Below, in pieces: positions 1 through 64,000 of a stretch of DNA of 64,000 nt. This DNA comes from Flaccisagitta enflata (lineage: Eukaryota). Positions within the stretch are counted from its first letter, which is position 1; every line of letters begins with the position of its first letter. The DNA is taken from NCBI GenBank assembly GCA_965153355.1, contig OZ231126.1, forward strand, positions 43,152,001-43,216,000. Direction: 5' to 3'. Position numbers and translations under genes: made by a program. Below the pieces are notes generated by a model. It searched no databases. It had not been told where the DNA came from and worked only from the letters and a program-made list of their open reading frames with translations.

Positions 1-654
1 ACCAAACCCAACTAAATCAGCCATACATCACCAAACCCAACTAAATCACCAAACCTAACTAAATGAGCAACTCGTAATTCACTTCATTTCTCAAGTAGTG
101 AATGAATGAGTTGCCTGGATACAGGAATGAACCAGTGAGTGGCGAGATGTTCTATCACCGGTCCAACATTTTTTTTCACCTGTAACACTCACAGTTTAAC
201 CATGAACAAGTGACGCGGGGTCACAATATCGTTGCGGATGGGTGGGAAGGGGCATCCAACCCCCATCCACACCCCAACCCCAACCCATCCCCAACACTCA
301 AATATACACAAAAAGTATCCAAAACGCTTGTTTTCCCGCATTTCAACTCGATGACCCCCGACCGACAGATCGACGGACCGATGGACGGATGGACAAAGCC
401 TCTTATAGAGTTGCATGTCCGCAACTAAAAACATACCAACTGTATTTGCCAAGATCTATGACAATGAAGAGACGGCAAAATATCGTCAGCCTTCGATAAG
501 ACGAAACCGAGAACAAAAATGATTCATAAATCAGAAACGTGACAAACAAAACGAGAATCTGAGGCGCATTCAAATTTCAATGGAAGTCGGAAAACATGAA
601 GGAGTTCGTAAGTTGAATGTCGAGACTCGTAATGTTGTCAACAAAAACAAACCA

Positions 655-767
<113 letters not shown>

Positions 768-1319
768 CACCAGTCACGGATTTTTTTCAAGCCCTCTGAA
801 TATCGATATCCAAATATACGTATAATCTCAATGTCCACGCCTCCTCCTGAGTCCCGACTATTAAGCGTTTCATGGTCAGCGGTACCCGATGCCCATATTT
901 GAGTGTATGTGGGAGTGAGATGATGAGAGGGGCAGCGCGGGGGCCTCGGAGAGACCGATGACCTATGATTCCACACTGGACGCATAGGGTCTTGAAAACC
1001 AGATTTGATGACCAAAGAGCCTTATAGGAGGTCGGAGATGCCTTATTTGAGGTCTTGGAGACCTAATTTGAGGCAAGAGTGGAGTGATTGCAGCCTGGCA
1101 GGAACTTGGATAATTGCAGGGTTAGAGAAACTGATTTGGGGGCGTTTGGGTCTAATTTCGGGTTCGATATGCATAATTTGAGGTCTGATATGCCAAACTT
1201 GGAGTCTGAGAGACCTAATTTGGGGTCTGAGAGACCTAATTCGGGGTCAAATAGCCCAGTTTAAGGCTTTGGCGGGGCGGGAGGTGGACAATTGGACAGA
1301 CGGACATATATGGACTGAC

Positions 1320-1351
1320 GGATAGACAGACAGATGGACAAACAGACGATG

Positions 1352-1427
<76 letters not shown>

Positions 1428-1430
1428 GGC

Positions 1431-1477
<47 letters not shown>

Positions 1478-1478
1478 A

Positions 1479-1510
<32 letters not shown>

Positions 1511-1600
1511 CGACAGACAGACAGACAGACAGCCACAGACAGACTGACAGACAGACAGACTGACGGACAGACAGACGGACAGACAGACGGACAGATGGAC
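1320..1600. repeat. (CAGA)n/(GACG)n tetranucleotide array inside a family-B HINE-like element
   Basis: Visible tandem acag/acgg units. Confidence 0.9.
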
Positions 1601-2109
1601 GGAAAATGGGAACTGAAGAAAATTTCCCTATGTGGAATCATAGGTCATTAGCACCTCTGCTCTGGCGCCGCTGCTCAAAAACGAAAAATAGAGGAGAAGG
1701 ATTCATGGTAAATAATTGACATTCCGGGGGGGTAAAGGGAAATGGTGGTAAGTGGGTGGTAAAGGAGTGGTAACTAGAATGTGGTGGTAAGGGAAAATGG
1801 TGGCGCCTTGGAAGGTTATTGAGGCCGAGTATAGAAGGGAAAATTGGGCTTCCACAAGTGATATGCGCGAGGTCGATAGCGACTATCGAGTGAATAGGCT
1901 CCAGCAAGACCATTAGCCGACGAGGAAGACCACATATATGTATGTGTGTGCCCATATAGAAGGCAAGTTTGGTGGTGCCCATGGAATGCTTTTTATCGAA
2001 GTTTGGAACCAAGATCTACATGGAAGAAATTGCTGGGCGTCAAACTCCTTTAGAATTTTGGATGATGGATGCCGATTAACGCTGAGAAGAAAGAGAGGAA
2101 GAAAGAAAA

Positions 2110-2168
<59 letters not shown>

Positions 2169-2619
2169 GCGGGTGGATGGGTACGGGCGTCCAATAGGGC
2201 GGTCGGGAACTGGGTCAAATTTCAAAAATCTATATACTCATGTTTTACGCATATATGTGCAAATAAAGAAGGTTCTCCCACAAGCGGGGGTCTGTGTGAG
2301 GATAGGAAACCTTGTCGGCAAAAGACTGGCCTACACCAGTAGAGATAGAAAGCTGCCATCTTTTTTTTCATTAAAAAGCAATACACAAGAGTTCGCAACT
2401 CACTCATAGCTGTCTTTCAACTAAGATGCCACGTTGCATCTTAATGAAATAGTCACCTTGTCTGTTCATCTATCTGTGTGGTCATCCATCCATCCATATT
2501 TCTATCTGCCAATCCGTCCACCCATTTATCCTCCATATCAGTCTGTTGGTCTTTTTAGCATCTTCTAAACTCATTTAGATCGTCCAATTAGGCTTGGCTC
2601 TCGTCTCTACATTTCTTTG

Positions 2620-2794
<175 letters not shown>

Positions 2795-3605
2795 CCCTAA
2801 CAGCTCCAATCATGCGTCGGATTGAGATCGGCCGAATAGGTGGAATGACTTCGTTTTCAAATTCAAAAAGGACTCCCCCCAGCTTAAACGAATATCGCAT
2901 CAAACAAAAGTTATACGGTTTTTGGGCTTGACTGGCTACAGGACCAAAACATGTTCTAAGTGACTGGTACAAGAAATGATTCCCAGGGGAGGCGTGCAGG
3001 CCAAAAAGGATCATATGATATTTAATAATAAAAATGCGTATTATAAATTTTCAGGGGCGATAATAAAAAAGGCTATCCATGCACTTGGGCAAGAGAAGTA
3101 ATGTAATAACCAAAATAAATTGATGGACAGTCCAACTGACAAACGCACCCACCGACGGACAAATAAAGCGGGTTGTAAAATCACTACTAAAGATATTTAT
3201 GTGAAAAAATATTACTTAATTTTATTAGATATAATTTAAGTTTTTTTGATCTTGGTTAGGAAACATGCGTCCCTCCCCTGGAATGACCCACTTCCAAGTC
3301 ACTTCAAAACCATTCACCAGTCAGTTGGCAAAGTATTCAGTCAGACACAAATAAGCGCCTGACGTCCCAGCTTGTTATCCTGCCCAGGGCCGGCAAGAGG
3401 GGAGGTCAACCTCACCATAGAAAGGGGGCCTGGACCCTTGGGGGGGCCTAGGAAAGCCCCTAAGGTAAAAAAAAGAAAGGAGAAAAAAAAAAAAAAACTG
3501 GACCGCATTTACGCCAGTTTATGATTGAAGTCACAATTCCCAACTATTCTAGAAATATAGTGAATTTTACTTTTTCAACATGGATAATAAAGAAACGTAT
3601 ATTTA

Positions 3606-3992
3606 CAGTACGATGTGAGCAATGACGACCTAGACTGGAGGATAGATTTAAGGTATCTTAACTTTATTTTTAATGAATAAAAGTTATGCAAATTAATATT
3701 TTAGTAAAATTTAAAATGCTCATAAAACCTGTAAAAATAGACCGATTGAGCTGATTTTTTTTCTTCAAAACCATGTAAAATTTTTCACCCGATCCAATGA
3801 GATAGGTTAAAACTTGGAAAATGAAGTCTTGATGAGGTCAAGTTGCAAGTTGAAGTTTGAGAGACACAAACATTTTCACTCAATAGAGCAACCTTAAATT
3901 AGCTTAGATCTCAAATATTCTATAATAAAGATAAAATTAAGATACCTAGAATCTATCTTCAAGTCTAGGTCGTTATTGCTCCCATCGTACTG
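3606..3992. mobile_element. Tc1/mariner-type MITE
   Basis: TIRs CAGTACGATGTGAGCAATGACGACCTAGACT... and ...AGTCTAGGTCGTTATTGCTCCCATCGTACTG, flanked by TA at 3604-3605 and 3993-3994. Confidence 0.85.
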
Positions 3993-4089
3993 TATCAATT
4001 TAGAAAACACATTTAAAAGACAGTTTAAATCCTTTAAAAAAGAATATTAAATGAATCAATCCCAGGGTTGTATCTTTAATAATTTAGAA

Positions 4090-4470
4090 GCTAGAGCTGC
4101 TTCTCTCCTGTTTGGGAAGTCAAAACTGGAGATGTGCGCAAGCAGTTAGGCGCTTCATCGAAGCAAGATTCAATTTACAAAGAGGGGCATGGGAAGAGAA
4201 AATAATAAATCTTCGAGGTCTTAAAAGCAGTCTACAATGCGGTGGACATTGAATATGTAGATATGTAGGCAGACCCTATCTCATCTCCTCCTTTTCTTCA
4301 AAAGCACTCAGACAAGATTTGGAACAATCCATCAAAACGCCTCTTGATATTAAAATTCCAAGCAACACTCGGCATGTAGAGCGTTTCCCCAACTTATGGC
4401 AAAAAATGCAACCAACCAGAGCAGCAGCATCGAAATTGCGTAATGGCCTTTGCAAGGCAAGGCAACCATA
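4090..4470 (+). pseudogene. Fragmented transposase C-terminal region
   Basis: Broken-frame peptides AVRRFIEAR, PISSPP, KIPSNTRHVERF and KLRNG resemble a C-terminal P-x-[HN]-T-x-x-V-E-R transposase motif (recalled, not searched). Lies inside the hAT-like TIRs; has stops and frameshifts. Confidence 0.5.
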
Positions 4471-6032
4471 CAACATCGCCAAAATAGTCCTCAGTTTGAG
4501 AGAAAATCTGATTTTGAGGGATAATTTGTATTGAAATATTTAGTATTGGCTGTTCCTTATTTTTAGTCGCGTGCACGCATCTCTACAACCCACTTTGTTG
4601 GTACGTCGGTCGGTCGGCTGGTCAGTTGGTTGCACTTTACATTTTTAATGATTTTATTTCTTTGACCTCACTGCTCCTGCCCAAATGGTCTGGTGACCTC
4701 AAATATGGCCACTGCCCACCCGCACGCAACTTAGGTAGCCGTGTATCCGACCTTTTTGAATTCTGTTATGGAATAGTTTGAATTATGTTTATGAAGAATT
4801 GGCGAAAAAAAGCAAGCATTTATAAATGAATGGGTGAATGATGAATGAACCAATGAATAAAGGTATGAACAAATCAATGAATGAACAAGGGAATGAAATA
4901 AGGAATAAAGATGAATAACTGAATTTGGTTCAGATATGGTCAATAAAAATATCTCTTGCGGTCATGTATGTGATTGCAGTTTATTATGGCCGAATGAATG
5001 AATGAATGAATGAATGAATGAATGAATGAATGAATGAATGAACGAATAAATGTATGAATGAAAGAACAAATGAACAAATAAATGAACACATAGATGAAAC
5101 AATGAGTTAGAATGTTTGAGTGAACCAATGAATTCATAGAAGGAATGAATAAACAAATGAATGAATGAATAAATGAATGAATGAATAAATGAATGAATGG
5201 AAAATAAATGTTAAAGTGAATGAACGAAGTGTAATTTTACCGAGTTTTGAAGCAAGACTGGCAGCAGGTTTAAATAATTGCTAAGGACATGCCAAATATT
5301 GCGGGAAAAAGAAACATCTTTTTTTCTTCATGGAAATGGTGGGCTAGATTTTGCCGACAAGGTTTCCTATCTTCACACAGACCCCCGCTTGTGGGAAAAC
5401 CTTCTTTTTTTGCATAAATATGCGTAAGACATGAGTATATCGATTTTTGAAATTTGACCCCATCCCCGACCGCCCTAGCGTCCAACCCCCATACCTTCCC
5501 TAACCCTCAACCCACACATGAACATACACAAAAAGTATCTAAAACGCTCTTTTTCCACTTTTCAACTCGGTGACACCCAGACCAATGTACGGACTGAGGA
5601 CCAACGGACATACAGAGCCCCTTATAGAGTTGCATGCCCTGGGACTTGTCATGTCCACATGCCCGCAACTAAGAAAACGGAGACAGACAGACATATTGGG
5701 AAGGATTTCACAGACTGAGATAACGAGCGAAAAAAAGAGCGACAGAAACACACAATTCACAAATACGAAGAGGCAAAATCCCTGATTTTAGATCTAAAGC
5801 TGGATATTAGGCCACGGGGTTAAAATTTGAATCAAACGGCTAAAATTCGGGCGGTTTTTGCATTACTGCTCCTGCCCAACTGCTTGGATAGCCTTTTTCG
5901 GAAAAAAATTTCGAAGACGATACTGATCTTTTGTTTTTATCAGGTTTTCCCGTTTGGGCGAAGCTTTAATTCGAGTAGATTCGGGTTGAAATATATTTAA
6001 CACAGCTCTCACCTTGCCCTAACGCTAGCTCT

Positions 6033-6100
6033 GACCCTAACCCTAACCCTTAAACCACCCCCAACCCCAACCTTAACCCTAACCCTACCCCTAACCCTAA
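6033..6100. repeat. Degenerate (CCCTAA)n telomere-like tract
   Basis: accctaaccctaaccct...ccttaaccctaaccctacccctaaccctaa, bracketed by a weak inverted repeat (about 5910-5938 and 6126-6152). Confidence 0.7.
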
Positions 6101-6256
6101 ATAAAAACCCGCTTAGAAAGTCAGTAAAACAAAAGACATCACCGAATTCGAAAACAGTACCCCTTTTTCATCATTGCCCCTGCCCATCCGCGCGCGACTT
6201 GGTGTATCCGGCCTTGTTTCTTTTTCTGATATAATCATCTACGTGTTGATATATTT

Positions 6257-6466
6257 CTACCAATAAAGGCGGCTCTCGCCGGCCGGAAAAAAGTCGTAAA
6301 TGGGTGTTTTTTTTTTTCATTGCATCTTCTTCTGTGTGCATCTCATGATGTTTGGTTGACTGCCTGCCTGTTTTTGTCATTCAATCTGTCTCTCTGCGTC
6401 TCTTTTTTGGTCTTCCTTTGTCTATGAGTGAGCGCGTGTGTCACCCTCTTTTTCTCTTTTTCTCTC

Positions 6467-6543
<77 letters not shown>

Positions 6544-6612
6544 CCCCCTCTTTCCCTCCCTCCCCCTCTTGCCCTCTCTCCCCCCTTTTCTCTCTCTCTC
6601 CCCCTCTCTCTC

Positions 6613-6699
<87 letters not shown>

Positions 6700-6759
6700 A
6701 TGTGTGTGTGGGGGGGAGTGTGAGTCTCTCTCCCTTTCTATTTTCTTTCTTTCTCTCTC

Positions 6760-6839
<80 letters not shown>

Positions 6840-7215
6840 AAGCAGAATAAAATGCAAAAGCTAGCGTCATAAAACTCAGGGTTAATTTGTGTAATATCCA
6901 GACTCATCTGTATTGTTACATAGAGGCCGAAAAATAGGATCAATGAAAAATCTCGATTTTTGCAAAAATGCGAAAAAATATAAAAAGATTAAAAAATTCA
7001 TAGCGCCAAAACGAATGATCGTAGAGACTTCTGGTTGGCGCCATTTGAAAGAGAAAAATAAGCTCTTTCTTAGCCATGAATATCAAAAAATGTATCATCT
7101 CAGTCAGGAAATGGCTCAACTTCCTCAAGTGCCTCAAATCAAAAATGGAAAACCCGATTTTTCCCCTACGTTTCAAAAAGTCGAATTACGTAATTCGACT
7201 TTTTTCCAACCAATA
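6257..7215 (+). mobile_element. Unclassified dispersed repeat with an internal (CT)n tract, copy 1
   Basis: Shares both unique arms with 9703-10735 (accaataaaggcggct...ggaaaaaagtcgtaaatggg and aagctagcgtcataaaa...gtagagacttctggttggcgccatttgaaagag). Confidence 0.8.
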
Positions 7216-8270
7216 TCGTTTTAAAAGAATTCTCCCCTTCCTTTCTTTCTGTAGTGCCAAAAGAAGTTTTTCCTGTTCATTTGTCAAAGTCAAAATACAA
7301 CTTATGCACGCGAGTCTATCTCTCATCTACGTATATGAAATTTTTTTTATCTGTGTTTGGGCAGGCGTCCAAGGTTTCTTGTAGTGCTTCTTTGTTTTTT
7401 TTTTTTTAGCTGCTGGCTAAGCGACTCTATAAGAGGGTGTGTCCTTTGGAACCCCTTGGGAACGCGCGAAATTTTGGATGACGCAAAATTACCTTGTCAA
7501 ATTTCAGCCCCCGCCCTGCCCACCCTCATCACTGCCCCTGCCCATCTGCCAACGACCACTTATAGGCCATGTTTCCGGCCTTGATTAGATATGTCCTTGC
7601 ATCTCTTAAAGACTTGATTCTCTTTAAGAAATTCAATTCACCATATTTGAGTCTCTTTCATCCAAAATTTCATTCATTCATTCGTTTGTTCATTCATTCA
7701 TTCATTCATTCATTCATTCATTCATTCATTCATTCAGTCAGTCAGTCAGTCATTCAGTCAGTCAGTCATTCAATCATTCCTTTATTCTTTCATATCGTCA
7801 TTCATTCATTCATTCAGTCATTCATTCATTCATTCATTCATTCATTCATTCATTCATTCATTCATTCATTCATTCATTCATTTGAAAACGACATTTAACC
7901 CTAAACAGCCTTCATTCATAGATGAAGCATCTTTAGCCTACTTGGCCTTGTGTTTCTTCCTCTTCCTCTTTTGATTGTGCGCCGTCTAAACATTTCCGGT
8001 AACCGTTCCTTCCTGCGTCCAACTCTCGTCACCTTAGTGTCAACTTTGCATCACGTTTTTGTCAAGATGATAAAAGAGCACCGAGTTTTCTACATTCGCA
8101 TCGCATTTCATCTTTGACGGCGTTTTCTCCCAGTTGTTTAATACGAGACTCTACCAGTATCCTTATCTGTCTGTCCGTCTGTTGGTCGGTTTTCCAATCT
8201 GTCTTACCATCTATCCCACCAGCCATTTTTAAACCTGTCTGTCTGTTTGTCCATCTGTCCCATCTGTTTT

Positions 8271-8680
8271 AGTCGCGTGCACGCGACTCTACAACCCGCT
8301 TTGTCCGTCGGTCGGTTGGTCGGTTGGTCGGTTGGTCGGTTGGTCGGTTGGTCGGTTGGTCAGTCACACTCTACTTTTTTTATTACTTTTATTACTTTAA
8401 GTCATTTTTAGTCATTCTAACTAATTTTAAGGCATTCTAAGTCATTCTAAGTCATTCTAAGTCATTCTAAGTCATTCTAAGTCATTCTAAGTCATTATAA
8501 GTCATTTAAAGTCATTCTAAGTCATTTTTGGTCATTAGGTCATGTTGTCATTTTAAGTCCTTTTTGGTCATTTTAAGGCACTTTGAGTCATTTTTAGTCA
8601 TTCAAAGTCATTTCAAGTCATTCTAAGACATTTTAAGTCTGTAAGTCTAGCACGCGACTTATAGGTGTTGGCCTTGTTTT
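8271..8680 (+). mobile_element. Helentron-associated (HINE/DINE-1-like) element, family A
   Basis: 5' palindrome AGTCGCGTGCACGCGACT after a T-run, then (GGTT/GGTC)n, an internal (GTCATTCTAA)n array, the 3' subterminal repeat CACGCGACT, and an end in GGCCTTGTTTT. Confidence 0.75.
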
Positions 8681-9672
8681 TTCATCTTTCAACCTGATTA
8701 TCGCAGGACTAAAAGATTTTGTATATGTATTTTCTTTTTCATTTTTGTAATACATTCTTATTTTTAGACATTATTCATTAAAAACTTCCCATGCATGCGA
8801 CATTGGTCTGACAGCCTTTTTCTCTTTCCTATCTTATACTATTTCTTGTCGTGCGCGGGTTGCCAAAATTTAGCGCTACAAGTTGAATGTTTGTGACGTG
8901 TATGTATCGTTACTTTCACAATCTTGTATACTCAATTCTTTTACCTCATGTTTGTGTATCATATTTTCACATTTTCTTTTTTGTTTTTCATTTTTTTTAT
9001 TATCACCGGCTAGATCTTTACTTGTCTTGCTTTTTCTTTCCCATATCTTTTCTTCATATCCTTAAGATATACAAAACAAAGCAATGGCCATTTGTCTTCA
9101 TCGATCTAGTTCTATTCTTTATACCCTTAATATATACAAAGCAAAAACATTTCTTTTACTTTTCAGTGATGTCTTAGACTCCGCCTTTTCGGCCAGATAC
9201 TCTCCCATTCTCCCTCCATTCATTTACGGGAATCCATCTTCTGCGTATTTGGCTCTCGACTTTTCCATTTGGTTTGTTGGGGTACTCGGCGGTCCGTCCG
9301 TCCGTTCATCCTATATAGTTTCCAACCCCTCTTCAGGGAGGGCTTGGTGTTTGTTTCATTATATCCTTTTGTTGATCAAATCATCCATTCATATATTTCA
9401 AGAATCAGGCACCTTTGTTCAGTTGTGCGAGGCTGGGGCAGTGCAGGGTGGGAGAGGGAAGATATATCCTCCAATATCAGTGAGGCTAAGTTCGAATTCC
9501 TGACCATTTAAAATGATGCATGGTTAGATTCAGTCGTATGACACAATAAGCGTCGCTCAAAAAGTGATGATTTCAAATAGGGTAAAATGTATTACCAATA
9601 TACTATGAGACATACCAACAAACAAAACATGTGGAGTTGCTATCATGGGACAAACTTAGAACATTCAACAAG

Positions 9673-11014
<1,342 letters not shown>

Positions 11015-12098
11015 CAAGGGACATAAAAAAAAGATAAATTGCTTGTTCCATCACTATTCTGAACTCCCTCCAACATCCTCGCGCATGTTCCTGTTGATGA
11101 ATAGACAAAATGGAGTCCTATTTTAGGAGACACTCACTGCGATATGACCATGAGATGGATTACATCCAGGCTTACATCCGGGCTCGCAGACAGAATTACG
11201 CAAGGATCCGATATATTGGTTTATATCCTTATGTATTGGAATTGGATGAAGAGGAAAAAAATGAGTGAGCAGCCAAAGTGAGCACCGCTCGAGATGGTGC
11301 AAAAAATACGACGCGAACTGTGAGGCGGCAGTTTGAGGAGAGAGACACACAACGCCATTGACAGAGACAAAATGATTGAGAGACAAAGACAGAGGAGATA
11401 GTAGAGAGGTGAAAAATACAGACTCTGGGACGGGTGAGTGAGGAGAAAGACGCACGAAGTTAGTGACAGAGACAGCGACAAAGATCAAAATAGAGGAAAT
11501 AGGGACAGAAAAGATAGAATAGAGTGAGGAATGAGACTGAAGTTAGTGACAGAGACAGTGACAGAGATCAAAATACAAGAAACAGGGACAGAAGAGATAG
11601 TAAAGAGGAGCAAAATAAACAGGCCTTAAGGTGGCTGATTGAGGAATGAGAAAGAGGGATAACGAAAAAAACTTGAGAAAATGTAACAGAAGAGGTAGAG
11701 GGGGAGAGTGAGAAGCTCGATGGTTAGGGGTTAACGGAGGTAGGAGGAAGTCTGAAAGGTGAGGAGACAGTCCAGTAGGAAAGACAACAAGCAAAAGAAA
11801 AGGAAGATATAACAGAGGAGACCTTTCTCGTACTCGTAACATGTTTGTTCGATATATTTTCTCATATATCTGATGATCTCGATTATGTTGATAATATTTC
11901 CTTTTCTGGAAAACGGATTTAGAAGAAAGTATATCATTCGCAAATTACAAAATCCTCTTTGACTGAAACGGAGAGGAGAAAGGATTTAGAGGATAAAAGT
12001 GCCTCTTGCTATTCTTGAGATGGGGAAATACTGAAATCGTAGTTCAAAGGGTGGAAGCTTGGACCGAGCATTATTCAATTTGTCACAAGAGTAGAACT

Positions 12099-12164
<66 letters not shown>

Positions 12165-12911
12165 CAGAGAGAGACAGAGAGAGACAGAGAGAGACAGAGA
12201 GAGACAGAGAGAGACAGAGACAGAGACAGAGACAGACAGTTAGACAGTTAGTCAGATAGACAGACAAAGACAGACAGAGACAGACAGAGACAGACAGAAA
12301 CAAACAAACAGACAGACAGATTGCGTCGGAGACGGGATAAAGAGAAGTAGAATTGGACACAGAGACAAAAATAGGCAAAGAGGAATGCTGAAAGACTGTC
12401 CGTATAACTGAGAGAAGGATAGCCAGACAAAAAGTCAGCAGAACCAACAGACAGATAGACAGACAGACAGAAACAGACAGATAGACAGACAGACAGAAAA
12501 AGAAATAGTGCAGTCGTGGATGGATAAAAGGGGCGAAAAGGAGGCAGACAGACACAATGGACGACAAAAGAATAACAAATATTCCTGCAAATTGGGTGAC
12601 AGGATAGAAGAAGCGTTATGGCGGTGGACAGTAAAGGTACAGACAGTTTCAGAGCTAGACAGTCGAGGTACAGACGGTTTCGAGTCGATTCTGTGAAAGA
12701 AAAAAAGAGCACACATGTGAATTAGAGGGGGAAAGGGGGAGGAATAGTAACGCTTCTGTGGGAGTGTCAAGGCATATTTGAAAGTCATTATGAAAGGGAA
12801 TGGGAAGAAAGAAAAAGAAAGGGGAGAAAATACAATGAAGGTTACTCACTAGTCACTACCTTTAGTCTGAAAAGGTGCGACAAATGTCCGAAAAAATTGT
12901 AGTACATCGTC

Positions 12912-12974
<63 letters not shown>

Positions 12975-13253
12975 GACAGTCAGAGACTGAAAGAGATGCA
13001 CTGAGAAAACAAAGACACAGATGATTACGATGAGTGTTCTATATCACGTTGTTCCTAAAACTTATCCATGTTCGCTCCCTTGATATCCGTTATTGCAGGG
13101 TTCATATGTATTATCTAATTACGTTTAAGGAAATTGGAAAGTTTTGAAGAATATGAAACAAAGCAGCTTACCATGGAACTGAACTGAAGTATCAACAAAT
13201 TGTACCTCTTTTGGGGATGCGATAACCCACGACGCACGACGTGAGCGACTCTG

Positions 13254-13256
<3 letters not shown>

Positions 13257-13351
<95 letters not shown>
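13257..13351. repeat. (GCGT)n microsatellite
   Basis: Direct reading. Confidence 0.97.
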
Positions 13352-13615
13352 TTCTTGAGTGCTTGTGTGCGTGCTTTTGCGTTTGCGAGTGCGTCGTATA
13401 GATATAATGAATAATGAAGAAGAGAAAATTCGTAACTTTGAAGGTAGGCAACAAAAAAAGTGGAAGAAAATTGAAAGCGAGTTAAAAATGGAAACGGAAA
13501 AATGGGGAAACGAGTGACAAGAAGACGGGAGAAAAAAATCAACAAACAAAAACAAAAACACGAAGACGAAGAGAAAATTACAACAATGGAGAAGACGACG
13601 ACGACGACAACGACA

Positions 13616-13653
<38 letters not shown>

Positions 13654-13782
13654 AAAGACGACGACGACGAAGCAACCGAAGACAAAGACGACTAAGTAGA
13701 CGATTGCTCGAATGAATTCTCTCATTGGTATCTCAATATCGATGTTTACATTCTTAAATTTTGAAGGATAAGAATTTTAAAA

Positions 13783-14189
13783 AACAAGGCCGGATACACG
13801 GCTACCCCAGTCGCGTGCGGGTGGGCAGGGACCATATTTGAGGTCACTTCATCATTTGGGCAGGAGCAGTGAGGCCAAAGACTGGGAAAACCCCAAAAAA
13901 GTAAAGTGTGATGGATGGACCAACGGACCAACGGACCAACGGACCAACGAACCAACAAAGCGGGGTGTAGAGTCGCGTAGCACGCAACTAAAAAGAAAAC
14001 AAGGCCGGATACACGGCTACCGAAGTCGCTTGCGGGTGGGCAGGGGCCATACTTGAGGTCACCAGATCATTTGGGCAGGAGCAGTGAAGTCAAAGAAATA
14101 TAATCATAAAAAAAAGTAAAATGTGACCGACGGACCGACCAACCGACCGACGGACAAAGCGGGTTGTAGAGTCGCGTGCACGCGACTAA
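13783..14189 (-). mobile_element. Two tandem family-A HINE-like copies
   Basis: Each runs aacaaggccggatacacggc...gggtgggcagg...(gacc/gacg)n...gagtcgcgt..cacgc[ag]actaa. Further copies lie at about 203-430, 4565-4755, 16231-16587, 21681-21841, 26991-27128, 40845-41050, 41525-41731, 41820-41950 and 46487-46643. Confidence 0.8.
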
Positions 14190-14191
14190 TA

Positions 14192-14765
14192 CAGTAGATG
14201 TCGTCTAGACTTGGAAATACGGGGGAATTCATAACAGGAAGACAAATAAACTTTAGACAGTGATATTTAGAATATAGACTAATAAAAGGATGCTTTATTG
14301 CCTATGGGTGTTGGTTGCCATGGAAACACATTTTCATGTATTTATGCTAAAGTATCAATATTTTGAGAAATTTTATGAAGGAACATTGTTTAAAATGAAA
14401 TTTGCTACAACTTTCCCACAATATGTTCTGTAAGAATATTGCTCGTTTAGCCGTTGCTAAGGAGCGTAACTATGTGTGACAGCCCTGTGATGCTCCCTAG
14501 CAACCGCCAAACGAGCGATATTCTTACAGAACATACTGTGGGAAAGTTGTAGCAAATTTGATTTAAAATAATGTTCCCTCATAAAATTTCTCAAAATATT
14601 GATACTTTAGCATTGATACATGGAAATGTGTTTCCATGGCAACCAACATCCATGGAGAATAAAGCATCCTTTTAATAGTTTATATTCCAAATATCACTGT
14701 CTTAAGTTTATTTGTCTTCCTGTTATGAATTCCCCCGTATTTCCAAGTCTAGACGACATCTACTG
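14192..14765. mobile_element. Foldback Tc1/mariner(pogo)-type MITE, nearly fully palindromic
   Basis: CAGTAGATGTCGTCTAGACTTGGAAATACGGGGGAATTCATAACAGG... is mirrored at the right end. TA at 14190-14191 and 14766-14767; arms about 275 bp. Confidence 0.92.
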
Positions 14766-15289
14766 TAACTTTTTGGTTGCCTTTATCTCTCTTCATCACA
14801 TTTGTAATTCTCTCTTTCTTCTAATAAGCACCCCGAGCGAAATTATGATTTGACATTTCATTTTAGCCCCCTAAATAGCATTTCCTCAACCACTTTTGAC
14901 CGTTTTTTTTCAAAAGAAATAAAGAAATATTGCAGTAAGTGAAGAGGAAAGGAAGATTTAGAAATGCATTAACTATCCTCAAATTTTAATCTTTTTAGTT
15001 TTCTCTATTTTCTGTGATGAAAATGCTAATGTAGTTAGGGAGGGGGCGCTCATTAGGAGAAATACGGTATTAACGACAAAAAGGTGTTATTTACATAGCG
15101 GGCATGTGTATAATGAGACTGAAACTACTAAACCTTTTGCTCTAGTCAGGTTTCTTGCATTTTAATTTGCTTTTACCCTTTTTTTTTCTGCTGCTTCTGC
15201 TCCATTAATTCTTCCTTCCCTTCGCACTGGTGAATCTTTCAGCTGCGTGGCATCGTTCATTTCCCCGGGACTCTGACTCTCTCTCTCTC

Positions 15290-15378
<89 letters not shown>

Positions 15379-16039
15379 GGGCAGCGGCTCCAAAGGGGAC
15401 AAAGTCCTGTAGAACACAGGGGGACTTGTGTTCGTCTGTTTGTTCATTCGTTCATTTGTTTATTTGTCCATCAATTTGTCCCCCCCGCCCCCTCATCAGG
15501 CCCTTCAGGCCTCTAATCTGGCATCAAATGAAGCCTCTCAGGCTTCAAATCCAGCCTCACAGGCCTCAAATCTGGCCTCTCAGGCCTCAAGTCCAACCTC
15601 TCAGGCCTAAAACCTGGCCTCTCAGGCCTCAAAGTAGGCTTCTTAGGCCTCAAATCCAAATTCTCAGGCCTCAAATAAGGCCTCTCAGGCCTCAAATCAG
15701 CTATCTAAGCCTCAATTTATTGCTCTCAGTCCTCTTGACCTTTCAAGCCTTGATCCAGCTCTCTCAAGCCTCAAGTCAGCCCTCTCAAGCTTCCCATTGG
15801 CATTCTCAGGCCTTGTATCAACCTTCTTAGACCTCAGTTTAGGCTTTTGAAGGCCTTCAGTCAGCCTTCTATAGCATCTCATCCACTTCTTAAGGCAGGA
15901 CGAACAAAAGTCCCTCTGTGTTCTACATGACTTCGTCCCCTTTGGGGCCGCTGCCCTGCTTCCCCTCACTCCAATTAACCATCACTCAAAGCAGGGCAAC
16001 GGGTATCGCTGACCACATATTGCCCTTGGGCGACCTGTT
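15379..16039 (+). mobile_element. HINE-like family B with an internal ~21-bp tandem repeat (CTCTCAGGCCTCAAATC...)
   Basis: 5' GGGCAGCGGCTCCAAAGGGG, internal inverted copy CCCCTTTGGGGCCGCTGCCC (15937-15956), 3' hairpin GCCC-TT-GGGC. Related copies at about 880-1680(-), 16588-17495(-), 44280-45520, 49600-50240, 51325-51555(-) and 52630-53230. Confidence 0.7.
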
Positions 16040-18116
16040 CTCTCTCTTCTTTTTTTTTCAGTTTTCTTCGTTTTAAGGGTTTCCAAACGGGCCGCCGATC
16101 CAAAGGTGTGTCCCAACTCCACCCGCTTTTACGGTCGAGTGCTCCCTACGCAAGTGTTGATTAGTCCGTCTGTCGGCTGTTACGTCAAACCCGACTTTTT
16201 CATCATTAGTCTGCAAACATCTCTGAATTAAAACAAGGCCGGATACACGTAATGTGCGGGTGGGCAGGGGCAGTAATAACAAGGCCGGATACACAACCAC
16301 CAGTTGCGGACGGGTGGGCAGGGGCGGAAATGCGCGTTTTCCCACTTTTCAACTCAAGCGTGACGGACCAACGGACCGACGGACCAACGGATGGATGGAC
16401 AAAGCCTCTTATATAGTTGCGTGTCCGCAACTAGCAAGGCAGGATACACGGCCATCAGTTGCGGACGGGTGGGCAGGGGCGGAAATGCGCGTTTTCCCAC
16501 TTTTTGACTCGATGGTTACGGACGGACAAACGGACCGACTGATGGACGGACAAAACCTCTTATAGAGTTGCGTGTCCGCAACTAAAAAGTCGCCCAAGGG
16601 CAATATGTGGTCAGCCGTACCCGTTGCCCTGCTTTGCATGACTATGAATTTGAGTGGGGGACTTTTGTATGTTCTTCCTGAAATAGTTGATGAGGCACTG
16701 AGGAGGGCTGGTTGAGGGCGTTTGATACCCTGAATGCTGGTTCAAGGCTGATGAAGATGGCTGGGCTGATCTGAAGGCTTAGAGGGCTGATTTCTAGCCT
16801 GAGTTGACAGATTTGAGTTCTGAGAGGGCATACTAAAGGCCTGAGAGGGCAGATTTGAGGCCTGAAAGAACAAATTTGAAGCCTGAAATGGCAAATCTGT
16901 GGCCTGAGAGGCCTGATTTGAGGCCTGAGAGGCCTGATTTGAGGCCTGAGAGGCTTGAAAGGCCTAATTTAAGGCTTGAGAGGGCAGATTTGAGGATGAT
17001 CTGAGGCCTTAGAGGGCAGAGTAGATGCCTGAGAGGGCTGGAGGATATTCACGAGAGGTACTTGAGTAAGTCTTAAGTAAGTCTCAAGTAAGAAATTTTT
17101 GAGAGCAGGGCAGCGGCCCCAAAGGGCCGTTGTCCTGTAGGACACAGGGGAGAATATCGAGACGTCCTGAGTCGGGATGGCAGAATTTAGTCCAAAAGAG
17201 CAAATTTGAGGTTTGGGGGGCAGGCTTGAGGTCTAGAGGACAAATTTTAGGCCTGAAGAGTTGATTTGAGGCCTGGAGGGCGGATTTGAGGTCTGGAGGG
17301 TTTATTTGAGGTCTTGAGGGCAGATATGAGGTCTGGAGAGCTGATTTGAGCTCTCAAGGGCTAAATTAAGGTCTGAGACTGCAGACTTGAGGCTCCAATG
17401 GCGGGATGGAAGGACGGACGGATGGACGGAAGGATGGAAGGACGGAAGGACAGACGGACACCTTGAAATTCCCCCTTTGGGGCCGCTGCCCAAAAAGCAG
17501 TGTTACAGACCATCCGATCTTAGATGAGATTAAAACCCGGGGGTTGCTCGGTTATGCTCAGGTATGCTTGGGGTTGGCTTGGGTTTTGCCCGAGTTTTGC
17601 TCGGGTTTTAATCTCACGATTTCTATTACAGATTACGTGCGCGACTAAAAATTTGTTTCTCTCTCCTGACCATCCCTATGAAGTTTCACAATGTAGTTTG
17701 ATGATCTGTTTGATCACCGATCGCACTCAATCAAACAAACATTTTACGGAAATTGCATGTAAAATACTGAACTGATTATTCCCTATCCAAGGTTTTTCAC
17801 CCCATTCGCTCCATTCGCTCCATCTTATCTCTTTTTTCACCTTTATTCATTTCTCCACCCCAATTTCTCCATATCTTGCGCGGCTTATCTTTTTAATCCT
17901 TCCTTTTCCCTAGCGGTTCCACCAACTTCGAATTTTTCTTCGACTTTCTTTTTCTTTGTAGATATTCCGGCTTTTCTTTCCTGTTTGTTTTTTGTTCTAC
18001 TCGTTCTAAACCTTCTCCTTTACATACTTTTTTTGTGATTTTTTTCTTTCTTTTTCTCTCTTTTCCACCTTCGGTTCCATCTTTAACTTCACATCTTCCT
18101 CTTTTACCTTCCTCTT

Positions 18117-19265
18117 CACGCCCCTTTTTAACTGAGGTAGGTAGGAAAAAATTCCACAGCATAGCCGCCTATTCAGGGGCGCTATATACATGTAGACGCA
18201 TGCATCCATGCTAAAGATAAAAAATTCTGTTGGGAATTTAACGAGAAAATGCCGTAAAATGCCGTAAAAATCCGTAAAAATGACATTTTGGACCATTATG
18301 TTGGGTGAAACTTGCTCATAACCAGCGGCTCTTGCTAAATAATGCATATATGGCACTAATGCACATTTGTGCTTATGATCAATTGATGCCGTCACCATTG
18401 GATGTCATTTTATGCCGTAAAATGCCGTAATATGCCTTAATATGCCATTTTTCCACCGTTTTTCTGGCACTACCCTTTCTTAAAGCCTGATAAAAACTTG
18501 ACAACTAAGAGCTAATGGGTATCGAGGCCTTTGACACACATATTGTTAAGTTTCAAAACAGAGCACAGAAATTCATTCACATTGCAAAGCCATAATAGCC
18601 GTAAAATTGCCGTAAAATTTCAAAATTGGCAGTTTTTTATATGAATTTTCCCAAAAAACTGCTCCACTTGTCAGATGATGACCAATTTATGATGAAATGG
18701 CACTAAAATACATTTATGCAAATAAGTTTGTGGGCAAATTAACCCAATAAATTATCACAAACGTCATTTTACGGCAATTTACGACCTTTTACGGTATTTA
18801 GAAAAGCCCAAATATCTTTTATTTGTATAAGCTTCTTACATATTTGTGTCCTAGGCCTCAATACACATTTTTTGTCAATTTGCAAATGAATGTTGCCTAT
18901 TTTGAGGATAAAAACAGATGATTTGACAAAAACGCACTTTTAACGGCATTTTACGACATAAAATGGAGTACAATAATGACGTCATCACTTGAATCTTCGC
19001 ATGAATGCGTCTTAGTGTCATACAGATATTGTTTGACCTATTGCTGACAAGAGCCGTCGTTTTTGACTGAGTTTAAACCAACAAATTTGTCAAAATTGCT
19101 GGTTTAAGGGCTTTTTACGGCATTTTACGGCATTTTCTCACAAAAATCCCAACAGAATTTTTTGTCTCAAGCATGGTGATGTACCCCAAGGTGTACTTAG
19201 TCAGATAAGACATGTCACAATGCTGTGGAATTTTTTCCTACTTGCCTCAATTAGAAAGGGGCGTG
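18117..19265. mobile_element. Non-autonomous DNA transposon with CAC...GTG ends and a 4-bp TSD (Chapaev/CMC-like)
   Basis: About 46-bp TIRs (CACGCCCCTTT...ATTCCACAGCAT). TSD TCTT at 18113-18116 and 19266-19269. Many internal GCCGTAA motifs whose orientation flips near the centre. Confidence 0.8.
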
Positions 19266-19949
19266 TCTTCTTCCTTCCTCTTCCACCTACCTTCCACCTT
19301 CCTGCTTCCTCTTCCTCTCTCTCTTTCTTTTTCTCCCTCTCCTTCTTCCTTCCTCTTTTTTCCTTCCTCCTTCTTGCTTCCTCCTTAGTCCTTCCTCTTC
19401 CTCCTTCTCTTTCCTCATTTCTCCTTCTTCTTCCTCTTGCTTTAAACCCAATGGCCTCGACTTAGTTTTCCATCTCATAAAAGCCATATCTTAGGTGCAA
19501 TGGGCTCAAGTTTTTCCTCCAGAGCCAAATCTAGTCTCTCCCTCTCCTTTCTCCTTGCTTGCCTGCTGGCTGGCTTGCTTGCTGGCTCCCAGTTTTCCCA
19601 CCTAAACTCAGTTAAGAGGTCAAAAGCATTTTTTATCTTTTCCCATTTTGCATTCCCGCGAATATATAACAAAACGCGCCTCTTTTTAAAGCCAGCCCTC
19701 CGTTCTTTCATTTCCGATCCTACCGTGCTTTTTTTTTTTCTCCTTTCATTCTTTTCTCTTTTTTTCTCGTTTTTTCTGTGTTTTGTTGAATGGGGAGCAG
19801 TTGGATTTTTGGTTAAGAGTTAAGACAGGGTTGTAGACGGGCAGACACCGTTTAGCATAGTCAACGCCCATTCTGATGATCCAAAATTATACAGACTGCA
19901 AAATTGATTCGTGGGAATTGTACAGTGGGGTTCGTGGAATAACAGCCAA

Positions 19950-20494
19950 AACTGGAGGAAGTTATTTAAGTGTCTTAATTTCATTTGACAAACTTGATAT
20001 TTGAAATATGATTGTTCACTTGATGCTTTTGTCCCTGAGTTTTATGGTTGCTATGGAAACCAAAATCATTTTCAAACATTTATAACCACTAAAATATCAA
20101 TGTTTTGAGAAATATTGTTAGGGAACATTGTTCAAAATTAAATTTGCTACAACTTTCCCAGAATATGTTCTGTAAGAATATTGCTTGTTTAGCCGTTGCT
20201 AGGGGGCATCACGCCTAGCAACCACTAAATGATGCTCCCTAGCAACTGCTGAACAAGCAATATTCGTACAGAACATACTGTGGGAAAGTTGTAGCAAATT
20301 TAATTCTGAGCAATGTTCCCTGATGATATTGGTCAAAATATCGATATTCTAGTTGTTATAAATGTTCAAAAAAATAATTTTGGTTTCCATAGCAACCGTA
20401 AAACTCGGGGACAAAAGCATCAAGTGAATAATTTAAATTTCAAATATCAAGTTTGTCAATTGAAATTAAGACACTTAAATACCTTCCTCCAGTT
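19950..20494. mobile_element. Foldback MITE sharing its inner core with 14192-14765
   Basis: aactggaggaagttatttaagtgtcttaatttc... is mirrored by ...gaaattaagacacttaaataccttcctccagtt. Core aaatttgctacaactttccca.aatatgttctgtaagaatattgc. Confidence 0.85.
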
Positions 20495-22399
20495 GCCATG
20501 AAAAGTGCTGTAGATGTTCGACGAATAGAATTTGCGGTATTTTACCAACATTTTTTTTCCTCTTCTTTGTTGCTGCTACGTTGTTGTAGCACGAGGGTGG
20601 TTATTTTGACCCTAAATGCTCACATGTACCTAAAAGGCTAATCTGTTGGCCTTCTGTTTCTGTTTCTTTTTCTGTTTCTGTTTCAGTGTTACATGAAGTC
20701 TATTGAAACTTGCAGAAAATTTGATGTAAGGAAACTGTACATTTGTAACTGGTTTTGAAATACGTAAAATATATGATGCCAAAAAATGATTTGGTAATCA
20801 TATAACTCCATCGAGTGTTTTCCTACTGATTTGGTTATCAATGTCACAACGAACATGGAAATGGGAAAGTGAAAGCGGAAGTCACTCTATTTCAACATCG
20901 TTACTGTTATCATCATTTCCATTATATTAGATTCTCTTTGCAGTGGAAAATTCACGATTATTCACGATTCCTTCAAAATTAGTTAACGTTTCGCTATCGC
21001 AACATCATTGCGCACAAAACGAAAAAAAAAGTTTCCAACCACAACGCCCCCCCCCCCAAAAGAAAAGTGATTAGTTGTTCTTTCTTTTCTTGCGATGACG
21101 TCCAACTGGCGGTCGAACGAAACTGATTAGTGATAACTGCTCGTCAACCAAAGGGTGACAACTAACGGGAGAGTGAGATAAAGAGGTAAAGGGGGTGCAA
21201 GGGTTGAAGGGACGAATCGGGTGAGAAGTTGATGGGAAGAAGGAGTGATAGAGATGAAGGGGTGAAGGAGTCAAGATGTAGGTGAAGGTTTCGGAACGGT
21301 GAGGGGGATCAAGTTAGTGTTGAGGTTAAAAAATACACCTTAGTGAAATTAATTTACAGAATTAAACGGCGAAGCAGGGATAAGGTCTTAGGAACTGGTC
21401 GCCCTAGGGAGGGTAGAGAAGTTACGGGTCAATGAATGGCAATGACACGACTGACACGTTGTCCAATGTTCATGACAACTGATGGAAACGGTCAAAATTG
21501 AGGCGTAAGTCAAATGGAAATGGATCAACGTGATAGACGAGTCCTACACATTTTTGTGGAGTCGGAACAACGACCGACTGCGGCGATGCGCGATGACGCC
21601 GGCTCAGATACACACGTGGGAGATTTGAAAACAAGGATACACGGCTAACATGGCCGCAAGTGGCATAAGCAGGGAACTTAAACAGGGCCAGATATACGGC
21701 AATCCAGTCGCGGACGGTTGGGCAGGAGTAGTGACGTAAAAACCGCTCGGAATTCAAAAATATTACGGACAGACGGACAGACGGATGGACCGACCTACCA
21801 ACGGACACGGCAAGGTGTAGAGTCGCGTGTCCACGACTAAATACGAGGCTAATTATTTACTAGTCTAGTAGGACCTGAAGGAAAGTTGGGGACAAAGCCG
21901 TATACACTATACAATGTTCATTTTTTCTGCATTAAAGAAATGCTTCCAAAAAGGTCACCATGACGGAAAGACCGACCAACAGACCGACATGTCAAGTTAT
22001 AGTGTCACGTGAGTCGTGCACGCAACTAAAAGGGGTAAGGAGAAGACAGAGAGGTAGCAACGATGAGTTCGTCAGCTTTGAACTGCGAGGATGAAATGAC
22101 TGGATTTCAACTTCGTGATGACAAGTTGATGGCCGTTTGTCATCCGCTCTTTCCATGCCATTCATAATCAACGAGAACCAAGTTCAGTAATTGTGCCGTT
22201 TCACTCACACACTTTTTTTTTCTTTTTATCTTTTTCTTTTTACTTGTTTTTTCTTTTTATCCCATTCCTACACGTGCGAGCCTCCCCCTTATGTGTGTTC
22301 TTCTGCTTTTTGTGCTTCTGTTTCTGCTTCTCCTTGTACTTCTTCATCTTCTTCTACGTCAACTTGTTTTTCCTTTTTCTTTTCTTTTTTCCTTGTTAA

Positions 22400-22422
22400 A
22401 TTTTTTTCTCCTTCTTCTTCTC

Positions 22423-22465
<43 letters not shown>

Positions 22466-22617
22466 TTCGTCTTCTTCTTCTTCTTCTTCTTCTTCTTCTT
22501 CTTCTTCTTCTTCTTCTTCTTCTTCCTCTTCCTCGTCTTCTTCTTCTTCTTCATCATCTTCTTCTTCATCTTCTTCTTCATCTTTTTCTTTTTCTTTTTC
22601 TTCATCTTTTTCTTGTT

Positions 22618-22677
<60 letters not shown>

Positions 22678-22881
22678 CTTCTTCTTCTTCTTCTTCTTCT
22701 TCTTCTTCTTCTTCTTCTTCTTCTTCTTCTTCTTCTTCTTCTTCTTCTTCTTCTTCTTCTTCTTCTTCTTCTTCTTCTTCTTCTTTTTCCTTTTCCTATT
22801 CTTCTTCTTCTTCTTCATCATCTTCTTCTTCATCTTCTTCTTCATCTTTTTCTTTTTCTTTTTCTTTATCTTTTTCTTGTT

Positions 22882-22928
<47 letters not shown>

Positions 22929-22961
22929 GGTTTTTGTTGTTGTTCTTCTTCTTCTTCTTCT

Positions 22962-23008
<47 letters not shown>

Positions 23009-23340
23009 TTTTTCCTTTTCTTATTCTTCTTCTTCTTCTTCATCATCTTCTTCTTCATCTTCTTCTTCATCTTCTTCTTTTTCTTTTTCTTTATCTTTTT
23101 CTTGTTATTGTTGTTGTTGTTCTTCTTCTTCTTCTTCTTCTTTTTCTTTTTCTTTTTCTTTTTCTTTTTCTTTTTCTTTTTCTTTTTTTATTTCTTCTTC
23201 TTCTTCTTCTTCTTCGTTTTCTTCCTCTTCTTCTTCTTCTTCTTCTTCTTCTCCTTTTTCTTCTTTTTCATCTTGTTATCTTCTTCTTCTTCTTCTTCCG
23301 CTTCTTCTAATTTTTCTTTCTCTTTCTCTTTTTCTCTTTC

Positions 23341-23372
<32 letters not shown>

Positions 23373-23650
23373 TTTCTTTTTCTTTTTCTTTTTCTTTTTC
23401 TTTTTCTTTTTCTTTTTCTTTTTCTTCTTCTTCTTCTTCTTCTTCTTCTTCTTCTTCTTCTTTTTCTTCTTCTTTTTATTCTTCTTCTTCTTCTTCTTCT
23501 TCTTCTTCTTCTTCTTCTTCTTCTTCTTCATCTTCTAATTTTTCTTTTTCTTTTTCTTCTTCTATTTTTTCTCTCTTTTTTTCTTTTTTTTTTTTCTTTT
23601 TCTTTTTCTTCTTCTTTTTCTCTTTCTTTTTCTACTTCTTCTTTTATTTT
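22400..23650. repeat. Compound (CTT)n/(GTT)n/(CTTTTT)n array
   Basis: Direct reading; explains the poly-S/L/F/K ORFs. Confidence 0.97.
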
Positions 23651-23872
23651 AGTTCTTTTCCCTTTCTTCTTAAGGGTAAACGGCATACAGAATTTCCGGG
23701 TCAATGAAAAATCGTTGATGGTGGTTGATCGGACCCATGGCCCCCGTTGAAGCTCTGTAAAAAGTTTCGAGTCACTGCTGTAAAAATGACTTTAAAATTG
23801 GACTATTTACAAGTTTTTGCTATATTACTCCGCAACGGTGAAAATATGAAATGTTTGCAACCAAAAACGCTT

Positions 23873-23944
23873 TGTCGGATCCAGGATTCGAACCTGAAGC
23901 GTTTACTCCGAAGGTGAGCTCACTACCACGACGCTAAGTGCTCC
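23873..23944 (-). pseudogene. tRNA-derived (Arg-TCG-like) pseudogene or SINE head
   Basis: On the minus strand: A-box-like TAGCGTCGTGG, loop CTTCGGA, T-arm CAGG-TTCGAAT-CCTG and a downstream T5. Acceptor and anticodon stems pair poorly. Confidence 0.55.
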
Positions 23945-24049
23945 GGTGTATACCATGAGTGGATGTTGAGATATGTATTCAATTGGATTCAGATTTTCGG
24001 GCTTCCAATTTGAATGGCAGTAAAGTTCCGCAAATTCCAAGTTGCAGGA

Positions 24050-24111
<62 letters not shown>

Positions 24112-24209
24112 GATGTCGCAACCCGTACGATACAAGCTGACCGCTGACCTTTTGTTCACAGATGTAAGGCAAAGCTGCGCTCGAGCTCTGACATTAGGGA
24201 AAAAAAAAC

Positions 24210-26267
24210 ATTGACCCTGACCTTCATCTTCAAGTTGAACCCTCAAGCTGCAACCTTCCTGCAACCTCGCCAAGTAGGAGTAAAGACGAGAGGGGGCACT
24301 GAGGCAATCATCCACTCTGTCCAAGCCATCCTCAACAACACCGCCATCCCTGCTAACAGCAAGTGGGTGGTGCAGATCGACTTCAAGAATGCCTTTAACA
24401 CCATCGATCGGACAACTTTCCTGGCCGAAGTTCGCGAGCGCCTGCCGGGCCTTTCAGCTTTTGCTGAGTGGTGCTACGGCGCTCACTCACGGCTTGTGTT
24501 TGGCGAAGACATTATCTACAGCGCCACCGGGGTCCAGCAAGGGGACCCACTAGGACCTCTGCTCTTTGCCATTTGCCTCCATCTCCTCATCCGCCGCATC
24601 GAAGAAGTCGCTCCCAACCTGCTCATCAACGTCTGGTACCTGGATGATGGCGTTCTTGTTGGCGATCCAAAGTCCATCTTGGCCGCCTTCGAAATCATCA
24701 AGGAGTTCTCTCCCACCCTCGGGCTGGAGCTCAACTTGGAGAAGTCCACCCTCTGGCGGTGCCTGGAGGCCCGTGCTGACCAGACCCAATCCACCATCGG
24801 CACTATCACCCAACTTGGCATCCCTGAGGTCCAATCCAATGGCTTCGTTCTCCTGGGGGCTCCAGTTGGAAGCGAAGCATTCTCTCGAGCTACGGTTGCA
24901 GAACGTGTGGAAAAGTTGGCAGATCTTTTGGCCAAGGTTTCGTCCCTTCAAAATCCTCAGATTCAGCTCTCTTTGGTCCGCTCCTGCTTTGGCCTAAGTT
25001 CGCCTACTGCCTTAGGACGTGTGATCCAGCCTCCGTCATTGATCAATTTGGTTCCTTCGACGATGCCCAGTGCCGTGCCCTCTCTGACATAGCCGGGACG
25101 CCGCTCTCAACTCAAGACCCAGCATGGATCTTGGCGTCTCTCCCTGTGTCTCTTGGGGGCCTTGGCCTGAGAAGTGCCGCCATTCACAGTCCAGCTGCCT
25201 TCGTCGCTTCCAACCTGCAAACATCCCACCTGGTGGAGAAGATAATTGCACCACACAAAACCCTCCGTGACATCACTGCTGCAACTTCCCTGCTCACCAA
25301 CAACTCAACAAACGCCACAACTCCTTTGCCCGAGGAAGGTCTAACAGCAAAGACTCCACAAAAGCTTCTCTCGCGTCGCATTGACGAATCCCGCCTCCAT
25401 CTTCTCGAAAACATGGACACTGGGGATCGATTTCCGATTGTTCTTCAATCAGTGCGTCAGCAGGGGACCGGAGCCTTTCTGAATGTCATTCCATCACCAA
25501 CTCTAGGCCTCTACATCCCTCCGCGCGAATTCACTCTGGCCACAAAATACCGTCTTGGGCTCCCGGTCTATCCAAGTCCTGGGCCCTGCCTACTCTGCCA
25601 GAAGGATTCTGACATCTATGGAGACCACGCCATCTCAGCGTGCATCGTCAGTGGTGATCGAACTCGACGCCATGACAGCCTAGTCAACGCCATCTATGAA
25701 CGATCTCAATCAGCACTACTGCGCCCCACAAAGGAGGAACGGAATCTTCTCGACGACCGTTCAAGGCCTGGCGACATCACGTTTGAACAATCGTGGCGGC
25801 TCTGCCCGGGGAAGATGAAGATTGCTTTAGACGTCACAGTTGCGTCTCCATTTCGTCAAGACTCTCACTCCCATTCCGCCGCGGACGCCACCTTCGTCTT
25901 ACGAAAAGCGCGGGAACACAAATTCCGCAAGTATGAAGACAAACTTCCTCTTGGCGTCGGCCTAGTCCCCCTCCCGGTCACCACCTTCGGTCTGTGGGAG
26001 GAAAATGCAGCCGCCAATCTCCTAGAAATTGTCAACATCCAGTCCAGCAACTTGCGTGGCGACAAAAAGAATAATAAAAGACACTTCTTTGAGCGTCTGT
26101 CCGTGACTTTACAACGTGAAAACGGCTCCATGCTGCTTGAGCGCTCTCCGCTCCCTGCACCAAATGTTGATGGTGAACTTTAAATTGTTATCTCGTCTTT
26201 CGTCTTCTGTGATTTCCATTTGTGCCTTCCTATACATTTATACCTTATCGTCTGATAAAAAAAAAAA
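24210..26267 (+). mobile_element. Non-LTR retrotransposon, RLE group (CRE-like), 5'-truncated
   Basis: RT motifs DFKNAFNTIDR, GVQQGDPLGPLLF and WYLDDG; LPVSLGGLG; CxxC...H...C knuckle followed by RHD, RPGD, ALDVTV and HKFRKY (RLE). Short 3' UTR with an A11 tail at 26257-26267; A10 at the 5' junction. Confidence 0.9.
24211..26183 (+). pseudogene. RT-RLE polyprotein broken by one frameshift near 24995
   Basis: The track's ORFs 24211-25092 and 25131-26183 join if the frame shifts at ggcct|aagttc, giving ...SCFG(L)-KFAYCLRTCDPASV...AWILASLPVSLGGLG. The N-terminus is absent. Confidence 0.85.
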
Positions 26268-26544
26268 TGCTGTTACTTTCTTATTTTGATGCAATGTCGC
26301 CTTTAACTGATTTTGCTTGCCATGTTCTCCCCTTTATTTCAGAAAAAAAAAAAAAATCTGTGCAGAGGTCTACATCTTTTCCATTATATGTTTCAACTGA
26401 AACAGTATTTATTGACGTAGACTTATGTTTAGTCATTCGTGCACTGCATTGATAATTGGAGACGGTGTAGAAGACGACCAAATCACGGCAACCCAGTCGG
26501 CATTGAATCAAACGAACGTACAGCCGTACAGGTAAACGTAAATA

Positions 26545-26928
26545 CACCTTTTTTTTATAAGAACATCATTTTTGGCCAAAATTTTCAAGAGAGATAGAGA
26601 TAGTTACTTATAGAATAACTACTATGTTCTTAATTTTAGAACAATATGAAGCCTTGATGTTCCTATAAACTAGGTTCTTACAAAAGAAAGCATTGTTCCA
26701 TTGCATGGCAATCATCTGGGACTAAGAGTTCCTGGGTGATTGCAACAGTTTACAACCGAACTGACAGCAACTACACTTTTTATTTTTTATAAAAACTTAG
26801 TCTATGAAATCATCAAGCCTTGAAATCACTCAAATATAAAGAACATTGTAGTTATTTTACTAGTAGCTATCTCTATCTTTTTTGAAACTTCAGAAAGGAA
26901 ATGACGTTCTTATAAAATATAAAAAGTG
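26545..26928. mobile_element. TA-flanked MITE (CAC...ATAAGAAC family)
   Basis: Ends cacc(t)nataagaac and gttcttataaaatataaaaagtg, TA on both sides. Same family as 48569-48992. Confidence 0.65.
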
Positions 26929-28163
26929 TATGTCACGAGTCTGAAAGATCTCGATCGATAGACTCGTTTTGCTTTTGCTATTTACAGAAAAACCAGGCCG
27001 GATACACGGCAATCCAGTCGCGGACGGTTGGGTAGGAGCAGTAATACGAAAACCACTTGGAATTCAGAAATGTGACGGACGGACCGACCGACACGGCAAG
27101 GTGTAGAGTCGCGTGTCCGCGACTAAAAACGTACGTAATGGTAAAGCTGTATGTCCGGTAATGGTAATGGTAAACGTACGTACGGGTTGGGTGCTTCACA
27201 TAGCACAAGTTGTTTATTTCTTTTCGCCCTCTCTACCTGATGTGGAGTGGCCAATTTTAGGACCCTTACCATTTTTTTCTTATCAAAAATCGTTCATCTT
27301 CCGTTTTCTAGAAAATAGGTTTTGAGGGCCTAATTTGCATAATGCAGTGGGATAAAGCAATATGCTGATATTGTTTGAATTAACTTTTACAAATTTCTAT
27401 TTTTCAAAGAATTGCAATTCTGCCTTTTCATAAGCTTTTTTATAGCTTATGTTCTAATATTTTATTCTATTTTTACAAGCATTATGTTTTTCTAAAATAA
27501 ATAATTGTCCTTTTTGTAACAAAACTACACAGGATTTTGCTGAATTCTGGGAAATCTGTGAAACTTTAAGGCCAAAACAAAAACGGAAGATGAAGGAATT
27601 TTGAAAAAAGGAAAATGGTCATCTTCATGATTTTTGCTCCTCCACATTACCTGAGTAGGGTGAAGGGATACTCCCAACTTTTGCTATGCGAAGCACGCAG
27701 CCGTACGGGTCTTCTTTTACAAGAGGATCTCACTTATATTTTCATCTATCATGACTATTTCTTCGCAGGAAATTTATGGACGTATAAGTATGGTTGAGTT
27801 TAGGGGTGGGGTTGAATTTAGGGGTAGGGTTGAGTTGAGGGGTAGGGTTGAGTTGAGGGGAAGGGCTGAGTTGAGGGGAAGGGTTGAGTTGAGGGGTAGG
27901 GTTGAGTTGAGGGGTAGGGTTGAGTTGAGGGGTAGGGTTGAGTTGAGGGGTAGGGTTGAGTTGAGGGGTAGGGTTGAGTTGAGGGGTAGGGTTGAGTTGA
28001 GGGGTAGGGTTGAGTTGAGTTGAGAAGTAGGGTTGAGTTGAGGGGTAGAGTTGAGTTGAGGGGTAGGGTTGAGTTGAGGGGTAGGGTTGAGTTGAGTTGA
28101 GGGGTAGGGTTGAGTTGAGTTGAGGGGTAGGGTTGAGTTTAGTTGAGGGATATGGTTGAGTTG

Positions 28164-28396
28164 AGTATGGAATAGGACTCCTTATACCCACTTGAAACAC
28201 CCTAATATTAGAATATCCTTTATAAGAATATGAGGGACCCCTATTTAATTTAGCAATTGACGTAATACACCACAAACTTTACAGATTTCTAATGCGGGTG
28301 ATATATAAACGAATATTTCTTTGGAATTTCAGTAAACCAAGAAATTCCAAAGAAATTTCGTCTTTCTTTCAGTCCGTATGACTTCAATGTCATACT
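28164..28396 (+). repeat. 5' LTR
   Basis: AGTATG...CATACT termini; no difference from 39596-39828 seen by eye. TATATAAA at 28302-28309. Confidence 0.97.
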
Positions 28397-28410
28397 TGGA
28401 GGCAGCGAGG
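28397..28410 (+). promoter_or_regulatory. Primer binding site (imperfect match to a tRNA-Leu-type 3' end)
   Basis: TGGAGGCAGCGAGG abuts the LTR and resembles the tRNA-Leu PBS TGGTGGCAGCGGTGG. Confidence 0.7.
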
Positions 28411-28620
28411 TCTAGTAAAATCTGCGCGCCACAAGTGGCTATTCGGTCAGTTGGGCAGGAGCACCGGCGGCGTTTCTAGGAAAAGGGATTCGACGCGGGT
28501 CTCTCCCAATACTCATCGATCATCGCGAAGCGGTATCGATCTACATTTAAACAGAAACATTATCGGCGGCTCTCGCCGTCAGAGGAAAAGCCGAGGTAGG
28601 ATCTTCGACTTTTTTCCAAG

Positions 28621-30960
28621 ATGTCAACCCCAGAGGAGATAAGTACGAATGAGCTTCTTCAAGAGATATCAGACTTGTCGGCTCGAATATCACAACTGAG
28701 ACCTGGTGTTTCAGCCACCATTTGGTGTCCAAAATGCTGGAGGCCTCCATCACAGCACAAAGGTGGGTCGATAAAAGGATGTAAATCAAAAACGAAAATG
28801 CCAGTTGATCAATTCACTCGTGAATTATTACAACAGAGGAATAACCTGGTAAAATGTATACGGTCTGCAGATACTGAAGGCAGACAGTCAGAGGCGATTG
28901 ATGCGCTACAAAATACAGTAGAGAGGCAGGCCCAGACCATCGAGTCAAATCAAGAAAGGATTAGAAGTCTTCAGGCAACTAAACAAGTCATGTTACACCT
29001 GATGCGCAATTTGAATGACGCCTATCTAGCATTTATTACAGGCGGGAATGAGAATAAGATGAAAAGGATTTTCAAAGATGTTGACGACTTATTGGTATCG
29101 CTTAACGCAGAATCAAAGTCTTCGAGTGAGAATGAAGATGATGATGATGGTGATGGTGAGGATGATGATGATGGGTGGGACCACACCGGGGATCGTACAA
29201 CATGGCCCATTGATAATGCAAGTATCATTGCAGATGGCAACAGATTGTTCCCGGCAGATAACAACGACGCGGGAGCGACGGAAGCAGGAGCAATAGGCGG
29301 CGTTGGAGCAACGAAGAAGGTACATTTCTCTTTCTCACCCGTCTTGACTCATTCGTCCAATTCGTCCAAGCGAAGCGCTGAGGCATCAGGTCAAACGACT
29401 GGAATATCAGGTCAAACGACTGGAACATCAGGTCAAACGACTGGAACATCAGGTCAGGCAGGAGTAGCATCCGCTCAAAGGATAGTGAATGGAATTTTGA
29501 GACCGGCGTCATCGAACAGGTCGGTGTACGATGTACAAGCCAATACACACACAATTTCCACCCCATCTCCCAGTACACACACAATTTCCACCCCATCTCC
29601 CAACCCACCCTCAACGCCGCAATATCCAGGGTTGTTTGAAAAACCAGGGGTGGTTCTCATATTTCCTAGAGGAGGAACTTTATGTGGGGGTGAAGCTGAC
29701 GCTGATAGCGTTGTTAGGGCAGCGAAAATTGTGAACGTTGATTTCAAGGAAAACATGGATGCATTATTGTACTTGGAACAAAGACGTAAGCTAGTTGATC
29801 AGTTGTCTTGCTATTTTGGCGCTTGCCCTATGTTCACTCATTTGGGGATATTTGCCTTGAAAGCTCATGTCTTCTATAAAACGTTTCAGCCTATCTTAAA
29901 GCGCGAGGCTACGTTTTCTAGCTTTATGGCATTCGTTAAGGAATTTGAGCATCAACTCTATCCTAATTTAGACTCGATTGCGTTGGGGAGACTACACAAC
30001 CGTAAACAACAAAACAATGAGTCGGTTTCAGAGTATTTCACAGATTATGCTGATTTGATATTCATCATTGGCAGACAAGAGGACGATTACATCCAACCTT
30101 TTTTGGCAGGATTATACAATAGAACATTGGCCCACACAGTGTCAAACGCGCAATATGAGGATGGGCAAAGAACATTGAGACGGCTTGCCAATCACGCTCA
30201 ACACATAGAGGCTCAGATAAGCCTCGATAAAGCATTCTTAGAGGGCAAGGATAACAAAAATAACCATCAACGCAACGTTTCGGCTTTAACCAACGCAGGT
30301 TCTCAACAAAGTTCGTCGGCTTCACATAGAGGAAGAGGCCACAATACGCAAACAAGAGGAGCACCGGCGCCACGAGGAGGAAGCGCTCCAGCCGGTAGAG
30401 GATGGTCAAATAGCGGCGCCGGTAGAGGATGGTCAAATAGCGGCGCCGGTAGAGGATGGTCAAATAGTGGCGCCGGTAGAGGTTGGTCGAATGGAAACGG
30501 CGGAGGAGGAAACTGGAGCAAGTACGCGCCAACTAGGAGTCAGAGTTTGCCACGAGGTGGTTACGCCGGAAGTGGCGCACGTGGAGGCGCCAACGCGTCG
30601 TCGGGAGCGTCGAGCGCGCAGGCGAGAGGAACGCAATCGTCATGGAAGGCGCACGTCAACGAAATTGGGGCGTCGATCTCGTCAGCGTCAGAGTCGGGGA
30701 TGACGCCGGAAGGTATCCTCCTGGCAATGAAGATGAAAAAGATGCAATTATCTGGATGTGCCGCTTGTTTAAGTAAGACGCATGTATGGAATGGATCATA
30801 TGAGTTTTGTCGGTCATTTTGTCCGTGTTGTGGCGTGGATTTGAGGAAAGAATGTCATATCGCCATAGAGTGTGAGGACAGACCGAAAGATAAATCTGAG
30901 GCCATCATCTTGGCCAGGGACGCTGACAGAAACGGAGACAAAGACAGATTGCAAGCATGA
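28621..30960 (+). CDS. gag: Gag (779 aa)
   Basis: First ORF after the PBS. Capsid-like QQNNESVSEYFTDY segment, RGG/RGW-rich region and C-terminal Cys/His knuckles (CAACLSKTH...C; CPCC...H...C). Confidence 0.88.
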   Translation: MSTPEEISTNELLQEISDLSARISQLRPGVSATIWCPKCWRPPSQHKGGSIKGCKSKTKMPVDQFTRELLQQRNNLVKCIRSADTEGRQSEAIDALQNTVERQAQTIESNQERIRSLQATKQVMLHLMRNLNDAYLAFITGGNENKMKRIFKDVDDLLVSLNAESKSSSENEDDDDGDGEDDDDGWDHTGDRTTWPIDNASIIADGNRLFPADNNDAGATEAGAIGGVGATKKVHFSFSPVLTHSSNSSKRSAEASGQTTGISGQTTGTSGQTTGTSGQAGVASAQRIVNGILRPASSNRSVYDVQANTHTISTPSPSTHTISTPSPNPPSTPQYPGLFEKPGVVLIFPRGGTLCGGEADADSVVRAAKIVNVDFKENMDALLYLEQRRKLVDQLSCYFGACPMFTHLGIFALKAHVFYKTFQPILKREATFSSFMAFVKEFEHQLYPNLDSIALGRLHNRKQQNNESVSEYFTDYADLIFIIGRQEDDYIQPFLAGLYNRTLAHTVSNAQYEDGQRTLRRLANHAQHIEAQISLDKAFLEGKDNKNNHQRNVSALTNAGSQQSSSASHRGRGHNTQTRGAPAPRGGSAPAGRGWSNSGAGRGWSNSGAGRGWSNSGAGRGWSNGNGGGGNWSKYAPTRSQSLPRGGYAGSGARGGANASSGASSAQARGTQSSWKAHVNEIGASISSASESGMTPEGILLAMKMKKMQLSGCAACLSKTHVWNGSYEFCRSFCPCCGVDLRKECHIAIECEDRPKDKSEAIILARDADRNGDKDRLQA

Positions 30961-30966
30961 CAATTA
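30958..30966 (+). promoter_or_regulatory. Stop-codon readthrough signal TGA-CAA-TTA
   Basis: The only stop between gag and pol is followed by CAATTA, matching the CARYYA leaky-stop hexamer. Confidence 0.8.
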
Positions 30967-33900
30967 CAGAAACCATTATCACAGAAAGAGGACGAGAAAA
31001 GTATTGGTGATAAATTACAATGTCTTTCAATATCAAAATCTCCGAATGAGTATGAGTTGAACATAGATTCAGTGGGACGTGTTTTAAATGGGCAAGAAAA
31101 GAAAGGCGACAATAGGAGTGGAAAAGAGGGTGACAGAAAAGGTGACAGTGAAAGTGACAGTGAGAGTGACAGTGAAAGTGACGGAGAAAATGACAAACAG
31201 TCATTGCATTGTGCTAACGTGAATAAAAAGGAATTTGAGGAAGAAGAGGAGGAAAATGGATGTTCAACGGGTTTTATGAAAGGAAGTAAATTCTATGTGG
31301 CATGTATGGTATCACCATGGGAGGAAGAGAGTGAAAATGGGAGTGATAATGGTCAAGATGGCGCGGTGAAAGGCGAATTTTTCATTGACACTGGAGCAGA
31401 GTGTAGTGTCATTGCCTCAGCTTTAGTAAAAGACATCAGAAAAAGGAAGGGTCCAGGAGTACAACTACTAGGTTTTACGGGCCAAGTAGGGGCGGAGGTG
31501 ACAGATATGGTGGATGTTACACTACATTTTTACCCACAAAGTGTGAGGTGTTCTTTCTATGTGTGCGATGTGGAGACATCAATTATAGGTTCTGACCTGC
31601 TTCGCGATAGGAGCCTGGGCCTCAACTTGAGCACGATGGATGAATTGTTGTATGTCAAAGATGAACGGATTTTGACATCGAGGTCGTTGGATGAAGCAGT
31701 TGATAGCCTGGTGGTAAGAAAGAGGGAGTGGGAAAGTCGTAGTTTAATGGAAAGGAATTGGCCAAAGGTTGAAAGAACTTACTGGATGTCAAACAGACGG
31801 ACTGTCACTCTTGATCCAACATCAATCACGATGGTCGAGTGCAAAATAGAGCCAAATTTTAGGACTGACAGTAAATTTTCATTTCTTTCGTTCTATGATG
31901 AGGAAATACATTCAGTCTACATACCCTCAGTCACGTATGAGAGAGGTACTGTAAATTTCATGATTCCAGTCACTAATCTTACCGGCGAGGAAATGACGAT
32001 TAAGGCAGGTTGGAGGATAGGTGAGATTGTGAAGCACGGTATCACCAAAGACGAACAAGAGACGCGTAGCTTGAAGATATTTCAAGTTGATGTCTGCAAA
32101 ATAGATGTGGTGATGAAAGGAACGAATGAGAAAAGCGAAAGTCAGACAGTTGAACGCGCGACAGTAAAGGAAAATAGTGAATACGACAATGTCAACACAA
32201 ACAACAAAAGGACAATCGTCAAAAACAACACTGGGTCCAAGAACAAAATAGTCGAGAACAACACTAACAACAAAAGAACAATCATCAAAAACAAAACAGA
32301 CGACAATGAAAAGTTAGTAGACAAACACATCAATGTCATCGCAAATGGTAACAACAAAATCGTCAATGTCATCGCAGATAGTAACAACAAAATCGGCAAT
32401 GTCATCAGTGATAATGACAACGGCATCGTCAATGTCATCGCTAATGATAAAAGGAACAAAACAGATGAAAGTTACGCAAAAAGAATAGTGTGTGAAGTGC
32501 TTGATATTCAGCCTCGCAAAAGTGTGATAGAAGGCTCACTTAAAGGTGCGGACAAAGTGAGAAAGGACAGAGAAAAAGCAGACACAAAAAGCAGCAAGCG
32601 CGAAAGAGGGGCGAGTGTTATTACGTCCATCGGAGAATCATATGATGAGAGAAAAAGGACTCGGACAGAGAGTGAGACGAATTTGGAACGGAGACAGAAG
32701 GCCTCGAAAAACGAAGTAGTAAAGAGAGAACGAAAATGGACTCAGGGCGCTGAGGAAGACAAACGCGAAAGGCTGGAAAGAGAAATGATAGGATTGATAT
32801 GCGGAGTGACGGACGAAGTCAAAAGTGGACGGACGGACGAAGGAGAGTTGTCAGCTGTCTGTAGAGACGGAGTAGGGTGCAACGATGTACGTGTGGAGGA
32901 GGTTGTGGTTGAAAAAGCTGCAGCGTCACACATACACAGCGAAGCGGCAGCAGGAGCTGGAAAGAAAAGCAGCTGCGGGAAGCAGCCAGGCGAAAAACGG
33001 AACGGCCTGCATGACGTCACAGGCCCCGTTCTTCTCTCTGATATAGTGAACAAAGGCAGACTTAGTAATGATCTGTTGAAGAGGTGTCAGGACACAGGAA
33101 TTTACTGTGATTTAGAGGCGAAGCAACAAAGTCCTAATCTCCATCTGTTGGGGGTCAGAGCAAACTTTGACCTTGAAAAGGACAAAAGAGCAAAATCAGA
33201 ATTTTGGCCATCAGATGAAATATTTCTAGCAAATTTTGATTTTTCAGGAGTAGAGGAGCCATATTTGAGCAAGTTGAAGGAGCTTTTAGTATGTTTCAAG
33301 GATATTTTTTACAATGTTGACAGGAAAGATCAGTTCAGAGCTGGCATTCAGAATATCCCATTGGTGCATATTGAGGTTCAACCAGGAGTGGTGCCAGTCA
33401 AGGATAAGCAGAGAAGATGTCCAGACAGTAAGAGGAAGTATTTGAAAAAGCATATTGAAGACCTTATTGACATGGGTGTTATTAAGGAAGTGGATAATTC
33501 CAGAGAATCTGCTTCTATCTATGCATCCAATGCTTTTATCATTTTGGAAGAAAGATGGTATAGTGGTGAGAACAAAATTAGGTACAAAAGTCGAATGGTA
33601 GTAGACCAAAAATCTCTCAACAAATCATTGAAAAAGAGTTCATTCCCTTTGCCAAATTGTGAGGCGTTCAGAAGAGAGCTGTCACAATATAAAGTGTTCT
33701 CAAGCTTTGACTTCGTAGAATTTTTTCATCAGGTCAAAACAGATGAGCAGACACAACAGCTATTTGGTATCTATGCTTTAGGCAAGGTTTACAAGTCTCT
33801 CAGATTATTGATGGGAAATATACAATCGGCCAACTTGGGGCAATTTACCTCATCAAAATGCTATGAAAATTGCCCTAGATCATATCCTTTTCAGGATGAT

Positions 33901-36900
33901 GTTTCATGCTGTTCAATGACCAAGGAAGAACATATAGAGAAGGATTTGCCTGACTTTTTGGCCACAACAAGTTACTACAATCTGCTTGTGAACCCGAAGA
34001 AGTGTATTTTCTTCAGAGATGAGGCCAGAATTCTAGGTCACTTAGTGGGAGAAGAGAGGCTGTCATTATCATCAGAAAAGATTGATAAGATCAAGAAATT
34101 GGCTTTCCCAGAAACAAAAGCTAAATTGAATGCAATGCTTGCATTTTTTGTCTGGTTTGACAGAATGGCAGTCAGACTGTCAGAATTGGCAGCACCTCTG
34201 AGAGAGCTAAACAAACCGGGTGTTCGTTTCAGGCCGTCAGCGATTCATCATAAGGCATTGCAGGACATAAAGGGGCATTTATTAGACCCAGAATGCTGTG
34301 TGTTAAGGACACCTAGTGCTGATGTGGAGGACACGATCTTTTGTTTTTGTGACGCCTCATCTAGCAGCCTGAGTGGGATACTGACACAGATGATGTTACC
34401 ACTGAAGCACAAGCAATCAGGAGAGCAGGGAAGAAAGGAATTGCATTTGGTGGGAGTATGGAGCTCATGCATACCCGAGAACTGGCGTTGTTACCCAATT
34501 TGGTTGAAGGAACTGGTCGCCCTTTGGCAAATGACGCATAAGTATTTTTTCCTACTTTCTGGCAGGCAATTTTTTGTTGTGAGTGACAGCGAGACTTGCA
34601 GGGATTGGGCAAGTATCGATCGAGTGCCAATGGATTTGGCAAGAAAAATCCTTTCTTTGCAACGGTTCGATTTCAAGGTCATTCATGTGGATGGGAAATT
34701 GAACATGGCAGATATCTTTAGCAGGCAGGAAAGGACATTTGACCCTCAAGGAAATAAGATATCACCAGTAGGGACCTATCCAAGGTTCATGGAAGGCCGT
34801 TTGATAAATGGAGATGGAAATCCAATAAGTTGGAAAAAACTCTTCACAGCACCAAAAAGCAAAAGAATGGAAGATTTCTTCGTTCGGAATAGAAAGCAGA
34901 AATTGGCGAAGGCAGTTTCAGTCGAGAAAAAAGAAAAGCCAATTCATGACGACTATGATTCCCGCAAAGACGCGGTTGACAGCCAAATAGAAGGGACAAT
35001 GGAGGTGGTGACAGACAATGACAAATCGACAAAAACAACACGTGAGTGTGTAAGAGAATTCACCTATGATAGAGTGATGGATTCCTTGAGAGCGGGTGAT
35101 GAAATTGATGACGTCAGTGGTGAGGGATTCGTCACCGACTTGCATGAGGGCGTCGTTGAGGACGATGGTGACGTCATTGAGGGCGACGACGACGTCGACG
35201 ACGACGTCGCATCGAAGGAAGCTTGCCGTCGAGGTGTCAAGGAGGAAGAGGAGGAGGAGAAGAAGGAGCTTGGGAGGATGAACATCTGTTCGTTCGGATT
35301 GACGGATGAGGAGATAGGAGAAGGATGGAATGATGCGGATGACGAAGAAGTGGAGGACATCTTTAGAGACGTGACCCTGCCCGTGTATGACGAAGACAAT
35401 CTGGAAAAGGCAAAGGAAATGCAAGAAGATGAAACAATTAGGAAGTGTGCTCAGTATTTGAGGGGCGAGGAGGAAATTCCCCGAAAAATAAATGCTTTGA
35501 GCCTGCCTAAGGATATACAGACGTTCTTACGACATAAGCTATGCTTTAGGCTGAATGAGCAGGGCATATTATTTCGCCTATGGACACATAAAAACGGTTC
35601 AATTGATCCTCTTTTGGTGGTTGGTGATTCACAAATGGACAGACTGATTGCTAAAACCCACGAATTTGATGTAGACTGCCCATCTGGTCTCTCACACATC
35701 GGTCAAAGAAAGACATTTACGGCAATCGCAAAAAAGTGGTACGCGTTCAGACTGAGATTCAAGGTGAACACATACATCTCACGGTGCGCAAGTTGCGCTT
35801 TGAATAACCACATAACAAACAGAGCAAGAAAAGAGGATGATGGAGAACAAATTGCATGTCAAAGCGGAGAATTGGTAGTTATGGACTTTGCGGGTCCATA
35901 TACAATGTTTAGAACAGCGTCAGGCTTGCCAAAATATGTCTTAATATTTTGTGACAGTTTCAGCCGTTACGCTTTTGGTACGCCAACCAATGGTACTAAT
36001 GATGACTATGTACTGGAGGGCGTAATGGAAATGAGAAAAGCGTGGAATGGATTGCCTAAATCTATAGTATGCGATAACGCATTACTATCAAAGCACAGTG
36101 CTACCAGGAAGTTTTTAATGGATAGTGGTGTAACTATTACCCATGGAATGGCGAACATTAGCAGGTGCCAAACAAAGGCCGAACGACTAATATCAACGAT
36201 TAGTCGTTTAATAATGAAGTATCACTCATCTAATCCAAAAACACCATTCTCAAAGTTGGTAAATGAATCTATCATTTGTTATAATAACTCGGTGCATAGT
36301 GGGCTAGGCCCTATGACCGAGGAAGGGGCGATTTCGCCACGGGAATTACACTTTTCACCTACCTTAAAGGCGCCGTTGATGAACATTGCGTCGAAAGAAG
36401 ATGGAAAAGGAAGCAAATCAGCAAAGGAGACAATTTCTTTGGCGAAAAGGGCGGCGGAAGAGTCTCTTCTGTACAACGTACAGTCGTTTCTGAAGAAAAA
36501 AGATCACAGTTCGCCAACTGATTATGGCCGTAGGCTTAAAAGTGGAGATCTTTGCTTGCTAAAAAGGACTTCATTCGCAAAAGGCATTCAGAAAAAGTTG
36601 GCATTCAAATTACAAAAAAATGCCTTTGAGGTCATGGACCGCGTCGGTACCAATACTTTTAGATGCAAAAGTATCTTGACAGATGATATCTGTATTCTGC
36701 CGGGTGACTTACTACTAATCACCAGAAACCAAACGAAGGAGGACTTACTAAGATTGTGTGAACGCATGGAAGAGATGGCCACAAAGAACGAAGCCTCGAA
36801 TTCGCCACCAATGACAAGAAGAAGGGCGCGTGGTGCCCAATTATCGCCGTCGATTGACGCCAATTTCGTCCTAAATGCGGGGCTGACGACGAAGAGCCAC

Positions 36901-36939
36901 TACGGTGGAATCGGCCTCGATGCGTTGGAATGGATTTGA
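30961..36939 (+). CDS. pol: Pol (protease, dUTPase-like fold, RT, RNase H, integrase), in frame with gag
   Basis: IDTGA (GAC 31387); RT FDFVEFFHQV and FQDD (33889-33900); RNase H CDAS (34351), KELVA, VSDS and ADIFSR; integrase H-H-CxxC with D 35884, D 36073 and E 36181 (D-x35-E). The frame is open from the codon after the gag stop. Confidence 0.95.
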   Translation, partial: QLQKPLSQKEDEKSIGDKLQCLSISKSPNEYELNIDSVGRVLNGQEKKGDNRSGKEGDRKGDSESDSESDSESDGENDKQSLHCANVNKKEFEEEEEENGCSTGFMKGSKFYVACMVSPWEEESENGSDNGQDGAVKGEFFIDTGAECSVIASALVKDIRKRKGPGVQLLGFTGQVGAEVTDMVDVTLHFYPQSVRCSFYVCDVETSIIGSDLLRDRSLGLNLSTMDELLYVKDERILTSRSLDEAVDSLVVRKREWESRSLMERNWPKVERTYWMSNRRTVTLDPTSITMVECKIEPNFRTDSKFSFLSFYDEEIHSVYIPSVTYERGTVNFMIPVTNLTGEEMTIKAGWRIGEIVKHGITKDEQETRSLKIFQVDVCKIDVVMKGTNEKSESQTVERATVKENSEYDNVNTNNKRTIVKNNTGSKNKIVENNTNNKRTIIKNKTDDNEKLVDKHINVIANGNNKIVNVIADSNNKIGNVISDNDNGIVNVIANDKRNKTDESYAKRIVCEVLDIQPRKSVIEGSLKGADKVRKDREKADTKSSKRERGASVITSIGESYDERKRTRTESETNLERRQKASKNEVVKRERKWTQGAEEDKRERLEREMIGLICGVTDEVKSGRTDEGELSAVCRDGVGCNDVRVEEVVVEKAAASHIHSEAAAGAGKKSSCGKQPGEKRNGLHDVTGPVLLSDIVNKGRLSNDLLKRCQDTGIYCDLEAKQQSPNLHLLGVRANFDLEKDKRAKSEFWPSDEIFLANFDFSGVEEPYLSKLKELLVCFKDIFYNVDRKDQFRAGIQNIPLVHIEVQPGVVPVKDKQRRCPDSKRKYLKKHIEDLIDMGVIKEVDNSRESASIYASNAFIILEERWYSGENKIRYKSRMVVDQKSLNKSLKKSSFPLPNCEAFRRELSQYKVFSSFDFVEFFHQVKTDEQTQQLFGIYALGKVYKSLRLLMGNIQSANLGQFTSSKCYENCPRSYPFQDDVSCCSMTKEEHIEKDLPDFLATTSYYNLLVNPKKCIFFRDEARILGHLVGEERLSLSSEKIDKIKKLAFPETKAKLNAMLAFFVWFDRMAVRLSELAAPLRELNKPGVRFRPSAIHHKALQDIKGHLLDPECCVLRTPSADVEDTIFCFCDASSSSLSGILTQMMLPLKHKQSGEQGRKELHLVGVWSSCIPENWRCYPIWLKELVALWQMTHKYFFLLSGRQFFVVSDSETCRDWASIDRVPMDLARKILSLQRFDFKVIHVDGKLNMADIFSRQERTFDPQGNKISPVGTYPRFMEGRLINGDGNPISWKKLFTAPKSKRMEDFFVRNRKQKLAKAVSVEKKEKPIHDDYDSRKDAVDSQIEGTMEVVTDNDKSTKTTRECVREFTYDRVMDSLRAGDEIDDVSGEGFVTDLHEGVVEDDGDVIEGDDDVDDDVASKEACRRGVKEEEEEEKKELGRMNICSFGLTDEEIGEGWNDADDEEVEDIFRDVTLPVYDEDNLEKAKEMQEDETIRKCAQYLRGEEEIPRKINALSLPKDIQTFLRHKLCFRLNEQGILFRLWTHKNGSIDPLLVVGDSQMDRLIAKTHEFDVDCPSGLSHIGQRKTFTAIAKKWYAFRLRFKVNTYISRCASCALNNHITNRARKEDDGEQIACQSGELVVMDFAGPYTMFRTASGLPKYVLIFCDSFSRYAFGTPTNGTNDDYVLEGVMEMRKAWNGLPKSIVCDNALLSKHSATRKFLMDSGVTITHGMANISRCQTKAERLISTISRLIMKYHSSNPKTPFSKLVNESIICYNNSVHSGLGPMTEEGAISPRELHFSPTLKAPLMNIASKEDGKGSKSAKETISLAKRAAEESLLYNVQSFLKKKDHSSPTDYGRRLKSGDLCLLKRTSFAKGIQKKLAFKLQKNAFEVMDRVGTNTFRCKSILTDDICILPGDLLLITRNQTKEDLLRLCERMEEMATKNEASNSPPMTRRRARGAQLSPSIDANFVLNAGLTTKSHYGGIGLDALEWI

Positions 36940-36946
36940 GACAGTA

Positions 36947-36982
36947 TTTTTTTTTTTTTTTGGTTTTTGTATTTTTTTTATT
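36947..36982 (-). terminator. Antisense poly(A) signal followed by an A15 tract
   Basis: Minus-strand AATAAA at 36982-36977, a 15-nt spacer, then A15 (plus-strand T at 36947-36961), about 110 nt downstream of the 143-aa ORF stop. Confidence 0.6.
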
Positions 36983-37092
36983 AGCAAAATTTTGGATAAA
37001 ATCAAGAAATGAAAGAAAGAAATAATTAGAAAAATTTTGAATTAAAAACCCTTAAGGGCAAAGTGGGGAAGAAAATCTAAGTGGGGAAAAAT

Positions 37093-37524
37093 TTAAACCC
37101 ACAGCGAACGGGCATTATTCTCATCGCAATGGCGGGGGGCCGGTCCTCGCATCTCGATGGTTTGGACTCGGGCTCTGGCACTGTCGGTGGCGTTCCTAAA
37201 CGGAACGCCGCTGACAGCTGGCGTGGCCATGGGGCTGGTGGAGGCGTCTTGGGCCTGATGAGGCCTCAGAAGGTCCAACGCAGCCCTTGGGACAGACTGC
37301 AGGGTGGCCAAGAAGCGGTCCACCGCTGCCAGTTTGCGCCTGAGGGCTACGAGGACCCCTGAGACCAGCATCAGGGCACCGATGACCCCTCCGACCGAGC
37401 CCCATGTCACCGCCTCAGAGTCCGGTTGGACGGACGCAACCGTTGGACTGGGAAGCGAGGTTGATGATTCTTCGTAAAAGTAATCATCAACCGAGCTTCC
37501 CGTGTAAAGGGTAAAGTTTGCCAT
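37093..37524 (-). CDS. Antisense small single-pass membrane protein (143 aa)
   Basis: caaaATGG start context; visibly GC-rich against AT-rich flanks. N-F-T sequon at residue 3, S/T/P stalk, TM at about residues 39-61 with two GxxxG motifs, followed by RRK. Confidence 0.75.
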   Translation of the reverse strand: MANFTLYTGSSVDDYFYEESSTSLPSPTVASVQPDSEAVTWGSVGGVIGALMLVSGVLVALRRKLAAVDRFLATLQSVPRAALDLLRPHQAQDASTSPMATPAVSGVPFRNATDSARARVQTIEMRGPAPRHCDENNARSLWV

Positions 37525-38576
37525 TTTGATTTTGAATAATGACTTTTGGAAACAAATTTAAATTAAATTCCCTCTAAATGTAAAAAGAAAGAAGAAACCG
37601 CCGTTCGCTGTTAGAAGAAAGAAGAGAAATGAAGTAAAAGAAAATGAATAAAAAGAAGATGTAATATAAAGCCGCTTCTTTTGAGACAGAAATACGAGCC
37701 TGTAAAAAGAGAAAATAGAACAATCAGTGTTTAATATTAGAGACGCTCTAATGATCAATGAATGTGAAATGTGAACGATGAATGAATGTGATAAATGAAC
37801 CTGGCCAGGTAAACGAACGAATGTTGACAGCTGATTGATGAATAGTGAACGAAGTGTGAACGGGGGAGTGAATGCGCGGTAGTAAATGAATCAAAGAAAC
37901 AAATGAACAATCAGCTCGAAGTTGATCAGAGAGGGCGTCTAATTTTAGAGTGATGGAAATAAGTGGCTAATGAAATTACGGAAGAGAAAAAGTGAAGAAA
38001 CGAAAAAGAATTTGCTAACCCCAGGGGGGCAAATTAAAGTAAGGTCTCGACAATGAATGTGAGCCTTTCGAAAACCGGTATTATTTAGGATAGTATGCCC
38101 CCGGCGCTATCTAGGGACGTGCCCGATTATCAATTCTTTAGTCTGAAGGATAAAGAATTTTCACTAAGCCCTTACCAGATGGTATTTGGGAGTGATTAAC
38201 AATGCGCAGACAGTACTGTAGTCGTATTTTTTTTTATGGAATTCCTATATTTTTTTTACGACATGAAGTCGATGATGGTTATATTTTTTTCTCGATTGAT
38301 GATTTAGTTCCCAAATGGAAAATCTTGAGAATAAAAACGAATTGAAAACGGCAGGAGTGAGGGAAAAATAATGAGTGACCAATGAAGTAAATTTGGCTAA
38401 ATCAGCTGCCAGCTTTGGACTTTGATCAAAGAAATGGAAAAAAGGGTCGGTGTGAAATTAAATTTGAAATTATTGATTTCTATCCTTTTCTCTCATGCTT
38501 AATTTCCCATTGTTTCACTACTCTGTATGGACTTTACCTTTTTTTTCCCGACTGTCGATTGACTGAGCATGCTGAT

Positions 38577-38889
38577 TTACACGTTTTGTATGGCATACTG
38601 ACTGTTTCGTCTTAGTGGTGTTGGAGTATTGGGAGCATTGCCTTGATTTGCTAGGATTTGCGTTGTTTGTAACTTTTGTTGAAAAATTTTGAATATGGTG
38701 AGAATAATATCGAGCAACACCAGGGCAATGGTGCCAAATTGAAGATATTCGACATCGTCAGTATTCTGTAATACTTTCTTTTTATACTCAGTTTTGAGAT
38801 ACTTCTCTGATACTGGTAAACATCGAGAAGTAGTGGTTCTTCCGGTAGCCGTACGATACACAATCAATTGACAAGCATCCCCGTCTTTC
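38577..38889 (-). CDS. Antisense spliced type I membrane protein (157 aa), exon 2
   Basis: Follows the acceptor ...ATTGATTTTAG|G; 313 nt, in frame with exon 1. Encodes KDGDACQLIVYR..., TM FGTIALVLLDIILTIF, and a tail ending AIQNV*. Confidence 0.8.
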
Positions 38890-39056
38890 CTAAAATCAAT
38901 GATTGACAGGCATGTTAACGATTAGAAATAGAAGTATTTGAATTCAATGCAAGCCTGAACTAATTAATATGTTACCATGGCGAAGAAGGTAATAATAACT
39001 TGAACTGACTTTTGCATTAATCTTGTGTTCAATAATTTTCTCCCCCCCCCACTTAC

Positions 39057-39217
39057 CTGTAGCCCACGCTTTCCAAATACCCCTCAAATTTTTGAAAACA
39101 CTTATTCGAGGGAACTGGATCTTTAACGTAATCCTCAAGTGTTTGCTCATTTGATTCAGAGGCCATTCCCATGGTGAAGAGAAGAGATGCCAACGCGAGA
39201 AAGAGATATTGGTTCAT
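39057..39217 (-). CDS. Antisense spliced type I membrane protein (157 aa), exon 1
   Basis: GCCATCATG start; signal-peptide-like MNQYLFLALASLLFTMGMAS; 161 nt ending CAG|GTAAGT. The 167-nt intron is 39056-38890. Confidence 0.8.
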
Positions 39218-39587
39218 GATGGCTTGTCGCAGTAGTCAAGCGGAGAAGTGATTAGGGAATAAAAGGAATTTTGGTAACCTAACAAATGCCGAGTCTTTTA
39301 TAGTTTCTTTGGATTAGAAGGGTTGTTGATTGATAATTTGAATATTTAGAATTCTCCTTTTCTGTCTTAGTTACTATCCAAACCTATAAGTCGTGACTTA
39401 TAAAAGTTAAAACGTGACCGTTATTTTCCGTTCATTCAAAGATTGTTATTGTTACGCAAACGCCCGCATTTCTGAGGTTTTTCATTTTTAGGTGGGTAAA
39501 AGGAGATCGACTTTGTTTTTAAATTCCGGGAATTTGAAAAAAAGAAAAAAAAAACCTAGTTCACACTAATGGTTTTTTTTTGTCAAC

Positions 39588-39595
39588 AGGGGGGA
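39588..39595 (+). promoter_or_regulatory. Polypurine tract
   Basis: AGGGGGGA immediately before the 3' LTR, preceded by a T-run. Confidence 0.8.
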
Positions 39596-39828
39596 AGTAT
39601 GGAATAGGACTCCTTATACCCACTTGAAACACCCTAATATTAGAATATCCTTTATAAGAATATGAGGGACCCCTATTTAATTTAGCAATTGACGTAATAC
39701 ACCACAAACTTTACAGATTTCTAATGCGGGTGATATATAAACGAATATTTCTTTGGAATTTCAGTAAACCAAGAAATTCCAAAGAAATTTCGTCTTTCTT
39801 TCAGTCCGTATGACTTCAATGTCATACT
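39596..39828 (+). repeat. 3' LTR
   Basis: Copy of 28164-28396. Confidence 0.97.
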
Positions 39829-41278
39829 GTTGAGTTGAGGGGTAGGGTTGAGTTAGGGGTAGGGATGAATTCAAGGGAAGGGTTGAGTTCAGGAGCTGGA
39901 TTGAGTTTTGGGGTAGGGGTGGGTGTAGGGGTAGGATGAGTTAAGGGGTAAGGATGAGTTTAGGGGCAGGGGTGATGTTAGGGGCAGGGGTGATTCTAGG
40001 GTAGGGGTGAGTTTGTGGGTAGGGGTGAGTTTAGGGGTAGGGGTGAGTAAAGGGGTAGGGGTGTGTTTATGGGTAGGGGTGTGTTTATGGGTAGGGGTGA
40101 TTTTAGGGGTAGGGGTGAGTTTAGGGGTAGGGGTGAGTTTAGGGGTAGGAGTGAATTTAGGGGTAGGGGTGAGTGTAGGGGTAGGGGTGAGTGTAGGGGC
40201 AGCGGTGAGTGTAGGGGCAGGGGTGAGTGTAGGGGTGAGTTTAGGTTGTGTCAAATAAAAAAACACTAAAGTGAGGTCCTCTTGTAAAAGTTTGCCTAAA
40301 TACGTCATGGTAAAGGTGTATGTCTGGCCGGCTCCTTCACGTAGACCCCCAAATTTATTCCAAATTCCTCAACCTGGACTCGAAGTTCCCCCCCCCCCCC
40401 CCCCCCCGGCTCAGTCCTGCCCCTTGTTCGTTTCAACTAAGGTTGCCTGTAGAATCCAGAGCGCCTGAGCCGCCTCATTCAGGGCTCGTAATCAATAGCC
40501 CCCCGGCTCCCTCCTATCGTCTCTGAGATTTGAATTTCATTGCTTTCTAGAAACAAAGTCATGTGTGAGTAGGCAAGGGCAGTGATAAAAAAAAGACTAC
40601 ACTTTTTATTTTAAGAAGAACCATGATTTTAAGAACATCAAGCCTTGAAATAGCTCAAAAATTAAGAACGTCAGTTTTTTTACTAGTAAATTTTTAAAAA
40701 AGTAACTAAAGCATATGAGCAGGAGCTCAGCACCGGAAAAAAAAAACACCAACATGCTTATAAAGCTATCAGAGACCCACCGACCGACATAGGGTGCACA
40801 CGCCCTAAGAAAAAATATCTATATTGATGGCTCGCCCTCCTAATCGCGTTGCGTGCTTTGCGACTCTACACCCCGCTTTGTCATCCGTCCTAGTCGGTGT
40901 GTCCGTCCGTCCATCACACTTGATACTTTTTTTATGTTTTTGCAGTTTTTGGCATCAACGCTCTAGCCTAAGATTGTGCTGAAGATAGTGACCTCAAACG
41001 TGGCCCCTGCCCAACCGCACGCAACTGGGATAGCCGTGTATCCGGTTTTGTCAGAGAGAGATAAGGTGAGTCAAGACAAGTTGTGTGTTCCCACTGTTTT
41101 AGTCGCGTGCTACGCGACTCTACACCCCGCTTTGTCCATCCATCGGTCGGTTGGTTGGTCGATCATATTTTACTTTTTTACGAGTTTTATTTTTAGTCGC
41201 GTGCACGTGACTCAACACCTTGGTTGGTCGGTTGGTCTGTCCGTCAGTTCGTCAGTAATACTTTAAAGTTTGAGAGAA

Positions 41279-41469
41279 TCAGAGTAAGAGAGAGAGTCAG
41301 AGTAAGAGAGAGAGTCAGAGTAAGAGAGAGAGTCAGAGTAAGAGAGAGAGAGTCAGAGTAAGAGAGAGAGTCAGAGTAAGAGAGAGAGAGTCAGAGTAAG
41401 AGAGAGAGTCAGAGTAAGAAGAGAGAGAGTCAGAGTAAGAGAGAGAGTCAGAGTAAGAGAGAGAGTCAG
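41279..41469. repeat. Minisatellite (AGAGTAAGAGAGAGAGTC)n, 18-20 bp units
   Basis: About ten visible units. Confidence 0.92.
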
Positions 41470-42419
41470 GGAGAAAATACATAAAAAACTCTTGGAATGA
41501 TTGTAAAATCTGCCTGTTTGTCAGAACAAGGCCGGATACACGGCTACCCCAGTCGCGTGCGGGTGGGCATGGGCCGTAATTGAGGTCACCAGATCATTTG
41601 GGCAGGAGCAGTGAGGCTAAAAATCCCAAAAACCCAAAAAAAGTAAAGTGTGACGGACCGACAGACAGACCGACGGATGGACGGACAGACCGACAAAGCG
41701 AGGTGTAGAGTCGCGTAGGACGCGACTAAAAACTTATGCAAATGTTCATAAAATGAGTTTGAGACCTGAAGTATCTTTCTTTTTCAAAGAATTGAACTTG
41801 AACTACAAAAAAAAAAAAAAGTCCGGATACACGGCAATCCAGTCGCGGACAGTTGGGCAGGAGCAGTAATGCGAAACCATTCGGAATTCAAAAATGTGAC
41901 CTACCGACTGACCGACACGGCAAGGTGTAAAGTCGCGTGTCCGCGACAAAAAATATATTCAATGTGCGGCAGCTACCGGAAGCTACCGGAATCCGCACCT
42001 TTGATCATCAACATTCTCAAATCCTCATTTCCAAAATTCCACAGAAGACAATTTCTCGTTCCCCCTCGGCCGCTGTCGCCATCCTGGATCCCATCGCCTC
42101 CGGCATCATCACAGACATGACGGCGTGTCTCGCCGAGGAAAAATCGGCGTTGGCCAGCGTTGTTGAAGAATCCGCGACAAGGTTTACGTCAATTATTAGA
42201 CTACAGACGACGCGTTACTCGTTTTTGACCCTCGATGGTGAAGTCTTAAGATAGCTCTTCATCGGTGACACTCCTGCCAGCGTCACAACGGGAACTGTAT
42301 CACCAAATGCGGTTGAAGCTTTCGTGGTGTCCAAAATGGGATGGATCCACATCCTCGCCGGTTTTACTTCAAATCATGCGCAAGGCCAGGTTTGCCCATA
42401 CATGCATGTGAACGCACAC

Positions 42420-42513
<94 letters not shown>

Positions 42514-43655
42514 TAACACCCATAAACGTCAAACTTCATAAGCGACCTGTTCGTCCTTCTCTTCCTCTCTTCTTTGTCTCCTTTTTCTCCTTCTTCCTCT
42601 CCTTCTTCTCCTTATTCTACTTCTTCTTCTTCTCCTTCTTCTCCTACTTCCTATCTTCTTCTCCTTCTTCCTCTCTTATACTTTTCTTCTTCTTCCTCTT
42701 CCTCTCCTTCTTCATCTACTTCTTATTCTTCTTCTTCCTCTTCTTGTTCTTGTTCTTCTTTTTCTCCCTTTAATCGTTATCGGTTGGTCTTGCAATCCAT
42801 GCAACATCAAACATCGAGACAAAGATCCATATAACAATAGTAGGTAGCAGAAAGTCATGACATTGTCATAGGCGATTTGATAACTCAGATATAACGTTTT
42901 TCATGCCGTAGAATCGATCTGTGAGGTCAAAAATGGCCATTTCTGAGCGGATCATGGCCAGCAAGCGGCCCTGAACGAGCATATTGGCCCCAAAACAAGC
43001 ATAATGGGCCAAAATAGTGCGATGGAGAGAGACATATAGTACAATAGAATCATCTTTTAACTAAATGTAGCTTTTTCTCATGCATAAACAAAGTTTCGGT
43101 GCTTTCAAAGATTTTTCTCGCCCAATAACAGCCTCAACGAGCCCTGAAATGGCCCTGAATGAGCATATTTGCCCCTCTCATCTCCAAACTTAACATTGCA
43201 ACGTGAATGATTGAATGCTTTACGTTTTGTATGAAACACAGGCAATGAGAGAGAAAGAGAGACAGCTATAGATAGATAGACAAACAGAGATAAATGCTTG
43301 AACAAATAGAATTATACACAGACAGATAGACAGACAGATAGACAGACAGACAGACAGATAGACAAACAGACAGATGTCGACAAACAAACTTTCTTTTTTT
43401 TTTCCCTTTCCCCAAGAATCACTTTTCCATCGTTACACCAACTTTATGTGAGCTTATATTGGTATGCTCAATATCTGACAATTATGAAAAGCGGAGCAAT
43501 ATCCCTCACTATACCCAAATTGAAATAAATGGAAGAGGGCCTTGTGAACCCTCACTGGCTAGTTATGTTATGTTTCCCTTTTTAGATGCGTCATTGCGTC
43601 TCTATTAGAGGCTTTGTGCGTCTGTCTATGGCGTTTTTTCTGTGCATGTAAAATA

Positions 43656-43760
<105 letters not shown>

Positions 43761-44761
43761 AGGGTGCCCAATGAGAAGCCCAGTTACAGGAAGAAAGCTC
43801 AAAGGACATTTCGATAGGTCCAATTTCGGTCACTTAAAATGAAGCGATTATTTACTCCATTTTTTCTTACCCAGCACATAAATTTTTGTTGAGATTGAAA
43901 AAAAAGGATGAATGGTTCAGGATTTGTGGATTAATTCCTTTTGAAGCTAAAGTATTAGTAAGCCAGGCCAACACCTTACAGTCGCGTGCGGTTGGTAAGA
44001 CCATAAGACCAAAAGACTAGAAGACTAAAAGACTTATAGACAAAATGTGAATTGTCTTGAAATAACTTAAAATGACTTAAGATGACCAAAAATGACGGAC
44101 AGACAGACGGACTGACAACCCGACGGACAGAGCGGGTCATGGTCGCGTGCACATGATTAAAAATCAATTAAGACCAACAATTAATGGAATCCATTCAGAT
44201 AATATATAGGGCATTACTGTGCGAATAGAATTAAGAATTTTTGAATGTTATATATCATAGGTTGTTTGTTTGTTTGTTTGTCCCCCCCTCCCCGCGGACC
44301 TGAAATCAAGCCTCTCAAAACTCAAATTAGACCTCTCAGGCCTCAAATCAGGTCTCTCAAGCCTTAAATCAGGTTTCTCAAGCCTCAAACTGTGCTTCTC
44401 AGGCCTCAAATTCACCTTTCAGGCCTTTATTCTCCCCTCTTAGGCATCAAATCAGCCCTATCAGGCCTCGAATCCTCACTCTCAGGCTTCAAACCAACCC
44501 TCTCAAGCCTTGATTTAAGCCAAATCACGCCTCATCAGGCCTAAAGTCTTTCCCTTCAGACCACAAATTTAACATCGCAGGCCTCTAATCTGCTCTCAGA
44601 GGCTCATAATCTCCCTTCTTTGAGCCGAATCAGCCAACACAAGCTTGATATCAGCCCTCAGTCTTCCGGTCAGCCCAGCCATCTTCCTCAGGCCTTGAGC
44701 AAGCTTTAAGGACATCAAACACCCTCAATCAGCCTTCTTCAGAGCCTTATCAACTAACTTA

Positions 44762-45371
44762 GGTCGAGGTGCAAAGGAAGATCAAATTTCAAAAGTCAAA
44801 CCAATTTTTTCAATATTCTAAGTTTTATTAATTCAGATTTTTTTCATCAAAAAATGTAATTATTATGTGGTATTTATTTTAGTTTTGCATGGAAAAGCTT
44901 TGGTAGAAAAAAAAAGAGCGCTGAGAAAGTAAAAAAGAGAGAAAATATGAAGGAATTCTAAAAAGAAATGATTTTGCAACTTGACTTGTCTTAGGGAAAA
45001 TTCTAAGACTCTCTCTGAATGTAAAATTTTGCATTTTCAAAAACATGGCTTCATTCTAAGAACATATAAGAAAAGAGCCATATTCTTAGAAATGCAAAAT
45101 TGCTCGATTTGTTCAAGTCTTAGAATTTTCCCCTCACAGGTTTTGAATTTTTGCTCTCATCATTTTGAAAGAATCTATCACTTTATGTGATCATTTCTTG
45201 TCTTTATCAATTAAACAAAGCAATACCTTTATCATAATAGATTTTTTTTTACTAATAAGATAATTCTAAATAACAAAACTATAAATTTTATTACAAAATT
45301 ATAATCGGGTCATTGATATAGTTATAGAAAGAGTCTGAAACCGAAACTTGACCTTCGTTTGCACCCCGACA
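44762..45371. mobile_element. MITE inserted into a family-B HINE-like copy
   Basis: Imperfect TIRs gtcgaggtgcaaaggaagatcaaatttc and gaaacttgaccttcgtttgcaccccgac; TA on both sides. The host repeat resumes at ggcagaacaaac. Confidence 0.6.
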
Positions 45372-45635
45372 TAGGCAGAACAAACAAAAGTCCCACCCCC
45401 TGTGTTCACAGGACTTTGTCCCCTTCGGGGCTGCTTCCCTGCTTCCTCTCGCTTAAATTTGCAGTCATGCAAAGTAGGGCAACGGGTAGCGCTGACCACT
45501 TACTGCCCTCAGGCAACTGGTTCGATATGTCAGCTTTTTTCACTAAAACACACCTGCCCACAACTGGATGCCCGTGCTTTGGATGTCAAGAAATGGGCTG
45601 AAATGTCAATTGCTGAGTCCCTGTCTATTCCGCCC

Positions 45636-45674
<39 letters not shown>

Positions 45675-46029
45675 AAAAGAGGGGACAGACCTAGTGTCAC
45701 ACAGATTTTGCTATTTGTTCGTCTTTAGGCGGTTATGCGGACCCACCACTGTCTGTTCAGGGCCACTTGCTGGCCATGATCCCGCCAGAATTTGCTATTT
45801 TTGACCTCAGAATCGGATTCTACGGGTCGAAAACCTTTACATACAGTAGATCAAATCCACTGAGATAATTATTTCGATTTCAGCAGCTTTTTTTGCTACC
45901 TACGCTGACCTACGCTGACCTATGCTTTGGCAATTTTCTCCTACTTCTCCTCCTCCAACTCCGTCCCCCTCCCCCAACCTCCAGGCCCATATCTCAGCCT
46001 CGAGGCCCATATCCCAGCCTCAAGGCCCA

Positions 46030-46418
46030 AATATAAATATTTTGAGAGATTTTTCAGGGAACATTGCTTAAATCAAATTTGCTACAACTTTCCCACAGTA
46101 TGTTCTGTAAGAATATCGCTCGTTCGGCCGTTGCTAGGGAGCATATCCTTGTGTGACGACCCCTAGCAACCGCCAAACAAACATTCTTACAGAACATACT
46201 GTGGGAAAGTTGTAGCAAATTTAATTTTAAATATTCCTCAAAATTTCTCAAAATATTGATATTTTAGTAAAATATAGAAATGCATTTCCATGGCAACCAG
46301 CTATCATAGGCAATAAACCATCCCTTTATTAGTCTATGTTTCAAATATCACTCCCCTAGCTTTATTTGTGTTTCCATAATGCTTGCCCCCGTTATCTCAA
46401 GTCTAGACGAAATCTACT
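46030..46418. mobile_element. Partial third copy of the CAGTAGAT foldback MITE
   Basis: Same core as 14192-14765, with right end caagtctagacgaaatctactg|ta. Confidence 0.75.
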
Positions 46419-46960
46419 GTATGTATCCTCAAATCCACTGAGATAATTTTTTCGATTTCAGCACCTTTTTTGCTACCTACTAATATAACAAGGCCGGATA
46501 CACGGCCATCAGTTGCGGACGGGTGGGCAGGGGCAGAAATGCGCGTTTTCCCACTTTTCAACTCGATCACCACGGACCAACCAACCGACCAACCAACGGA
46601 CGGACAAAGCCTCTTATAGAGTTGCGTGTCCGCAACTAAAAAGAATCAGTGCAGTCTAAGTGATGAGAAAAATGGCGGCAAAATTTCTCAGGGTACAATT
46701 GATGATAACGAGTGTGATTTTAAATCTCAATTACGTCAAAAAATCACCCTTTTCACTATTTCCACACATTTTTATACGGTGAATTAAAAAATCAGGGTCT
46801 CGAGAGCGTGAGACAAGGTTTTGAGGATCTTTTGAGAAAACTTAAATAAAGGAGTAAGACTGACTAACACACAATGAAAGTTCATTTACTGATCGGCTTT
46901 GGGTTAGTACTGTGATGCATTGCGACACCTTGAAGCATTCCCGAGTATTGCTTATAGTCT

Positions 46961-48441
46961 AGGATTTAAGGAAAAGGACTCTGCGTTTTTGGGGCAAAGC
47001 GTGAAAATTTGCATACGGGGTCAGTTTTTCGTGCCGAACAAGACTAGAATGGGTACACGTCTGATTTTTTAGTGTACCCATTTCAAAAACGCGTTTTTTT
47101 GCCCAAAAAACACTTTGAAATGGCGCGGACGCCAAACCAATTGACGGATGACTATAAAATTTTAGGTGAAGAAAATTATGCCTTTTTTCTACTTGCATGC
47201 AAAATTTCAGCAAAATCGGTTCAGTAGAAGCGAAGATATTGCCATTTAAAGTTTAGGCCTATTTTCAAAAAAAAGGGCTATGTTTCATTTGGGGTAAAAT
47301 TGTGTTTTTGAGAGTGGAAGTCTAGGTGGTTTCAACACGTATATTCACATAATTTACTCTTAAAACAAAAAATTTAGAAAAAAAAAATCATGTTTTTCCG
47401 TTTTATAGCCAAAAAAAGCATAAGGTGGTCTCCAAAATTTTGGCCTGATTTTAGAAAAATTTAGTGCAAGGAAAGTATGAAAATCATTGATGCAGCGCCC
47501 ACTCAGAATCTACTGTCATAAAGTGTACCAACTTATTCCCAAACTTTCAGAGGGGTACATTAACCCAAAAAGACAAAATTTAAATTCAAAGATTTAAAAA
47601 AAATGACTTAAAATTTAGCATTTTTGGATCACTAGGGACATTTGATAACGCTATAGCCAAAAAATTCAATGTCTGATTAAGAAGCTGAAATTTGTCCAGA
47701 TATACTTACATATAAGGACTTGCATGCAATTTTAAACCAAATTAGTTGGCGTTTGGCTGTAGCGTTACGAAATGTCACAAGGTCAAAATGCAAAATTTTG
47801 GGTCGTTTTTTTTAATTCTTTGAAATTAAATTTTGTCTTTTTTGGTCTATATATCCCTCTGAAAGTATGGGAATAAGTTAGTACACTTTATGACAATAGA
47901 TTCTGGTGATCAATGATTTCTATTTTCGCTTGCATAGCCCTTTCTGAAAGCAGGCCTAGAATTTTGAAGGTTGATTTTGTTTTTGGCCAAAAATGAAAAA
48001 AACATGGATTTTTAATTTTCTTTTTTGTTTTAGGAGTAAGTGGGTAAAATAAATGGTGAAACGATTTCAGGCTTCGGCTCAAAAAAGCTTAATTTTCTTT
48101 GAAGAATTGAAGCATGCTTCACTTACGAAAATAGGCCTGAACTTTAAGCAGCAATATCTTCACTTCTATACAGAACCGATTTTGCTGAAATTTTGCATGC
48201 AAGTAGAAAAAAGGCATATTTTTCTTCACCTAAATTTTTATAGTCATCCGTCAATTCGTTTGGCGTCAGCGCCTCTTCAAAATGTTTTTTTGAAGAAAAA
48301 ACGCGTTTTTGAATGGGTTACACTAAAAAATCAGACGTGTACCCCATCTTATCTTGTTCAGCACAAAAAACTGACCCTGTATGCAAATTTTCACGCTTTG
48401 CCCCAAAAACGCCGAGTTCCTTGTTCCTTGGGTTTATTCCT
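46961..48441. mobile_element. Approximately 1.5-kb foldback element (possibly Kolobok-like)
   Basis: Arms mirror each other to a centre near 47700. The right end is CCT|TTAA; the left end is degraded. Confidence 0.75.
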
Positions 48442-48568
48442 TTAAGAGACGGGACTATTAGCACTTCGCGTGATACTTCTGTTAATGTCAGAAAGCAAAC
48501 TTCACGGCTCTTTCCGCCGCATCACTAGCAGGAGAAATTCCATTTGCGAGTACCCGGAATGAACAATA

Positions 48569-48992
48569 CACTCTTTTTTTTATATAAGAACATCATTTTT
48601 TTTTCGAAGGCTTCATGTTCTTTTTTTCAAAGCCAAATGAAGCCTTCAATGTTCTTAGAGCGTTCTTAATTTTAAATACTATATAAACTATAGGAAACCT
48701 TGTGATATACTATTACTCAATTAAACTAAATATATTTCTTTCAAATACTGTTAAAACAAATGTCAATCATTAAAGTCAGGGGATATTTTCATGATATTTA
48801 TTTAAAGATTGTAAAATATCATTTTGATTATAATAAAATTCAAGTGTTTTCCTAATGTTTTTTAAATATCATTATAAGCGAAATTTTTTTTTAGAATTCA
48901 AAGCCTTCGTATGTTCTTAAAATGTTCTTAATTTTGGGGCCATTTGAAGCCTTGATGTTCTTATAAACTAGGTTCTTATAAAAAAAAGAGTG
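48569..48992. mobile_element. TA-flanked MITE
   Basis: Ends CACTC(T)n...ATAAGAAC and GTTCTTAT(A)nGAGTG; TA at 48567-48568 and 48993-48994. Confidence 0.75.
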
Positions 48993-49447
48993 TATTTGCT
49001 GCTTAATGCCGTATCCTCATTCAAACACCGGCAAATTAAGGAATGATTGAGCACTGGGCAGAAAGTAACGATTCATAGTTTTTTTATGTATTTTAGTTAT
49101 GGACACGCAACTCAATAAGAGGCTTGGAACGTCCGTTGGTCCGTCCGTCGGTCATGGAAATCGAGTTGGAAAAAAAGAAAACGCGCATTTCCGCCCGTGC
49201 CCACCCGTCCGTGGTCAATGAAGAATGTTTTCAATCAGCCTCTCAAATTCTCAATCCCAGATTCTTGATGATTGCCCAAGCGATTTTTTGCCGAGGTCGG
49301 CGTCGAGGACGAGGACGAGCACACCCCCGAGAACCCGAAGAAGACAATGATTTCGATGTATCAAAAGATGCTGTGACAAGGTACGTTTACAAGTTATGTT
49401 TTCGAATTTGTTTTGTATGTGTGTCGGTGTGTGTCGGCGTGTGTGTC

Positions 49448-49528
<81 letters not shown>

Positions 49529-50259
49529 CGAGAGAGCGAGAAGCGAGAGATATTCATTTGTTTGGGTCACATTTTTATGTTTTCTTGTGTCATGTACACT
49601 TTTTGGGCAGCGGCCCCAAAGGGGTCGATGACCTATGGTTTCACACATATGGGGAATTTTCTTCTCCTTCTTCTTCTTCTTCTTCTCCTTCGTACCCCCC
49701 CTCCCCCCAGCCTCCAGGCCCATATCTCAGCCTGGAGGCCCATATCCCAGCCTCGAAGCCCAAATCCCGGTCTTGAGGCCCAATCCCAACCCCAAGGCCC
49801 AAATTCCAGCCTCAAGGGATTTGGGCCTCAAGACGGGGATTTGGGCCTCGAGGCTGGAATATGGCTTCAAGGCTGAGATATGGGCCTGGAGGCTGGGGGA
49901 GGGGGGGTGCGGAGGAGGAGAAATAGTCGCAAAAGCGTTAGATGGTCACTGGTACCCATGCCCTGCCTAAGTTGGTTGTGGTTAAAGTTGAAGGGGGAGC
50001 AGGGCAGCGGCCATCAAGAGGTCAATGACCTATGCTTTCATACATACAGTGTTTCTCCCTCCTCCCTCCATACTCCCCTCAAATCCCAGTCTCATGGCTC
50101 CACCCAGTCTTCGTACCCGCCTCAAATCCCAGTCTTGAGGCCCAAAATCCAGCCCCAAGACCCAAATCCTAGCCTCCAGGCCCAAATCCTAGCCTGGAGA
50201 CTGAGATTTGGGCCTCGAGGCTGGGAACTGGCCCTAGCTGAGCACACCGAACGAAGCAC

Positions 50260-50292
50260 NNNNNNNNNNNNNNNNNNNNNNNNNNNNNNNNN
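50260..50292. other. Assembly gap (33 N)
   Basis: Run of n. Confidence 0.99.
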
Positions 50293-51812
50293 CCCTCTAC
50301 TACGGACGGACGGACGGACGGACGGACAAAGCCTCATATAGAGTTGCGTGTCCGCAACTAAAAATCTTAAGCATGAATTCAGTGTAACATGGTGAAGACA
50401 AACTTCTTATAGTTGGCCCGGCGATTCTCGAATAGTGAAGAAGAAGAAGAAGAAGAAGAAGAAGAAGAAAGAAGAAAAAAGAAGAAGAACAAAAAGAAGC
50501 AGAAGAAGAAGGAGAAGAAAAGGAAAACGAAAAGTGAGTTCTTACGCCTTTGGAAAGGTTATTTCAACGAAGTTCTTGTTTTTTAAAAACAACCTTATTC
50601 CAAAAACTAGAGAAACGAACAAACTATTTGAACAGATTCGCCAGTCTTTTTTTTTAAAGAGTTTTACACGGCAAAAAAAAAAAAAAGAAAAAAAAAAATC
50701 GATGTGGCCAAAAATGAGGATAGAGGACAAACGACGCAAATTTCAACAAAAGCACGTGTGTGTCTACGAGGATGTAAGCCATCTGTTAAACATATTAGAT
50801 ACGTGTGCCCGCAGGTGCGTGTGCAAACGCAAACGCATAAGCACGGGCTCGCTCGCACAGTACAAATATTCAAGCGAGTGTATGCGGATAGAATCGCGCG
50901 TGCGCATGTGTGTGTAAGCTTCTGGCTTGTGAGCGTGTAAGCGTGTGTGTAAACGAATCCGTTCTCACATGAGATTTTCCCCATTCTATTCTCCGATGCT
51001 ATATACACTCAAATTCGAAATCATCCTCAGGGAAAAGACCGGGATTTTTCTTCTTTTTTTGTCTGCTTTTCCTCCAATTTTAAAATTTTCATTCATAGTT
51101 TTTCTCAGATGATTCAAGGGAAAAAAAGAGGATCATAAAACACAAACGAATAAAAGATTTTTTTTTCATTCGGTTTAGTCTCTTGTTTTGAAAAAGAAGA
51201 GGAAAAGTTCGAGGGATTTTATAGAAAAATAATAAGGGAGCTTTCGTTTATATAAAGTTTTTCTTTTAAGTTCAGATTAAAGTTCAACAAAAACAAGGGA
51301 GTTGATGATAAATTCGATATTAAAACAGGTCGCCAATGGGCAATACGTGGTCAGCGACCCTCGTTGCCCTGCTTCACATGGTTGTAAATCCGAATGAGAG
51401 GCAGGGACTTTCATTCGTTCATCCATCTGTCCGTCTGTCCGCCCCCCAGGCCCTCTCAGGCCTGAAAGGGCCTGGGGGGATGAACAAATGGACAAATGAA
51501 TGAAAGTCTCCTGTGTTCTACAAGACTTCGTCCCCTTCGGGGCCGCTGCCCAAAAAAGGGAGGGGGGGGGGAGAACCTCGCGTCGGCTATGTGGCCGATG
51601 GAGAAAAACAATGCTGCAGATACAGAGGGTAAACAGACGACTGAAGCAACAGACAGATAGAGACAGAAAAGCAGCCCAGCATGTACTTTGGAAATGATTG
51701 GTTTATGAGAAAGGAGGGGCTATGAATACTGAATTTACGGGACTCACTGTAATTGGAAACATGCCCTAAGCCCAAGGTGCAACGTACTGGGTCACGTGGA
51801 ATACGCAGTGCT

Positions 51813-51943
<131 letters not shown>

Positions 51944-53581
51944 CAGGGAAAGGGAAAGGGAGAGGGAAAGGGAAAGGGAAAGAGAAAGAGAGAGATAGAG
52001 AGATAGAAAGATCAATCAAAATGCAAGTAATCTGCATGGATATAGGATGAACGGACAAACGCCGAGGCAACTCTTAATAGAGTACTGATATTTCCATTTT
52101 GAAAGGATTACTGCAGGAAGAGGTCATTCAGCAGAGGCCTCGCCGCCGCCGCCACCGCCGTCGTCATCGTCGCCGCAGTCGTCTCGTCGCCACCGCCATC
52201 ATCGTCGCCGCCGTCGTCTCGTCGCCACCGCCGTAGTCGCCGCCGCCGCCACCACCGCCGCGGCACGGCGCTATCGCCGCCTGAGGCAGCAGCACAGCAG
52301 CGCGCGGCTTTTTTCTCTCAGCATGGCTCATCTTTTAGATGAATCAGGTCGTTATTTGGCGGGTCATCTCCAGGTCAAAGACGCATTTACAGCACACTTA
52401 CAGCTGCAGTTGCCACTGCGGCAACAGCATATTTCTTTTTATGTGAATCATTCACATTCATCGATTATCTTCATGCAGATCAACAAGAACGACTTAGTCG
52501 TGGGATCAACGATAGCATCGAGGCAGATATCGTGCAATCTCCTGCCGATGCCTAGATAGCCCTTTGACGACAGGGCTGGCGTTCCTTTCCATAATGAAAA
52601 TGGAAAAAAACAAATGCGACAAATCCTTTTATGGGCAGCGGCCCCGAAGGGGCCGATGACCTATGCTTTCACACAGGAGCAATTTCTCCTTCTTCTTCTT
52701 CTCCTTCTCCTCCGTCCACCCCCTTCAAAGCTCATATCCTAGCCTTGAGGCTCAAATCCCAGCCTTGAGGCCCAAATCTTAATCTCCAGGACCAAATTCT
52801 AGCCTCAAGGCCCAAATCATAGCCTTGAGACTCAAATCCCAATCCCAAGGCTCAAAACCCAGTCTCAAGGCTCAAATCCCAGCCTCGAGGCTCAAATCCC
52901 AGTGTCTTGGCTCAAATCACTGCCTCGAGGCCCGAATCCCAGCCTCAAACCTCAAATCCCAGTGTCTTGGCTCAAATCACAGCCTCGAGGCTCAAATCAC
53001 AGCATCTTGGCTCAAATCACAGCCTTGAGGATCAAATCTTCCCTCAGAGGCTCAAATCACAGCCTCATGGCTCAAATCAGAGCCTAAAGGCCTAAATCCC
53101 ATTATTGATGCTCAAATTCAAGCCTAGAGCTTCAGAACTTACAAAGCTGCCCCACTCACCATCACACACCCACACATACTCACATAAGGGCAACGGGTAC
53201 CGCTGAACATCTAACGCTTTTGCGACTGTTTTTAATGGATACTGGAAAGGCTTTCCACTAAAATCCTTGATCAGCATGGATGTTGACAGGTCAATAAAAG
53301 ACCTCTCCTTAAAACGGGAATAAATACAATGCCATCGAAGCCTTTGTCTAACAGGGCATTGAACACAAATCATACCACAATGCATGCAAGAGCACTTCTG
53401 GTCACAGTTTCACGTGCGTTTTACTCATTCATACATCCGCGTGCGATTTGCGTTTCCAGAATCGACAAATCGGCATATATGAGAGATGATTAACGCCCAA
53501 ATCCATGGAGAAGGTCAGCATTCAAATGGATTATCGACCCTTGACCGGGCTAAAAGAAAAAAATATGTGTCTCCATCATGC

Positions 53582-53637
<56 letters not shown>

Positions 53638-54055
53638 CAGAGACAGAGACAGACAGACAAACAGACAGACAGAGAGATAGAGAGAGAGAGAGATAGAGAG
53701 AGGTCAACGCCAAGTCATCATCGCCTACAAGGTCACTCATGTGTGTGCGAGTGTGTGCGTGTGTGTGAGTGGTTTATCCAACATCGACATGGGTTCAGCT
53801 ATGCTATTGGCCGGTCATCATATTCACAGAAGTCACAGCTGAAATCAACCACCTCATGGCCAGATGTCATTTCGATCATGCCCAATGTCCAACACAGTTA
53901 TTCGGCAGCAGTCATAGGCAGTCATGTTGCAGTCCTTGTCGCGTTATTTCCTAGCCACCCGCCATTGTACTGGACTATACACTCTGAACCCTCCAATAAT
54001 TGTCATTCCTCGACCTTGAGCTTCTCAATTATGGATTTCATTCGCTCACCGGCCG

Positions 54056-54154
<99 letters not shown>

Positions 54155-54155
54155 G

Positions 54156-54236
<81 letters not shown>

Positions 54237-54751
54237 CAGAGAGACAGAGAGACAGAGAGACAGAGAGGAGAGACTGATTCAGAAAATTGCCTCGCAGACG
54301 CGGGTCCGCCCCCTTCTTCCTTCCCCCTCTCACTTCCCCTTTCTTCATCTTTTATTTTTTTTCTAGACCGCCACGTGTCTGTGCTATCAACGCGCTCTGT
54401 TTCTCATCCATGTCTTCATTTTTTTTCTCATCTATTTTTTTTCTTAACTCATTCTGAAGTTCGGCCTCGGTGCAAAGTAAGCACACATGAAAGATAAGAA
54501 GAAGAAATCCTGACGTGAGCAACGGATAACTACAGCGCACCACATCCTGTTTCGTCAAGGTCCTTTTCATCGCTGCCACTACAGCTTTTCTTTTGTTCTT
54601 TTGTAACATATTTTGTTGTTAAAATTTCTTATTACGAAAACTTGTGTCTCCGCAGTGGTGAACTGGACACGTGCAGTACCTAACATAGTTTACATGCGAT
54701 CCCCTGTCCTGATTATCTGATTTGAGGTCATAGTCTTGACATTTTTCTCAC

Positions 54752-56252
54752 CGGTATCGTGATCGACAGCCAGATGATTAAGAGACAGCCTGGAACCGGG
54801 TAATCCGTCCAAAAGCGTCGGAAACGAGTGCAGCAACGTCGGGATGGAGGATGACGTTTGCGCGTGCGTCGTTGGCAGCTGCAACATTGTCGGCAACTGC
54901 AGCAGCAGCAACAACGGCAGAAATCCACATCTCGATAATGATGAGCATGATGATGAAGAAGAAAAACAGGAGGCGGACTTCCTCGAAGCGCCGAAAAATG
55001 AGGATCGAAGCAGCGAGAGAAACGCCAACATAAACAATTTACGCCATGAGACGTCACATGGAGATGAGGAACATGGTTTCGTAGACATTGACAACGTCGA
55101 TAATGAAGCTGACGAAGCACTCGATGTGGACTTTAACGACGACGATGAACCGGAGTTCCACGCTACCAAAGGTCGACGTATTTGCGGCAGTTTTCCGTCC
55201 AACGATGACGACGACACATCGTAAGAATGACTGAAAGGCCCTCTGGTAATGGAATGCGAAAGCGACCGGGATGAAGGAGAAAGAGAATTAGAGGCGTGGC
55301 ACGAGGAGGTAAACGAAGAACACGGCACAGAAAACGCATCATCGTCGGTGAAGGCGTCGTCGTGGACGGCGGAAGGATCACTGGATGATGGAGAAGCAAG
55401 TCGACGACCCGCGGACGAGAGGCGCGAAGAAGACGACTGAGGACAAGCTGGGGAAACCGAACAAGCTACAGCGGAAGGAGGAGGCGGAGCAGGACGGGCG
55501 GCTGAAAACGTAGAAGAAAACATACTATTATTGTTGTTGTTGATGATAACATCGAAGGAGGAAGAGGAAACACAGAGTTGAGGGATGCGTTCTGACGCGG
55601 GGGTCGTGGTCGACGCCGTTGACGACCACGTCGTCGGTGCATCATGAGAAAATGAATCAAGCCTCAGCGGATTCGGCTGTGAAGTCACGAAATCGTCCGA
55701 AGGATTGTTTTCATCCAACGACGACGGTTGATGATGCGTTTGTCGTCGAGCGTGAGAAGTCCTTCGGACCCGGAGACGTGATGACGACGATGACGATGAC
55801 GACGCCCTCGACACGCTGCCGGCGGAAGGAGAAGAAGTTTCCTTCCTTAACGTCGTCTTCGTTGCCGCCTTGAAACTAGCGTTCTCTCGGCGTCCACTCG
55901 CGTCATCCTCCAGTACCATATTGTCAGGTTCAACGTCAACCAAGCGATTCTTAAGGCAAATGCGTTGTTGTTGTTGTTGTTGCAGAAAAACTCTTTGGTA
56001 TGTAATTTCATTATTTCTAATAAATCCACCTGCTTTTTCGAAAGCGGCGCCGTGGGCGTTAACGGCGTCACTTCCGCTTTTCCCGTCGCCGATATTTGAG
56101 ATACCGGAAACAAAAGCGGCGCTGTCTTTTGAGCGTAACTCATGGTCGTTATCAAACGCGCCATTGTCGATGACGCTGCTATTTCCGGTTAAGTCGCTGC
56201 TGTAGCTCTCAACGTCGCTTTTGACGTTACTCAGGTTACTCCCCGGTGCCAT
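54752..56252 (-). CDS. 5' coding exon of a probable plexin/Sema-domain receptor
   Basis: 1.5-kb stop-free frame from atcaacATGG. A hydrophobic signal-like segment (GFLPLLLLLQLPTMLQLPTTHAQ) is followed by LNHLAVDHDTG, which resembles the plexin Sema start (NHLxVDxxTGxVYVGAVN). The exon ends at a G|GTGAGA donor. The true start codon is uncertain. Confidence 0.62.
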
Positions 56253-56752
56253 GTTGATTCCTCTTTTTGTTCGGGGGCTCAGGAACGCGCCTTTTGTTCC
56301 AATTGCTTGCGGACTCACACCTCCCTTCCAACTCTCCTACCTTCCTTTCTTCCTTCCCACTCCCCTACCTCCTTTTTCTTTTTCTCCACTTCCCTCCACG
56401 TGAAGCAAGTTAAAAAATAGAAAATTCACATCTTCGGACGTTCTTCAGTCGATGCTTTCGTTTTTACATGTTCCATATGTTAAGGATTTTTTTACAATAT
56501 CTTTTCGTTGCTTGGCAAAAACGAGTTGTGAATCCAGGGGAACGAAAGTATTTCCTCAGTTTTTTTCAAATCTTTAGTTATTTTTTTCCTTTAGTTTCGT
56601 TCACTCACACACAGACAAATTAGCAGCGCGTGGGATGGATGTGTGGCGTATTCGACTTCGATTTGTGTTAAAATTCCGCGAGCAGTTTTTTTTCTCGTTT
56701 TCCTGGAAAACAAGCGAGAAAATGAAAAGAGAAAATGTTTAATGAAAATGGG

Positions 56753-56855
<103 letters not shown>

Positions 56856-58102
56856 ACCTGATGAAGCAGAAGGAGAAAAAATATGATTTCAATTTCGATA
56901 TAGAAAAGAAAAGGAAAATGGATAAGAAAAAAGAAATAGTGGATATAATCAAGAACCAAGTGGGGAAAAAAGTATTAAAAAATTTCGTCCTTGTTCTTTT
57001 CAATTTTTTTCCTCTGATTTTTGAAGAAAAATTGAATCACGCAATCGCGACGATTCGTTCAATTTATTTTCATTTTTTTTCATTTCTTATATCTCATTCT
57101 TTTTCACAGCTGAGCTGAGAGCGAGTGGAATCTAACAGCCGGACAAACGGAATTAAACAGACATGAAATGAGGCCGTACCAGGCGTAGGGGCAATACTGA
57201 AATAGGCACACTCGACATTTGGTTGGGGGCAATAACGCAAAGACGGAGATTGATCATAATTAAATAATGTTTCATCAAACTGTTCAAAGTTGGTTTCTAC
57301 GTTGAAAACGAAGATATGAATGTTAAACACCCGCAACGCCAACGGTACACTTATTATCATCAGCGGAGTGCGGAATCACTGCAATGGTCAGCAAAAGAGC
57401 AAGCAGAGATACAAGGATGAATAGATTGATAGATTGATAGATAGATAGATGTATAGATAGATAGACAATAATGAACAGATAGTAAACAAAGGCTTAATGA
57501 AACTGTAATGACCTAGGAGGGCCGGGGAACTGAGACAGGGTTAGATGCAGTCATACTAGACGAACATGCAGCCAAACAAAGGCACACACACACAAAAAAA
57601 AAAGAAAAAAAAAAAGAGTTGTTGATGATGAAATGATAAAAAAACAAGACAAGGCCAAGTGAGTAGGTCAACACGCGGCTGTATGGATGGTCGAAAAAAT
57701 ATGTTACCAACCAACCAACTGACCAACGGACACAGCCTCTTACAGACGTTCTTGGGCGCATGTAAAAAATGAAAAGTAAAGTTGTCGAGAAAATTCTCAT
57801 TGCAGTGGTTAAGTCGTTATGACTCGTAGTCGTGGAGCGATGCTGAGCCGCGACGCAGGAGGGCAATCCAAACCAGGAAAACCAAGTCGACTTACAATTG
57901 AGGTGGGTCTTCCCCTTTTTAGGTGCGACAAATCACCTCTATAACTGGCTGTGTCCGTCGGTCTGTTGGTTGGTCGGTCGGGTAACGCATTCGTTCGACG
58001 ATCCACACATCGCACCTTATTGGCCTACTTGGTCTTATTTTTCAACAAATACAAAAATTTAGGTGTGTCCAATGACTTTTTCCTTCTGAAGATAGCTATA
58101 GA

Positions 58103-58399
58103 CAGTCAGTGGACAAAACACTAAAGGTAAATATATGATACCATTAGCTTTGATTTAAAAAAAATAGTATAAGCAACAACTAGTTGCTCAAATTTAAGCC
58201 GGCTGTAACAAACAAAATGTTATACGCAACAACTGGTTGTAAGAATTACAGCCGGCTGTAATGCTACAACTTTGTAATATTACAGCCGGGTATAATTTCA
58301 ACAGCTAGTTGTTGCATAAAACATTTTGTTTATTATCAGTATGTTGTTTCATAGTCAATCGTATGATATATATACCTATAGTGTTATGTCCACTGACTG
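58103..58399. mobile_element. CAGTCAGTGG-type MITE
   Basis: TIRs cagtcagtggacaaaacac and gtgttatgtccactgactg|ta; internal AGCCGGCTGTAA repeats. Confidence 0.8.
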
Positions 58400-59084
58400 T
58401 AGAGTGGTCACTACGTCAGCTAATTTTCTCGCTACAGTCTGTAGATACAGTACGGTACCAGAGTCAGGAGTTTGGACTTTTATTTTATTTTATTTTATTT
58501 TTATCAAGTATTAGTTGAAAGAAAAAAGAGCAAACGCGCTAATTTTGCCAAATGCATCTTTTTCCGTAGAATGGCAATATCCAAATTGGCAACTTTTTCA
58601 CTCAGCTTATACCATTTCCAAACGAAAAAAAGATAGAAATACCAGATAGGCGACGAAAGAGAAAAAAAATCAAGGGCTTTCTATTGATTTAGAATTTTTC
58701 ATTTCTACGTAACGTCAAATCACGTCTACATGAGGCAGTGTCCATTGGTTGGTTGGTTGGTCAGTCGGTTGGTCGGTCAGTTGCTTAGACGGTATCGCAT
58801 TCGACGATCCACACAGCGTATGTGTTGGCCTACTTAGCCTTGTCATTTTTTAGTTTAGCAGATAAGTAATTAAACAAAAATGCGTCTTTAAAAAAAAAAA
58901 ATTCCAGTGGCATTTCGAAAATCATAACCAATCTTTATACAATCATATTGTCATTCTTTATTTCTTTGCAAGATATTTCGGTTTTACACTGATAAATGAT
59001 AACGACCTAGCGCGTCTATTGCCGAAAAAAAATATTCGACGAGCTAGTTATTGCTCTGTTTATCTCGATTGTTCCTCGCGCAAG

Positions 59085-59174
<90 letters not shown>

Positions 59175-59841
59175 CGTTCACGTGTTCCTATATCGTAGTC
59201 TATTGATCGGTCAGTCAATCCATATCCATCCATACTCAATCCTTACCTCCATATTTAGCATGTATGTGTTATCTGGTAATCAGATCTGTTTCGCATAGAT
59301 AATGTGTATGCCAGGTTCTATGTTGATGGTTCTTTTTTTTTTTTTTAATTTTTTTTCTCGTAACTTTCAGTCTAATTATTTCTAACCAAATCTTCTCAGT
59401 TTTTTTTTTGTTCTAAAACGATCGATGTACACGCAACGTTTTTATTTGCTGACTTTGCTGAAATCAAGATATATATATTCAAAGACAGAGTCAAATTGAC
59501 TTTCCTATTCGATCCTGCTCACGTGAATCATGTTCACACACACACACACCCAAGGATGATGAAGAAGACTCATTGCAGTTATTTCCGGAGAAGGATGAAA
59601 ACTGTTTGCTCAAATCCGGTTCGTCAGGCGATCAGGAAACAAAGAAAATTGAAACCCAGTTTAGATATTAGCCGCATTTTGAGCCGGTAAAATTGGAATA
59701 AATTTCAGGTAAATAATTGATTTCTTTCAGAAATCGTCACGCATTAGCGACAACCTAGAAGTCATCCCTATCAAAAATGAGAGTTTTTGTTGGTATCCGT
59801 GTGTGCGCGCGAGCAAGAGCGAGAGCGAGAGCGAGAGCGAG

Positions 59842-59883
<42 letters not shown>

Positions 59884-60167
59884 CACACGCCCTTCATGTG
59901 ATATCTTTTTTCATTCGCATTTATTTATTTTAATGTACAATTGATTTTTTTTTATCTTTTAGCTAAAATAATCACTTCCGTCATTTGAGGTTGAACTTCT
60001 TTTTTTTCTTTGAATTATATATGAGCAACGATCGAGAAGGTAATTTAACCTTATAACTCAGCGAATTTTCACTCGGGCGATCTCCACTTCGTTTTGCTAA
60101 ATTTTTTTGGTCTCTTATCGATGAGTTTCGTCTTTTCTGTTGACAATTTCGTTATTTGTTTGTTTGT

Positions 60168-60273
60168 GTTGTTGTTGTTGTAGTTGTTGTAGTTGTTGTT
60201 GTTGTTGTTGTAGTTGTTGTTGTTGTTGTTGTAGTTGTTGTAGTTGTTGTTGTAGTTGTTGTAGTTGTTGTAG

Positions 60274-60344
<71 letters not shown>

Positions 60345-60345
60345 G
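60168..60345. repeat. (GTT)n/(GTA) trinucleotide array
   Basis: Direct reading. Long (GA)n or (GT)n runs also occur at about 51816-51941, 54061-54265, 56757-56851, 59088-59173 and 61090-61189. Confidence 0.97.
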
Positions 60346-60844
60346 CTGCCGTTCTGTTTCCGATTATTTCACCTGTATTTTTCTTGGTTATCATTCATAT
60401 TTTGTTAATCTTTCTGATTTAGTGATTTTCGAGTTTCATTACTGGTATTAACCACTTCGTCGTCTTCGTTGCTTGTCGCTGTTGCCGTTGTTTTGTTTTT
60501 TTTAATCACCGCATACCAACGAGCCACCGGGCCTGACGAAAGACAATCTCCAGTTCTTATGTGAAACAGACGAAAGAATGAAATTTTTTCTCCAATTTTA
60601 AAAATTACTTTTTTTTTCTTTAAAAAGAATTGACATTTGACGGATGTGGATGACTTATGCTCTTTTTTTTTTGTTCACATTTGAACACATTCTCCAGCTC
60701 AAGATTCGAGAAGATGAGAAAAGCAAATTCTGGATGCGAAGACAACCAAGACTGTCTGCCTCTGTGTGTCTGTCTGTCTGCATCTCAATCTGTCCGTCTG
60801 TCTGTCTGTATCTCAATGTGTCAGTGCGTTTGTCTGGCCGCCTC

Positions 60845-60881
<37 letters not shown>

Positions 60882-60892
60882 GTCTATCTGTG

Positions 60893-60968
<76 letters not shown>

Positions 60969-61083
60969 TTCATTACTTTTCAGCAAGAAAGAGAAGATTT
61001 AAAATATATTAGGAGAAAAGTTTGGAAAAAAGAAGAAGAAACGCAAAGAATGCCTCTGTGTGAAAAGGGAGAAAGGCAAACAG

Positions 61084-61191
<108 letters not shown>

Positions 61192-61708
61192 TGAATGAAT
61201 TCCTTGACGCTGCTGGGCTGCTGCAGGTCTACATGCGTAAAGTGAACGGAGGCGAGTTGTCGAATCAAAACTTAAAAGCCTCTCCTTTCTTTTTCTATTT
61301 TTCCTTTTCTTGTTCTTTTTTTCTCATAATTCTCTCTTTTTCTTTTCCTTTCAGTTGCACTTTATATCAGCAGGTTAATTGACGGAGTTAGCTAAATACT
61401 CTCATGAGAGAAACTTATACTTCGATAATCCGAGTGTAAGAAGATTATGTCGAGCATTACTAAGCGTATTCAGCTATTCAGCCGCCGACCTGCCGTGCCT
61501 TTTTTTCATTGCTTTTTTTCTCTCTCTCGTTTAAGGTCCGATATAACTGAGATCTAGCAAAATCTGTTGAGGATTAACAAGGGGCGTCTCCATTAAAAGC
61601 ATGTGCGTCAGCGTCAATAGTGAAAAGGTAAACATTGACGTACATCCGATTCAAATCAGCAGTGAATGTTCATCTGATGGTTTTGTCTTTCTAGTCTTAG
61701 AAAGATGA

Positions 61709-61864
61709 TGCGCCCAACTCATCTGTCAGTTAGTCTGTGTGACAATATGCCAATATGCCAATAATCTTCCCTTTCCAATCCATGCCCAACTCATCTGTCA
61801 GTTAGTCTGTGTGACAATATGCCAATATGCCAATATGCCAATACTCTTCCCTTTCCAATCCATG
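61709..61864. repeat. Local tandem duplication (about 75-80 bp x2)
   Basis: gcccaactcatctgtcagttagtctgtgtgacaatatgccaatatgccaata...cttccctttccaatccatg occurs twice. Confidence 0.9.
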
Positions 61865-63569
61865 AATCTGAAATCGTGCGACTTTGGATGTTTGGTACAT
61901 GGTAACGGGTCTTGCGTAAACAAGATCATGCCACTAAGGCAAATACGTGCGTCGTGTGAATCGTCGAACGAACGCGTTACCGACCAACCGACACATGATT
62001 GAAAACTAATAATAATAGACAAAACAATATACTAATCAATGGAGAACTAAGCGGATCGACGATTTGTAAAAAAAAGAGGCAAAGGAGATTAGTGAATGAT
62101 GGGAATTCTGTGATGATGATTAATGAAAGGGCGTTTCCAAGTCGATTTCTTTTTTGCGCTGTAATATGAGATCTATCATGATTTTTTAAGTCGTATGGAT
62201 CCTGCCTCGAGGACATAAGTGAAGTTGCTTATTCCCAACTACTACATTGACTACTTACAGTTACATTGCATTCCTCCCAGAAATAGTCAACATTAACCCA
62301 CAAGTTCATATATGATATAAATATCATAATATGATTAATAGACATCAAAGGAGATCACGTATAAATTTAGCGAATGAAGAGAAATGTAGCAAATTTTTAA
62401 ATTTTGACTCCCCGTGCGGGTTTTGTTTATATTAGTCAACAAAAATAGAAACTCATACAATAGGTCCTAAGCCCATCCGTTCAAATACAAGTCCACAAAT
62501 TCCATCGGTTTAAGCTGAACGTAAGAAACGTTGACATTGGTACAATCCGATTGTCTGAGTCTTACATCCATAAAAAGTCGTAAAGGTCGTCCTTGAAAAG
62601 CGATTTAGGCCACGGGTTAAAAAAAAGAGGTGATTATCGATTTTCTTTATGGCCGTTTTACATTCCTTTTTGCCCCCCCCCCCTCCACCCCCCTCGCCCC
62701 TTTTATTCGCCATCTTCTACATTCTGCGCGATAAATTCCTCCTTTTTCTGTGGGTTAAGCAGGTGTTCGGTCCAGACACGTCTGTATTGCCCTTTTAGTG
62801 CCTCAAACTCAATCGCACCATTGATGTGAATTGAACGTTTTACGAAGTTGAAAAACAAAACAATCCAAACACAGAGCAAAAGTCGCGGACAGTTGGGCAG
62901 TACTAGACAACTCCTGTGTTACAGTACTTCAAACTTTCACACTTTTGAAAGACCTATAAGTATAACACTATAAATGTCAATTGGTTGGGTGGTTGGATGG
63001 TTAGTCCATCAAGCCAAGGTTTCACGTTCGACCTGGCGCATATGTTAGCCTCGCTGGCCTAAGTTTCGCCCGAATGGTCTTCCGAATTTTGGATCCATAT
63101 TTTCCTGACAGATCTCGTCTAAAGAAATGGTAAAAGTAGTTAGCATCCGTCGACGTGCGCGACCGTGAACCTGCTGCCTTAAGACTGAAAAGAAGAAGGA
63201 AAGAAAGGGATAACGAAAAACGAAAATTGCCAAGGGAAATTGGGAGGCGCGCGGTTCGAGCTTCGGCATTCAGTTAGCCTTGGAGGCGCATAACTCATTG
63301 TTCCCCGTCCAGATTTTTTTATTGCCAGTCTGCCTTCGCGCGCTTGCGCGGGCGCGTGTACATATAACGTGTAGTGCATGTGGCGCATGTAGTGCGTGTG
63401 GAAACGTCTGGTGCGTGTGGAAATGTGTTGTGCGAGCGGCCTCTGGGCTTTGGGCAGTATCGCGCCCATTGTTATGGACGAGATAAAAGAAGAAAAGCGA
63501 GAGGGTTGCCTCGCCTGCCTATTTCTGCTTTTGGACGTTCTAAAGGCAGTTTCGAGGCGCCGGGGTTGA

Positions 63570-63995
63570 TGCAAGGTGGGTGCGCTTAACAGAAAGGTGG
63601 GTGCGCAGCGGTGTATGGCAGCAAAGTGGGTGAAAATTGATGCATGGCAGCAAAGTGGGTCTACAGCAAGTGTGTGGCAGCAAGGTGGTTGCGCAGCGGA
63701 GAATGGCAGCAAGGTGGGATTTATGCAATCTATGCCAGCAAGGTTGGTGCACACTGTATAGTGCCATATGGCAACAAGGTTGTTACGTAGTGGCATATTC
63801 TTGCGCATGGTGGCAAGGTGGGCTTGCAGCGGTGTATGGCAGCTATCCGGGTGCGCGATGGCATATGGGCAGCAAGGTGGTTGCGCAGCAGCCAATGGCG
63901 ACAAGGTGGGTTCACAGCAACGTTTGGTAGTCAGCAAGGTGGGTGCACAGCGGCGAATGACAGCGAGGCAGGTGCGCAATGTCGCAAGGTGGCAA
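63570..63995. repeat. Degenerate ~29-bp minisatellite (GCAAGGTGGGTGCGCAGCGGTGTATGGCA)
   Basis: Recurrent GGCAGCAAGGTGG core; runs close to the window end. Confidence 0.8.
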
Positions 63996-64000
63996 AAAAT

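Follow-up and report, generated by a model that had tools for sequence, protein, structure and literature searches.

How is Pol produced from a retrotransposon whose gag and pol lie in the same reading frame, separated by a stop codon? The question is raised by a locus in a 64,000-nt stretch of Flaccisagitta enflata DNA (contig OZ231126.1; hereafter the window). The original prediction for this locus was that ribosomes read through the gag stop with the help of a signal of the tobacco mosaic virus (TMV) type. Here, we examined the anatomy of the element, the sequence past the stop, the context of the stop and its conservation among relatives, and we weighed readthrough against other routes to Pol.

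A complete Ty3/Gypsy-type element

Positions 28164-39828 of the window constitute a complete Ty3/Gypsy-type LTR retrotransposon, present in a single copy in the window and bounded by LTRs identical over 233 bp. The features discussed below are the following, all on the plus strand:

28164-28396: 5' LTR, 233 bp, termini AGTATG...CATACT, 233/233 identity to 39596-39828
28397-28412: putative primer-binding site TGGAGGCAGCGAGGTC, adjoining the 5' LTR and beginning with TGG
28621-30957: gag, an ORF of 779 codons
30955-30966: proposed recoding site GCA TGA CAA TTA, with the stop at 30958-30960 and the CARYYA hexanucleotide at 30961-30966
30961-31275: post-stop spacer of 105 codons, open and ATG-free in the one-frame translation
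30961-36936: pol, in the frame of gag
31369-31623: aspartic protease (weak match to Pfam RVP, E 1.2e-3; pol residues 139-221)
33586-34041: reverse transcriptase (Pfam RVT_1, E 2.3e-10; pol residues 876-1027)
34321-34668: RNase H (Pfam RT_RNaseH, E 3e-6; pol residues 1121-1236)
35692-36144: integrase, H2C2 zinc domain and catalytic core (Pfam Integrase_H2C2 and rve)
36937-36939: pol stop TGA, end of the shared frame
39588-39595: polypurine tract AGGGGGGA, adjoining the 3' LTR
39596-39828: 3' LTR, 233/233 identity to the 5' LTR

The element displays the structural hallmarks of an LTR retrotransposon, namely LTRs with short inverted termini, a primer-binding site, a polypurine tract and a target-site duplication. 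The sequence GTTG is found on both flanks (28160-28163 and 39829-39832). Insertion took place into an 18-nt tandem array, which leaves the extent of the duplication ambiguous. No tRNA gene was detected in the window, and the putative primer-binding site has no matched tRNA partner there. Membership of Ty3/Gypsy is indicated by the domain order PR-RT-RNase H-IN and by a reverse transcriptase nearest to Ty3 chains (closest solved chains: Ty3 RT 4ol8, E 3e-15, and Ty3 Gag-Pol 7q5b), and the element yielded no match at E <= 0.01 to the Copia (RVT_2) or Bel/Pao (Peptidase_A17) Pfam families.

Gag features a coiled N-terminal part, a capsid-like core, repeats rich in RG and, close to the C-terminus, a Cys/His zinc module, and matches Pfam Retrotrans_gag weakly (E 6.6e-4, below the cut-off). 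Within Pol, the protease carries the motif FIDTGAECS (31381-31407) and its region is strongly conserved, with 68-71% identity to the relatives P0008 and P0011, while both integrase matches (Integrase_H2C2, residues 1578-1617, E 9.6e-5; rve, residues 1636-1728, E 3.7e-5) fall under the curated cut-offs. Identity to named proteins does not exceed 26%. Since the two LTRs do not differ at any position, the copy is young, and the element is a recent, apparently intact insertion.

A single reading frame interrupted by one TGA

Translation of 28621-36939 in one frame gives 2773 positions, of which exactly two are stops: an internal TGA (30958-30960) and the TGA that closes the frame (36937-36939). 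Gag and pol hence form one frame of 2772 codons whose sole interruption is the internal TGA, exactly as predicted, in the context GCA TGA CAA TTA CAG, where CAATTA fits CARYYA. The anticipated size of a fused product is equally borne out (779 residues, plus 1 inserted residue, plus 1992, or 2772 aa), as is the observation that the listed pol ORF starts at a TTG (31057) in the gag frame. Such an arrangement, with gag and pol in frame and one stop between them, is that of MuLV, Tj1 and Skipper. Because pol itself ends in TGA, this codon acts as a true terminator in the element.

The sequence past the stop is conserved as protein

The first in-frame ATG lies at 31276, 106 codons past the gag stop. 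The 105 codons in between are open, which has a probability of ~1e-4 given the local base composition, and the two other frames of the same stretch contain 4 and 17 stops. The relative P0077 begins 4 codons past the stop, and from its fifth residue on it aligns with the post-stop sequence (E 1e-23), with 27 of 39 residues identical between positions +5 to +43 past the stop and the start of P0077 (hand count from the alignment). A spacer that is open over 105 codons, devoid of ATG and matched by P0077 indicates that the region just past the stop is translated sequence.

These observations bear on the possibility, which we consider unlikely, that Pol is made apart from Gag, be it from a spliced or subgenomic mRNA, from an internal promoter at the junction or by non-AUG or internal initiation, in the manner of foamy viruses or, as has been suspected, of Tca2. 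A conserved stop is by itself no proof of readthrough, the Tca2 junction is described as holding a minor promoter and as giving no readthrough in yeast (PMC2194720), and the ATG at 31276 sits in frame 35 codons ahead of the protease DTG. Translation starting at this ATG would nevertheless render needless both the open stretch that precedes it and its protein-level conservation from 5 codons past the stop, and the frame shared with gag would be a coincidence (1 in 3). Separate synthesis also fits poorly with the fact that a Gag-Pol fusion is needed for packaging in most retroelements.

A type I-like context without RNA structure

Programmed readthrough calls for a look at the context of the stop. 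The codons CAA TTA directly after the TGA correspond to the CAR-YYA that defines type I signals (PMC3542737), whereas the stop departs from the UAG of this type: UGA is not among the stops of the natural type I sites described in PMC3542737, which carry UAG or, in some pomoviruses, UAA. Support for the TMV-type signal of the original prediction consists of the match of this one copy to A-UGA-CAA-UUA and the lack of downstream structure. CARYYA is reported to stimulate readthrough of UGA as well (PMC3542737) and to act on UAA as on UGA (PMC3542737, PMC2754532). In the TMV context in planta, UGA was read through, less than UAG, with insertion of Trp, and a C-to-G change after the stop abolished readthrough (PMC2754532). 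By analogy, the UGA-CAA-UUA site may work like a type I signal, though it is no textbook member. On the 5' side, C occupies the second position ahead of the stop, and the "two adenines" rule (as given in bioRxiv 10.1101/2022.12.06.519325) thus holds by half.

CARYYA directly follows 7 of the 2594 TGA triplets in the window (0.27%) and accounts for 10 of the 2772 in-frame codon pairs of the gag-pol ORF. TGACARYYA has 7 matches in the window where 4.7 would be expected, and the presence of the motif is therefore weak evidence when taken alone. No stable RNA structure was predicted past the stop, the fold z-scores being +1.08 (123 nt) and +1.10 (301 nt), weaker than shuffles, which fits a structure-free type I signal. 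An Rfam search over the element at E <= 1 returned neither SECIS nor any other family, bar two chance sub-threshold matches. A type III (MuLV-like) or type II signal was rejected, as no pseudoknot or extended stem-loop is predicted ~8 nt past the stop, and neither CGG or CUA after the UGA (the next codon being CAA) nor an Rfam match is found.

The stop could also be read through with CAA-UUA being incidental, the signal then consisting of the leakiness of UGA-C, of distant RNA pairing or of a MuLV-like Pol-eRF1 interaction. Several points speak for this: the hexanucleotide is known from a single copy, the tetranucleotide UGA-C is leaky in itself (0.3-5%; PMC3542737), elements of the Tj1 type are reported with GAA-TGA-CT rather than CARYYA (bioRxiv 10.1101/2022.12.06.519325), and the last Gag residue is Ala in seven lineages, which hints at a constraint on the 5' side. 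We hold it to be quite improbable, given that CARYYA would follow a given TGA by chance in ~0.3% of cases and that no local structure is available to replace the hexanucleotide.

The position of the stop is conserved among relatives

A sister Gag of 778 aa is 97% identical to that of the element, and many further relatives were retrieved. This Gag, P0007, belongs to a cluster built at 90% identity that has 22 members, 15 of them listed. Of these sisters, 14 extend to the C-terminus and all 14 share the ending ...GDKDRLQA, whereas the 15th ends earlier, in ...CAACLS. These ends are not contig cuts, because sisters that differ in length and carry different substitutions share the last residue.

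Scans for DNA of the diverged lineages returned no match, and these relatives were compared at the protein level, a comparison that covers the position of the stop. In seven lineages, the end of Gag lies no more than 1-2 alignment columns away from the stop of the element, as illustrated by P0014 (68%), P0013 (57%), P0042 and P0009 (40%), and P0101/P0102. Endings are also shared within clusters, by 5/5 listed members of P0012 and 11/15 listed members of P0017, and for all 19 gag-type library relatives whose match extends to the zinc module, the protein stops at most 21 residues beyond the match. None of 140 library relatives has its best stretch across the gag stop, the gag zinc module is absent from all 22 pol-type N-termini inspected, and no fused Gag-Pol relative of at least 1524 aa was found. 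At the protein level, the position of the stop is therefore conserved among related elements.

At the nucleotide level, a sister contig of 977 nt, 2.4% different, spans the stop with 0 gaps, so that this copy keeps the same frame. Differences among family contigs were taken from 40 listed rows of 423. Within gag-pol, 35 were listed, of which 26 affect third codon positions (p = 9e-7) and 25 leave the amino acid unchanged, and all 12 listed indels lie outside gag-pol; judged from this pattern, the element family is under protein-level selection. Positions 30958-30966 show no difference among the 40 of 423 rows listed, which falls short of proving identity.

A dead copy of a single-ORF element, with the TGA as its private nonsense mutation, is thus highly improbable. 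Around 5% of random substitutions in the ORF would create a stop and the window holds a single copy, but a sense codon at this place was sought in sister proteins and not found, and the common ending of the sisters, shared with diverged lineages, refutes the idea at the protein level; the lack of fused forms among the 140 relatives, the identical LTRs and the fact that the gap between zinc module and protease holds just 6.6% of the possible nonsense sites argue in the same direction. That UGA codes for an amino acid here, by way of a variant nuclear code or of selenocysteine insertion, is scarcely credible: the host is a marine eukaryote and UGA is reassigned in some protists, but there is one internal TGA in 2772 codons, pol terminates with this very codon, gene callers end Gag there in all relatives and no SECIS is found in the element at E <= 1 (Rfam).

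A model for Gag-Pol synthesis

With the stop shared by sisters and diverged lineages, the post-stop peptide conserved and the frame open, programmed UGA readthrough yielding a 2772-aa Gag-Pol, likely stimulated by A-UGA-CAA-UUA, is probably the best explanation for this locus. Most ribosomes would terminate at the conserved in-frame UGA and release Gag. In a minority, a near-cognate tRNA would insert an amino acid at the UGA, and these ribosomes would continue in frame via the 105-codon spacer into protease, reverse transcriptase, RNase H and integrase. The likely stimulator would be the immediate context, which combines the leakiness of UGA-C with a type I CARYYA and has no RNA structure behind it. 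The part of the original prediction that concerns the stop thus proves sound, as the gag stop is real and conserved in sisters and in lineages of 40-68% identity; what we infer from the sequence is that the stop is read through, how often this occurs and that CAA-UUA acts as the signal. Tca2 calls for caution, as its in-frame gag UGA, despite a plausible signal, is reported to give background readthrough only (0.3%) in yeast reporters (PMC2194720).

Under programmed readthrough, a pol "starting at TTG" would be an annotation artefact, and the element should read as gag plus a readthrough Gag-Pol. The site, being compact, natural and structure-free, would suit a short reporter test of type I activity on UGA outside plants.

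Comparison with known recoding systems

The closest parallels are the Ty3/Gypsy elements Tj1, Tcry1 and Tosmo1-3 of Schizosaccharomyces, which are described as having a conserved TGA in frame at the gag-pol boundary, with family-wide conservation of the neighbouring bases and, for Tj1, a stop reported to be essential for transposition (bioRxiv 10.1101/2022.12.06.519325). They share with our element a single in-frame TGA, kept across the family, that separates Gag from PR-RT-IN. They differ in that their described context is GAA-TGA-CT(A/G), resembling a type II or CUAG motif, where ours has CAA-TTA, and in being fungal chromoviruses, whereas our element stems from a marine eukaryote. In-frame-stop Gag-Pol is hence already documented in Ty3/Gypsy (Tj1, Tosmo) and the element joins them; no new principle is involved, since synthesis of Gag-Pol by readthrough is established in retroviruses and in some Ty3/Gypsy elements.

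The stop of the tobamovirus (TMV) replicase has the identical A-stop-CAA-UUA and is described as not needing RNA structure (PMC3542737), but it is a UAG in the replicase of a plant RNA virus, whereas ours is a UGA at a retrotransposon gag-pol junction; the TMV signal is reported to work when transferred to systems from yeast, human and Xenopus (PMC2194720). Murine leukaemia virus (MuLV), a gammaretrovirus, likewise has a single stop between gag and pol, which share a frame, and produces Gag-Pol by ~5% readthrough (PMC2194720, PMC5009743). Unlike our element, for which no such structure is predicted, MuLV features UAG-G, a purine-rich spacer and a compact pseudoknot. In-frame stops between retroelement ORFs are also described for Candida albicans Tca2 (gag/pol) and soybean SIRE1 (pol/env-like), both of which differ from our element in being of the Ty1/Copia type. 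The leaky stop of SIRE1 reportedly uses CARYYA. SIRE1 is described as using stop-codon suppression at its pol/env-like junction and as atypical among Sireviruses (PMC2829016).

The locus adds a well-supported case of a gag stop that is in frame and conserved, in a highly divergent and apparently active family from a marine eukaryote. More tentatively, it could represent an undescribed marine Ty3/Gypsy-like lineage, abundant in marine metagenome assemblies, with at most 26% identity to named proteins and with conserved antisense membrane-protein genes, that sets its Gag:Gag-Pol ratio by a structure-free UGA-CARYYA stop of the tobamovirus type. If so, the type I signal of plant viruses would be in native use by a retrotransposon outside plants.

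An antisense gene in the 3' region

The region between pol and the 3' LTR contains one further feature:

37093-37524, minus strand: conserved antisense gene, 143 aa, with one predicted membrane helix

Its relatives form 17 protein clusters with 51-94% identity, nearly all of 134-144 aa.

An in-frame UGA between gag and pol

The window holds a single complete LTR retrotransposon of the Ty3/Gypsy type, 11,665 bp long, whose two LTRs of 233 bp each are 100% identical and have the inverted termini AGTATG...CATACT, with GTTG present at both element flanks. No second copy was found within the 64-kb window, and no tRNA gene was found there that could name the primer of the PBS. The features relevant to Gag-Pol expression are as follows:

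28164-39828, the complete element
immediately 3' of the 5' LTR, putative PBS-like sequence TGGAGGCAGCGAGGTC
28621-30957, forward strand, gag
30958-30960, forward strand, in-frame TGA stop
30961-31275, forward strand, spacer of 105 open codons after the stop
30961-36936, forward strand, pol
immediately 5' of the 3' LTR, polypurine tract AGGGGGGA

The original prediction, which proposed UGA readthrough through a tobamovirus-type signal, had gag and pol in one frame with a single intervening TGA followed by CAA TTA. Both points were borne out: one-frame translation of 28621-36939 yields 2773 positions with only two stops, both TGA, one internal (30958-30960) and one terminal (36937-36939), and the junction reads GCA TGA CAA TTA CAG, i.e. 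an exact CARYYA hexanucleotide behind UGA in the window copy. The annotated pol start at TTG 31057 indeed turned out to be merely the first start-like codon past the stop, the first in-frame ATG (31276) being located 106 codons past it.

Gag (779 aa) matches Retrotrans_gag weakly and contains RG-rich repeats as well as a Cys/His module, and the downstream 1992 aa harbor, in this order, protease, RVT_1, RT_RNaseH, Integrase_H2C2 and rve domains, the closest solved chains to pol being the Ty3 RT and Ty3 Gag-Pol. With its 1992 aa, pol is unusually long; the protease-RT interval (31630-33580) contains ~650 aa that are low in complexity and rich in Asn/Lys and Glu, and the RNase H-integrase interval (34670-35690) an acidic insert. 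The C-terminal zinc module of Gag (30694-30957) differs from a classic CCHC knuckle and has no match among the Pfam zinc-knuckle families; its pattern, G-C-x2-C-L-x3-H ... C-x3-C-P-x-C ... H-x-A-x2-C, is invariant across the seven lineages aligned below. One DNA contig from sequencing run X1 joins 30620 to 30957, so that 336 nt (30621-30956; 112 codons, in frame) are skipped, a gap that takes out the zinc module and stops one base 5' of the stop codon; as the joint's shorter side measures only 27 nt, the contig could represent a deletion variant or an assembly artefact.

Conservation of the stop position

An 841-aa query that spans the junction and has X in place of the stop (at its position 421) was searched against a library of 1.84 billion representative proteins and gave 140 matches, none of which crossed position 421 when judged by its best stretch. 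The closest Gag, P0007, is 97% identical, counts 778 aa and has exactly ...DRLQA as its last residues. Its 90% cluster has 22 members, and among the 15 listed, 14 end in ...GDKDRLQA, with varying lengths (86-778 aa) and substitutions shortly upstream, the fifteenth breaking off earlier at ...CAACLS. The original prediction held that a sense codon in sister copies would refute it; at the protein level, these 14 sister Gags all end alike.

The same position was found in diverged relatives. In an alignment of seven lineages, comprising the window copy, P0014 (68% identity), P0013 (57%), P0042, P0009 (40%), P0101 and P0102, all C-termini are found in the final two columns and lie 22-23 residues past an invariant Glu. 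All 19 gag-type matches that reach the zinc module end at most 21 residues beyond the match, and two more distant clusters have endings of their own, common to all 5 listed members of one and to 11 of the 15 listed in the other, whose remaining four are truncated or divergent. The gag zinc module was absent from all 22 pol-type N-termini inspected, no fused Gag-Pol relative of at least 1524 aa was found in a set of 5.8 billion proteins, and a protein search with a 281-aa junction piece gave no match at 154-492 aa. Because sister and diverged Gags end at the same place, the stop is, on the protein sequences, a fixed and old feature of the family.

At the DNA level, relatives were searched with the junction piece (none in viral contigs or JGI metagenome contigs), with the protease alignment (none in metagenome, viral or genome contigs) and with the gag-tail alignment (none in genome or viral contigs). 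All protein relatives derive from ENA metagenome assemblies.

Probable expression of pol across the spacer

The 105 open codons past the stop have a probability of about 1e-4 given the local composition, and the other two frames of this stretch contain 4 and 17 stops. Of all possible nonsense sites, only 6.6% lie in the interval from the zinc module to the protease. The beginning of the spacer is matched by the library protein P0077, which starts four codons past the stop position and aligns with the window sequence from its fifth residue (E 1e-23), a hand count giving 27 identities in the first 39 aligned residues; later portions are covered by P0025 (74% identity) and P0021 (50%).

This conserved spacer, devoid of ATG for 105 codons, argues for ribosomes arriving from gag. 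We consider it unlikely that Pol is expressed separately, from an mRNA that is spliced or starts internally. Taken together, the conserved in-frame stop, the frame common to gag and pol and the conserved spacer without ATG are consistent with programmed readthrough, in which ribosomes would pass the gag UGA and continue in the same frame through the spacer to make Gag-Pol.

The candidate readthrough signal

Readthrough with the local context as its signal is the leading explanation, and we regard it as probable; A-UGA-CAA-UUA would be the operative signal. Tobamoviruses have A-UAG-CAA-UUA where the element has A-UGA-CAA-UUA; besides UAG, CARYYA is active on UGA and UAA, and UGA-C is leaky by itself (PMC3542737). 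In planta, the TMV context still allows readthrough of UGA, at a lower level than for UAG and with Trp inserted, and readthrough is lost when the C after the stop is replaced by G (PMC2754532). Of the 2594 TGAs in the window, 7 (0.27%) are followed by CARYYA, which occurs at 10 of 2772 in-frame codon pairs of gag-pol; the nine-base motif (TGA plus CARYYA) is by itself not unusual in the window, with 7 found against 4.7 expected.

A different signal for the same readthrough appears less likely still than separate expression of Pol. No RNA structure was predicted behind the stop (fold z = +1.08 and +1.10), and Rfam searches across the element returned only two sub-threshold chance matches, which rules out designs of the MuLV-like and type II kinds; a type I (tobamovirus-type) design, free of structure, would fit the site. 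In a reporter, the in-frame gag UGA of Tca2, with a plausible signal, failed to be read through (PMC2194720), so that such a stop can prove inactive.

A private nonsense mutation is very improbable and was rejected on the common end of sister and diverged Gags. UGA as a sense codon or selenocysteine is more improbable still and was rejected because pol itself terminates in TGA, only one internal TGA exists and no SECIS was found.

Production of Gag-Pol via an in-frame stop is already known in retroviruses and Ty3/Gypsy elements. Gammaretroviruses use programmed readthrough (PMC2194720 and PMC5009743), as do the Ty3/Gypsy elements Tj1, Tcry1 and Tosmo1-3, which share a conserved GAA-TGA-CT, the stop of Tj1 being reported as essential for transposition (bioRxiv 10.1101/2022.12.06.519325). 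What is new here is the exact CARYYA behind UGA, for which the portions of the literature searched held no prior report at a gag-pol junction (not proof of absence), together with the family itself, very divergent (at most 26% identity to named proteins) and frequent in marine assemblies. A protein search with the whole Gag-Pol gave only six distant matches, at most 26% identical.

Apparent activity of the family

The element is covered by contigs from a DNA run labelled 'organism A' and from marine metagenomes. In the run of the organism itself, word depth ranges from several hundred into the thousands, and the element is therefore multicopy. The comparison with contigs gave 423 difference rows, 40 of them listed, and 34 indel rows, 12 of them listed. 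Among the listed differences, 35 lie in gag-pol; 26 of these affect third codon positions (p = 9e-7), and 25 are synonymous. All 12 listed indels fall in the 3' non-pol region. The stop is spanned by an X1 contig (977 nt, 23 differences, 0 gaps) and by a contig from another run, X4 (1067 nt, 46 differences, 3 gaps); no difference appears at 30958-30966 among the 40 of 423 rows listed, which is not proof of identity.

Antisense genes and surroundings of the element

Genes of the opposite strand occupy the 2.6-kb region from pol to the 3' LTR:

37093-37524, minus strand, 143-aa ORF, predicted to have one membrane helix, no Pfam family
39053-39220, minus strand, second unit with a signal-peptide-like start, MNQYLFLALASLLFTMGMA, ending at a GT donor
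38577-38921, minus strand, possible next exon of the second unit, with a hydrophobic helix

The 143-aa ORF is matched by 17 protein clusters at 51-94% identity, nearly all full length (134-144 aa), which makes it a conserved gene of the retrotransposon family. The 12 listed indels all fall in the same 2.6-kb region, but none lies inside this ORF or the ORF pieces of the second unit.

The element is surrounded by an 18-nt minisatellite, arrayed on both sides (27721-28168 and 39828-40268). Farther out, a pair of direct repeats of 142 bp, 89% identical (26988-27129 and 41813-41953), possibly represents remnants of an older element around the retrotransposon. Shortly upstream lies a separate reverse-transcriptase ORF (24148-25089, plus strand; RVT_1 E 4.5e-18), which is unrelated to the element by tblastn and thus belongs to another retroelement.

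Follow-up and report, generated by a model that had tools for sequence, protein, structure and literature searches.

Antisense ORFs in LTR retrotransposons are known mainly from plants, and their products are of a nuclear or DNA-binding type. In elements of the Tat/Retand/Ogre type (for example, Retand, maize Grande and rice RIRE2), these ORFs lie behind pol in elements that have no sense env, and the region from pol to the 3′ LTR measures 2.9–6.6 kb (PMC11963269). The antisense ORFs of this group are found family-wide, with a TRP28 domain (PF04195) in 97% of clusters and other DNA-related domains besides, and the antisense-ORF protein of maize Grande is nuclear (PMC11963269).

A second and more recent theme, from insects, is the movement of env-less Gypsy elements between cells by small membrane proteins, always encoded in the sense orientation. 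The sORF2 proteins of env-less MDG1-group Gypsy elements (412 and Stalker2) have 63–107 aa, and their genes lie either ahead of gag or behind pol; the candidates in that survey were selected by an N-myristoylation motif (PMC11952523). Among bdelloid rotifer elements, Vesta and Juno are Gypsy-like and carry, instead of a canonical Env, a third ORF for a short protein with TM segments and Cys residues (220–230 aa, two TM regions); the portions of that account that deal with ORF3 mention antisense just for small RNAs and mention no intron (PMC5408684). Minus-strand protein genes near the 3′ LTR of a reverse-transcribing element are also represented by HBZ of HTLV-1 (PMC11963269) and ASP of HIV-1, the latter a hydrophobic, plasma-membrane-associated protein. 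Both are described from complex vertebrate retroviruses with env, as genes that either overlap with sense genes or begin in the 3′ LTR.

Here we analysed a window of 64,000 nucleotides from Flaccisagitta enflata (contig OZ231126.1), in whose coordinates all positions are given. It contains an element that falls within the LTR retrotransposons with an additional antisense ORF. Like the plant elements, it has antisense ORFs behind pol and no sense env. It differs from them in that the pol-to-3′ LTR region is 2.65 kb, Pfam finds no TRP28 domain (PF04195), and the two genes, ORF-A and ORF-B, are predicted to encode small membrane proteins that cross the membrane once, ORF-A having a predicted intron. 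With the sORF2 elements it shares an env-less Gypsy context, and with sORF2 and the reovirus FAST proteins a small, predicted bitopic protein (ORF-B) with a short ectodomain, a basic patch and an amphipathic tail helix (PMC11952523). This likeness is one of features, and there are differences: ORF-B and its relatives have 131–147 aa, ORF-B is antisense, the MG motif is found in 0/21 members and an N-glycosylation sequon is conserved, and the predicted type I protein of ORF-A has no counterpart in the sORF2 elements as that survey presents them (PMC11952523). In contrast to HBZ and ASP, the two genes do not overlap, occupy a dedicated region of an env-less element, and have a candidate TATA box that is internal and not in the LTR. 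The first-pass annotation of this DNA had put forward small membrane proteins in place of Env as a candidate new system. Because sORF2 of the MDG1 group had already been published (PMC11952523), the idea of an Env substitute is less unprecedented than that, and it is the antisense, intron-bearing layout that stands out as unusual.

Structure of the element and its antisense region

Positions 28164–39828 are a full-length, env-less, Ty3/Gypsy-like LTR retrotransposon with the hallmarks of that group: direct LTRs, a PBS-like site, a polypurine tract, and the order protease, RT, RNase H, integrase. Its sense-strand features and flanks are as follows.

27721..28168 and 39828-40268, no strand: 18-nt minisatellite on both flanks, read from the sequence
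28164..28396, plus strand: 5′ LTR, 233 bp, ends GTATG...CATAC
28397..28412, plus strand: PBS-like TGGAGGCAGCGAGGTC (TGG...), directly 3′ of the 5′ LTR, read from the sequence
28621..30960, plus strand: gag, an ORF of 779 aa with a weak Retrotrans_gag match (E 6.6e-4, below the Pfam cut-off)
30958..30966, plus strand: gag stop TGA, then CAATTA, the same frame running on into pol, read from the sequence
30961..36939, plus strand: pol, 1992 codons from stop to stop, 1887 aa from the first ATG (31276), with Pfam and PDB matches
39589..39597, plus strand: polypurine tract GGGGGGAAG abutting the 3′ LTR, read from the sequence
39596..39828, plus strand: 3′ LTR, 233/233 (100%) identity to the 5′ LTR

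The LTRs are identical, and the copy is therefore young. With regard to the stop between gag and pol, CARYYA is described as a read-through motif (PMC4132726). Pfam placed the pol domains in the order RVP (34–116), RVT_1 (771–922), RT_RNaseH (1016–1131), Integrase_H2C2 (1473–1512) and rve (1531–1623), the matches of RVP, Integrase_H2C2 and rve being below the Pfam cut-offs. In a PDB search, the best solved relative of pol was the Ty3 Gag-Pol structure 7q5b (E 5.9e-24), followed by Ty3 RT (4ol8). A Gypsy-type element with identical LTRs, as the first-pass annotation had read it, is thus what the LTR comparison (233/233) and the Ty3-like pol indicate. The sequence GTTG(AGTTG) is found at both outer borders; the criterion for a Ty3/Gypsy target-site duplication (TSD) is 4–6 bp, and the TSD length is ambiguous because the target is itself repetitive (the 18-nt minisatellite), so that the match may stem from the repeat. 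Searches with blastn and tblastn gave no further copies of the element inside the window, and an Rfam scan of 26000–42500 gave no match.

Between pol and the 3′ LTR (36940–39595), the longest sense frame is 93 codons from stop to stop, and there is therefore no sense env, as had been claimed from the first reading. The minus strand of these 2.65 kb bears ORF-A (157 aa) and ORF-B (143 aa), listed here in the direction of their reading.

39297..39302, minus strand: TATAAA, 80 nt ahead of the ORF-A start codon, candidate promoter element, read from the sequence
39057..39217, minus strand: ORF-A exon 1, codons 1–53 plus 2 nt, ATG at 39217, signal-peptide-like MNQYLFLALASLLFTMGMA, judged by eye
38890..39056, minus strand: predicted ORF-A intron, 167 nt, CAG/GTAAGT ... 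TTTTAG/G, canonical GT..AG
38577..38889, minus strand: ORF-A exon 2, codons 54–157 plus stop, from the ORF reading
37525..38261, minus strand: ATG-free leader of ORF-B, 737 nt, with three acceptor-like sites
37093..37524, minus strand: ORF-B, 143 aa, TM at about 43–61, from the ORF and its homologues
36947..36982, minus strand: AATAAA (36982–36977) followed by A15 (36961–36947), candidate polyadenylation signal and site for the antisense genes, read from the sequence

The antisense anatomy described in the first-pass annotation could thus be located in all its parts (ORF-A with a predicted GT..AG intron, ORF-B, and AATAAA with A15), and both ORFs are intact in this copy. Its description of an ATG-free spacer with splice acceptors stood in part. 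About 740 nt ahead of ORF-B are free of ATG and hold pyrimidine-rich, acceptor-like YAG sites at 37700, 37608 and 37574, but four minus-strand ATGs (38570, 38510, 38496 and 38264) follow the ORF-A stop. ATG is the sole trinucleotide of the 64 that is missing from the leader (first-order expectation 5.0), and none of 3000 mononucleotide shuffles of the leader was free of ATG (mean 9.5 ATGs). Ahead of ORF-A, the minus strand from 39435 to 39217 is likewise without ATG. The GC content of ORF-B is 60%, that of its neighbours 24–36% and that of gag and pol 43–47%.

Two smaller observations concern the leader. A fusion of the signal-peptide-like segment to ORF-B, from the exon-1 donor to the leader acceptors, was tried by hand and rejected: splicing to 37608 would give the wrong frame, and the acceptors at 37700 and 37574 lead into an in-frame stop just upstream of the ORF-B ATG. 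ATG-free runs of 600–1400 nt also occur elsewhere in the window.

The predicted proteins and their relatives

After splicing, ORF-A is predicted to encode 157 aa with a hydrophobic N-terminus and a TM segment at about 105–123. Exon 2 contains two Cys and the TM segment, in which an Asp (LDIIL) is invariant, and its last residues are RRNSQYAIQNV; it has no in-frame ATG, and an upstream exon is therefore needed. Relatives of exon 2 fell into three clusters, at 96, 98 and about 60–61% identity, and two subfamilies have the invariant blocks TTSRCLP, LDIIL and RRNSQYAIQ in common. Similarity between subfamilies begins at R-K-D-G across the predicted acceptor, and the residues that would result from reading through the intron differ. 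Within the intron, one indel and four substitutions were listed among copies. Neither the unspliced exon-1 ORF nor gag or pol had an identical entry in the sequence collection.

ORF-B begins with an acidic stretch of 42 aa that includes an N-x-T sequon, continues after the TM segment with RRK and an amphipathic helix, and ends in a tail with NATDS..IEMR and a C-terminal WV. Relatives were found as 17 matches among 294 candidates, of which 15 are collinear over the full length (134–144 aa, 51–94% identity). When a profile was run against 1.84 billion representatives, 11 matches were obtained, including six further clusters of 131–147 aa at 28–38% identity. Taken together these form a family, without an established name, of 131–147 aa and 28–94% identity with a common architecture. 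At 90% identity, the cluster to which the ORF-B of the window belongs has 15 different variants of 143 aa, located on a total of 57 contigs. Among the contigs listed for ORF-B, ORF-A and pol-fragment proteins, none agreed in length as a shared contig would.

Every one of the 21 family members compared has an acidic N-terminal segment of 36–45 aa (net charge −4 to −7) with an N-x-S/T sequon within residues 1–10, then a TM segment with 2–4 basic residues in the next 10 (an RRK-, RRN- or RAK-type patch), and directly after this patch an amphipathic helix (hydrophobic moment 0.47–0.63). A tail sequon, N-[AL]-[TS]-D, is present in 20 of the 21. From the distribution of charge, ORF-B is predicted to be bitopic with its N-terminus outside and its C-terminus inside. 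AlphaFold2 models of ORF-B and of ORF-A exon 2 had pLDDT values of 52 and 58, with the TM helices alone confident, and the ORF-B model is a single helix (41–89) of low confidence.

Other searches gave no name to either protein. Neither ORF-B nor the two ORF-A exons nor three relatives had a Pfam match at E values up to 0.01 or 1, and PDB profile searches for function or fold had no informative match. The ESM Atlas was similarly uninformative, the nearest feature clusters being opalin, TMEM154, SMAGP and UL132, none of which reached the 0.9 mark. No match was found for the ORF-B profile and P0083 among JGI metagenome contigs, or for the profiles of ORF-B and the pol C-terminus among viral contigs.

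Conservation of both antisense ORFs in other copies had been set out in the first-pass annotation as the check to make, and protein relatives do occur in other copies and in diverged subfamilies, for ORF-B and for ORF-A exon 2. Because diverged relatives exist (full-length for ORF-B, by way of exon 2 for ORF-A), both ORFs are more than chance frames.

Copy number, constraint and RNA

In a DNA run (X2), word depth was 560–13,700 in 30/30 bins and the cassette was as deep as pol, and the family is therefore high-copy; within the cassette the depth was uneven (620 to 10,300).

There are signs of nucleotide-level constraint among close copies. Exon bases make up 906 positions, or 34%, of 36947–39595; among copies at least 92% alike, all 12 indels listed in this region lie outside the exons, an avoidance with a chance of about 0.007. 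In the same copies, 7 of 8 exon substitutions were synonymous among the 40 of 99 differences that were listed. Polymorphisms within the subfamily showed no avoidance of deeply conserved columns (2/26 versus 11/117, p = 1). Differences between copies in the cassette have a plus-strand G/A asymmetry that is the same as in the whole compared stretch.

Metatranscriptome contigs (X12, X15) covered the spacer and the intron unspliced at a depth of 3–5, in strandless data, and had no joint at the predicted intron. These RNA runs had been picked for holding words of this stretch, and their coverage is therefore not rankable. In a poly(A) RNA run (X24), 0 reads matched in the 6% of the run that was read, the presence of the organism in that run being unverified. 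Neither a minus-strand transcript nor a splice junction or poly(A) site was detected in these RNA data.

Origin and role of the antisense genes

On balance, we favour the reading that this is a young, env-less Ty3/Gypsy-like element of a high-copy family, with two genuine antisense accessory genes under purifying selection. ORF-A would then encode a spliced type I membrane protein with a signal-peptide-like start, a Cys-containing ectodomain of about 85 aa, a TM segment with a conserved Asp and an RRNSQYAIQ tail. In the product of ORF-B, an acidic ectodomain (about 40 aa) bearing the conserved glycosylation sequon would be followed by a Gly-rich TM segment, a juxtamembrane basic patch, an amphipathic helix and a tail that is likewise conserved. 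Transcription of both genes presumably starts at an internal promoter (TATAAA at 39302) and converges with that of gag-pol, with ORF-B perhaps served by a second start or by alternative splicing via the ATG-free leader, and the antisense transcripts would end at AATAAA/A15, beside the pol stop. On the antisense strand, neither the intron nor the poly(A) signal would be lost when the element passes through its sense genomic RNA.

If this reading is correct, a high-copy family with two antisense membrane-protein genes would join the plant and the insect themes, and would offer a natural case of a retroelement intron preserved by antisense placement as well as a new candidate for envelope-independent spread or host-surface manipulation. 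As to role, we tentatively propose, as a possibility short of an expectation, that the two proteins are membrane-acting helpers for cell-to-cell spread or for change of the host surface, with ORF-B FAST/sORF2-like and neither protein a classical Env. A broader proposal is speculative and, in our judgement, clearly improbable: that an old marine Gypsy-like lineage kept an intron-bearing two-gene module, composed of a FAST/sORF2-like ORF-B and a type I partner, for envelope-independent transmission or host-surface change, and that antisense placement is itself adaptive by protecting the intron and poly(A) signal.

One or both ORFs could instead be passengers, host genes or retro-copied mRNA that were transduced and amplified without serving the element and look intact since the copies are young; we regard this as unlikely. 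The element would then be a case of ordinary transduction amplified by a successful element. The base composition of ORF-B is unlike that of the rest of the element, AATAAA with a genomic A15 at its 3′ end resembles a retro-copied poly(A) tail, the identical LTRs indicate a young copy, and the remote ORF-B relatives carry no context, all of which would suit a passenger. However, an ORF gained by transduction is usually present just once or a few times (PMC11963269), whereas the cassette here is high-copy, and ORF-B has several multi-member subfamilies that keep its length at 51–94% identity. The avoidance of exons by the listed indels and the mostly synonymous listed exon substitutions also argue against passengers, as does the predicted intron of ORF-A, which is not a processed copy because its intron was kept.

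In another reading, the two surface proteins, or ORF-B alone as a FAST/sORF2-like fusogen, would replace Env and transfer capsids between cells without an envelope; such a substitution seems to us rather doubtful. The superinfection exclusion and the regulation of the element by antisense RNA that the first-pass annotation had suggested are likewise hypothetical. A substitution for Env would fit the absence of a sense env, and ORF-B has traits of FAST and sORF2 proteins: it lacks a signal peptide, is predicted to be N-out/C-in, and combines a short ectodomain with a basic patch and an amphipathic helix (PMC11952523). The length of its family (131–147 aa) is inside the FAST range of 80–200 aa (PMC11952523), and the architecture is kept down to 28% identity. 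Yet the MGxxxS/T myristoylation motif occurs in 0/21 ORF-B members, the ectodomain measures 36–45 aa compared with about 30, all 105 sORF2-like candidates in the survey are sense-oriented (PMC11952523), and the FAST-like traits are generic to small type III membrane proteins.

That the region is a nested, reverse-oriented, unrelated element or an assembly chimera, and no part of the retrotransposon, is very improbable. The uneven X2 depth in the cassette (620 to 10,300) and the T- and A-runs at the region borders could be taken to point that way. A nested insertion with its own TSD had been named in the first-pass annotation as a refuting finding; it was looked for, and around the region no terminal repeats, other nested-element termini or TSD were found beyond low-complexity runs. 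Further, the polypurine tract and the identical 3′ LTR adjoin the region directly, the same minisatellite on both outer flanks fits a single insertion event, cassette depth is within the range of pol, and the G/A asymmetry of the cassette is that of the whole compared stretch. The notion of chance frames, with only a noncoding antisense RNA or nothing functional, might draw on the absence of family, fold or RNA support in the searches made, but it is largely refuted by full-length relatives down to 28% identity with conserved motifs, by the exclusion of listed indels from exons and by the mostly synonymous listed exon substitutions.

Two further observations bear on the history of ORF-B. A GC-rich ORF-B that ends in AATAAA and a templated A-run would fit a captured host mRNA, and the more distant members of its family may be genes of their hosts.

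Element anatomy and surroundings

Window positions 28164-39828 (plus strand) comprise one LTR retrotransposon. Its two 233-bp LTRs proved fully identical, as the first-pass annotation of this DNA had claimed, and the Gypsy-type assignment made there is supported by the order of Pfam matches in pol (RVP, RVT_1, RT_RNaseH, Integrase_H2C2, rve) and by its best solved relatives, Ty3 Gag-Pol (7q5b, E 5.9e-24) and Ty3 RT.

Sense-strand features of the element (window positions)
28164-28396 and 39596-39828, plus strand: LTRs, 233 bp each, 100% identical
Directly after the 5' LTR, plus strand: TGGAGGCAGCGAGGTC, read from sequence
28621-30960, plus strand: gag, 779 aa, with only a weak Retrotrans_gag match
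From 30961, plus strand: pol reading frame, open directly after the gag TGA and in the same frame as gag
Adjoining the 3' LTR, plus strand: GGGGGGAAG, read from sequence

CAATTA comes immediately after the TGA that ends gag (window 30958-30966). Because CAATTA fits CARYYA, a stop-codon read-through motif according to the available text of PMC4132726, and pol lies in frame, the sequence suggests production of Gag-Pol by read-through, not frameshifting. The pol product is unusually long (1887-1992 aa); between its catalytic domains lie a repetitive segment rich in Asn/Ile and an acidic segment of low complexity (window 32142-32438 and 35064-35360).

The outer flanks (27721-28168 and 39828-40268) consist of the same 18-nt minisatellite, with the array continuing on both sides, which suggests one insertion event within satellite repeats. 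GTTG(AGTTG) was found at both flanks, and the target site duplication (TSD) is ambiguous since the target is itself repetitive. Outside the minisatellite, a 91-nt direct repeat (85% identical; 27050-27140 and 41874-41964) lies either side of the element and is probably another dispersed repeat family. A separate reverse-transcriptase fragment occurs upstream (24148-25092; RVT_1, E 4.5e-18), an assembly gap of 33 N lies at 50260-50292, and nothing in the repeat-rich 64-kb window was clearly recognisable as a host gene.

Layout of the antisense region

The longest plus-strand stop-to-stop frame between pol and the 3' LTR spans 93 codons, in agreement with the earlier claim that a sense env is absent. 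The antisense anatomy described in the first-pass annotation, comprising two ORFs, intron boundaries and an AATAAA with A15, is all present on the minus strand of 36947-39595.

Antisense features (window positions)
39302, minus strand: TATAAA, candidate promoter signal, from sequence
39217, minus strand: ORF-A start ATG, from sequence
39217 to 39057, minus strand: ORF-A exon 1, ending CAG/GTAAGT
Between 39057 and 38889, minus strand: predicted ORF-A intron, 167 nt, ending TTTTAG/G
38889-38577, minus strand: ORF-A exon 2, completing the 157-aa product
37524-37093, minus strand: ORF-B, 143 aa, single transmembrane segment (TM) at about 43-61
36982 and 36961-36947, minus strand: AATAAA, then A15, within a few bases of the pol stop

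The ORF-A product is hydrophobic at its N-terminus (MNQYLFLALASLLFTMGMA), with its TM at about 105-123. The spacer between the ORFs had been called ATG-free; four ATGs follow the ORF-A stop, and the description holds for the next 740 nt, up to the ORF-B start. This ATG-free run is the longest on the window's minus strand and was reproduced in none of 3000 shuffles; ATG is the only one of the 64 trinucleotides missing from it (first-order expectation 5.0), and CAT is present 26 times. Since other long ATG-free runs exist elsewhere in the repeat-rich window, ATG depletion upstream of ORF-B is suggestive rather than proof of a functional leader. Ahead of the ORF-B ATG, at distances of 50-176 nt, are three strong acceptor-like sites. 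ORF-B itself (37093-37524) is a sharp GC island (60% GC, 66% GC3), compared with 24% GC in its 3' UTR, 36% in the spacer and 43-47% in gag and pol.

For an intron or poly(A) signal to be able to persist in a retroelement, it must go unrecognised on genomic RNA. The two ORFs would be served by one or more antisense transcription units of their own, and antisense placement would keep the intron and poly(A) signal unrecognised on genomic RNA. Promoter, splicing and polyadenylation of this unit are predicted from sequence signals and the pattern of conservation. The only raw RNA run, poly(A) run X24 of the coded organism A, gave no matching reads in the 6% sampled, and is no test since the organism's presence in the sample was unverified. 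Two metatranscriptome runs yielded short contigs (5 in one, 4 in the other, with a depth of 3-5), which are strandless and could derive from sense genomic RNA or DNA; one (38911-39234) runs unspliced from intron into exon 1, and no joint matching the predicted ORF-A intron occurred among these shallow contigs.

Conservation of the antisense ORFs

A word-indexed search with ORF-B gave 17 matches among 294 candidates, 15 of them collinear (134-144 aa, 51-94% identity), one cut to 108 aa and one with an unrelated N-terminus. Among 1.84 billion representatives, a profile search found 11 matches, including six more clusters (131-147 aa, 28-38% identity). All are unnamed proteins, found on ENA contigs apart from a single JGI contig. 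In each of the 21 members examined, the N-terminal 36-45 aa are acidic (net charge -4 to -7) and carry an N-x-S/T sequon among the first 10 residues. A single TM follows, then 10 residues of which 2-4 are basic, then a strongly amphipathic helix (hydrophobic moment 0.47-0.63), and the C-terminus is aromatic or polar followed by V/I/L; a tail motif resembling N-[AL]-[TS]-D..[IL]EMR occurs in 20 of 21. Length and motifs are thus kept at 28% identity, unlike a drifting frame. The charge distribution predicts an N-terminus outside and a C-terminus inside.

For ORF-A exon 2, three clusters matched among four candidates (96, 98 and 61% identity), and 16 aligned sequences formed two subfamilies, 60-64% identical, sharing the invariant blocks TTSRCLP, NTDD.EYL, LDIIL and RRNSQYAIQ. 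These relatives are prokaryote-style gene calls on genomic contigs that read through the intron end. Upstream of R-K-D-G the subfamilies differ (SIIDF versus LTLLH), and from R-K-D-G onward they are conserved; the Arg codon of this motif spans the acceptor AG/G. Because similarity begins here and exon 2 contains no in-frame ATG, the data fit a predicted exon boundary exactly where the first-pass annotation had placed it. All 16 sequences keep both the Asp of LDIIL, which lies within the predicted TM helix, and the C-terminal RRNSQYAIQ; partner assembly together with regulated trafficking would be a speculative explanation.

Nucleotide comparison in X2, a DNA sequencing run of organism A, covered a small, pre-filtered sample of copies at least 92% alike. 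All 12 listed indels in 36947-39595 fall in the leader/spacer, intron or upstream region and none in exons, which make up 906 bases (34%) of the region (chance about 0.007). Among 40 listed of 99 substitutions, 8 are exonic, 7 of these synonymous taken singly; the 167-nt intron has 4, and 1 listed indel. This pattern agrees in direction with the protein comparisons; within-subfamily polymorphisms gave no signal of avoiding deeply conserved columns. Differences among copies are strongly strand-asymmetric on the plus strand (35500-39828: G>A 26 and A>G 14 versus C>T 4 and T>C 3, labels that carry no polarity), with 4 of 17 listed G>A sites at CpG. Errors or deamination while a plus-sense genome is reverse-transcribed could produce this asymmetry.

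Diverged full-length ORF-B relatives, exon 2 subfamilies and listed indels confined to non-exonic sequence indicate that both ORFs are real, conserved genes. The first-pass observation is confirmed, and its interpretation partly supported.

Origin, role and known systems

The main rival, passive transduction of the ORFs, seems unlikely to us: the ORF-B GC island (60% versus 24-36% around it) and the AATAAA with A15 at the ORF-B side speak for it, whereas the subfamily structure, the constraint and a high cassette copy number speak against it. The element's own ORF-B protein was found letter for letter on 3 ENA contigs, and its 90% cluster comprises 15 different variants, each of 143 aa, spread over 57 contigs. 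Logan contigs of X2 covered 30 of 30 bins of 35500-39828 (summed word depth 560-13,700, the LTR deepest). Cassette depth (620-10,300) is comparable to that of pol (560-5,600), so the cassette is high-copy and not a one-off insertion; judged from X2 depth, it may be linked to pol in sister elements as well, and no contig joining the two in another copy came to light. Pieces of this sequence turn up in 20 runs from 10 studies, for the most part marine metagenomes. As for an unrelated nested insertion with its own TSD, neither terminal repeats nor a TSD bound 36947-39595, only T- and A-runs.

A role of the conserved genes in membrane-level spread or host-surface modulation is a tentative possibility; that the pair replaces Env, as first proposed, is quite improbable.

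The plant elements Retand, Grande and RIRE2 carry as a hallmark, in the available text of PMC11963269, additional antisense ORFs behind pol and ahead of the 3' LTR, which encode TRP28 or other DNA-related domains; Pfam found no such domain here. With the fusogens FAST/sORF2, as described in the available text of PMC11952523, ORF-B would share, in its predicted layout, a short ectodomain, TM, basic patch, amphipathic helix and longer tail, but it is larger than sORF2, a myristoylation motif is present in 0 of 21 members, and it is antisense, whereas all 105 sORF2-like candidates there are sense. Cellular type III proteins often have such a layout, and ESM Atlas neighbours fall below the 0.9 mark. 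Since defining features of both groups were looked for and found lacking, the element is an LTR retrotransposon with additional antisense ORFs outside the Retand and sORF2 groups. In the open-access full text searched, we found no LTR retrotransposon described as having intron-bearing antisense genes that encode small membrane proteins. Looser parallels, from the portions of the literature available, are the retroviral antisense proteins HBZ and ASP and the rotifer ORF3 TM proteins.

Follow-up and report, generated by a model that had tools for sequence, protein, structure and literature searches.

An antisense gene for a predicted small membrane protein, conserved in an unannotated family, behind pol of an env-less Ty3/gypsy-like retrotransposon

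How retroelements that lack env spread among cells or hosts is actively debated. According to a 2025 report, small transmembrane (TM) proteins allow Drosophila retrotransposons to pass from the soma to the oocyte, and passage of capsids by fusion was proposed for the sORF2 proteins of the MDG1 group (Voichek et al. 2025, bioRxiv 10.1101/2025.03.14.642691). As described there, sORF2/FAST-like proteins are 63–107 aa long, are encoded in the forward orientation on the element's own transcript, and mostly present an MGxxxS/T myristoylation motif, an amphipathic motif within an ectodomain of ~30 aa, and a Tyr that follows the TM segment. In some of the insect cases the ORF is placed 3' of pol, as in 7 of the 22 Lepidoptera consensus sequences of that report. 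The FAST proteins of reoviruses and rotaviruses (p10, p13, p14, p15 and NSP1-1) are described as having ~100–200 aa in an ecto/TM/endo layout with TM glycines (PMC12945298), as well as basic and proline-rich endodomain motifs (PMC12945298; bioRxiv 10.1101/2025.03.14.642691), and as combining a hydrophobic patch with fatty acylation (PMC12945298).

Antisense genes and small membrane proteins of retroelements have also been described elsewhere. The aORF-3Rs of plants and fungi (for example, maize Grande gene23, rice RIRE2, Silene Retand, Phaseolus PvRetro13 and Botrytis Boty) lie antisense between pol and the 3' LTR of Ty3/gypsy elements, are conserved within families and have been proposed to use their own promoter; those characterised in that account are nuclear or contain an SMC-like domain and are not membrane proteins (Vicient & Casacuberta 2020, PMC7264820). 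The antisense protein ASP of HIV-1 is reported as a membrane-integral protein of ~190 aa with a conserved proline motif and two predicted TM segments, which overlaps env, is driven by the 3' LTR and reaches the cell surface (PMC10186651). In bdelloid rotifers, the ORF3s of Vesta4 and Vesta6c are short sense-strand TM ORFs of 210–230 aa after pol, that show two hydrophobic regions or weakly resemble gp41, and may replace a full env according to their description (Rodriguez et al. 2017, PMC5408684). Env proteins of retroviruses and retroelements (class I–III) possess a signal peptide, and a large ectodomain in which a fusion peptide or loops are combined with heptad repeats or a defined fold. 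Finally, cellular type III bitopic glycoproteins, such as opalin, SMAGP, TMEM154 and stannin, lack a signal peptide and combine a short, possibly glycosylated ectodomain with one TM segment and a disordered tail.

The reading frame considered here, ORF143, lies in a 64-kb window (the whole stretch of DNA analysed) and resembles several of these systems in part. With the sORF2/FAST-like proteins, it shares the layout of a small, single-TM, predicted N-out/C-in candidate accessory protein in an env-less Ty3/gypsy-type element, with some basic residues next to the membrane and an amphipathic motif on the cytosolic side; it differs from them in its antisense orientation, its own signals, its 143 aa, the absence of an acylation site, an acidic sequon-bearing ectodomain and a long conserved tail, and shows no sequence relation to them. 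The viral FAST proteins share its size range, general layout, TM glycines and proline-rich endodomain motif, yet ORF143 has neither the hydrophobic patch nor the acylation that they combine. Compared by description, the aORF-3Rs agree with it in position and orientation, and apparently also in family conservation and in a proposed promoter of their own, whereas this locus has two antisense genes, one with an intron, and both are predicted to encode bitopic membrane proteins. ORF143, which is known from sequence, is like ASP an antisense-encoded, predicted membrane-integral retroelement protein with a proline motif but has no overlap with other genes and one TM segment, and with the Vesta ORF3s it shares the place of a short TM ORF after pol but not the sense orientation. 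It does not have the makings of an Env, as its ectodomain of ~40 aa is disordered and no Pfam or PDB match was found. The cellular glycoproteins share its layout, with no detectable sequence relation.

The coordinates of all features are collected in Table 1. GTTG, which lies within an 18-nt satellite, flanks both LTRs of the carrier element as a possible 4-bp target duplication. Within the pol frame, the ORF extends over 31276–36939 on the plus strand, and the gag/pol boundary reads TGA CAA TTA. Pfam identified RVT_1 (2.1e-10) and RT_RNaseH (2.9e-6), with rve, Integrase_H2C2 and RVP under the cut-off, and the resulting domain order, PR-RT-RH-INT, assigns the carrier to the Ty3/gypsy (Metaviridae) LTR retrotransposons. 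In a search restricted to proteins of 1037–3303 aa, its RT-RH region shared 37–50% identity with the five nearest relatives, all of them environmental, and ~25% with the best named protein. As for a sense-strand env, the ORF scan detected no plus-strand ORF of at least 100 aa after pol, where 2.66 kb (36940–39595) precede the 3' LTR. The GC content is 0.24–0.37 in the flanks, 0.474 in gag and 0.431 in pol, with a GC3 of 0.43–0.45 in both genes. The carrier is apparently a young, autonomous, env-less Ty3/gypsy-like LTR retrotransposon of a very divergent lineage in a marine eukaryote. That the post-pol cassette is a second element nested in the first was also considered and rejected, as terminal repeats are absent and the inverted-repeat pairs consist of A/T runs only.

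Table 1. Positions of the carrier element, ORF143 and gene A in the 64-kb window
Feature	Position	Strand	Details and basis
5' LTR	28164..28396	+	233 bp; termini AGTATG...CATACT; 100% identical to 39596-39828, with no identity past either end
Primer-binding site	28397..28412	+	begins TGG; read directly 3' of the 5' LTR
gag	28621..30960	+	779 aa, TGA at 30958-30960; ORF list; Retrotrans_gag E 6.6e-4, under the Pfam cut-off
pol (PR-RT-RNaseH-INT)	30961..36939	+	stop-to-stop frame, same frame as gag, directly after the gag TGA
A15 run	36947..36961	-	15 nt after AATAAA, 7 nt from the pol stop; read in sequence
AATAAA (putative)	36977..36982	-	110 nt downstream of the ORF143 stop; motif scan; sole minus-strand AATAAA in 36900-39620
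ORF143 coding sequence	37093..37524	-	143 aa + stop, ATG start; ORF list, translation, relatives
Gly-rich TM segment of ORF143 (predicted)	37342..37404	-	codons 41-61; best 19-residue Kyte-Doolittle window 2.26; AF2 helix 41-86
TATA-like TTTATATT (putative)	37663..37670	-	~140 nt upstream of the ORF143 ATG; motif scan
Gene A exon 2 (predicted)	38577..38889	-	partial ectodomain, TM, tail, stop; frame without Met
Gene A intron (predicted)	38890..39056	-	167 nt, GTAAGT...TTTTAG; in-frame junction
Gene A exon 1 (predicted)	39057..39217	-	ATG, signal-peptide-like hydrophobic N-terminus, ~35 further residues; ORF/frame reading, Kozak context
TATAAA	39297..39302	-	80 nt upstream of the gene A ATG; motif scan
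Polypurine tract	39587..39595	+	abuts the 3' LTR
3' LTR	39596..39828	+	233 bp; partner of the 5' LTR (28164-28396)

ORF143 is antisense to gag and pol, sits between the pol stop and the 3' LTR, overlaps neither of the two genes and is intronless, and its ATG stands in a good Kozak context (A at -3, G at +4). The first-pass annotation had described a 143-aa antisense ORF here, and each of the residues that it named is in place: the N3 sequon (NFT), DDYFYEE, G42xxxG46, G45xxxG49, RRK, the helix segment and the LWV end. It could be asked whether such a frame is a chance ORF in a GC-rich island and no gene at all, as stops are scarce in GC-rich sequence and as dinucleotide shuffles of 36940–39595 yielded an ATG ORF of at least 143 aa in 32 of 1000 cases. 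Shuffles of the island itself (37060–37560) attained this length in only 14 of 2000 cases, and the bare length of ORF143 is only moderately unusual. It is conservation that takes the ORF beyond chance, as frame, length and motifs are kept by 25 related cluster representatives; these relatives already effectively refute the chance reading, to which we give practically no credence. Judged by the family that its sequence defines, ORF143 is a genuine, conserved small protein-coding gene.

This family was established by the homolog search that had earlier been proposed as a check. Seventeen matches among 294 candidates share 51–94% identity with ORF143, 15 of these 17 with at least 97% query coverage and lengths of 134–144 aa. 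A profile search of 1.84 billion representatives returned 11 matches of 75–147 aa, none longer or fused, and added eight relatives at ~29–54% identity. The family, which is conserved, contains at least 25 cluster representatives (17 + 8), with full-length relatives of 131–147 aa, and all of them are environmental records. Nearly all have the start and stop in common, and every indel in the alignments is in frame. P0017 and P0022 appear to carry frameshifts, and two further sequences (P0005 and P0027) are short; as the protein database contains called ORFs only, broken copies are under-counted in these figures. The clusters, with 31, 15, 9, 8 and 7 members, hold many near-identical yet distinct full-length variants, and in the largest of them (P0007, 31 members) all 15 listed members are 139–140 aa long.

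Invariant or near-invariant positions are the TM core, R62, the VD/VE that follows, P98 and N111/D114, with G45 invariant in family alignment A2, while the linkers vary and carry in-frame indels. One variant contig differed from ORF143 at seven positions over one stretch, accounting for three residue changes and two silent ones, with no clear purifying signal. In Pfam, searched at E ≤ 1 with 18 members, only sub-threshold TM-type matches were found (TM_ErbB1 in 4 of 18, best E 0.047), and the PDB profile search gave no relative, its three matches (E 0.18–1.3) all falling on TM helices. The top ESM Atlas score for ORF143 was 0.86, which is under the useful level. Related loci were sought in JGI metagenome contigs with family alignment A1 and with the pol C-terminus, and in IMG/VR and GTDB genome contigs with alignment A1, with no match. 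Whichever reading of the locus holds, ORF143 thus represents an unannotated protein family with no Pfam or PDB relative.

The topology proposed in the first-pass annotation (no signal peptide, one TM segment, N-out/C-in) is likewise what we predict, and family conservation and charge pattern back it. The N-terminus is not hydrophobic, and the best hydrophobic 19-mer has a Kyte-Doolittle (KD) value of 1.84–2.75 in the 22 full-length members, each with a single TM segment. In these members the ectodomain comprises 36–45 aa with a net charge of -4 to -7 and an S/T/P content of 24–40%, and that of ORF143 is disordered in the AF2 model. An N-x-S/T sequon is found in the ectodomain of 24 of 26 sequences, within residues 3–10, and its position differs by subgroup (N3, N7/N9 or N5–10). 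The persistence of the sequon while its position shifts suggests that it is retained by selection. After the TM segment, ORF143 has RRK at 62–64 and then LAAVDRFLATLQSV at 65–78. Two to three K/R occur in the first eight residues after the TM segment in 22 of 22 members; the positive-inside rule predicts as many for any such protein. The cytoplasmic amphipathic helix has a muH of 0.47–0.63 over 18 residues in full-length members, and in the AF2 model, of low confidence (mean pLDDT 52), the helix runs unbroken from the TM segment to residue 86. The tail is conserved and mostly disordered, with an S/T-P proline-rich patch, an RN[AL]TD..IEMR motif and one Cys, located ~65–70 residues after the TM segment. 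The C-terminus is aromatic plus aliphatic in 22 of 26 sequences, and we take this pair to resemble a PDZ-binding or ER-export signal. A homodimer prediction for residues 30–95, run without controls, scored 0.02 and speaks neither for nor against a dimer. Taken as a family, these features point to a predicted N-out/C-in glycoprotein lacking a signal peptide.

The same layout had been likened to that of the FAST fusogens, and part of this likeness stands, namely size, topology and the amphipathic helix; acylation, the hydrophobic patch, the aromatic residue after the TM segment and the forward orientation do not. As a full explanation, it would make ORF143 alone a FAST/sORF2-type fusogen, with fusion or transient pores passing capsids without an envelope. 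The features that speak for this are the small size, the single TM segment with its glycines, the short ectodomain, the lack of a signal peptide, the post-TM basic residues, the amphipathic helix and the proline-rich patch of the tail, together with the env-less element and the post-pol position known from Lepidoptera. It should be considered, however, that size, topology, basic residues and an amphipathic helix are common among small bitopic proteins in general and are not specific evidence, and that the basic cluster is short. What would be more specific is missing. Gly2, which the first-pass annotation had already found absent, occurs in 0 of 22 full-length members, and the sole Gly2 is that of P0027, whose 92 aa begin with the TM segment. 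There is no conserved membrane-proximal Cys either, and so no acylation, which is called critical for fusion in the FAST literature (PMC12945298). A hydrophobic patch is absent from the ectodomain (its top 9-residue KD window reaches 0.44–1.68, with the negative charge and sequon kept), which carries only a short conserved aromatic-acidic motif with a muH of 0.30–0.73. An aromatic residue directly after the TM segment is found in 0 of 22 members, and no sequence relation to anything in Pfam or PDB was detected. The antisense orientation also differs from all 105 of the 105 insect candidates of the sORF2 report, which are forward (bioRxiv 10.1101/2025.03.14.642691). That report corresponds to the small FAST-like ORFs of env-less Drosophila elements that the first-pass annotation had mentioned, in the MDG1 group and all forward. 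A stand-alone fusogen of the FAST type is thus improbable in our estimate, and we do not think that ORF143 is one.

ORF143 is adjoined by a second antisense gene, gene A, which spans 39217–38577 on the minus strand and is predicted to encode a two-exon protein with a signal peptide and a TM segment. Its relatives are P0018 (96%), P0019 (98%) and P0020 (61%), and the similarity of P0020 starts at the predicted acceptor; the sole RNA contig that spans the intron is unspliced. Pfam gave no match for the gene A exons and P0020, and ESM Atlas no usable match for exon 2. The two genes are not paralogous according to hhalign (probability 0.3%). Splicing of the gene A signal-peptide exon onto ORF143 was rejected as well, as the sole upstream AG in a short open stretch gives the wrong frame and as all ORF143 relatives begin at the same Met.

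We consider that ORF143 is probably a protein-coding accessory gene, held in reverse in the pol-to-3' LTR region of a young env-less Ty3/gypsy-like element. It would have a minus-strand transcript of its own, for which the TATA-like box, the Kozak context and the AATAAA are candidate signals. The protein would insert as a reverse signal-anchor (type III), with the acidic, S/T/P-rich and presumably N-glycosylated N-terminus on the lumenal or outer side, a Gly-rich TM helix continuing into the cytosolic amphipathic helix, and the conserved disordered tail on the cytosolic side. ORF143 and gene A would together form a small membrane-protein cassette in the usual env position, in which gene A may keep its intron through retrotransposition thanks to the antisense placement. 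The mechanism that we find most likely is that the two proteins work for the element at host membranes, either in place of env or in an accessory role, and the cassette might steer particles or the surface of the expressing cell to cell contacts, or alter surface or trafficking properties; such a membrane function is something that we infer from predicted features. A more far-reaching version, in which the two-gene antisense module (a signal-peptide-less glycoprotein and a spliced signal-peptide protein) is a minimal envelope or cell-to-cell transfer system, seems quite doubtful to us. If true, this would be the first functional analogue of the sORF2/FAST proteins that is encoded antisense, and the first beyond insects.

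The GC content of ORF143 (0.604; GC3 0.66) is far above that of gag, pol and gene A. The first-pass annotation had taken the higher GC as a hint of capture; the excess is real, and capture itself is plausible, though unproven, in view of the GC3 excess and of an AATAAA followed by the A15 run. In its full form, capture would mean that a gene which encodes a small bitopic glycoprotein of the host was picked up, perhaps as a retroposed mRNA, and rides in the element without serving it. The divergent relatives would then be orthologues or paralogues of this gene in the hosts themselves, that is to say in related plankton. The intronless ORF143 agrees with such an origin, and the minus-strand AATAAA with a DNA-encoded A15 run 15 nt on is the arrangement of processed retrocopies. 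The A15 run could be the poly(A) remnant of a retroposed mRNA; it should be regarded as weak evidence, however, as A/T runs are common in the region. The relatives are known mostly from contigs of 0.55–1.7 kb (3.1 kb for P0023 and 4.8 kb for P0081), and the divergent ones could be host genes. The language-model look-alikes are also cellular (opalin, TMEM154, SMAGP and stannin), although their ESM Atlas scores of 0.79–0.81 are below the level where chance matches are common, and they can serve as leads only.

Against a mere passenger stands the setting of ORF143 within an element whose LTRs are identical and whose gag and pol are intact. The flanks of ORF143 are found again in independent contigs at 90–99% identity, which indicates that the gene transposes with the element. 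The many distinct full-length variants per cluster, together with the frameshifted forms, are the pattern of a multicopy element, whereas transduced aORFs are reported at one or few copies (Vicient & Casacuberta 2020, PMC7264820). An unrelated antisense membrane-protein gene, likewise conserved, adjoins ORF143, and this too counts against a passenger. We therefore regard passenger capture as unlikely, while giving it real weight. Were it nonetheless correct, the locus would offer a clean example of a host membrane-protein gene spread by a retrotransposon.

It could further be proposed that function resides in the antisense RNA itself, for example in self-regulation by dsRNA or siRNA, and that the ORF is incidental. 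LTR elements are known to possess antisense promoters and to produce non-coding antisense RNAs, and aORF-3R transcripts have been proposed to play a part as dsRNA (PMC7264820). ORF143, however, is free of overlap with gag and pol, and conservation is seen at the protein level, with start and stop, in-frame indels and motifs kept down to ~30% identity and the sequon kept despite turnover of its position. We hold this explanation to be highly improbable.

If, as we prefer, the cassette serves the element, it would widen the repertoire of retroelement accessory genes, and antisense placement would be a way of carrying intron-containing genes through reverse transcription. ORF143 is a conserved, predicted small membrane protein in a gypsy-like lineage from marine samples that is unrelated to the Drosophila elements and very divergent, with a different architecture (antisense, own putative signals and a partner gene predicted to be spliced).

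Marine metatranscriptome contigs of one study contain near-identical copies of pol, of the internal/3' LTR junction and of the non-coding sequence behind pol. It should be considered that these RNA sets (X1–X4) were sampled in small shares (0.07–0.13), and that their contigs are unstranded and come from libraries able to hold DNA. In polyA RNA (X5), 0 reads matched in the ~6% of the run that was sampled. A joint of 37023 to 39642 in one X4 contig was considered as a cassette-less variant and rejected as spurious, as one of its sides has just 22 letters. In the 64-kb window, scans with Rfam and for tRNAs gave 0 matches, and the element is present in one copy. Elsewhere in the window, a non-LTR RT fragment (RVT_1, 24148–25092) and low-complexity frames were observed.

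The antisense 143-aa ORF (ORF143) sits within a complete LTR retrotransposon, the features of which are collected in the table below. LTR identity ends exactly at both repeat boundaries, with AGTATG...CATACT as termini, and GTTG at both outer flanks is a possible 4-bp target duplication, which should be taken as weak evidence, as the surrounding 18-nt satellite contains the same word. Pfam domains for protease, RT, RNase H and integrase are arranged in gypsy order, with RVT_1 (2.1e-10) and RT_RNaseH above the Pfam cut-offs and the remaining pol domains below them. As no sense-strand frame of at least 100 aa is found 3' of the pol stop, the element lacks env. The gag and pol genes share one frame and are separated only by a TGA, followed by CAA TTA (30958-30966), a junction that we take to match the stop-CAR-YYA read-through context of tobamoviruses; read-through of the stop codon, and not frameshifting, is therefore the probable route to Gag-Pol. 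Both genes contain in-frame tandem repeats, those in gag encoding Gly/Arg/Trp/Ser-rich repeats, while those in pol lie between protease and RT and contribute to its unusual length (1887 aa counted from the first ATG).

Coordinates of the retrotransposon, its antisense genes and the neighboring repeats in the window
Feature	Position	Strand	Remarks
Non-LTR retrotransposon fragment	24148-26183	+	RVT_1 E 4.5e-18
Three short direct repeats	26778-27140 and 40603-41964		64-91 nt, 73-91% alike
18-nt repeat array	27788-28166 and 39829-40245		consensus left GTAGGGTTGAGTTGAGGG, right TGAGTTTAGGGGTAGGGG
5' LTR	28164-28396	+	233 bp, 100% identical to 3' LTR
Primer-binding site	directly 3' of 5' LTR	+	starts TGG
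gag	28621-30960	+	
Tandem repeats in gag	30391-30510		27/54-nt units
pol	30961/31276-36939	+	
Tandem repeats in pol	32193-32445		33-nt units
A15 run	15 nt beyond AATAAA (36947-36982 with AATAAA)	-	uninterrupted, DNA-encoded; ends 7 nt from pol stop
AATAAA	36982-36977	-	110 nt past ORF143 stop; sole one on minus strand of post-pol region
ORF143	37093-37524	-	ATG start
TATA-like TTTATATT	~140 nt upstream of ORF143	-	
Gene A exon 2	38889-38577	-	104-codon frame with TM segment and tail
Gene A predicted intron	167 nt, acceptor at 38890	-	GTAAGT..TTTTAG, in-frame junction
Gene A exon 1	39217 (ATG) to 39057	-	signal-peptide-like hydrophobic N-terminus; ends at GTAAGT donor
Gene A TATAAA	39302-39297	-	80 nt upstream of ATG
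Polypurine tract	directly 5' of 3' LTR	+	
3' LTR	39596-39828	+	233 bp, 100% identical to 5' LTR

The element occurs as a single copy within the 64-kb window. Judged by RT-RNase H, it belongs to a very divergent lineage, because this region shares 37-50% identity with its five nearest relatives, all environmental records, and only ~25% with the best named protein (18 matches among 2983 candidates, in a search confined to proteins of 1037-3303 aa).

The sequence features listed in the first-pass annotation are all present in the ORF143 translation, namely an N-terminal NFT sequon, an acidic stretch with aromatic residues, a hydrophobic segment rich in Gly (G42xxxG46 and G45xxxG49), RRK with an amphipathic-looking stretch behind it, and a C-terminal LWV, and the observation is thus confirmed as described. 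The higher GC content also claimed there was found as well: ORF143 is a GC island (0.604, GC3 0.66), as compared with 0.474 for gag, 0.431 for pol and 0.24-0.37 for the immediate flanks. When the 2.66-kb post-pol region was shuffled by dinucleotides, 32 of 1000 sequences contained an ATG ORF of 143 aa or more, and so did 14 of 2000 shuffled versions of the GC island alone, such that the bare length is only moderately unlikely by chance.

Homologs are more telling than length. A word-indexed search yielded 17 relatives among 294 candidates (51-94% identity), 15 of which, 134-144 aa in length, align over 97% or more of the query. With a profile, 11 proteins were retrieved from 1.84 billion representatives, eight of them new (P0021-P0028, 29-54% identity); all 11 measure 75-147 aa, with no longer or fused form among them. 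Four environmental relatives look, from their sequences, like decayed or partial copies: P0005 is truncated (108 aa), the first ~40 residues of P0017 are unrelated, as in a frameshifted copy, P0022 (75 aa) diverges in a frameshift-like manner after the TM start and P0027 (92 aa) has no ectodomain. It should be noted that the protein database holds called ORFs only and, therefore, under-counts broken copies. Inspection covered ten clusters, of which nine group relatives of ORF143 and one groups relatives of the neighboring gene A (P0020). The nine contain numerous full-length variants that are nearly identical yet distinct, with 15/15 listed members of the P0007 cluster (31 members) being 139-140 aa long and 9/9 members of the P0015 cluster 135-137 aa. 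All relatives share the start Met, give or take a few residues, and the closing aromatic-aliphatic pair, every indel in the family alignments is in frame, and conservation follows motifs (the TM core, a juxtamembrane R-R/K-x-L-x-x-V-D/E, a Pro-containing patch, RN[AL]TD..IEMR and one Cys). As start, end, indels and motifs agree in this manner, comparison within the family identifies the minus-strand frame as coding sequence under selection, and we hold with high confidence that the gene is real and conserved. A caveat comes from a variant contig covering one short stretch of ORF143, in which seven differences gave three residue changes and two silent ones.

Features of the protein were counted over 26 sequences or over the 22 full-length ones. 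The part preceding the TM segment comprises 36-45 aa, with a net charge of -4 to -7 and 24-40% S/T/P, and carries an N-x-S/T sequon within residues 3-10 in 24/26 sequences, P0017 and P0027 being the only ones without. The sequon position differs by subgroup (N3, N7/N9 or N5-10), which suggests that N-terminal glycosylation is being retained. In the full-length members, a TM 19-mer (KD 1.84-2.75) is followed by an 18-residue amphipathic helix (muH 0.47-0.63), as had been proposed. Over the 26 sequences, the C-terminus is aromatic plus aliphatic in 22; this presumably cytosolic hydrophobic pair resembles, in our view, PDZ-binding or COPII export signals. AlphaFold2, run with the family alignment, placed a long helix at 41-86, a short one at 114-120 and disorder elsewhere, at low confidence (mean pLDDT 52). 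When the positive-inside rule, an established topology rule, is applied to the charges flanking the TM segment, a reverse signal-anchor (type III) glycoprotein, with the N-out/C-in layout originally suggested, is a consistent prediction for ORF143. No Pfam family was found (18 members at E<=1, with sub-threshold TM-type matches only), nor any PDB relative (three matches, E 0.18-1.3, all on TM helices). Small bitopic look-alikes in the ESM Atlas (opalin, TMEM154, SMAGP, stannin and gpUL132, at 0.79-0.81; top score overall 0.86) should be considered as leads only, given such low scores.

The first-pass annotation had likened this layout to reovirus FAST fusogens and had mentioned FAST-like ORFs, not antisense, in Drosophila env-less elements. 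Such a report exists: according to Voichek et al. (2025), env-less MDG1-group elements encode a short TM protein, sORF2, that has FAST-like features and allows capsids to pass from follicle cells into the oocyte, and all 105 insect candidates are in forward orientation. PMC12945298 defines FAST proteins by an ecto/TM/endo layout to which a hydrophobic patch, polybasic and proline-rich motifs and fatty acylation are added in various combinations, and describes acylation as critical for fusion. ORF143 would fit a stand-alone fusogen of this type in generic items, i.e. size, single TM segment, predicted topology, ectodomain length and cytosolic amphipathic helix. The discriminating features, however, fail: Gly2, already reported as absent from ORF143, is absent in 22/22 full-length members, no membrane-proximal Cys is conserved, the acidic, sequon-bearing ectodomain has no hydrophobic patch (best 9-mer KD 0.44-1.68), no aromatic residue directly follows the TM segment and, unlike sORF2, the gene is antisense. 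Only 2-3 basic residues lie within eight residues after the TM segment, a number that the positive-inside rule would lead one to expect of any such protein. Since acylation, patch, aromatic residue and orientation all disagree, ORF143 was not filed as a FAST/sORF2 member, and we regard a stand-alone FAST-type fusogen as very improbable. A membrane-acting role for the element is possible.

Beside ORF143 lies a second, predicted two-exon antisense gene (gene A), with a predicted product of ~157 aa. Exon 2 needs an upstream exon, because its frame holds no Met; it has three relatives (96%, 98% and 61%), and similarity to the last starts at the predicted acceptor. The sole contig across the predicted intron is unspliced, as expected of sense genomic RNA or DNA. 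We infer that an antisense gene can keep an intron through retrotransposition, since sense genomic RNA is not spliced at an antisense intron. No Pfam match or usable ESM Atlas look-alike was found for gene A, and kinship between the two proteins was ruled out (hhalign probability 0.3%).

Four metatranscriptomic runs of one marine study cover small shares (0.07-0.13) of the region. Contigs of three of these (X1, X3 and X4), in which strand, ends and splicing are not readable and DNA carry-over is possible, match parts of ORF143, the non-coding spacer, gene A, the internal/3' LTR junction (39416-39792) and pol (35540-35780) at 90-99% identity. Close copies arranged in the same way thus occur in nature, and RNA libraries contain them. 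A polyA RNA run (X5), of which ~6% was covered, contributed no reads, too small a share to count against expression. ORF143 is carried by and moving with a young gypsy-like element, a statement confined to this copy and its close relatives, as opposed to the divergent ones.

The start context of ORF143 is A(-3)/G(+4). The AATAAA and A15 run past its stop may be left over from an mRNA that was polyadenylated and retroposed, and this bears on the main rival explanation, namely that ORF143 is a host gene carried along as a passenger. The A15 run and the GC3 excess offer the best hint of such capture, which the first-pass annotation had read from GC content; the hint is nonetheless weak, as A/T runs are frequent in the region, and we consider a passenger unlikely. 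In the explanation that we prefer, ORF143 and gene A would act for the element at host membranes; as a whole, we judge this explanation to be reasonably probable.

Additional antisense ORFs in the interval from pol to the 3' LTR, as seen here, have been described in plants and fungi (Grande, RIRE2, Retand, PvRetro13 and Boty); according to PMC7264820, they have no known function, and some of them are nuclear. Small TM ORF3s of bdelloid elements are in sense orientation (PMC5408684), whereas ORF143 is antisense, and in HIV-1 a membrane protein, ASP, is encoded antisense (PMC10186651). Our full-text literature search, the coverage of which leaves out most subscription journals, returned no antisense gene for a small bitopic membrane protein in an LTR retrotransposon, nor such a pair. 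While antisense post-pol ORFs are known already, the small bitopic membrane-protein kind, and its occurrence in a pair, are apparently new. The finding is a good lead for retroelement biology.

As for the surroundings, the element is inserted into an array of 18-nt repeats, the left and right consensus of which are ~77-80% alike and the units of which contain TTTAGGG-like words; the array may be a subtelomeric satellite or a preferred target. The non-LTR fragment upstream lies in a locally GC-rich stretch (0.53-0.55) and contains two overlapping open frames offset by a frame shift. The three short direct repeats flank the element outside the satellite, ~13.8-14.8 kb apart, and could be parts of an older repeat, later split by insertion of satellite and element.

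Follow-up and report, generated by a model that had tools for sequence, protein, structure and literature searches.

A recently inserted Ty3/gypsy-type LTR retrotransposon of Flaccisagitta enflata carries on its antisense strand what is probably a real gene, here called gene A, which we read as a two-exon protein-coding gene with a probability of roughly 0.6. All positions refer to the window, that is, the whole stretch of 64,000 nucleotides that was analysed. Gene A would be transcribed most likely from its own internal promoter, for which TATAAAAG at 39302-39295 is the candidate, and the host spliceosome would take out an intron of 167 nt. The mRNA would then be translated into a precursor of 157 aa, from which a signal peptide would be cleaved to leave a small type I membrane protein made up of an ectodomain of ~85 aa with a conserved Cys..Cys hairpin, a transmembrane (TM) helix in which an Asp is conserved, and a short RRNS tail. 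The same element also carries gene B, and the two are conserved antisense genes for what are predicted to be small single-pass membrane proteins.

The host element is 11,665 bp long (28164-39828, plus strand). It is bounded by a 5' LTR (28164-28396, plus strand) and a 3' LTR (39596-39828, plus strand) of 233 nt each, which are direct repeats with the short inverted termini AGTATG..CATACT and are 100% identical to each other. A PBS-like sequence beginning with TGG (28397-28410, plus strand) is located directly 3' of the 5' LTR; a tRNA scan of the window gave zero tRNA genes. At the other end, the polypurine tract AGGGGGGA (39588-39595, plus strand) adjoins the 3' LTR. The plus strand encodes a gag-like ORF of 779 aa (28621-30960), whose match to Retrotrans_gag (E = 6.6e-4) is under Pfam's cut-off, and a pol ORF of 1960 aa (31057-36939) with protease, reverse transcriptase (RT), RNase H and integrase. 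The pol domains are RVP (residues 105-189), RVT_1 (844-995), RT_RNaseH (1089-1204) and Integrase_H2C2 together with rve (1546-1696), the scores of these last two being under Pfam's cut-offs, and their order (PR-RT-RH-IN) is that of Ty3/gypsy elements. The identical LTRs and the plus-strand gag and pol bear out what the initial annotation had proposed, namely that the locus lies inside a retrotransposon and antisense to it. Moreover, short tandem repeats that keep the reading frame and have a period of 33 nt occur in the N-terminal third of pol (31106-31186 and 32193-32445), and ~650 aa between the protease and the RT have no assigned domain.

The insertion target is an 18-nt minisatellite, the left half of which occupies 27721-28163, while the same array resumes on the right of the element at 39829-40268. 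This minisatellite is G/T-rich, with a unit of about GTAGGGTTGAGTTGAGGG, and it was split by the insertion; its two halves are only ~80% alike, whereas the LTRs are identical. GTTG is found on both sides of the element within the 18-nt repeat target and, since the target itself is a repeat, the size of the target-site duplication is not readable.

Further features were noted elsewhere in the window. Just upstream of the LTR element there is an RT ORF (24211-25092, plus strand; RVT_1 E = 5.9e-18), and next to it an ORF of 350 aa that matches no Pfam family (25131-26183, plus strand); the two together have the appearance of a separate retroelement. Long artificial ORFs on both strands are created by a (TTCTTC)n array of 1.2 kb and ~207 copies (22406-23643). 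Furthermore, a short dispersed repeat of ~100-170 nt occurs in three copies that are 61-85% alike (21680-21854, 26990-27140 and 41815-41964), with a GACGGAC-type microsatellite head and a conserved GGCAAGGTGTAGAGTCGCGTGTCC core, and it may be a SINE- or MITE-like element. The run of 33 N at 50260-50292 is an assembly gap.

Downstream of pol, the 2.6 kb between the pol stop (36939) and the start of the 3' LTR (39596) house genes A and B. A sense-strand env-like gene was ruled out there, since no plus-strand ATG ORF longer than 77 aa is found in 36940-39600. Gene A runs antisense to gag-pol in this stretch and starts at GCCATCATG at 39217 on the minus strand. Its exon 1 (39217-39057, minus strand, 161 nt) contains the ATG, a signal-peptide-like segment and the conserved residues 27-53, and it ends at CAG|GTAAGT. 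The predicted spliceosomal intron (39056-38890, minus strand) is 167 nt long with 34% GC and reads GTAAGT..CTAAT..TTTTAG, the CTAAT branch-like motif being 32 nt before the acceptor TTTTAG|G. Exon 2 (38889-38577, minus strand, 313 nt) encodes residues 54-157, with two conserved Cys, the TM helix with its Asp and the RRNS tail. The exons join in frame through the split codon AG+G, which gives Arg54 and an intron of phase 2. The intron sequence belongs to the GT-AG class, with a consensus donor, a branch-like motif, a pyrimidine-rich acceptor and a compatible phase. This anatomy had been put forward in the initial annotation, and the exon and intron limits, the motifs, the Arg54 junction and the 157-aa product were all confirmed by reading the minus strand and by scripted translation. 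It was likewise correct that a plain ORF list gives only a 96-aa fragment of the gene, which starts with TTG (38577-38867).

Several observations single out this pair of splice sites. Between the ATG and the stop of gene A there are 42 in-frame GT..AG pairs, among which the proposed one has the sole consensus donor and gives the longest product. When both strands of the 64-kb window were scanned for two-exon models of equal quality, gene A was the only one, and each of 30 shuffles gave 0; the criteria of the scan were fixed after the candidate had been seen, so the result shows rarity and is not a p-value. Moreover, exon 2 together with its in-frame extension upstream to the next stop contains no Met, and the conserved frame therefore requires an upstream exon or a non-AUG start. 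Concerning transcription, the candidate internal antisense promoter TATAAAAG (minus strand) lies 85 nt upstream of the ATG and is a motif only.

The persistence of an intron in such a place is explained by its orientation. The intron signals are opposite to the element's genomic RNA, so that the intron would never be spliced there and would be recopied in each retrotransposition. The initial annotation had argued that a spliceosomal intron survives retrotransposition because it is antisense to the genomic RNA, and this is sound, established logic, being the mirror image of the intron-marked retrotransposition reporters described in PMC12786077.

The spliced product has 157 aa, with Cys40, Cys60 and Cys77. 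Residues 5-18 are hydrophobic (mean Kyte-Doolittle value of 2.15), and small residues are present at -3/-1 for a cleavage after residue 19. There is one TM stretch at ~102-124, and the tail beyond it is rich in Q, N, T and P; the description given earlier (three Cys, one TM and a P/N/Q-rich tail) agrees with this. These features, taken from hydropathy and from the -3/-1 rule as heuristic calls, suggest a type I single-pass membrane protein with a cleavable signal peptide. In an AlphaFold2 model, the part encoded by exon 2 forms a hairpin and a long helix over the TM stretch, with a mean pLDDT of 65 and a pTM of 0.29, which is too low in confidence and too plain for a comparison with known folds. 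A complex predicted between the mature exon 1 peptide and the ectodomain half of exon 2 scored 0.02 (a prediction made without controls). Neither exon peptide matched a Pfam family at E up to 1, the gene A product has no bZIP or other Pfam domain, and ESM Atlas gave no usable match.

Gene B, which does not appear in the initial annotation, is located at 37093-37524 on the minus strand and encodes 143 aa. Its product is a predicted single-pass membrane protein that lacks a signal peptide; NFT stands at residue 3, and the TM helix, at ~41-61, is rich in glycine. The start context is AAAATGG, and AATAAA is found ~110 nt past the stop (36977-36982, minus strand), which is a motif only. Among 294 candidates, 17 homologue clusters of gene B were recovered at 51-94% identity, of which 16 are 134-144 aa long and one is 108 aa. 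The start, the TM helix and the motifs DASTSPM and FRNATDS are conserved (13 of the 17 clusters were aligned with the window). Pfam has no family for gene B at E up to 0.01, and a profile search with its alignment in metagenome and viral contigs gave no related loci.

Relatives of gene A were also found, all of them unnamed ORF calls on short ENA/Logan metagenome contigs. In the search with the exon 2 peptide, three of the four candidates passed, which represent three clusters with 21 members, all examined. Two of these clusters share 96-98% identity with the window, against 59-64% for the third, in which the frame is kept, indels come in whole codons and the C-terminal RRNSQYAIQ motif is the same. 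One cluster member (P0017) is a frameshifted copy. The exon 2 variant identical to the window is present on 34 contigs, and many near-identical ORFs lie on separate contigs. A HMMER profile search of 1.84 billion representatives added nine proteins at E<=1e-3, six of them at E<=1e-10, so that relatives reach down to 23-48% identity. Their common pattern is Gly-x-(Ala/Pro)-Cys-Gln, a second Cys followed by Leu-Pro, then Thr-Asp, the TM helix, mostly with Asp (or Asn/Gln), and RRNS near the end.

The search with the exon 1 peptide gave three candidates, and all three are relatives with 79-92% identity. In the most distant one, 10 of the 11 changes fall in residues 1-26 and one in residues 27-53 (Fisher p = 0.002), as expected if a signal peptide that evolves fast precedes a mature domain under constraint. 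Regarding these data, the comparative evidence argues that gene A codes for a protein and that both of its exons are conserved at the protein level.

The way in which exon 2 has changed points in the same direction. The exon 2 DNA of the window was mutated at random to 63% amino-acid identity 2000 times, and 8% of the resulting sequences were free of stops. In this neutral simulation, replaced residues had a BLOSUM62 score of -0.47 +/- 0.26 on average and of 0.37 at most. For the four aligned members of the diverged subfamily, the values observed were 0.54, 0.27, 0.46 and 0.60, one of which (0.27) is below the simulated maximum. Exon 2 replacements are thus more conservative than in the neutral simulation. 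On the other hand, database ORFs are pre-selected as open, so the conservation of the frame is partly a matter of ascertainment and an open frame alone is weak evidence. Five exon 2 substitutions appear among the differences listed for RNA-library contigs, four of them synonymous third-position changes and the other Leu92Gln (numbered in the exon 2 peptide), at a site that also varies among relatives. The probability of at least four synonymous changes in five at a neutral rate of 0.25 is 0.016, a figure that refers to the listed differences, 15 further ones being present. The indels listed near gene A are either intronic (+1 at 39041) or part of the 3' flank (-2 at 38539).

The role of gene A may be that of an element-encoded accessory membrane factor, in which the polar TM residue and the phosphorylatable RRNS tail would engage host membrane proteins; this is a tentative proposal by analogy, comparable in logic to the small TM accessory proteins of retroviruses. 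HIV-1 Vpu, for instance, combines one TM helix with a short cytoplasmic tail whose serines can be phosphorylated; it is encoded by the sense strand and has neither a cleaved signal peptide nor a Cys-containing ectodomain. The likeness between the gene A product and Vpu (single TM, short tail) would therefore be one of kind only, as a functional analogy.

The main alternative on this point of role is that the gene model is right and the gene is a passenger. The element would have captured one host gene, or two, that are copied with it but play no part in retrotransposition, and the distant relatives would be ordinary host paralogues. This explanation overlaps with the preferred one in structure and differs from it only in role, and we consider it rather unlikely. 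In its favour, the capture of genes by LTR retrotransposons has been discussed as a source of antisense extra ORFs (PMC7264820; PMC11963269), and the distant family members, known from ORFs alone, might lie outside retrotransposons. However, this copy has identical LTRs, and in it the two unrelated small membrane-protein genes are both intact and point the same way; their variants are graded as in element subfamilies, with identities of 96-98% and ~60% for gene A and of 94, 81, 71, 66 and 51-57% for gene B. In the RNA libraries, contigs with an identity of >=90% cover the region as far as the LTR, and the one named X19 (39416-39792) connects the region upstream of gene A to the 3' LTR, which also speaks against a mere passenger. 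The only joint listed in these contigs, from 37023 to 39642 in X19, was considered as a sign of copies without the region and was rejected, as one side is 22 nt at 90% likeness.

Returning to a role for the element itself, a broader and considerably less probable idea is that a lineage of LTR retrotransposons in one marine eukaryote keeps a two-gene antisense membrane module, whose products would act jointly at the membrane in place of an envelope gene. Gene A would be its intron-containing type I component with a signal peptide, and gene B its type III-like component with a glycine-rich TM helix. The antisense strand would then serve as a protected coding space, in which intron-bearing, host-style genes with their own promoters could survive reverse transcription. 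Cell-to-cell passage or superinfection control are examples of the roles that such a module might have.

The structure of the gene is a separate matter, and here the boundaries of the similarity are informative. Eleven family ORFs extend upstream of the acceptor (drawn from 10 cluster members, P0030 and P0034, with the seven members of the third cluster forming one lineage). Arg is found exactly at the junction in 10 of these 11, consistent with ..AG|G, and the similarity between lineages ends at the acceptor, upstream of which the residues are SIIDF, LTLLH, VTIPS or MTY. The exon 1 relatives are all similar up to ..GYR. Past that point one stops as the window does and two continue with Tyr-Val-Gly, a read-through which indicates that the donor G|GT is kept in those two, and the read-through tails run in different frames. 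Conservation thus appears to start at the predicted acceptor and to stop at the predicted donor. Profile searches based on the alignment of exon 2 gave no related DNA loci among viral contigs, prokaryote-genome contigs or JGI metagenome contigs, nor did a search of viral contigs with pol. The conservation of GT and AG is therefore read only from these read-through peptides; of the conservation of frame and splice sites in relatives that had been raised at the outset, the frame holds for both exons and the splice sites only in this indirect way.

Concerning RNA, a search of public runs with 38300-39600 found part of this sequence in 20 of the 24 runs listed, mostly marine metagenomes, from 10 studies. 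Three RNA runs are among those listed, with small shares, and the DNA runs with small shares are no evidence of habitat. The region 36000-39828 was then compared with four RNA runs at 90% likeness. Three marine metatranscriptome runs yielded 7, 6 and 11 contigs over it, and the polyA RNA run of the source organism gave 0 reads on these 3.8 kb, with only ~6% of the run sampled, which is too little for a test. The 39057/38889 junction predicted in the initial annotation was not found in the three metatranscriptome runs. The sole contig over the donor (X12, 38911-39234) and the sole contig over the acceptor (X14, 38785-38937) are both unspliced, the depth over the intron is about the same as over the exons, and none of the 21 ORFs in the three exon 2 clusters is fused to exon 1. 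These contigs, in which rare forms are dropped and strand information is absent, are expected to be unspliced if they come from DNA or from sense element RNA, which must keep the intron. Hence, the metatranscriptome contigs do not support the splicing of gene A, nor do they exclude it.

This result leaves room for a real coding region with a different structure, be it another first exon (for example, in or near the 3' LTR), a non-AUG start or a longer unit that includes gene B, with the 54-aa ATG ORF at 39217-39053 as a separate small ORF. Such a structure is unlikely in our view. The missing junction read agrees with it, and so does P0010, a close relative of exon 2 and the exception at the boundary, in which unrelated residues ending in ..FFP stand directly before exon 2, at DGDAC; this upstream sequence may represent a different version of the acceptor region or a further upstream exon, or the contig may be chimeric. 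It would also fit that no canonical AATAAA was found near the stop of gene A, while one comes after gene B, and that more splice-like motifs exist between the two genes on the minus strand, namely a GGTAAG donor-like motif near 38175 and a strong polypyrimidine-CAG acceptor-like motif near 37701. These could mark a further antisense intron, and the antisense unit may have a more complicated make-up than two simple genes; both sites are traversed unspliced by contigs from the RNA libraries. However, exon 1 is itself conserved, with signal-peptide-like substitutions, and it ends at the sole consensus donor of compatible phase, and the TM protein encoded by exon 2 could take up a type I topology only with a signal sequence.

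The last explanation, in which there would be no gene but a chance open frame with splice-like motifs in the element's 3' untranslated region, its likeness among copies being due to recent copying or to a role in cis of the RNA or DNA, is very improbable: it would account for RNA libraries that show unspliced sequence only and for the lack of Pfam and usable Atlas matches, but not for a motif pattern kept in relatives down to 23-48% identity, replacements conservative beyond the neutral simulation, listed exon 2 substitutions that are mostly synonymous, the 0 comparable models in the shuffles and the lack of any Rfam family match in 27000-41000.

Antisense extra ORFs of LTR retrotransposons are described mainly in flowering plants and are routinely missed by annotation. 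The closest comparison in position is the aORF-3R of plant Ty3/gypsy elements (maize Grande gene23, rice RIRE2, and Silene and other Retand elements), an antisense ORF between pol and the 3' LTR that is found in most copies of a family and whose function is unknown according to PMC7264820 and PMC11963269. The antisense ORF of Grande has its own promoter, as stated in the title of a reference cited in those papers, and the Retand ones contain a TRP28 domain in 97% of clusters, the plant products being of a nuclear or DNA-binding type (PMC7264820; PMC11963269). Genes A (39217-38577) and B (37524-37093) are likewise antisense between pol and the 3' LTR. In contrast to the plant ORFs, the host here is marine, the products are predicted small membrane proteins with no Pfam match, and one of the genes has a predicted intron. 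No homology to plant TRP28 or Grande gene23 (Pfam PF04195 or similar) is present in either exon peptide or in gene B. The word intron has 0 occurrences in the main texts of PMC7264820 and PMC11963269, and keyword searches of open-access papers gave no case of an intron-containing antisense gene in an LTR retrotransposon. With gene A, antisense extra ORFs would be known from a marine organism too, and genes A and B together would bring in small membrane proteins as a product class new to such ORFs. Gene A would moreover illustrate, in a clean natural case, how a spliceosomal intron on the non-template sense is passed on through reverse transcription.

Among retroviruses, HBZ of HTLV-1, to which other deltaretroviral antisense genes are related, is an antisense gene in the 3' part of the genome whose mRNA is spliced (PMC1459196; mentioned in PMC11963269). 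Its transcripts start in the 3' LTR and its product is a bZIP nuclear protein, whereas the gene A product is a predicted membrane protein, and the ATG and the TATA motif of gene A are internal, at 379 and 294 nt from the LTR; the two genes have no sequence relation. Moreover, LTR elements of the Vesta lineage in bdelloid rotifers carry a short ORF3 downstream of pol with a TM stretch and conserved Cys, and these products have been proposed as env substitutes (PMC5408684). ORF3 is a third ORF downstream of pol; the passages that describe it mention no antisense ORF, and the word intron is absent from the main text of PMC5408684. Genes A and B would bear on the question of whether envelope-less elements encode membrane factors of their own.
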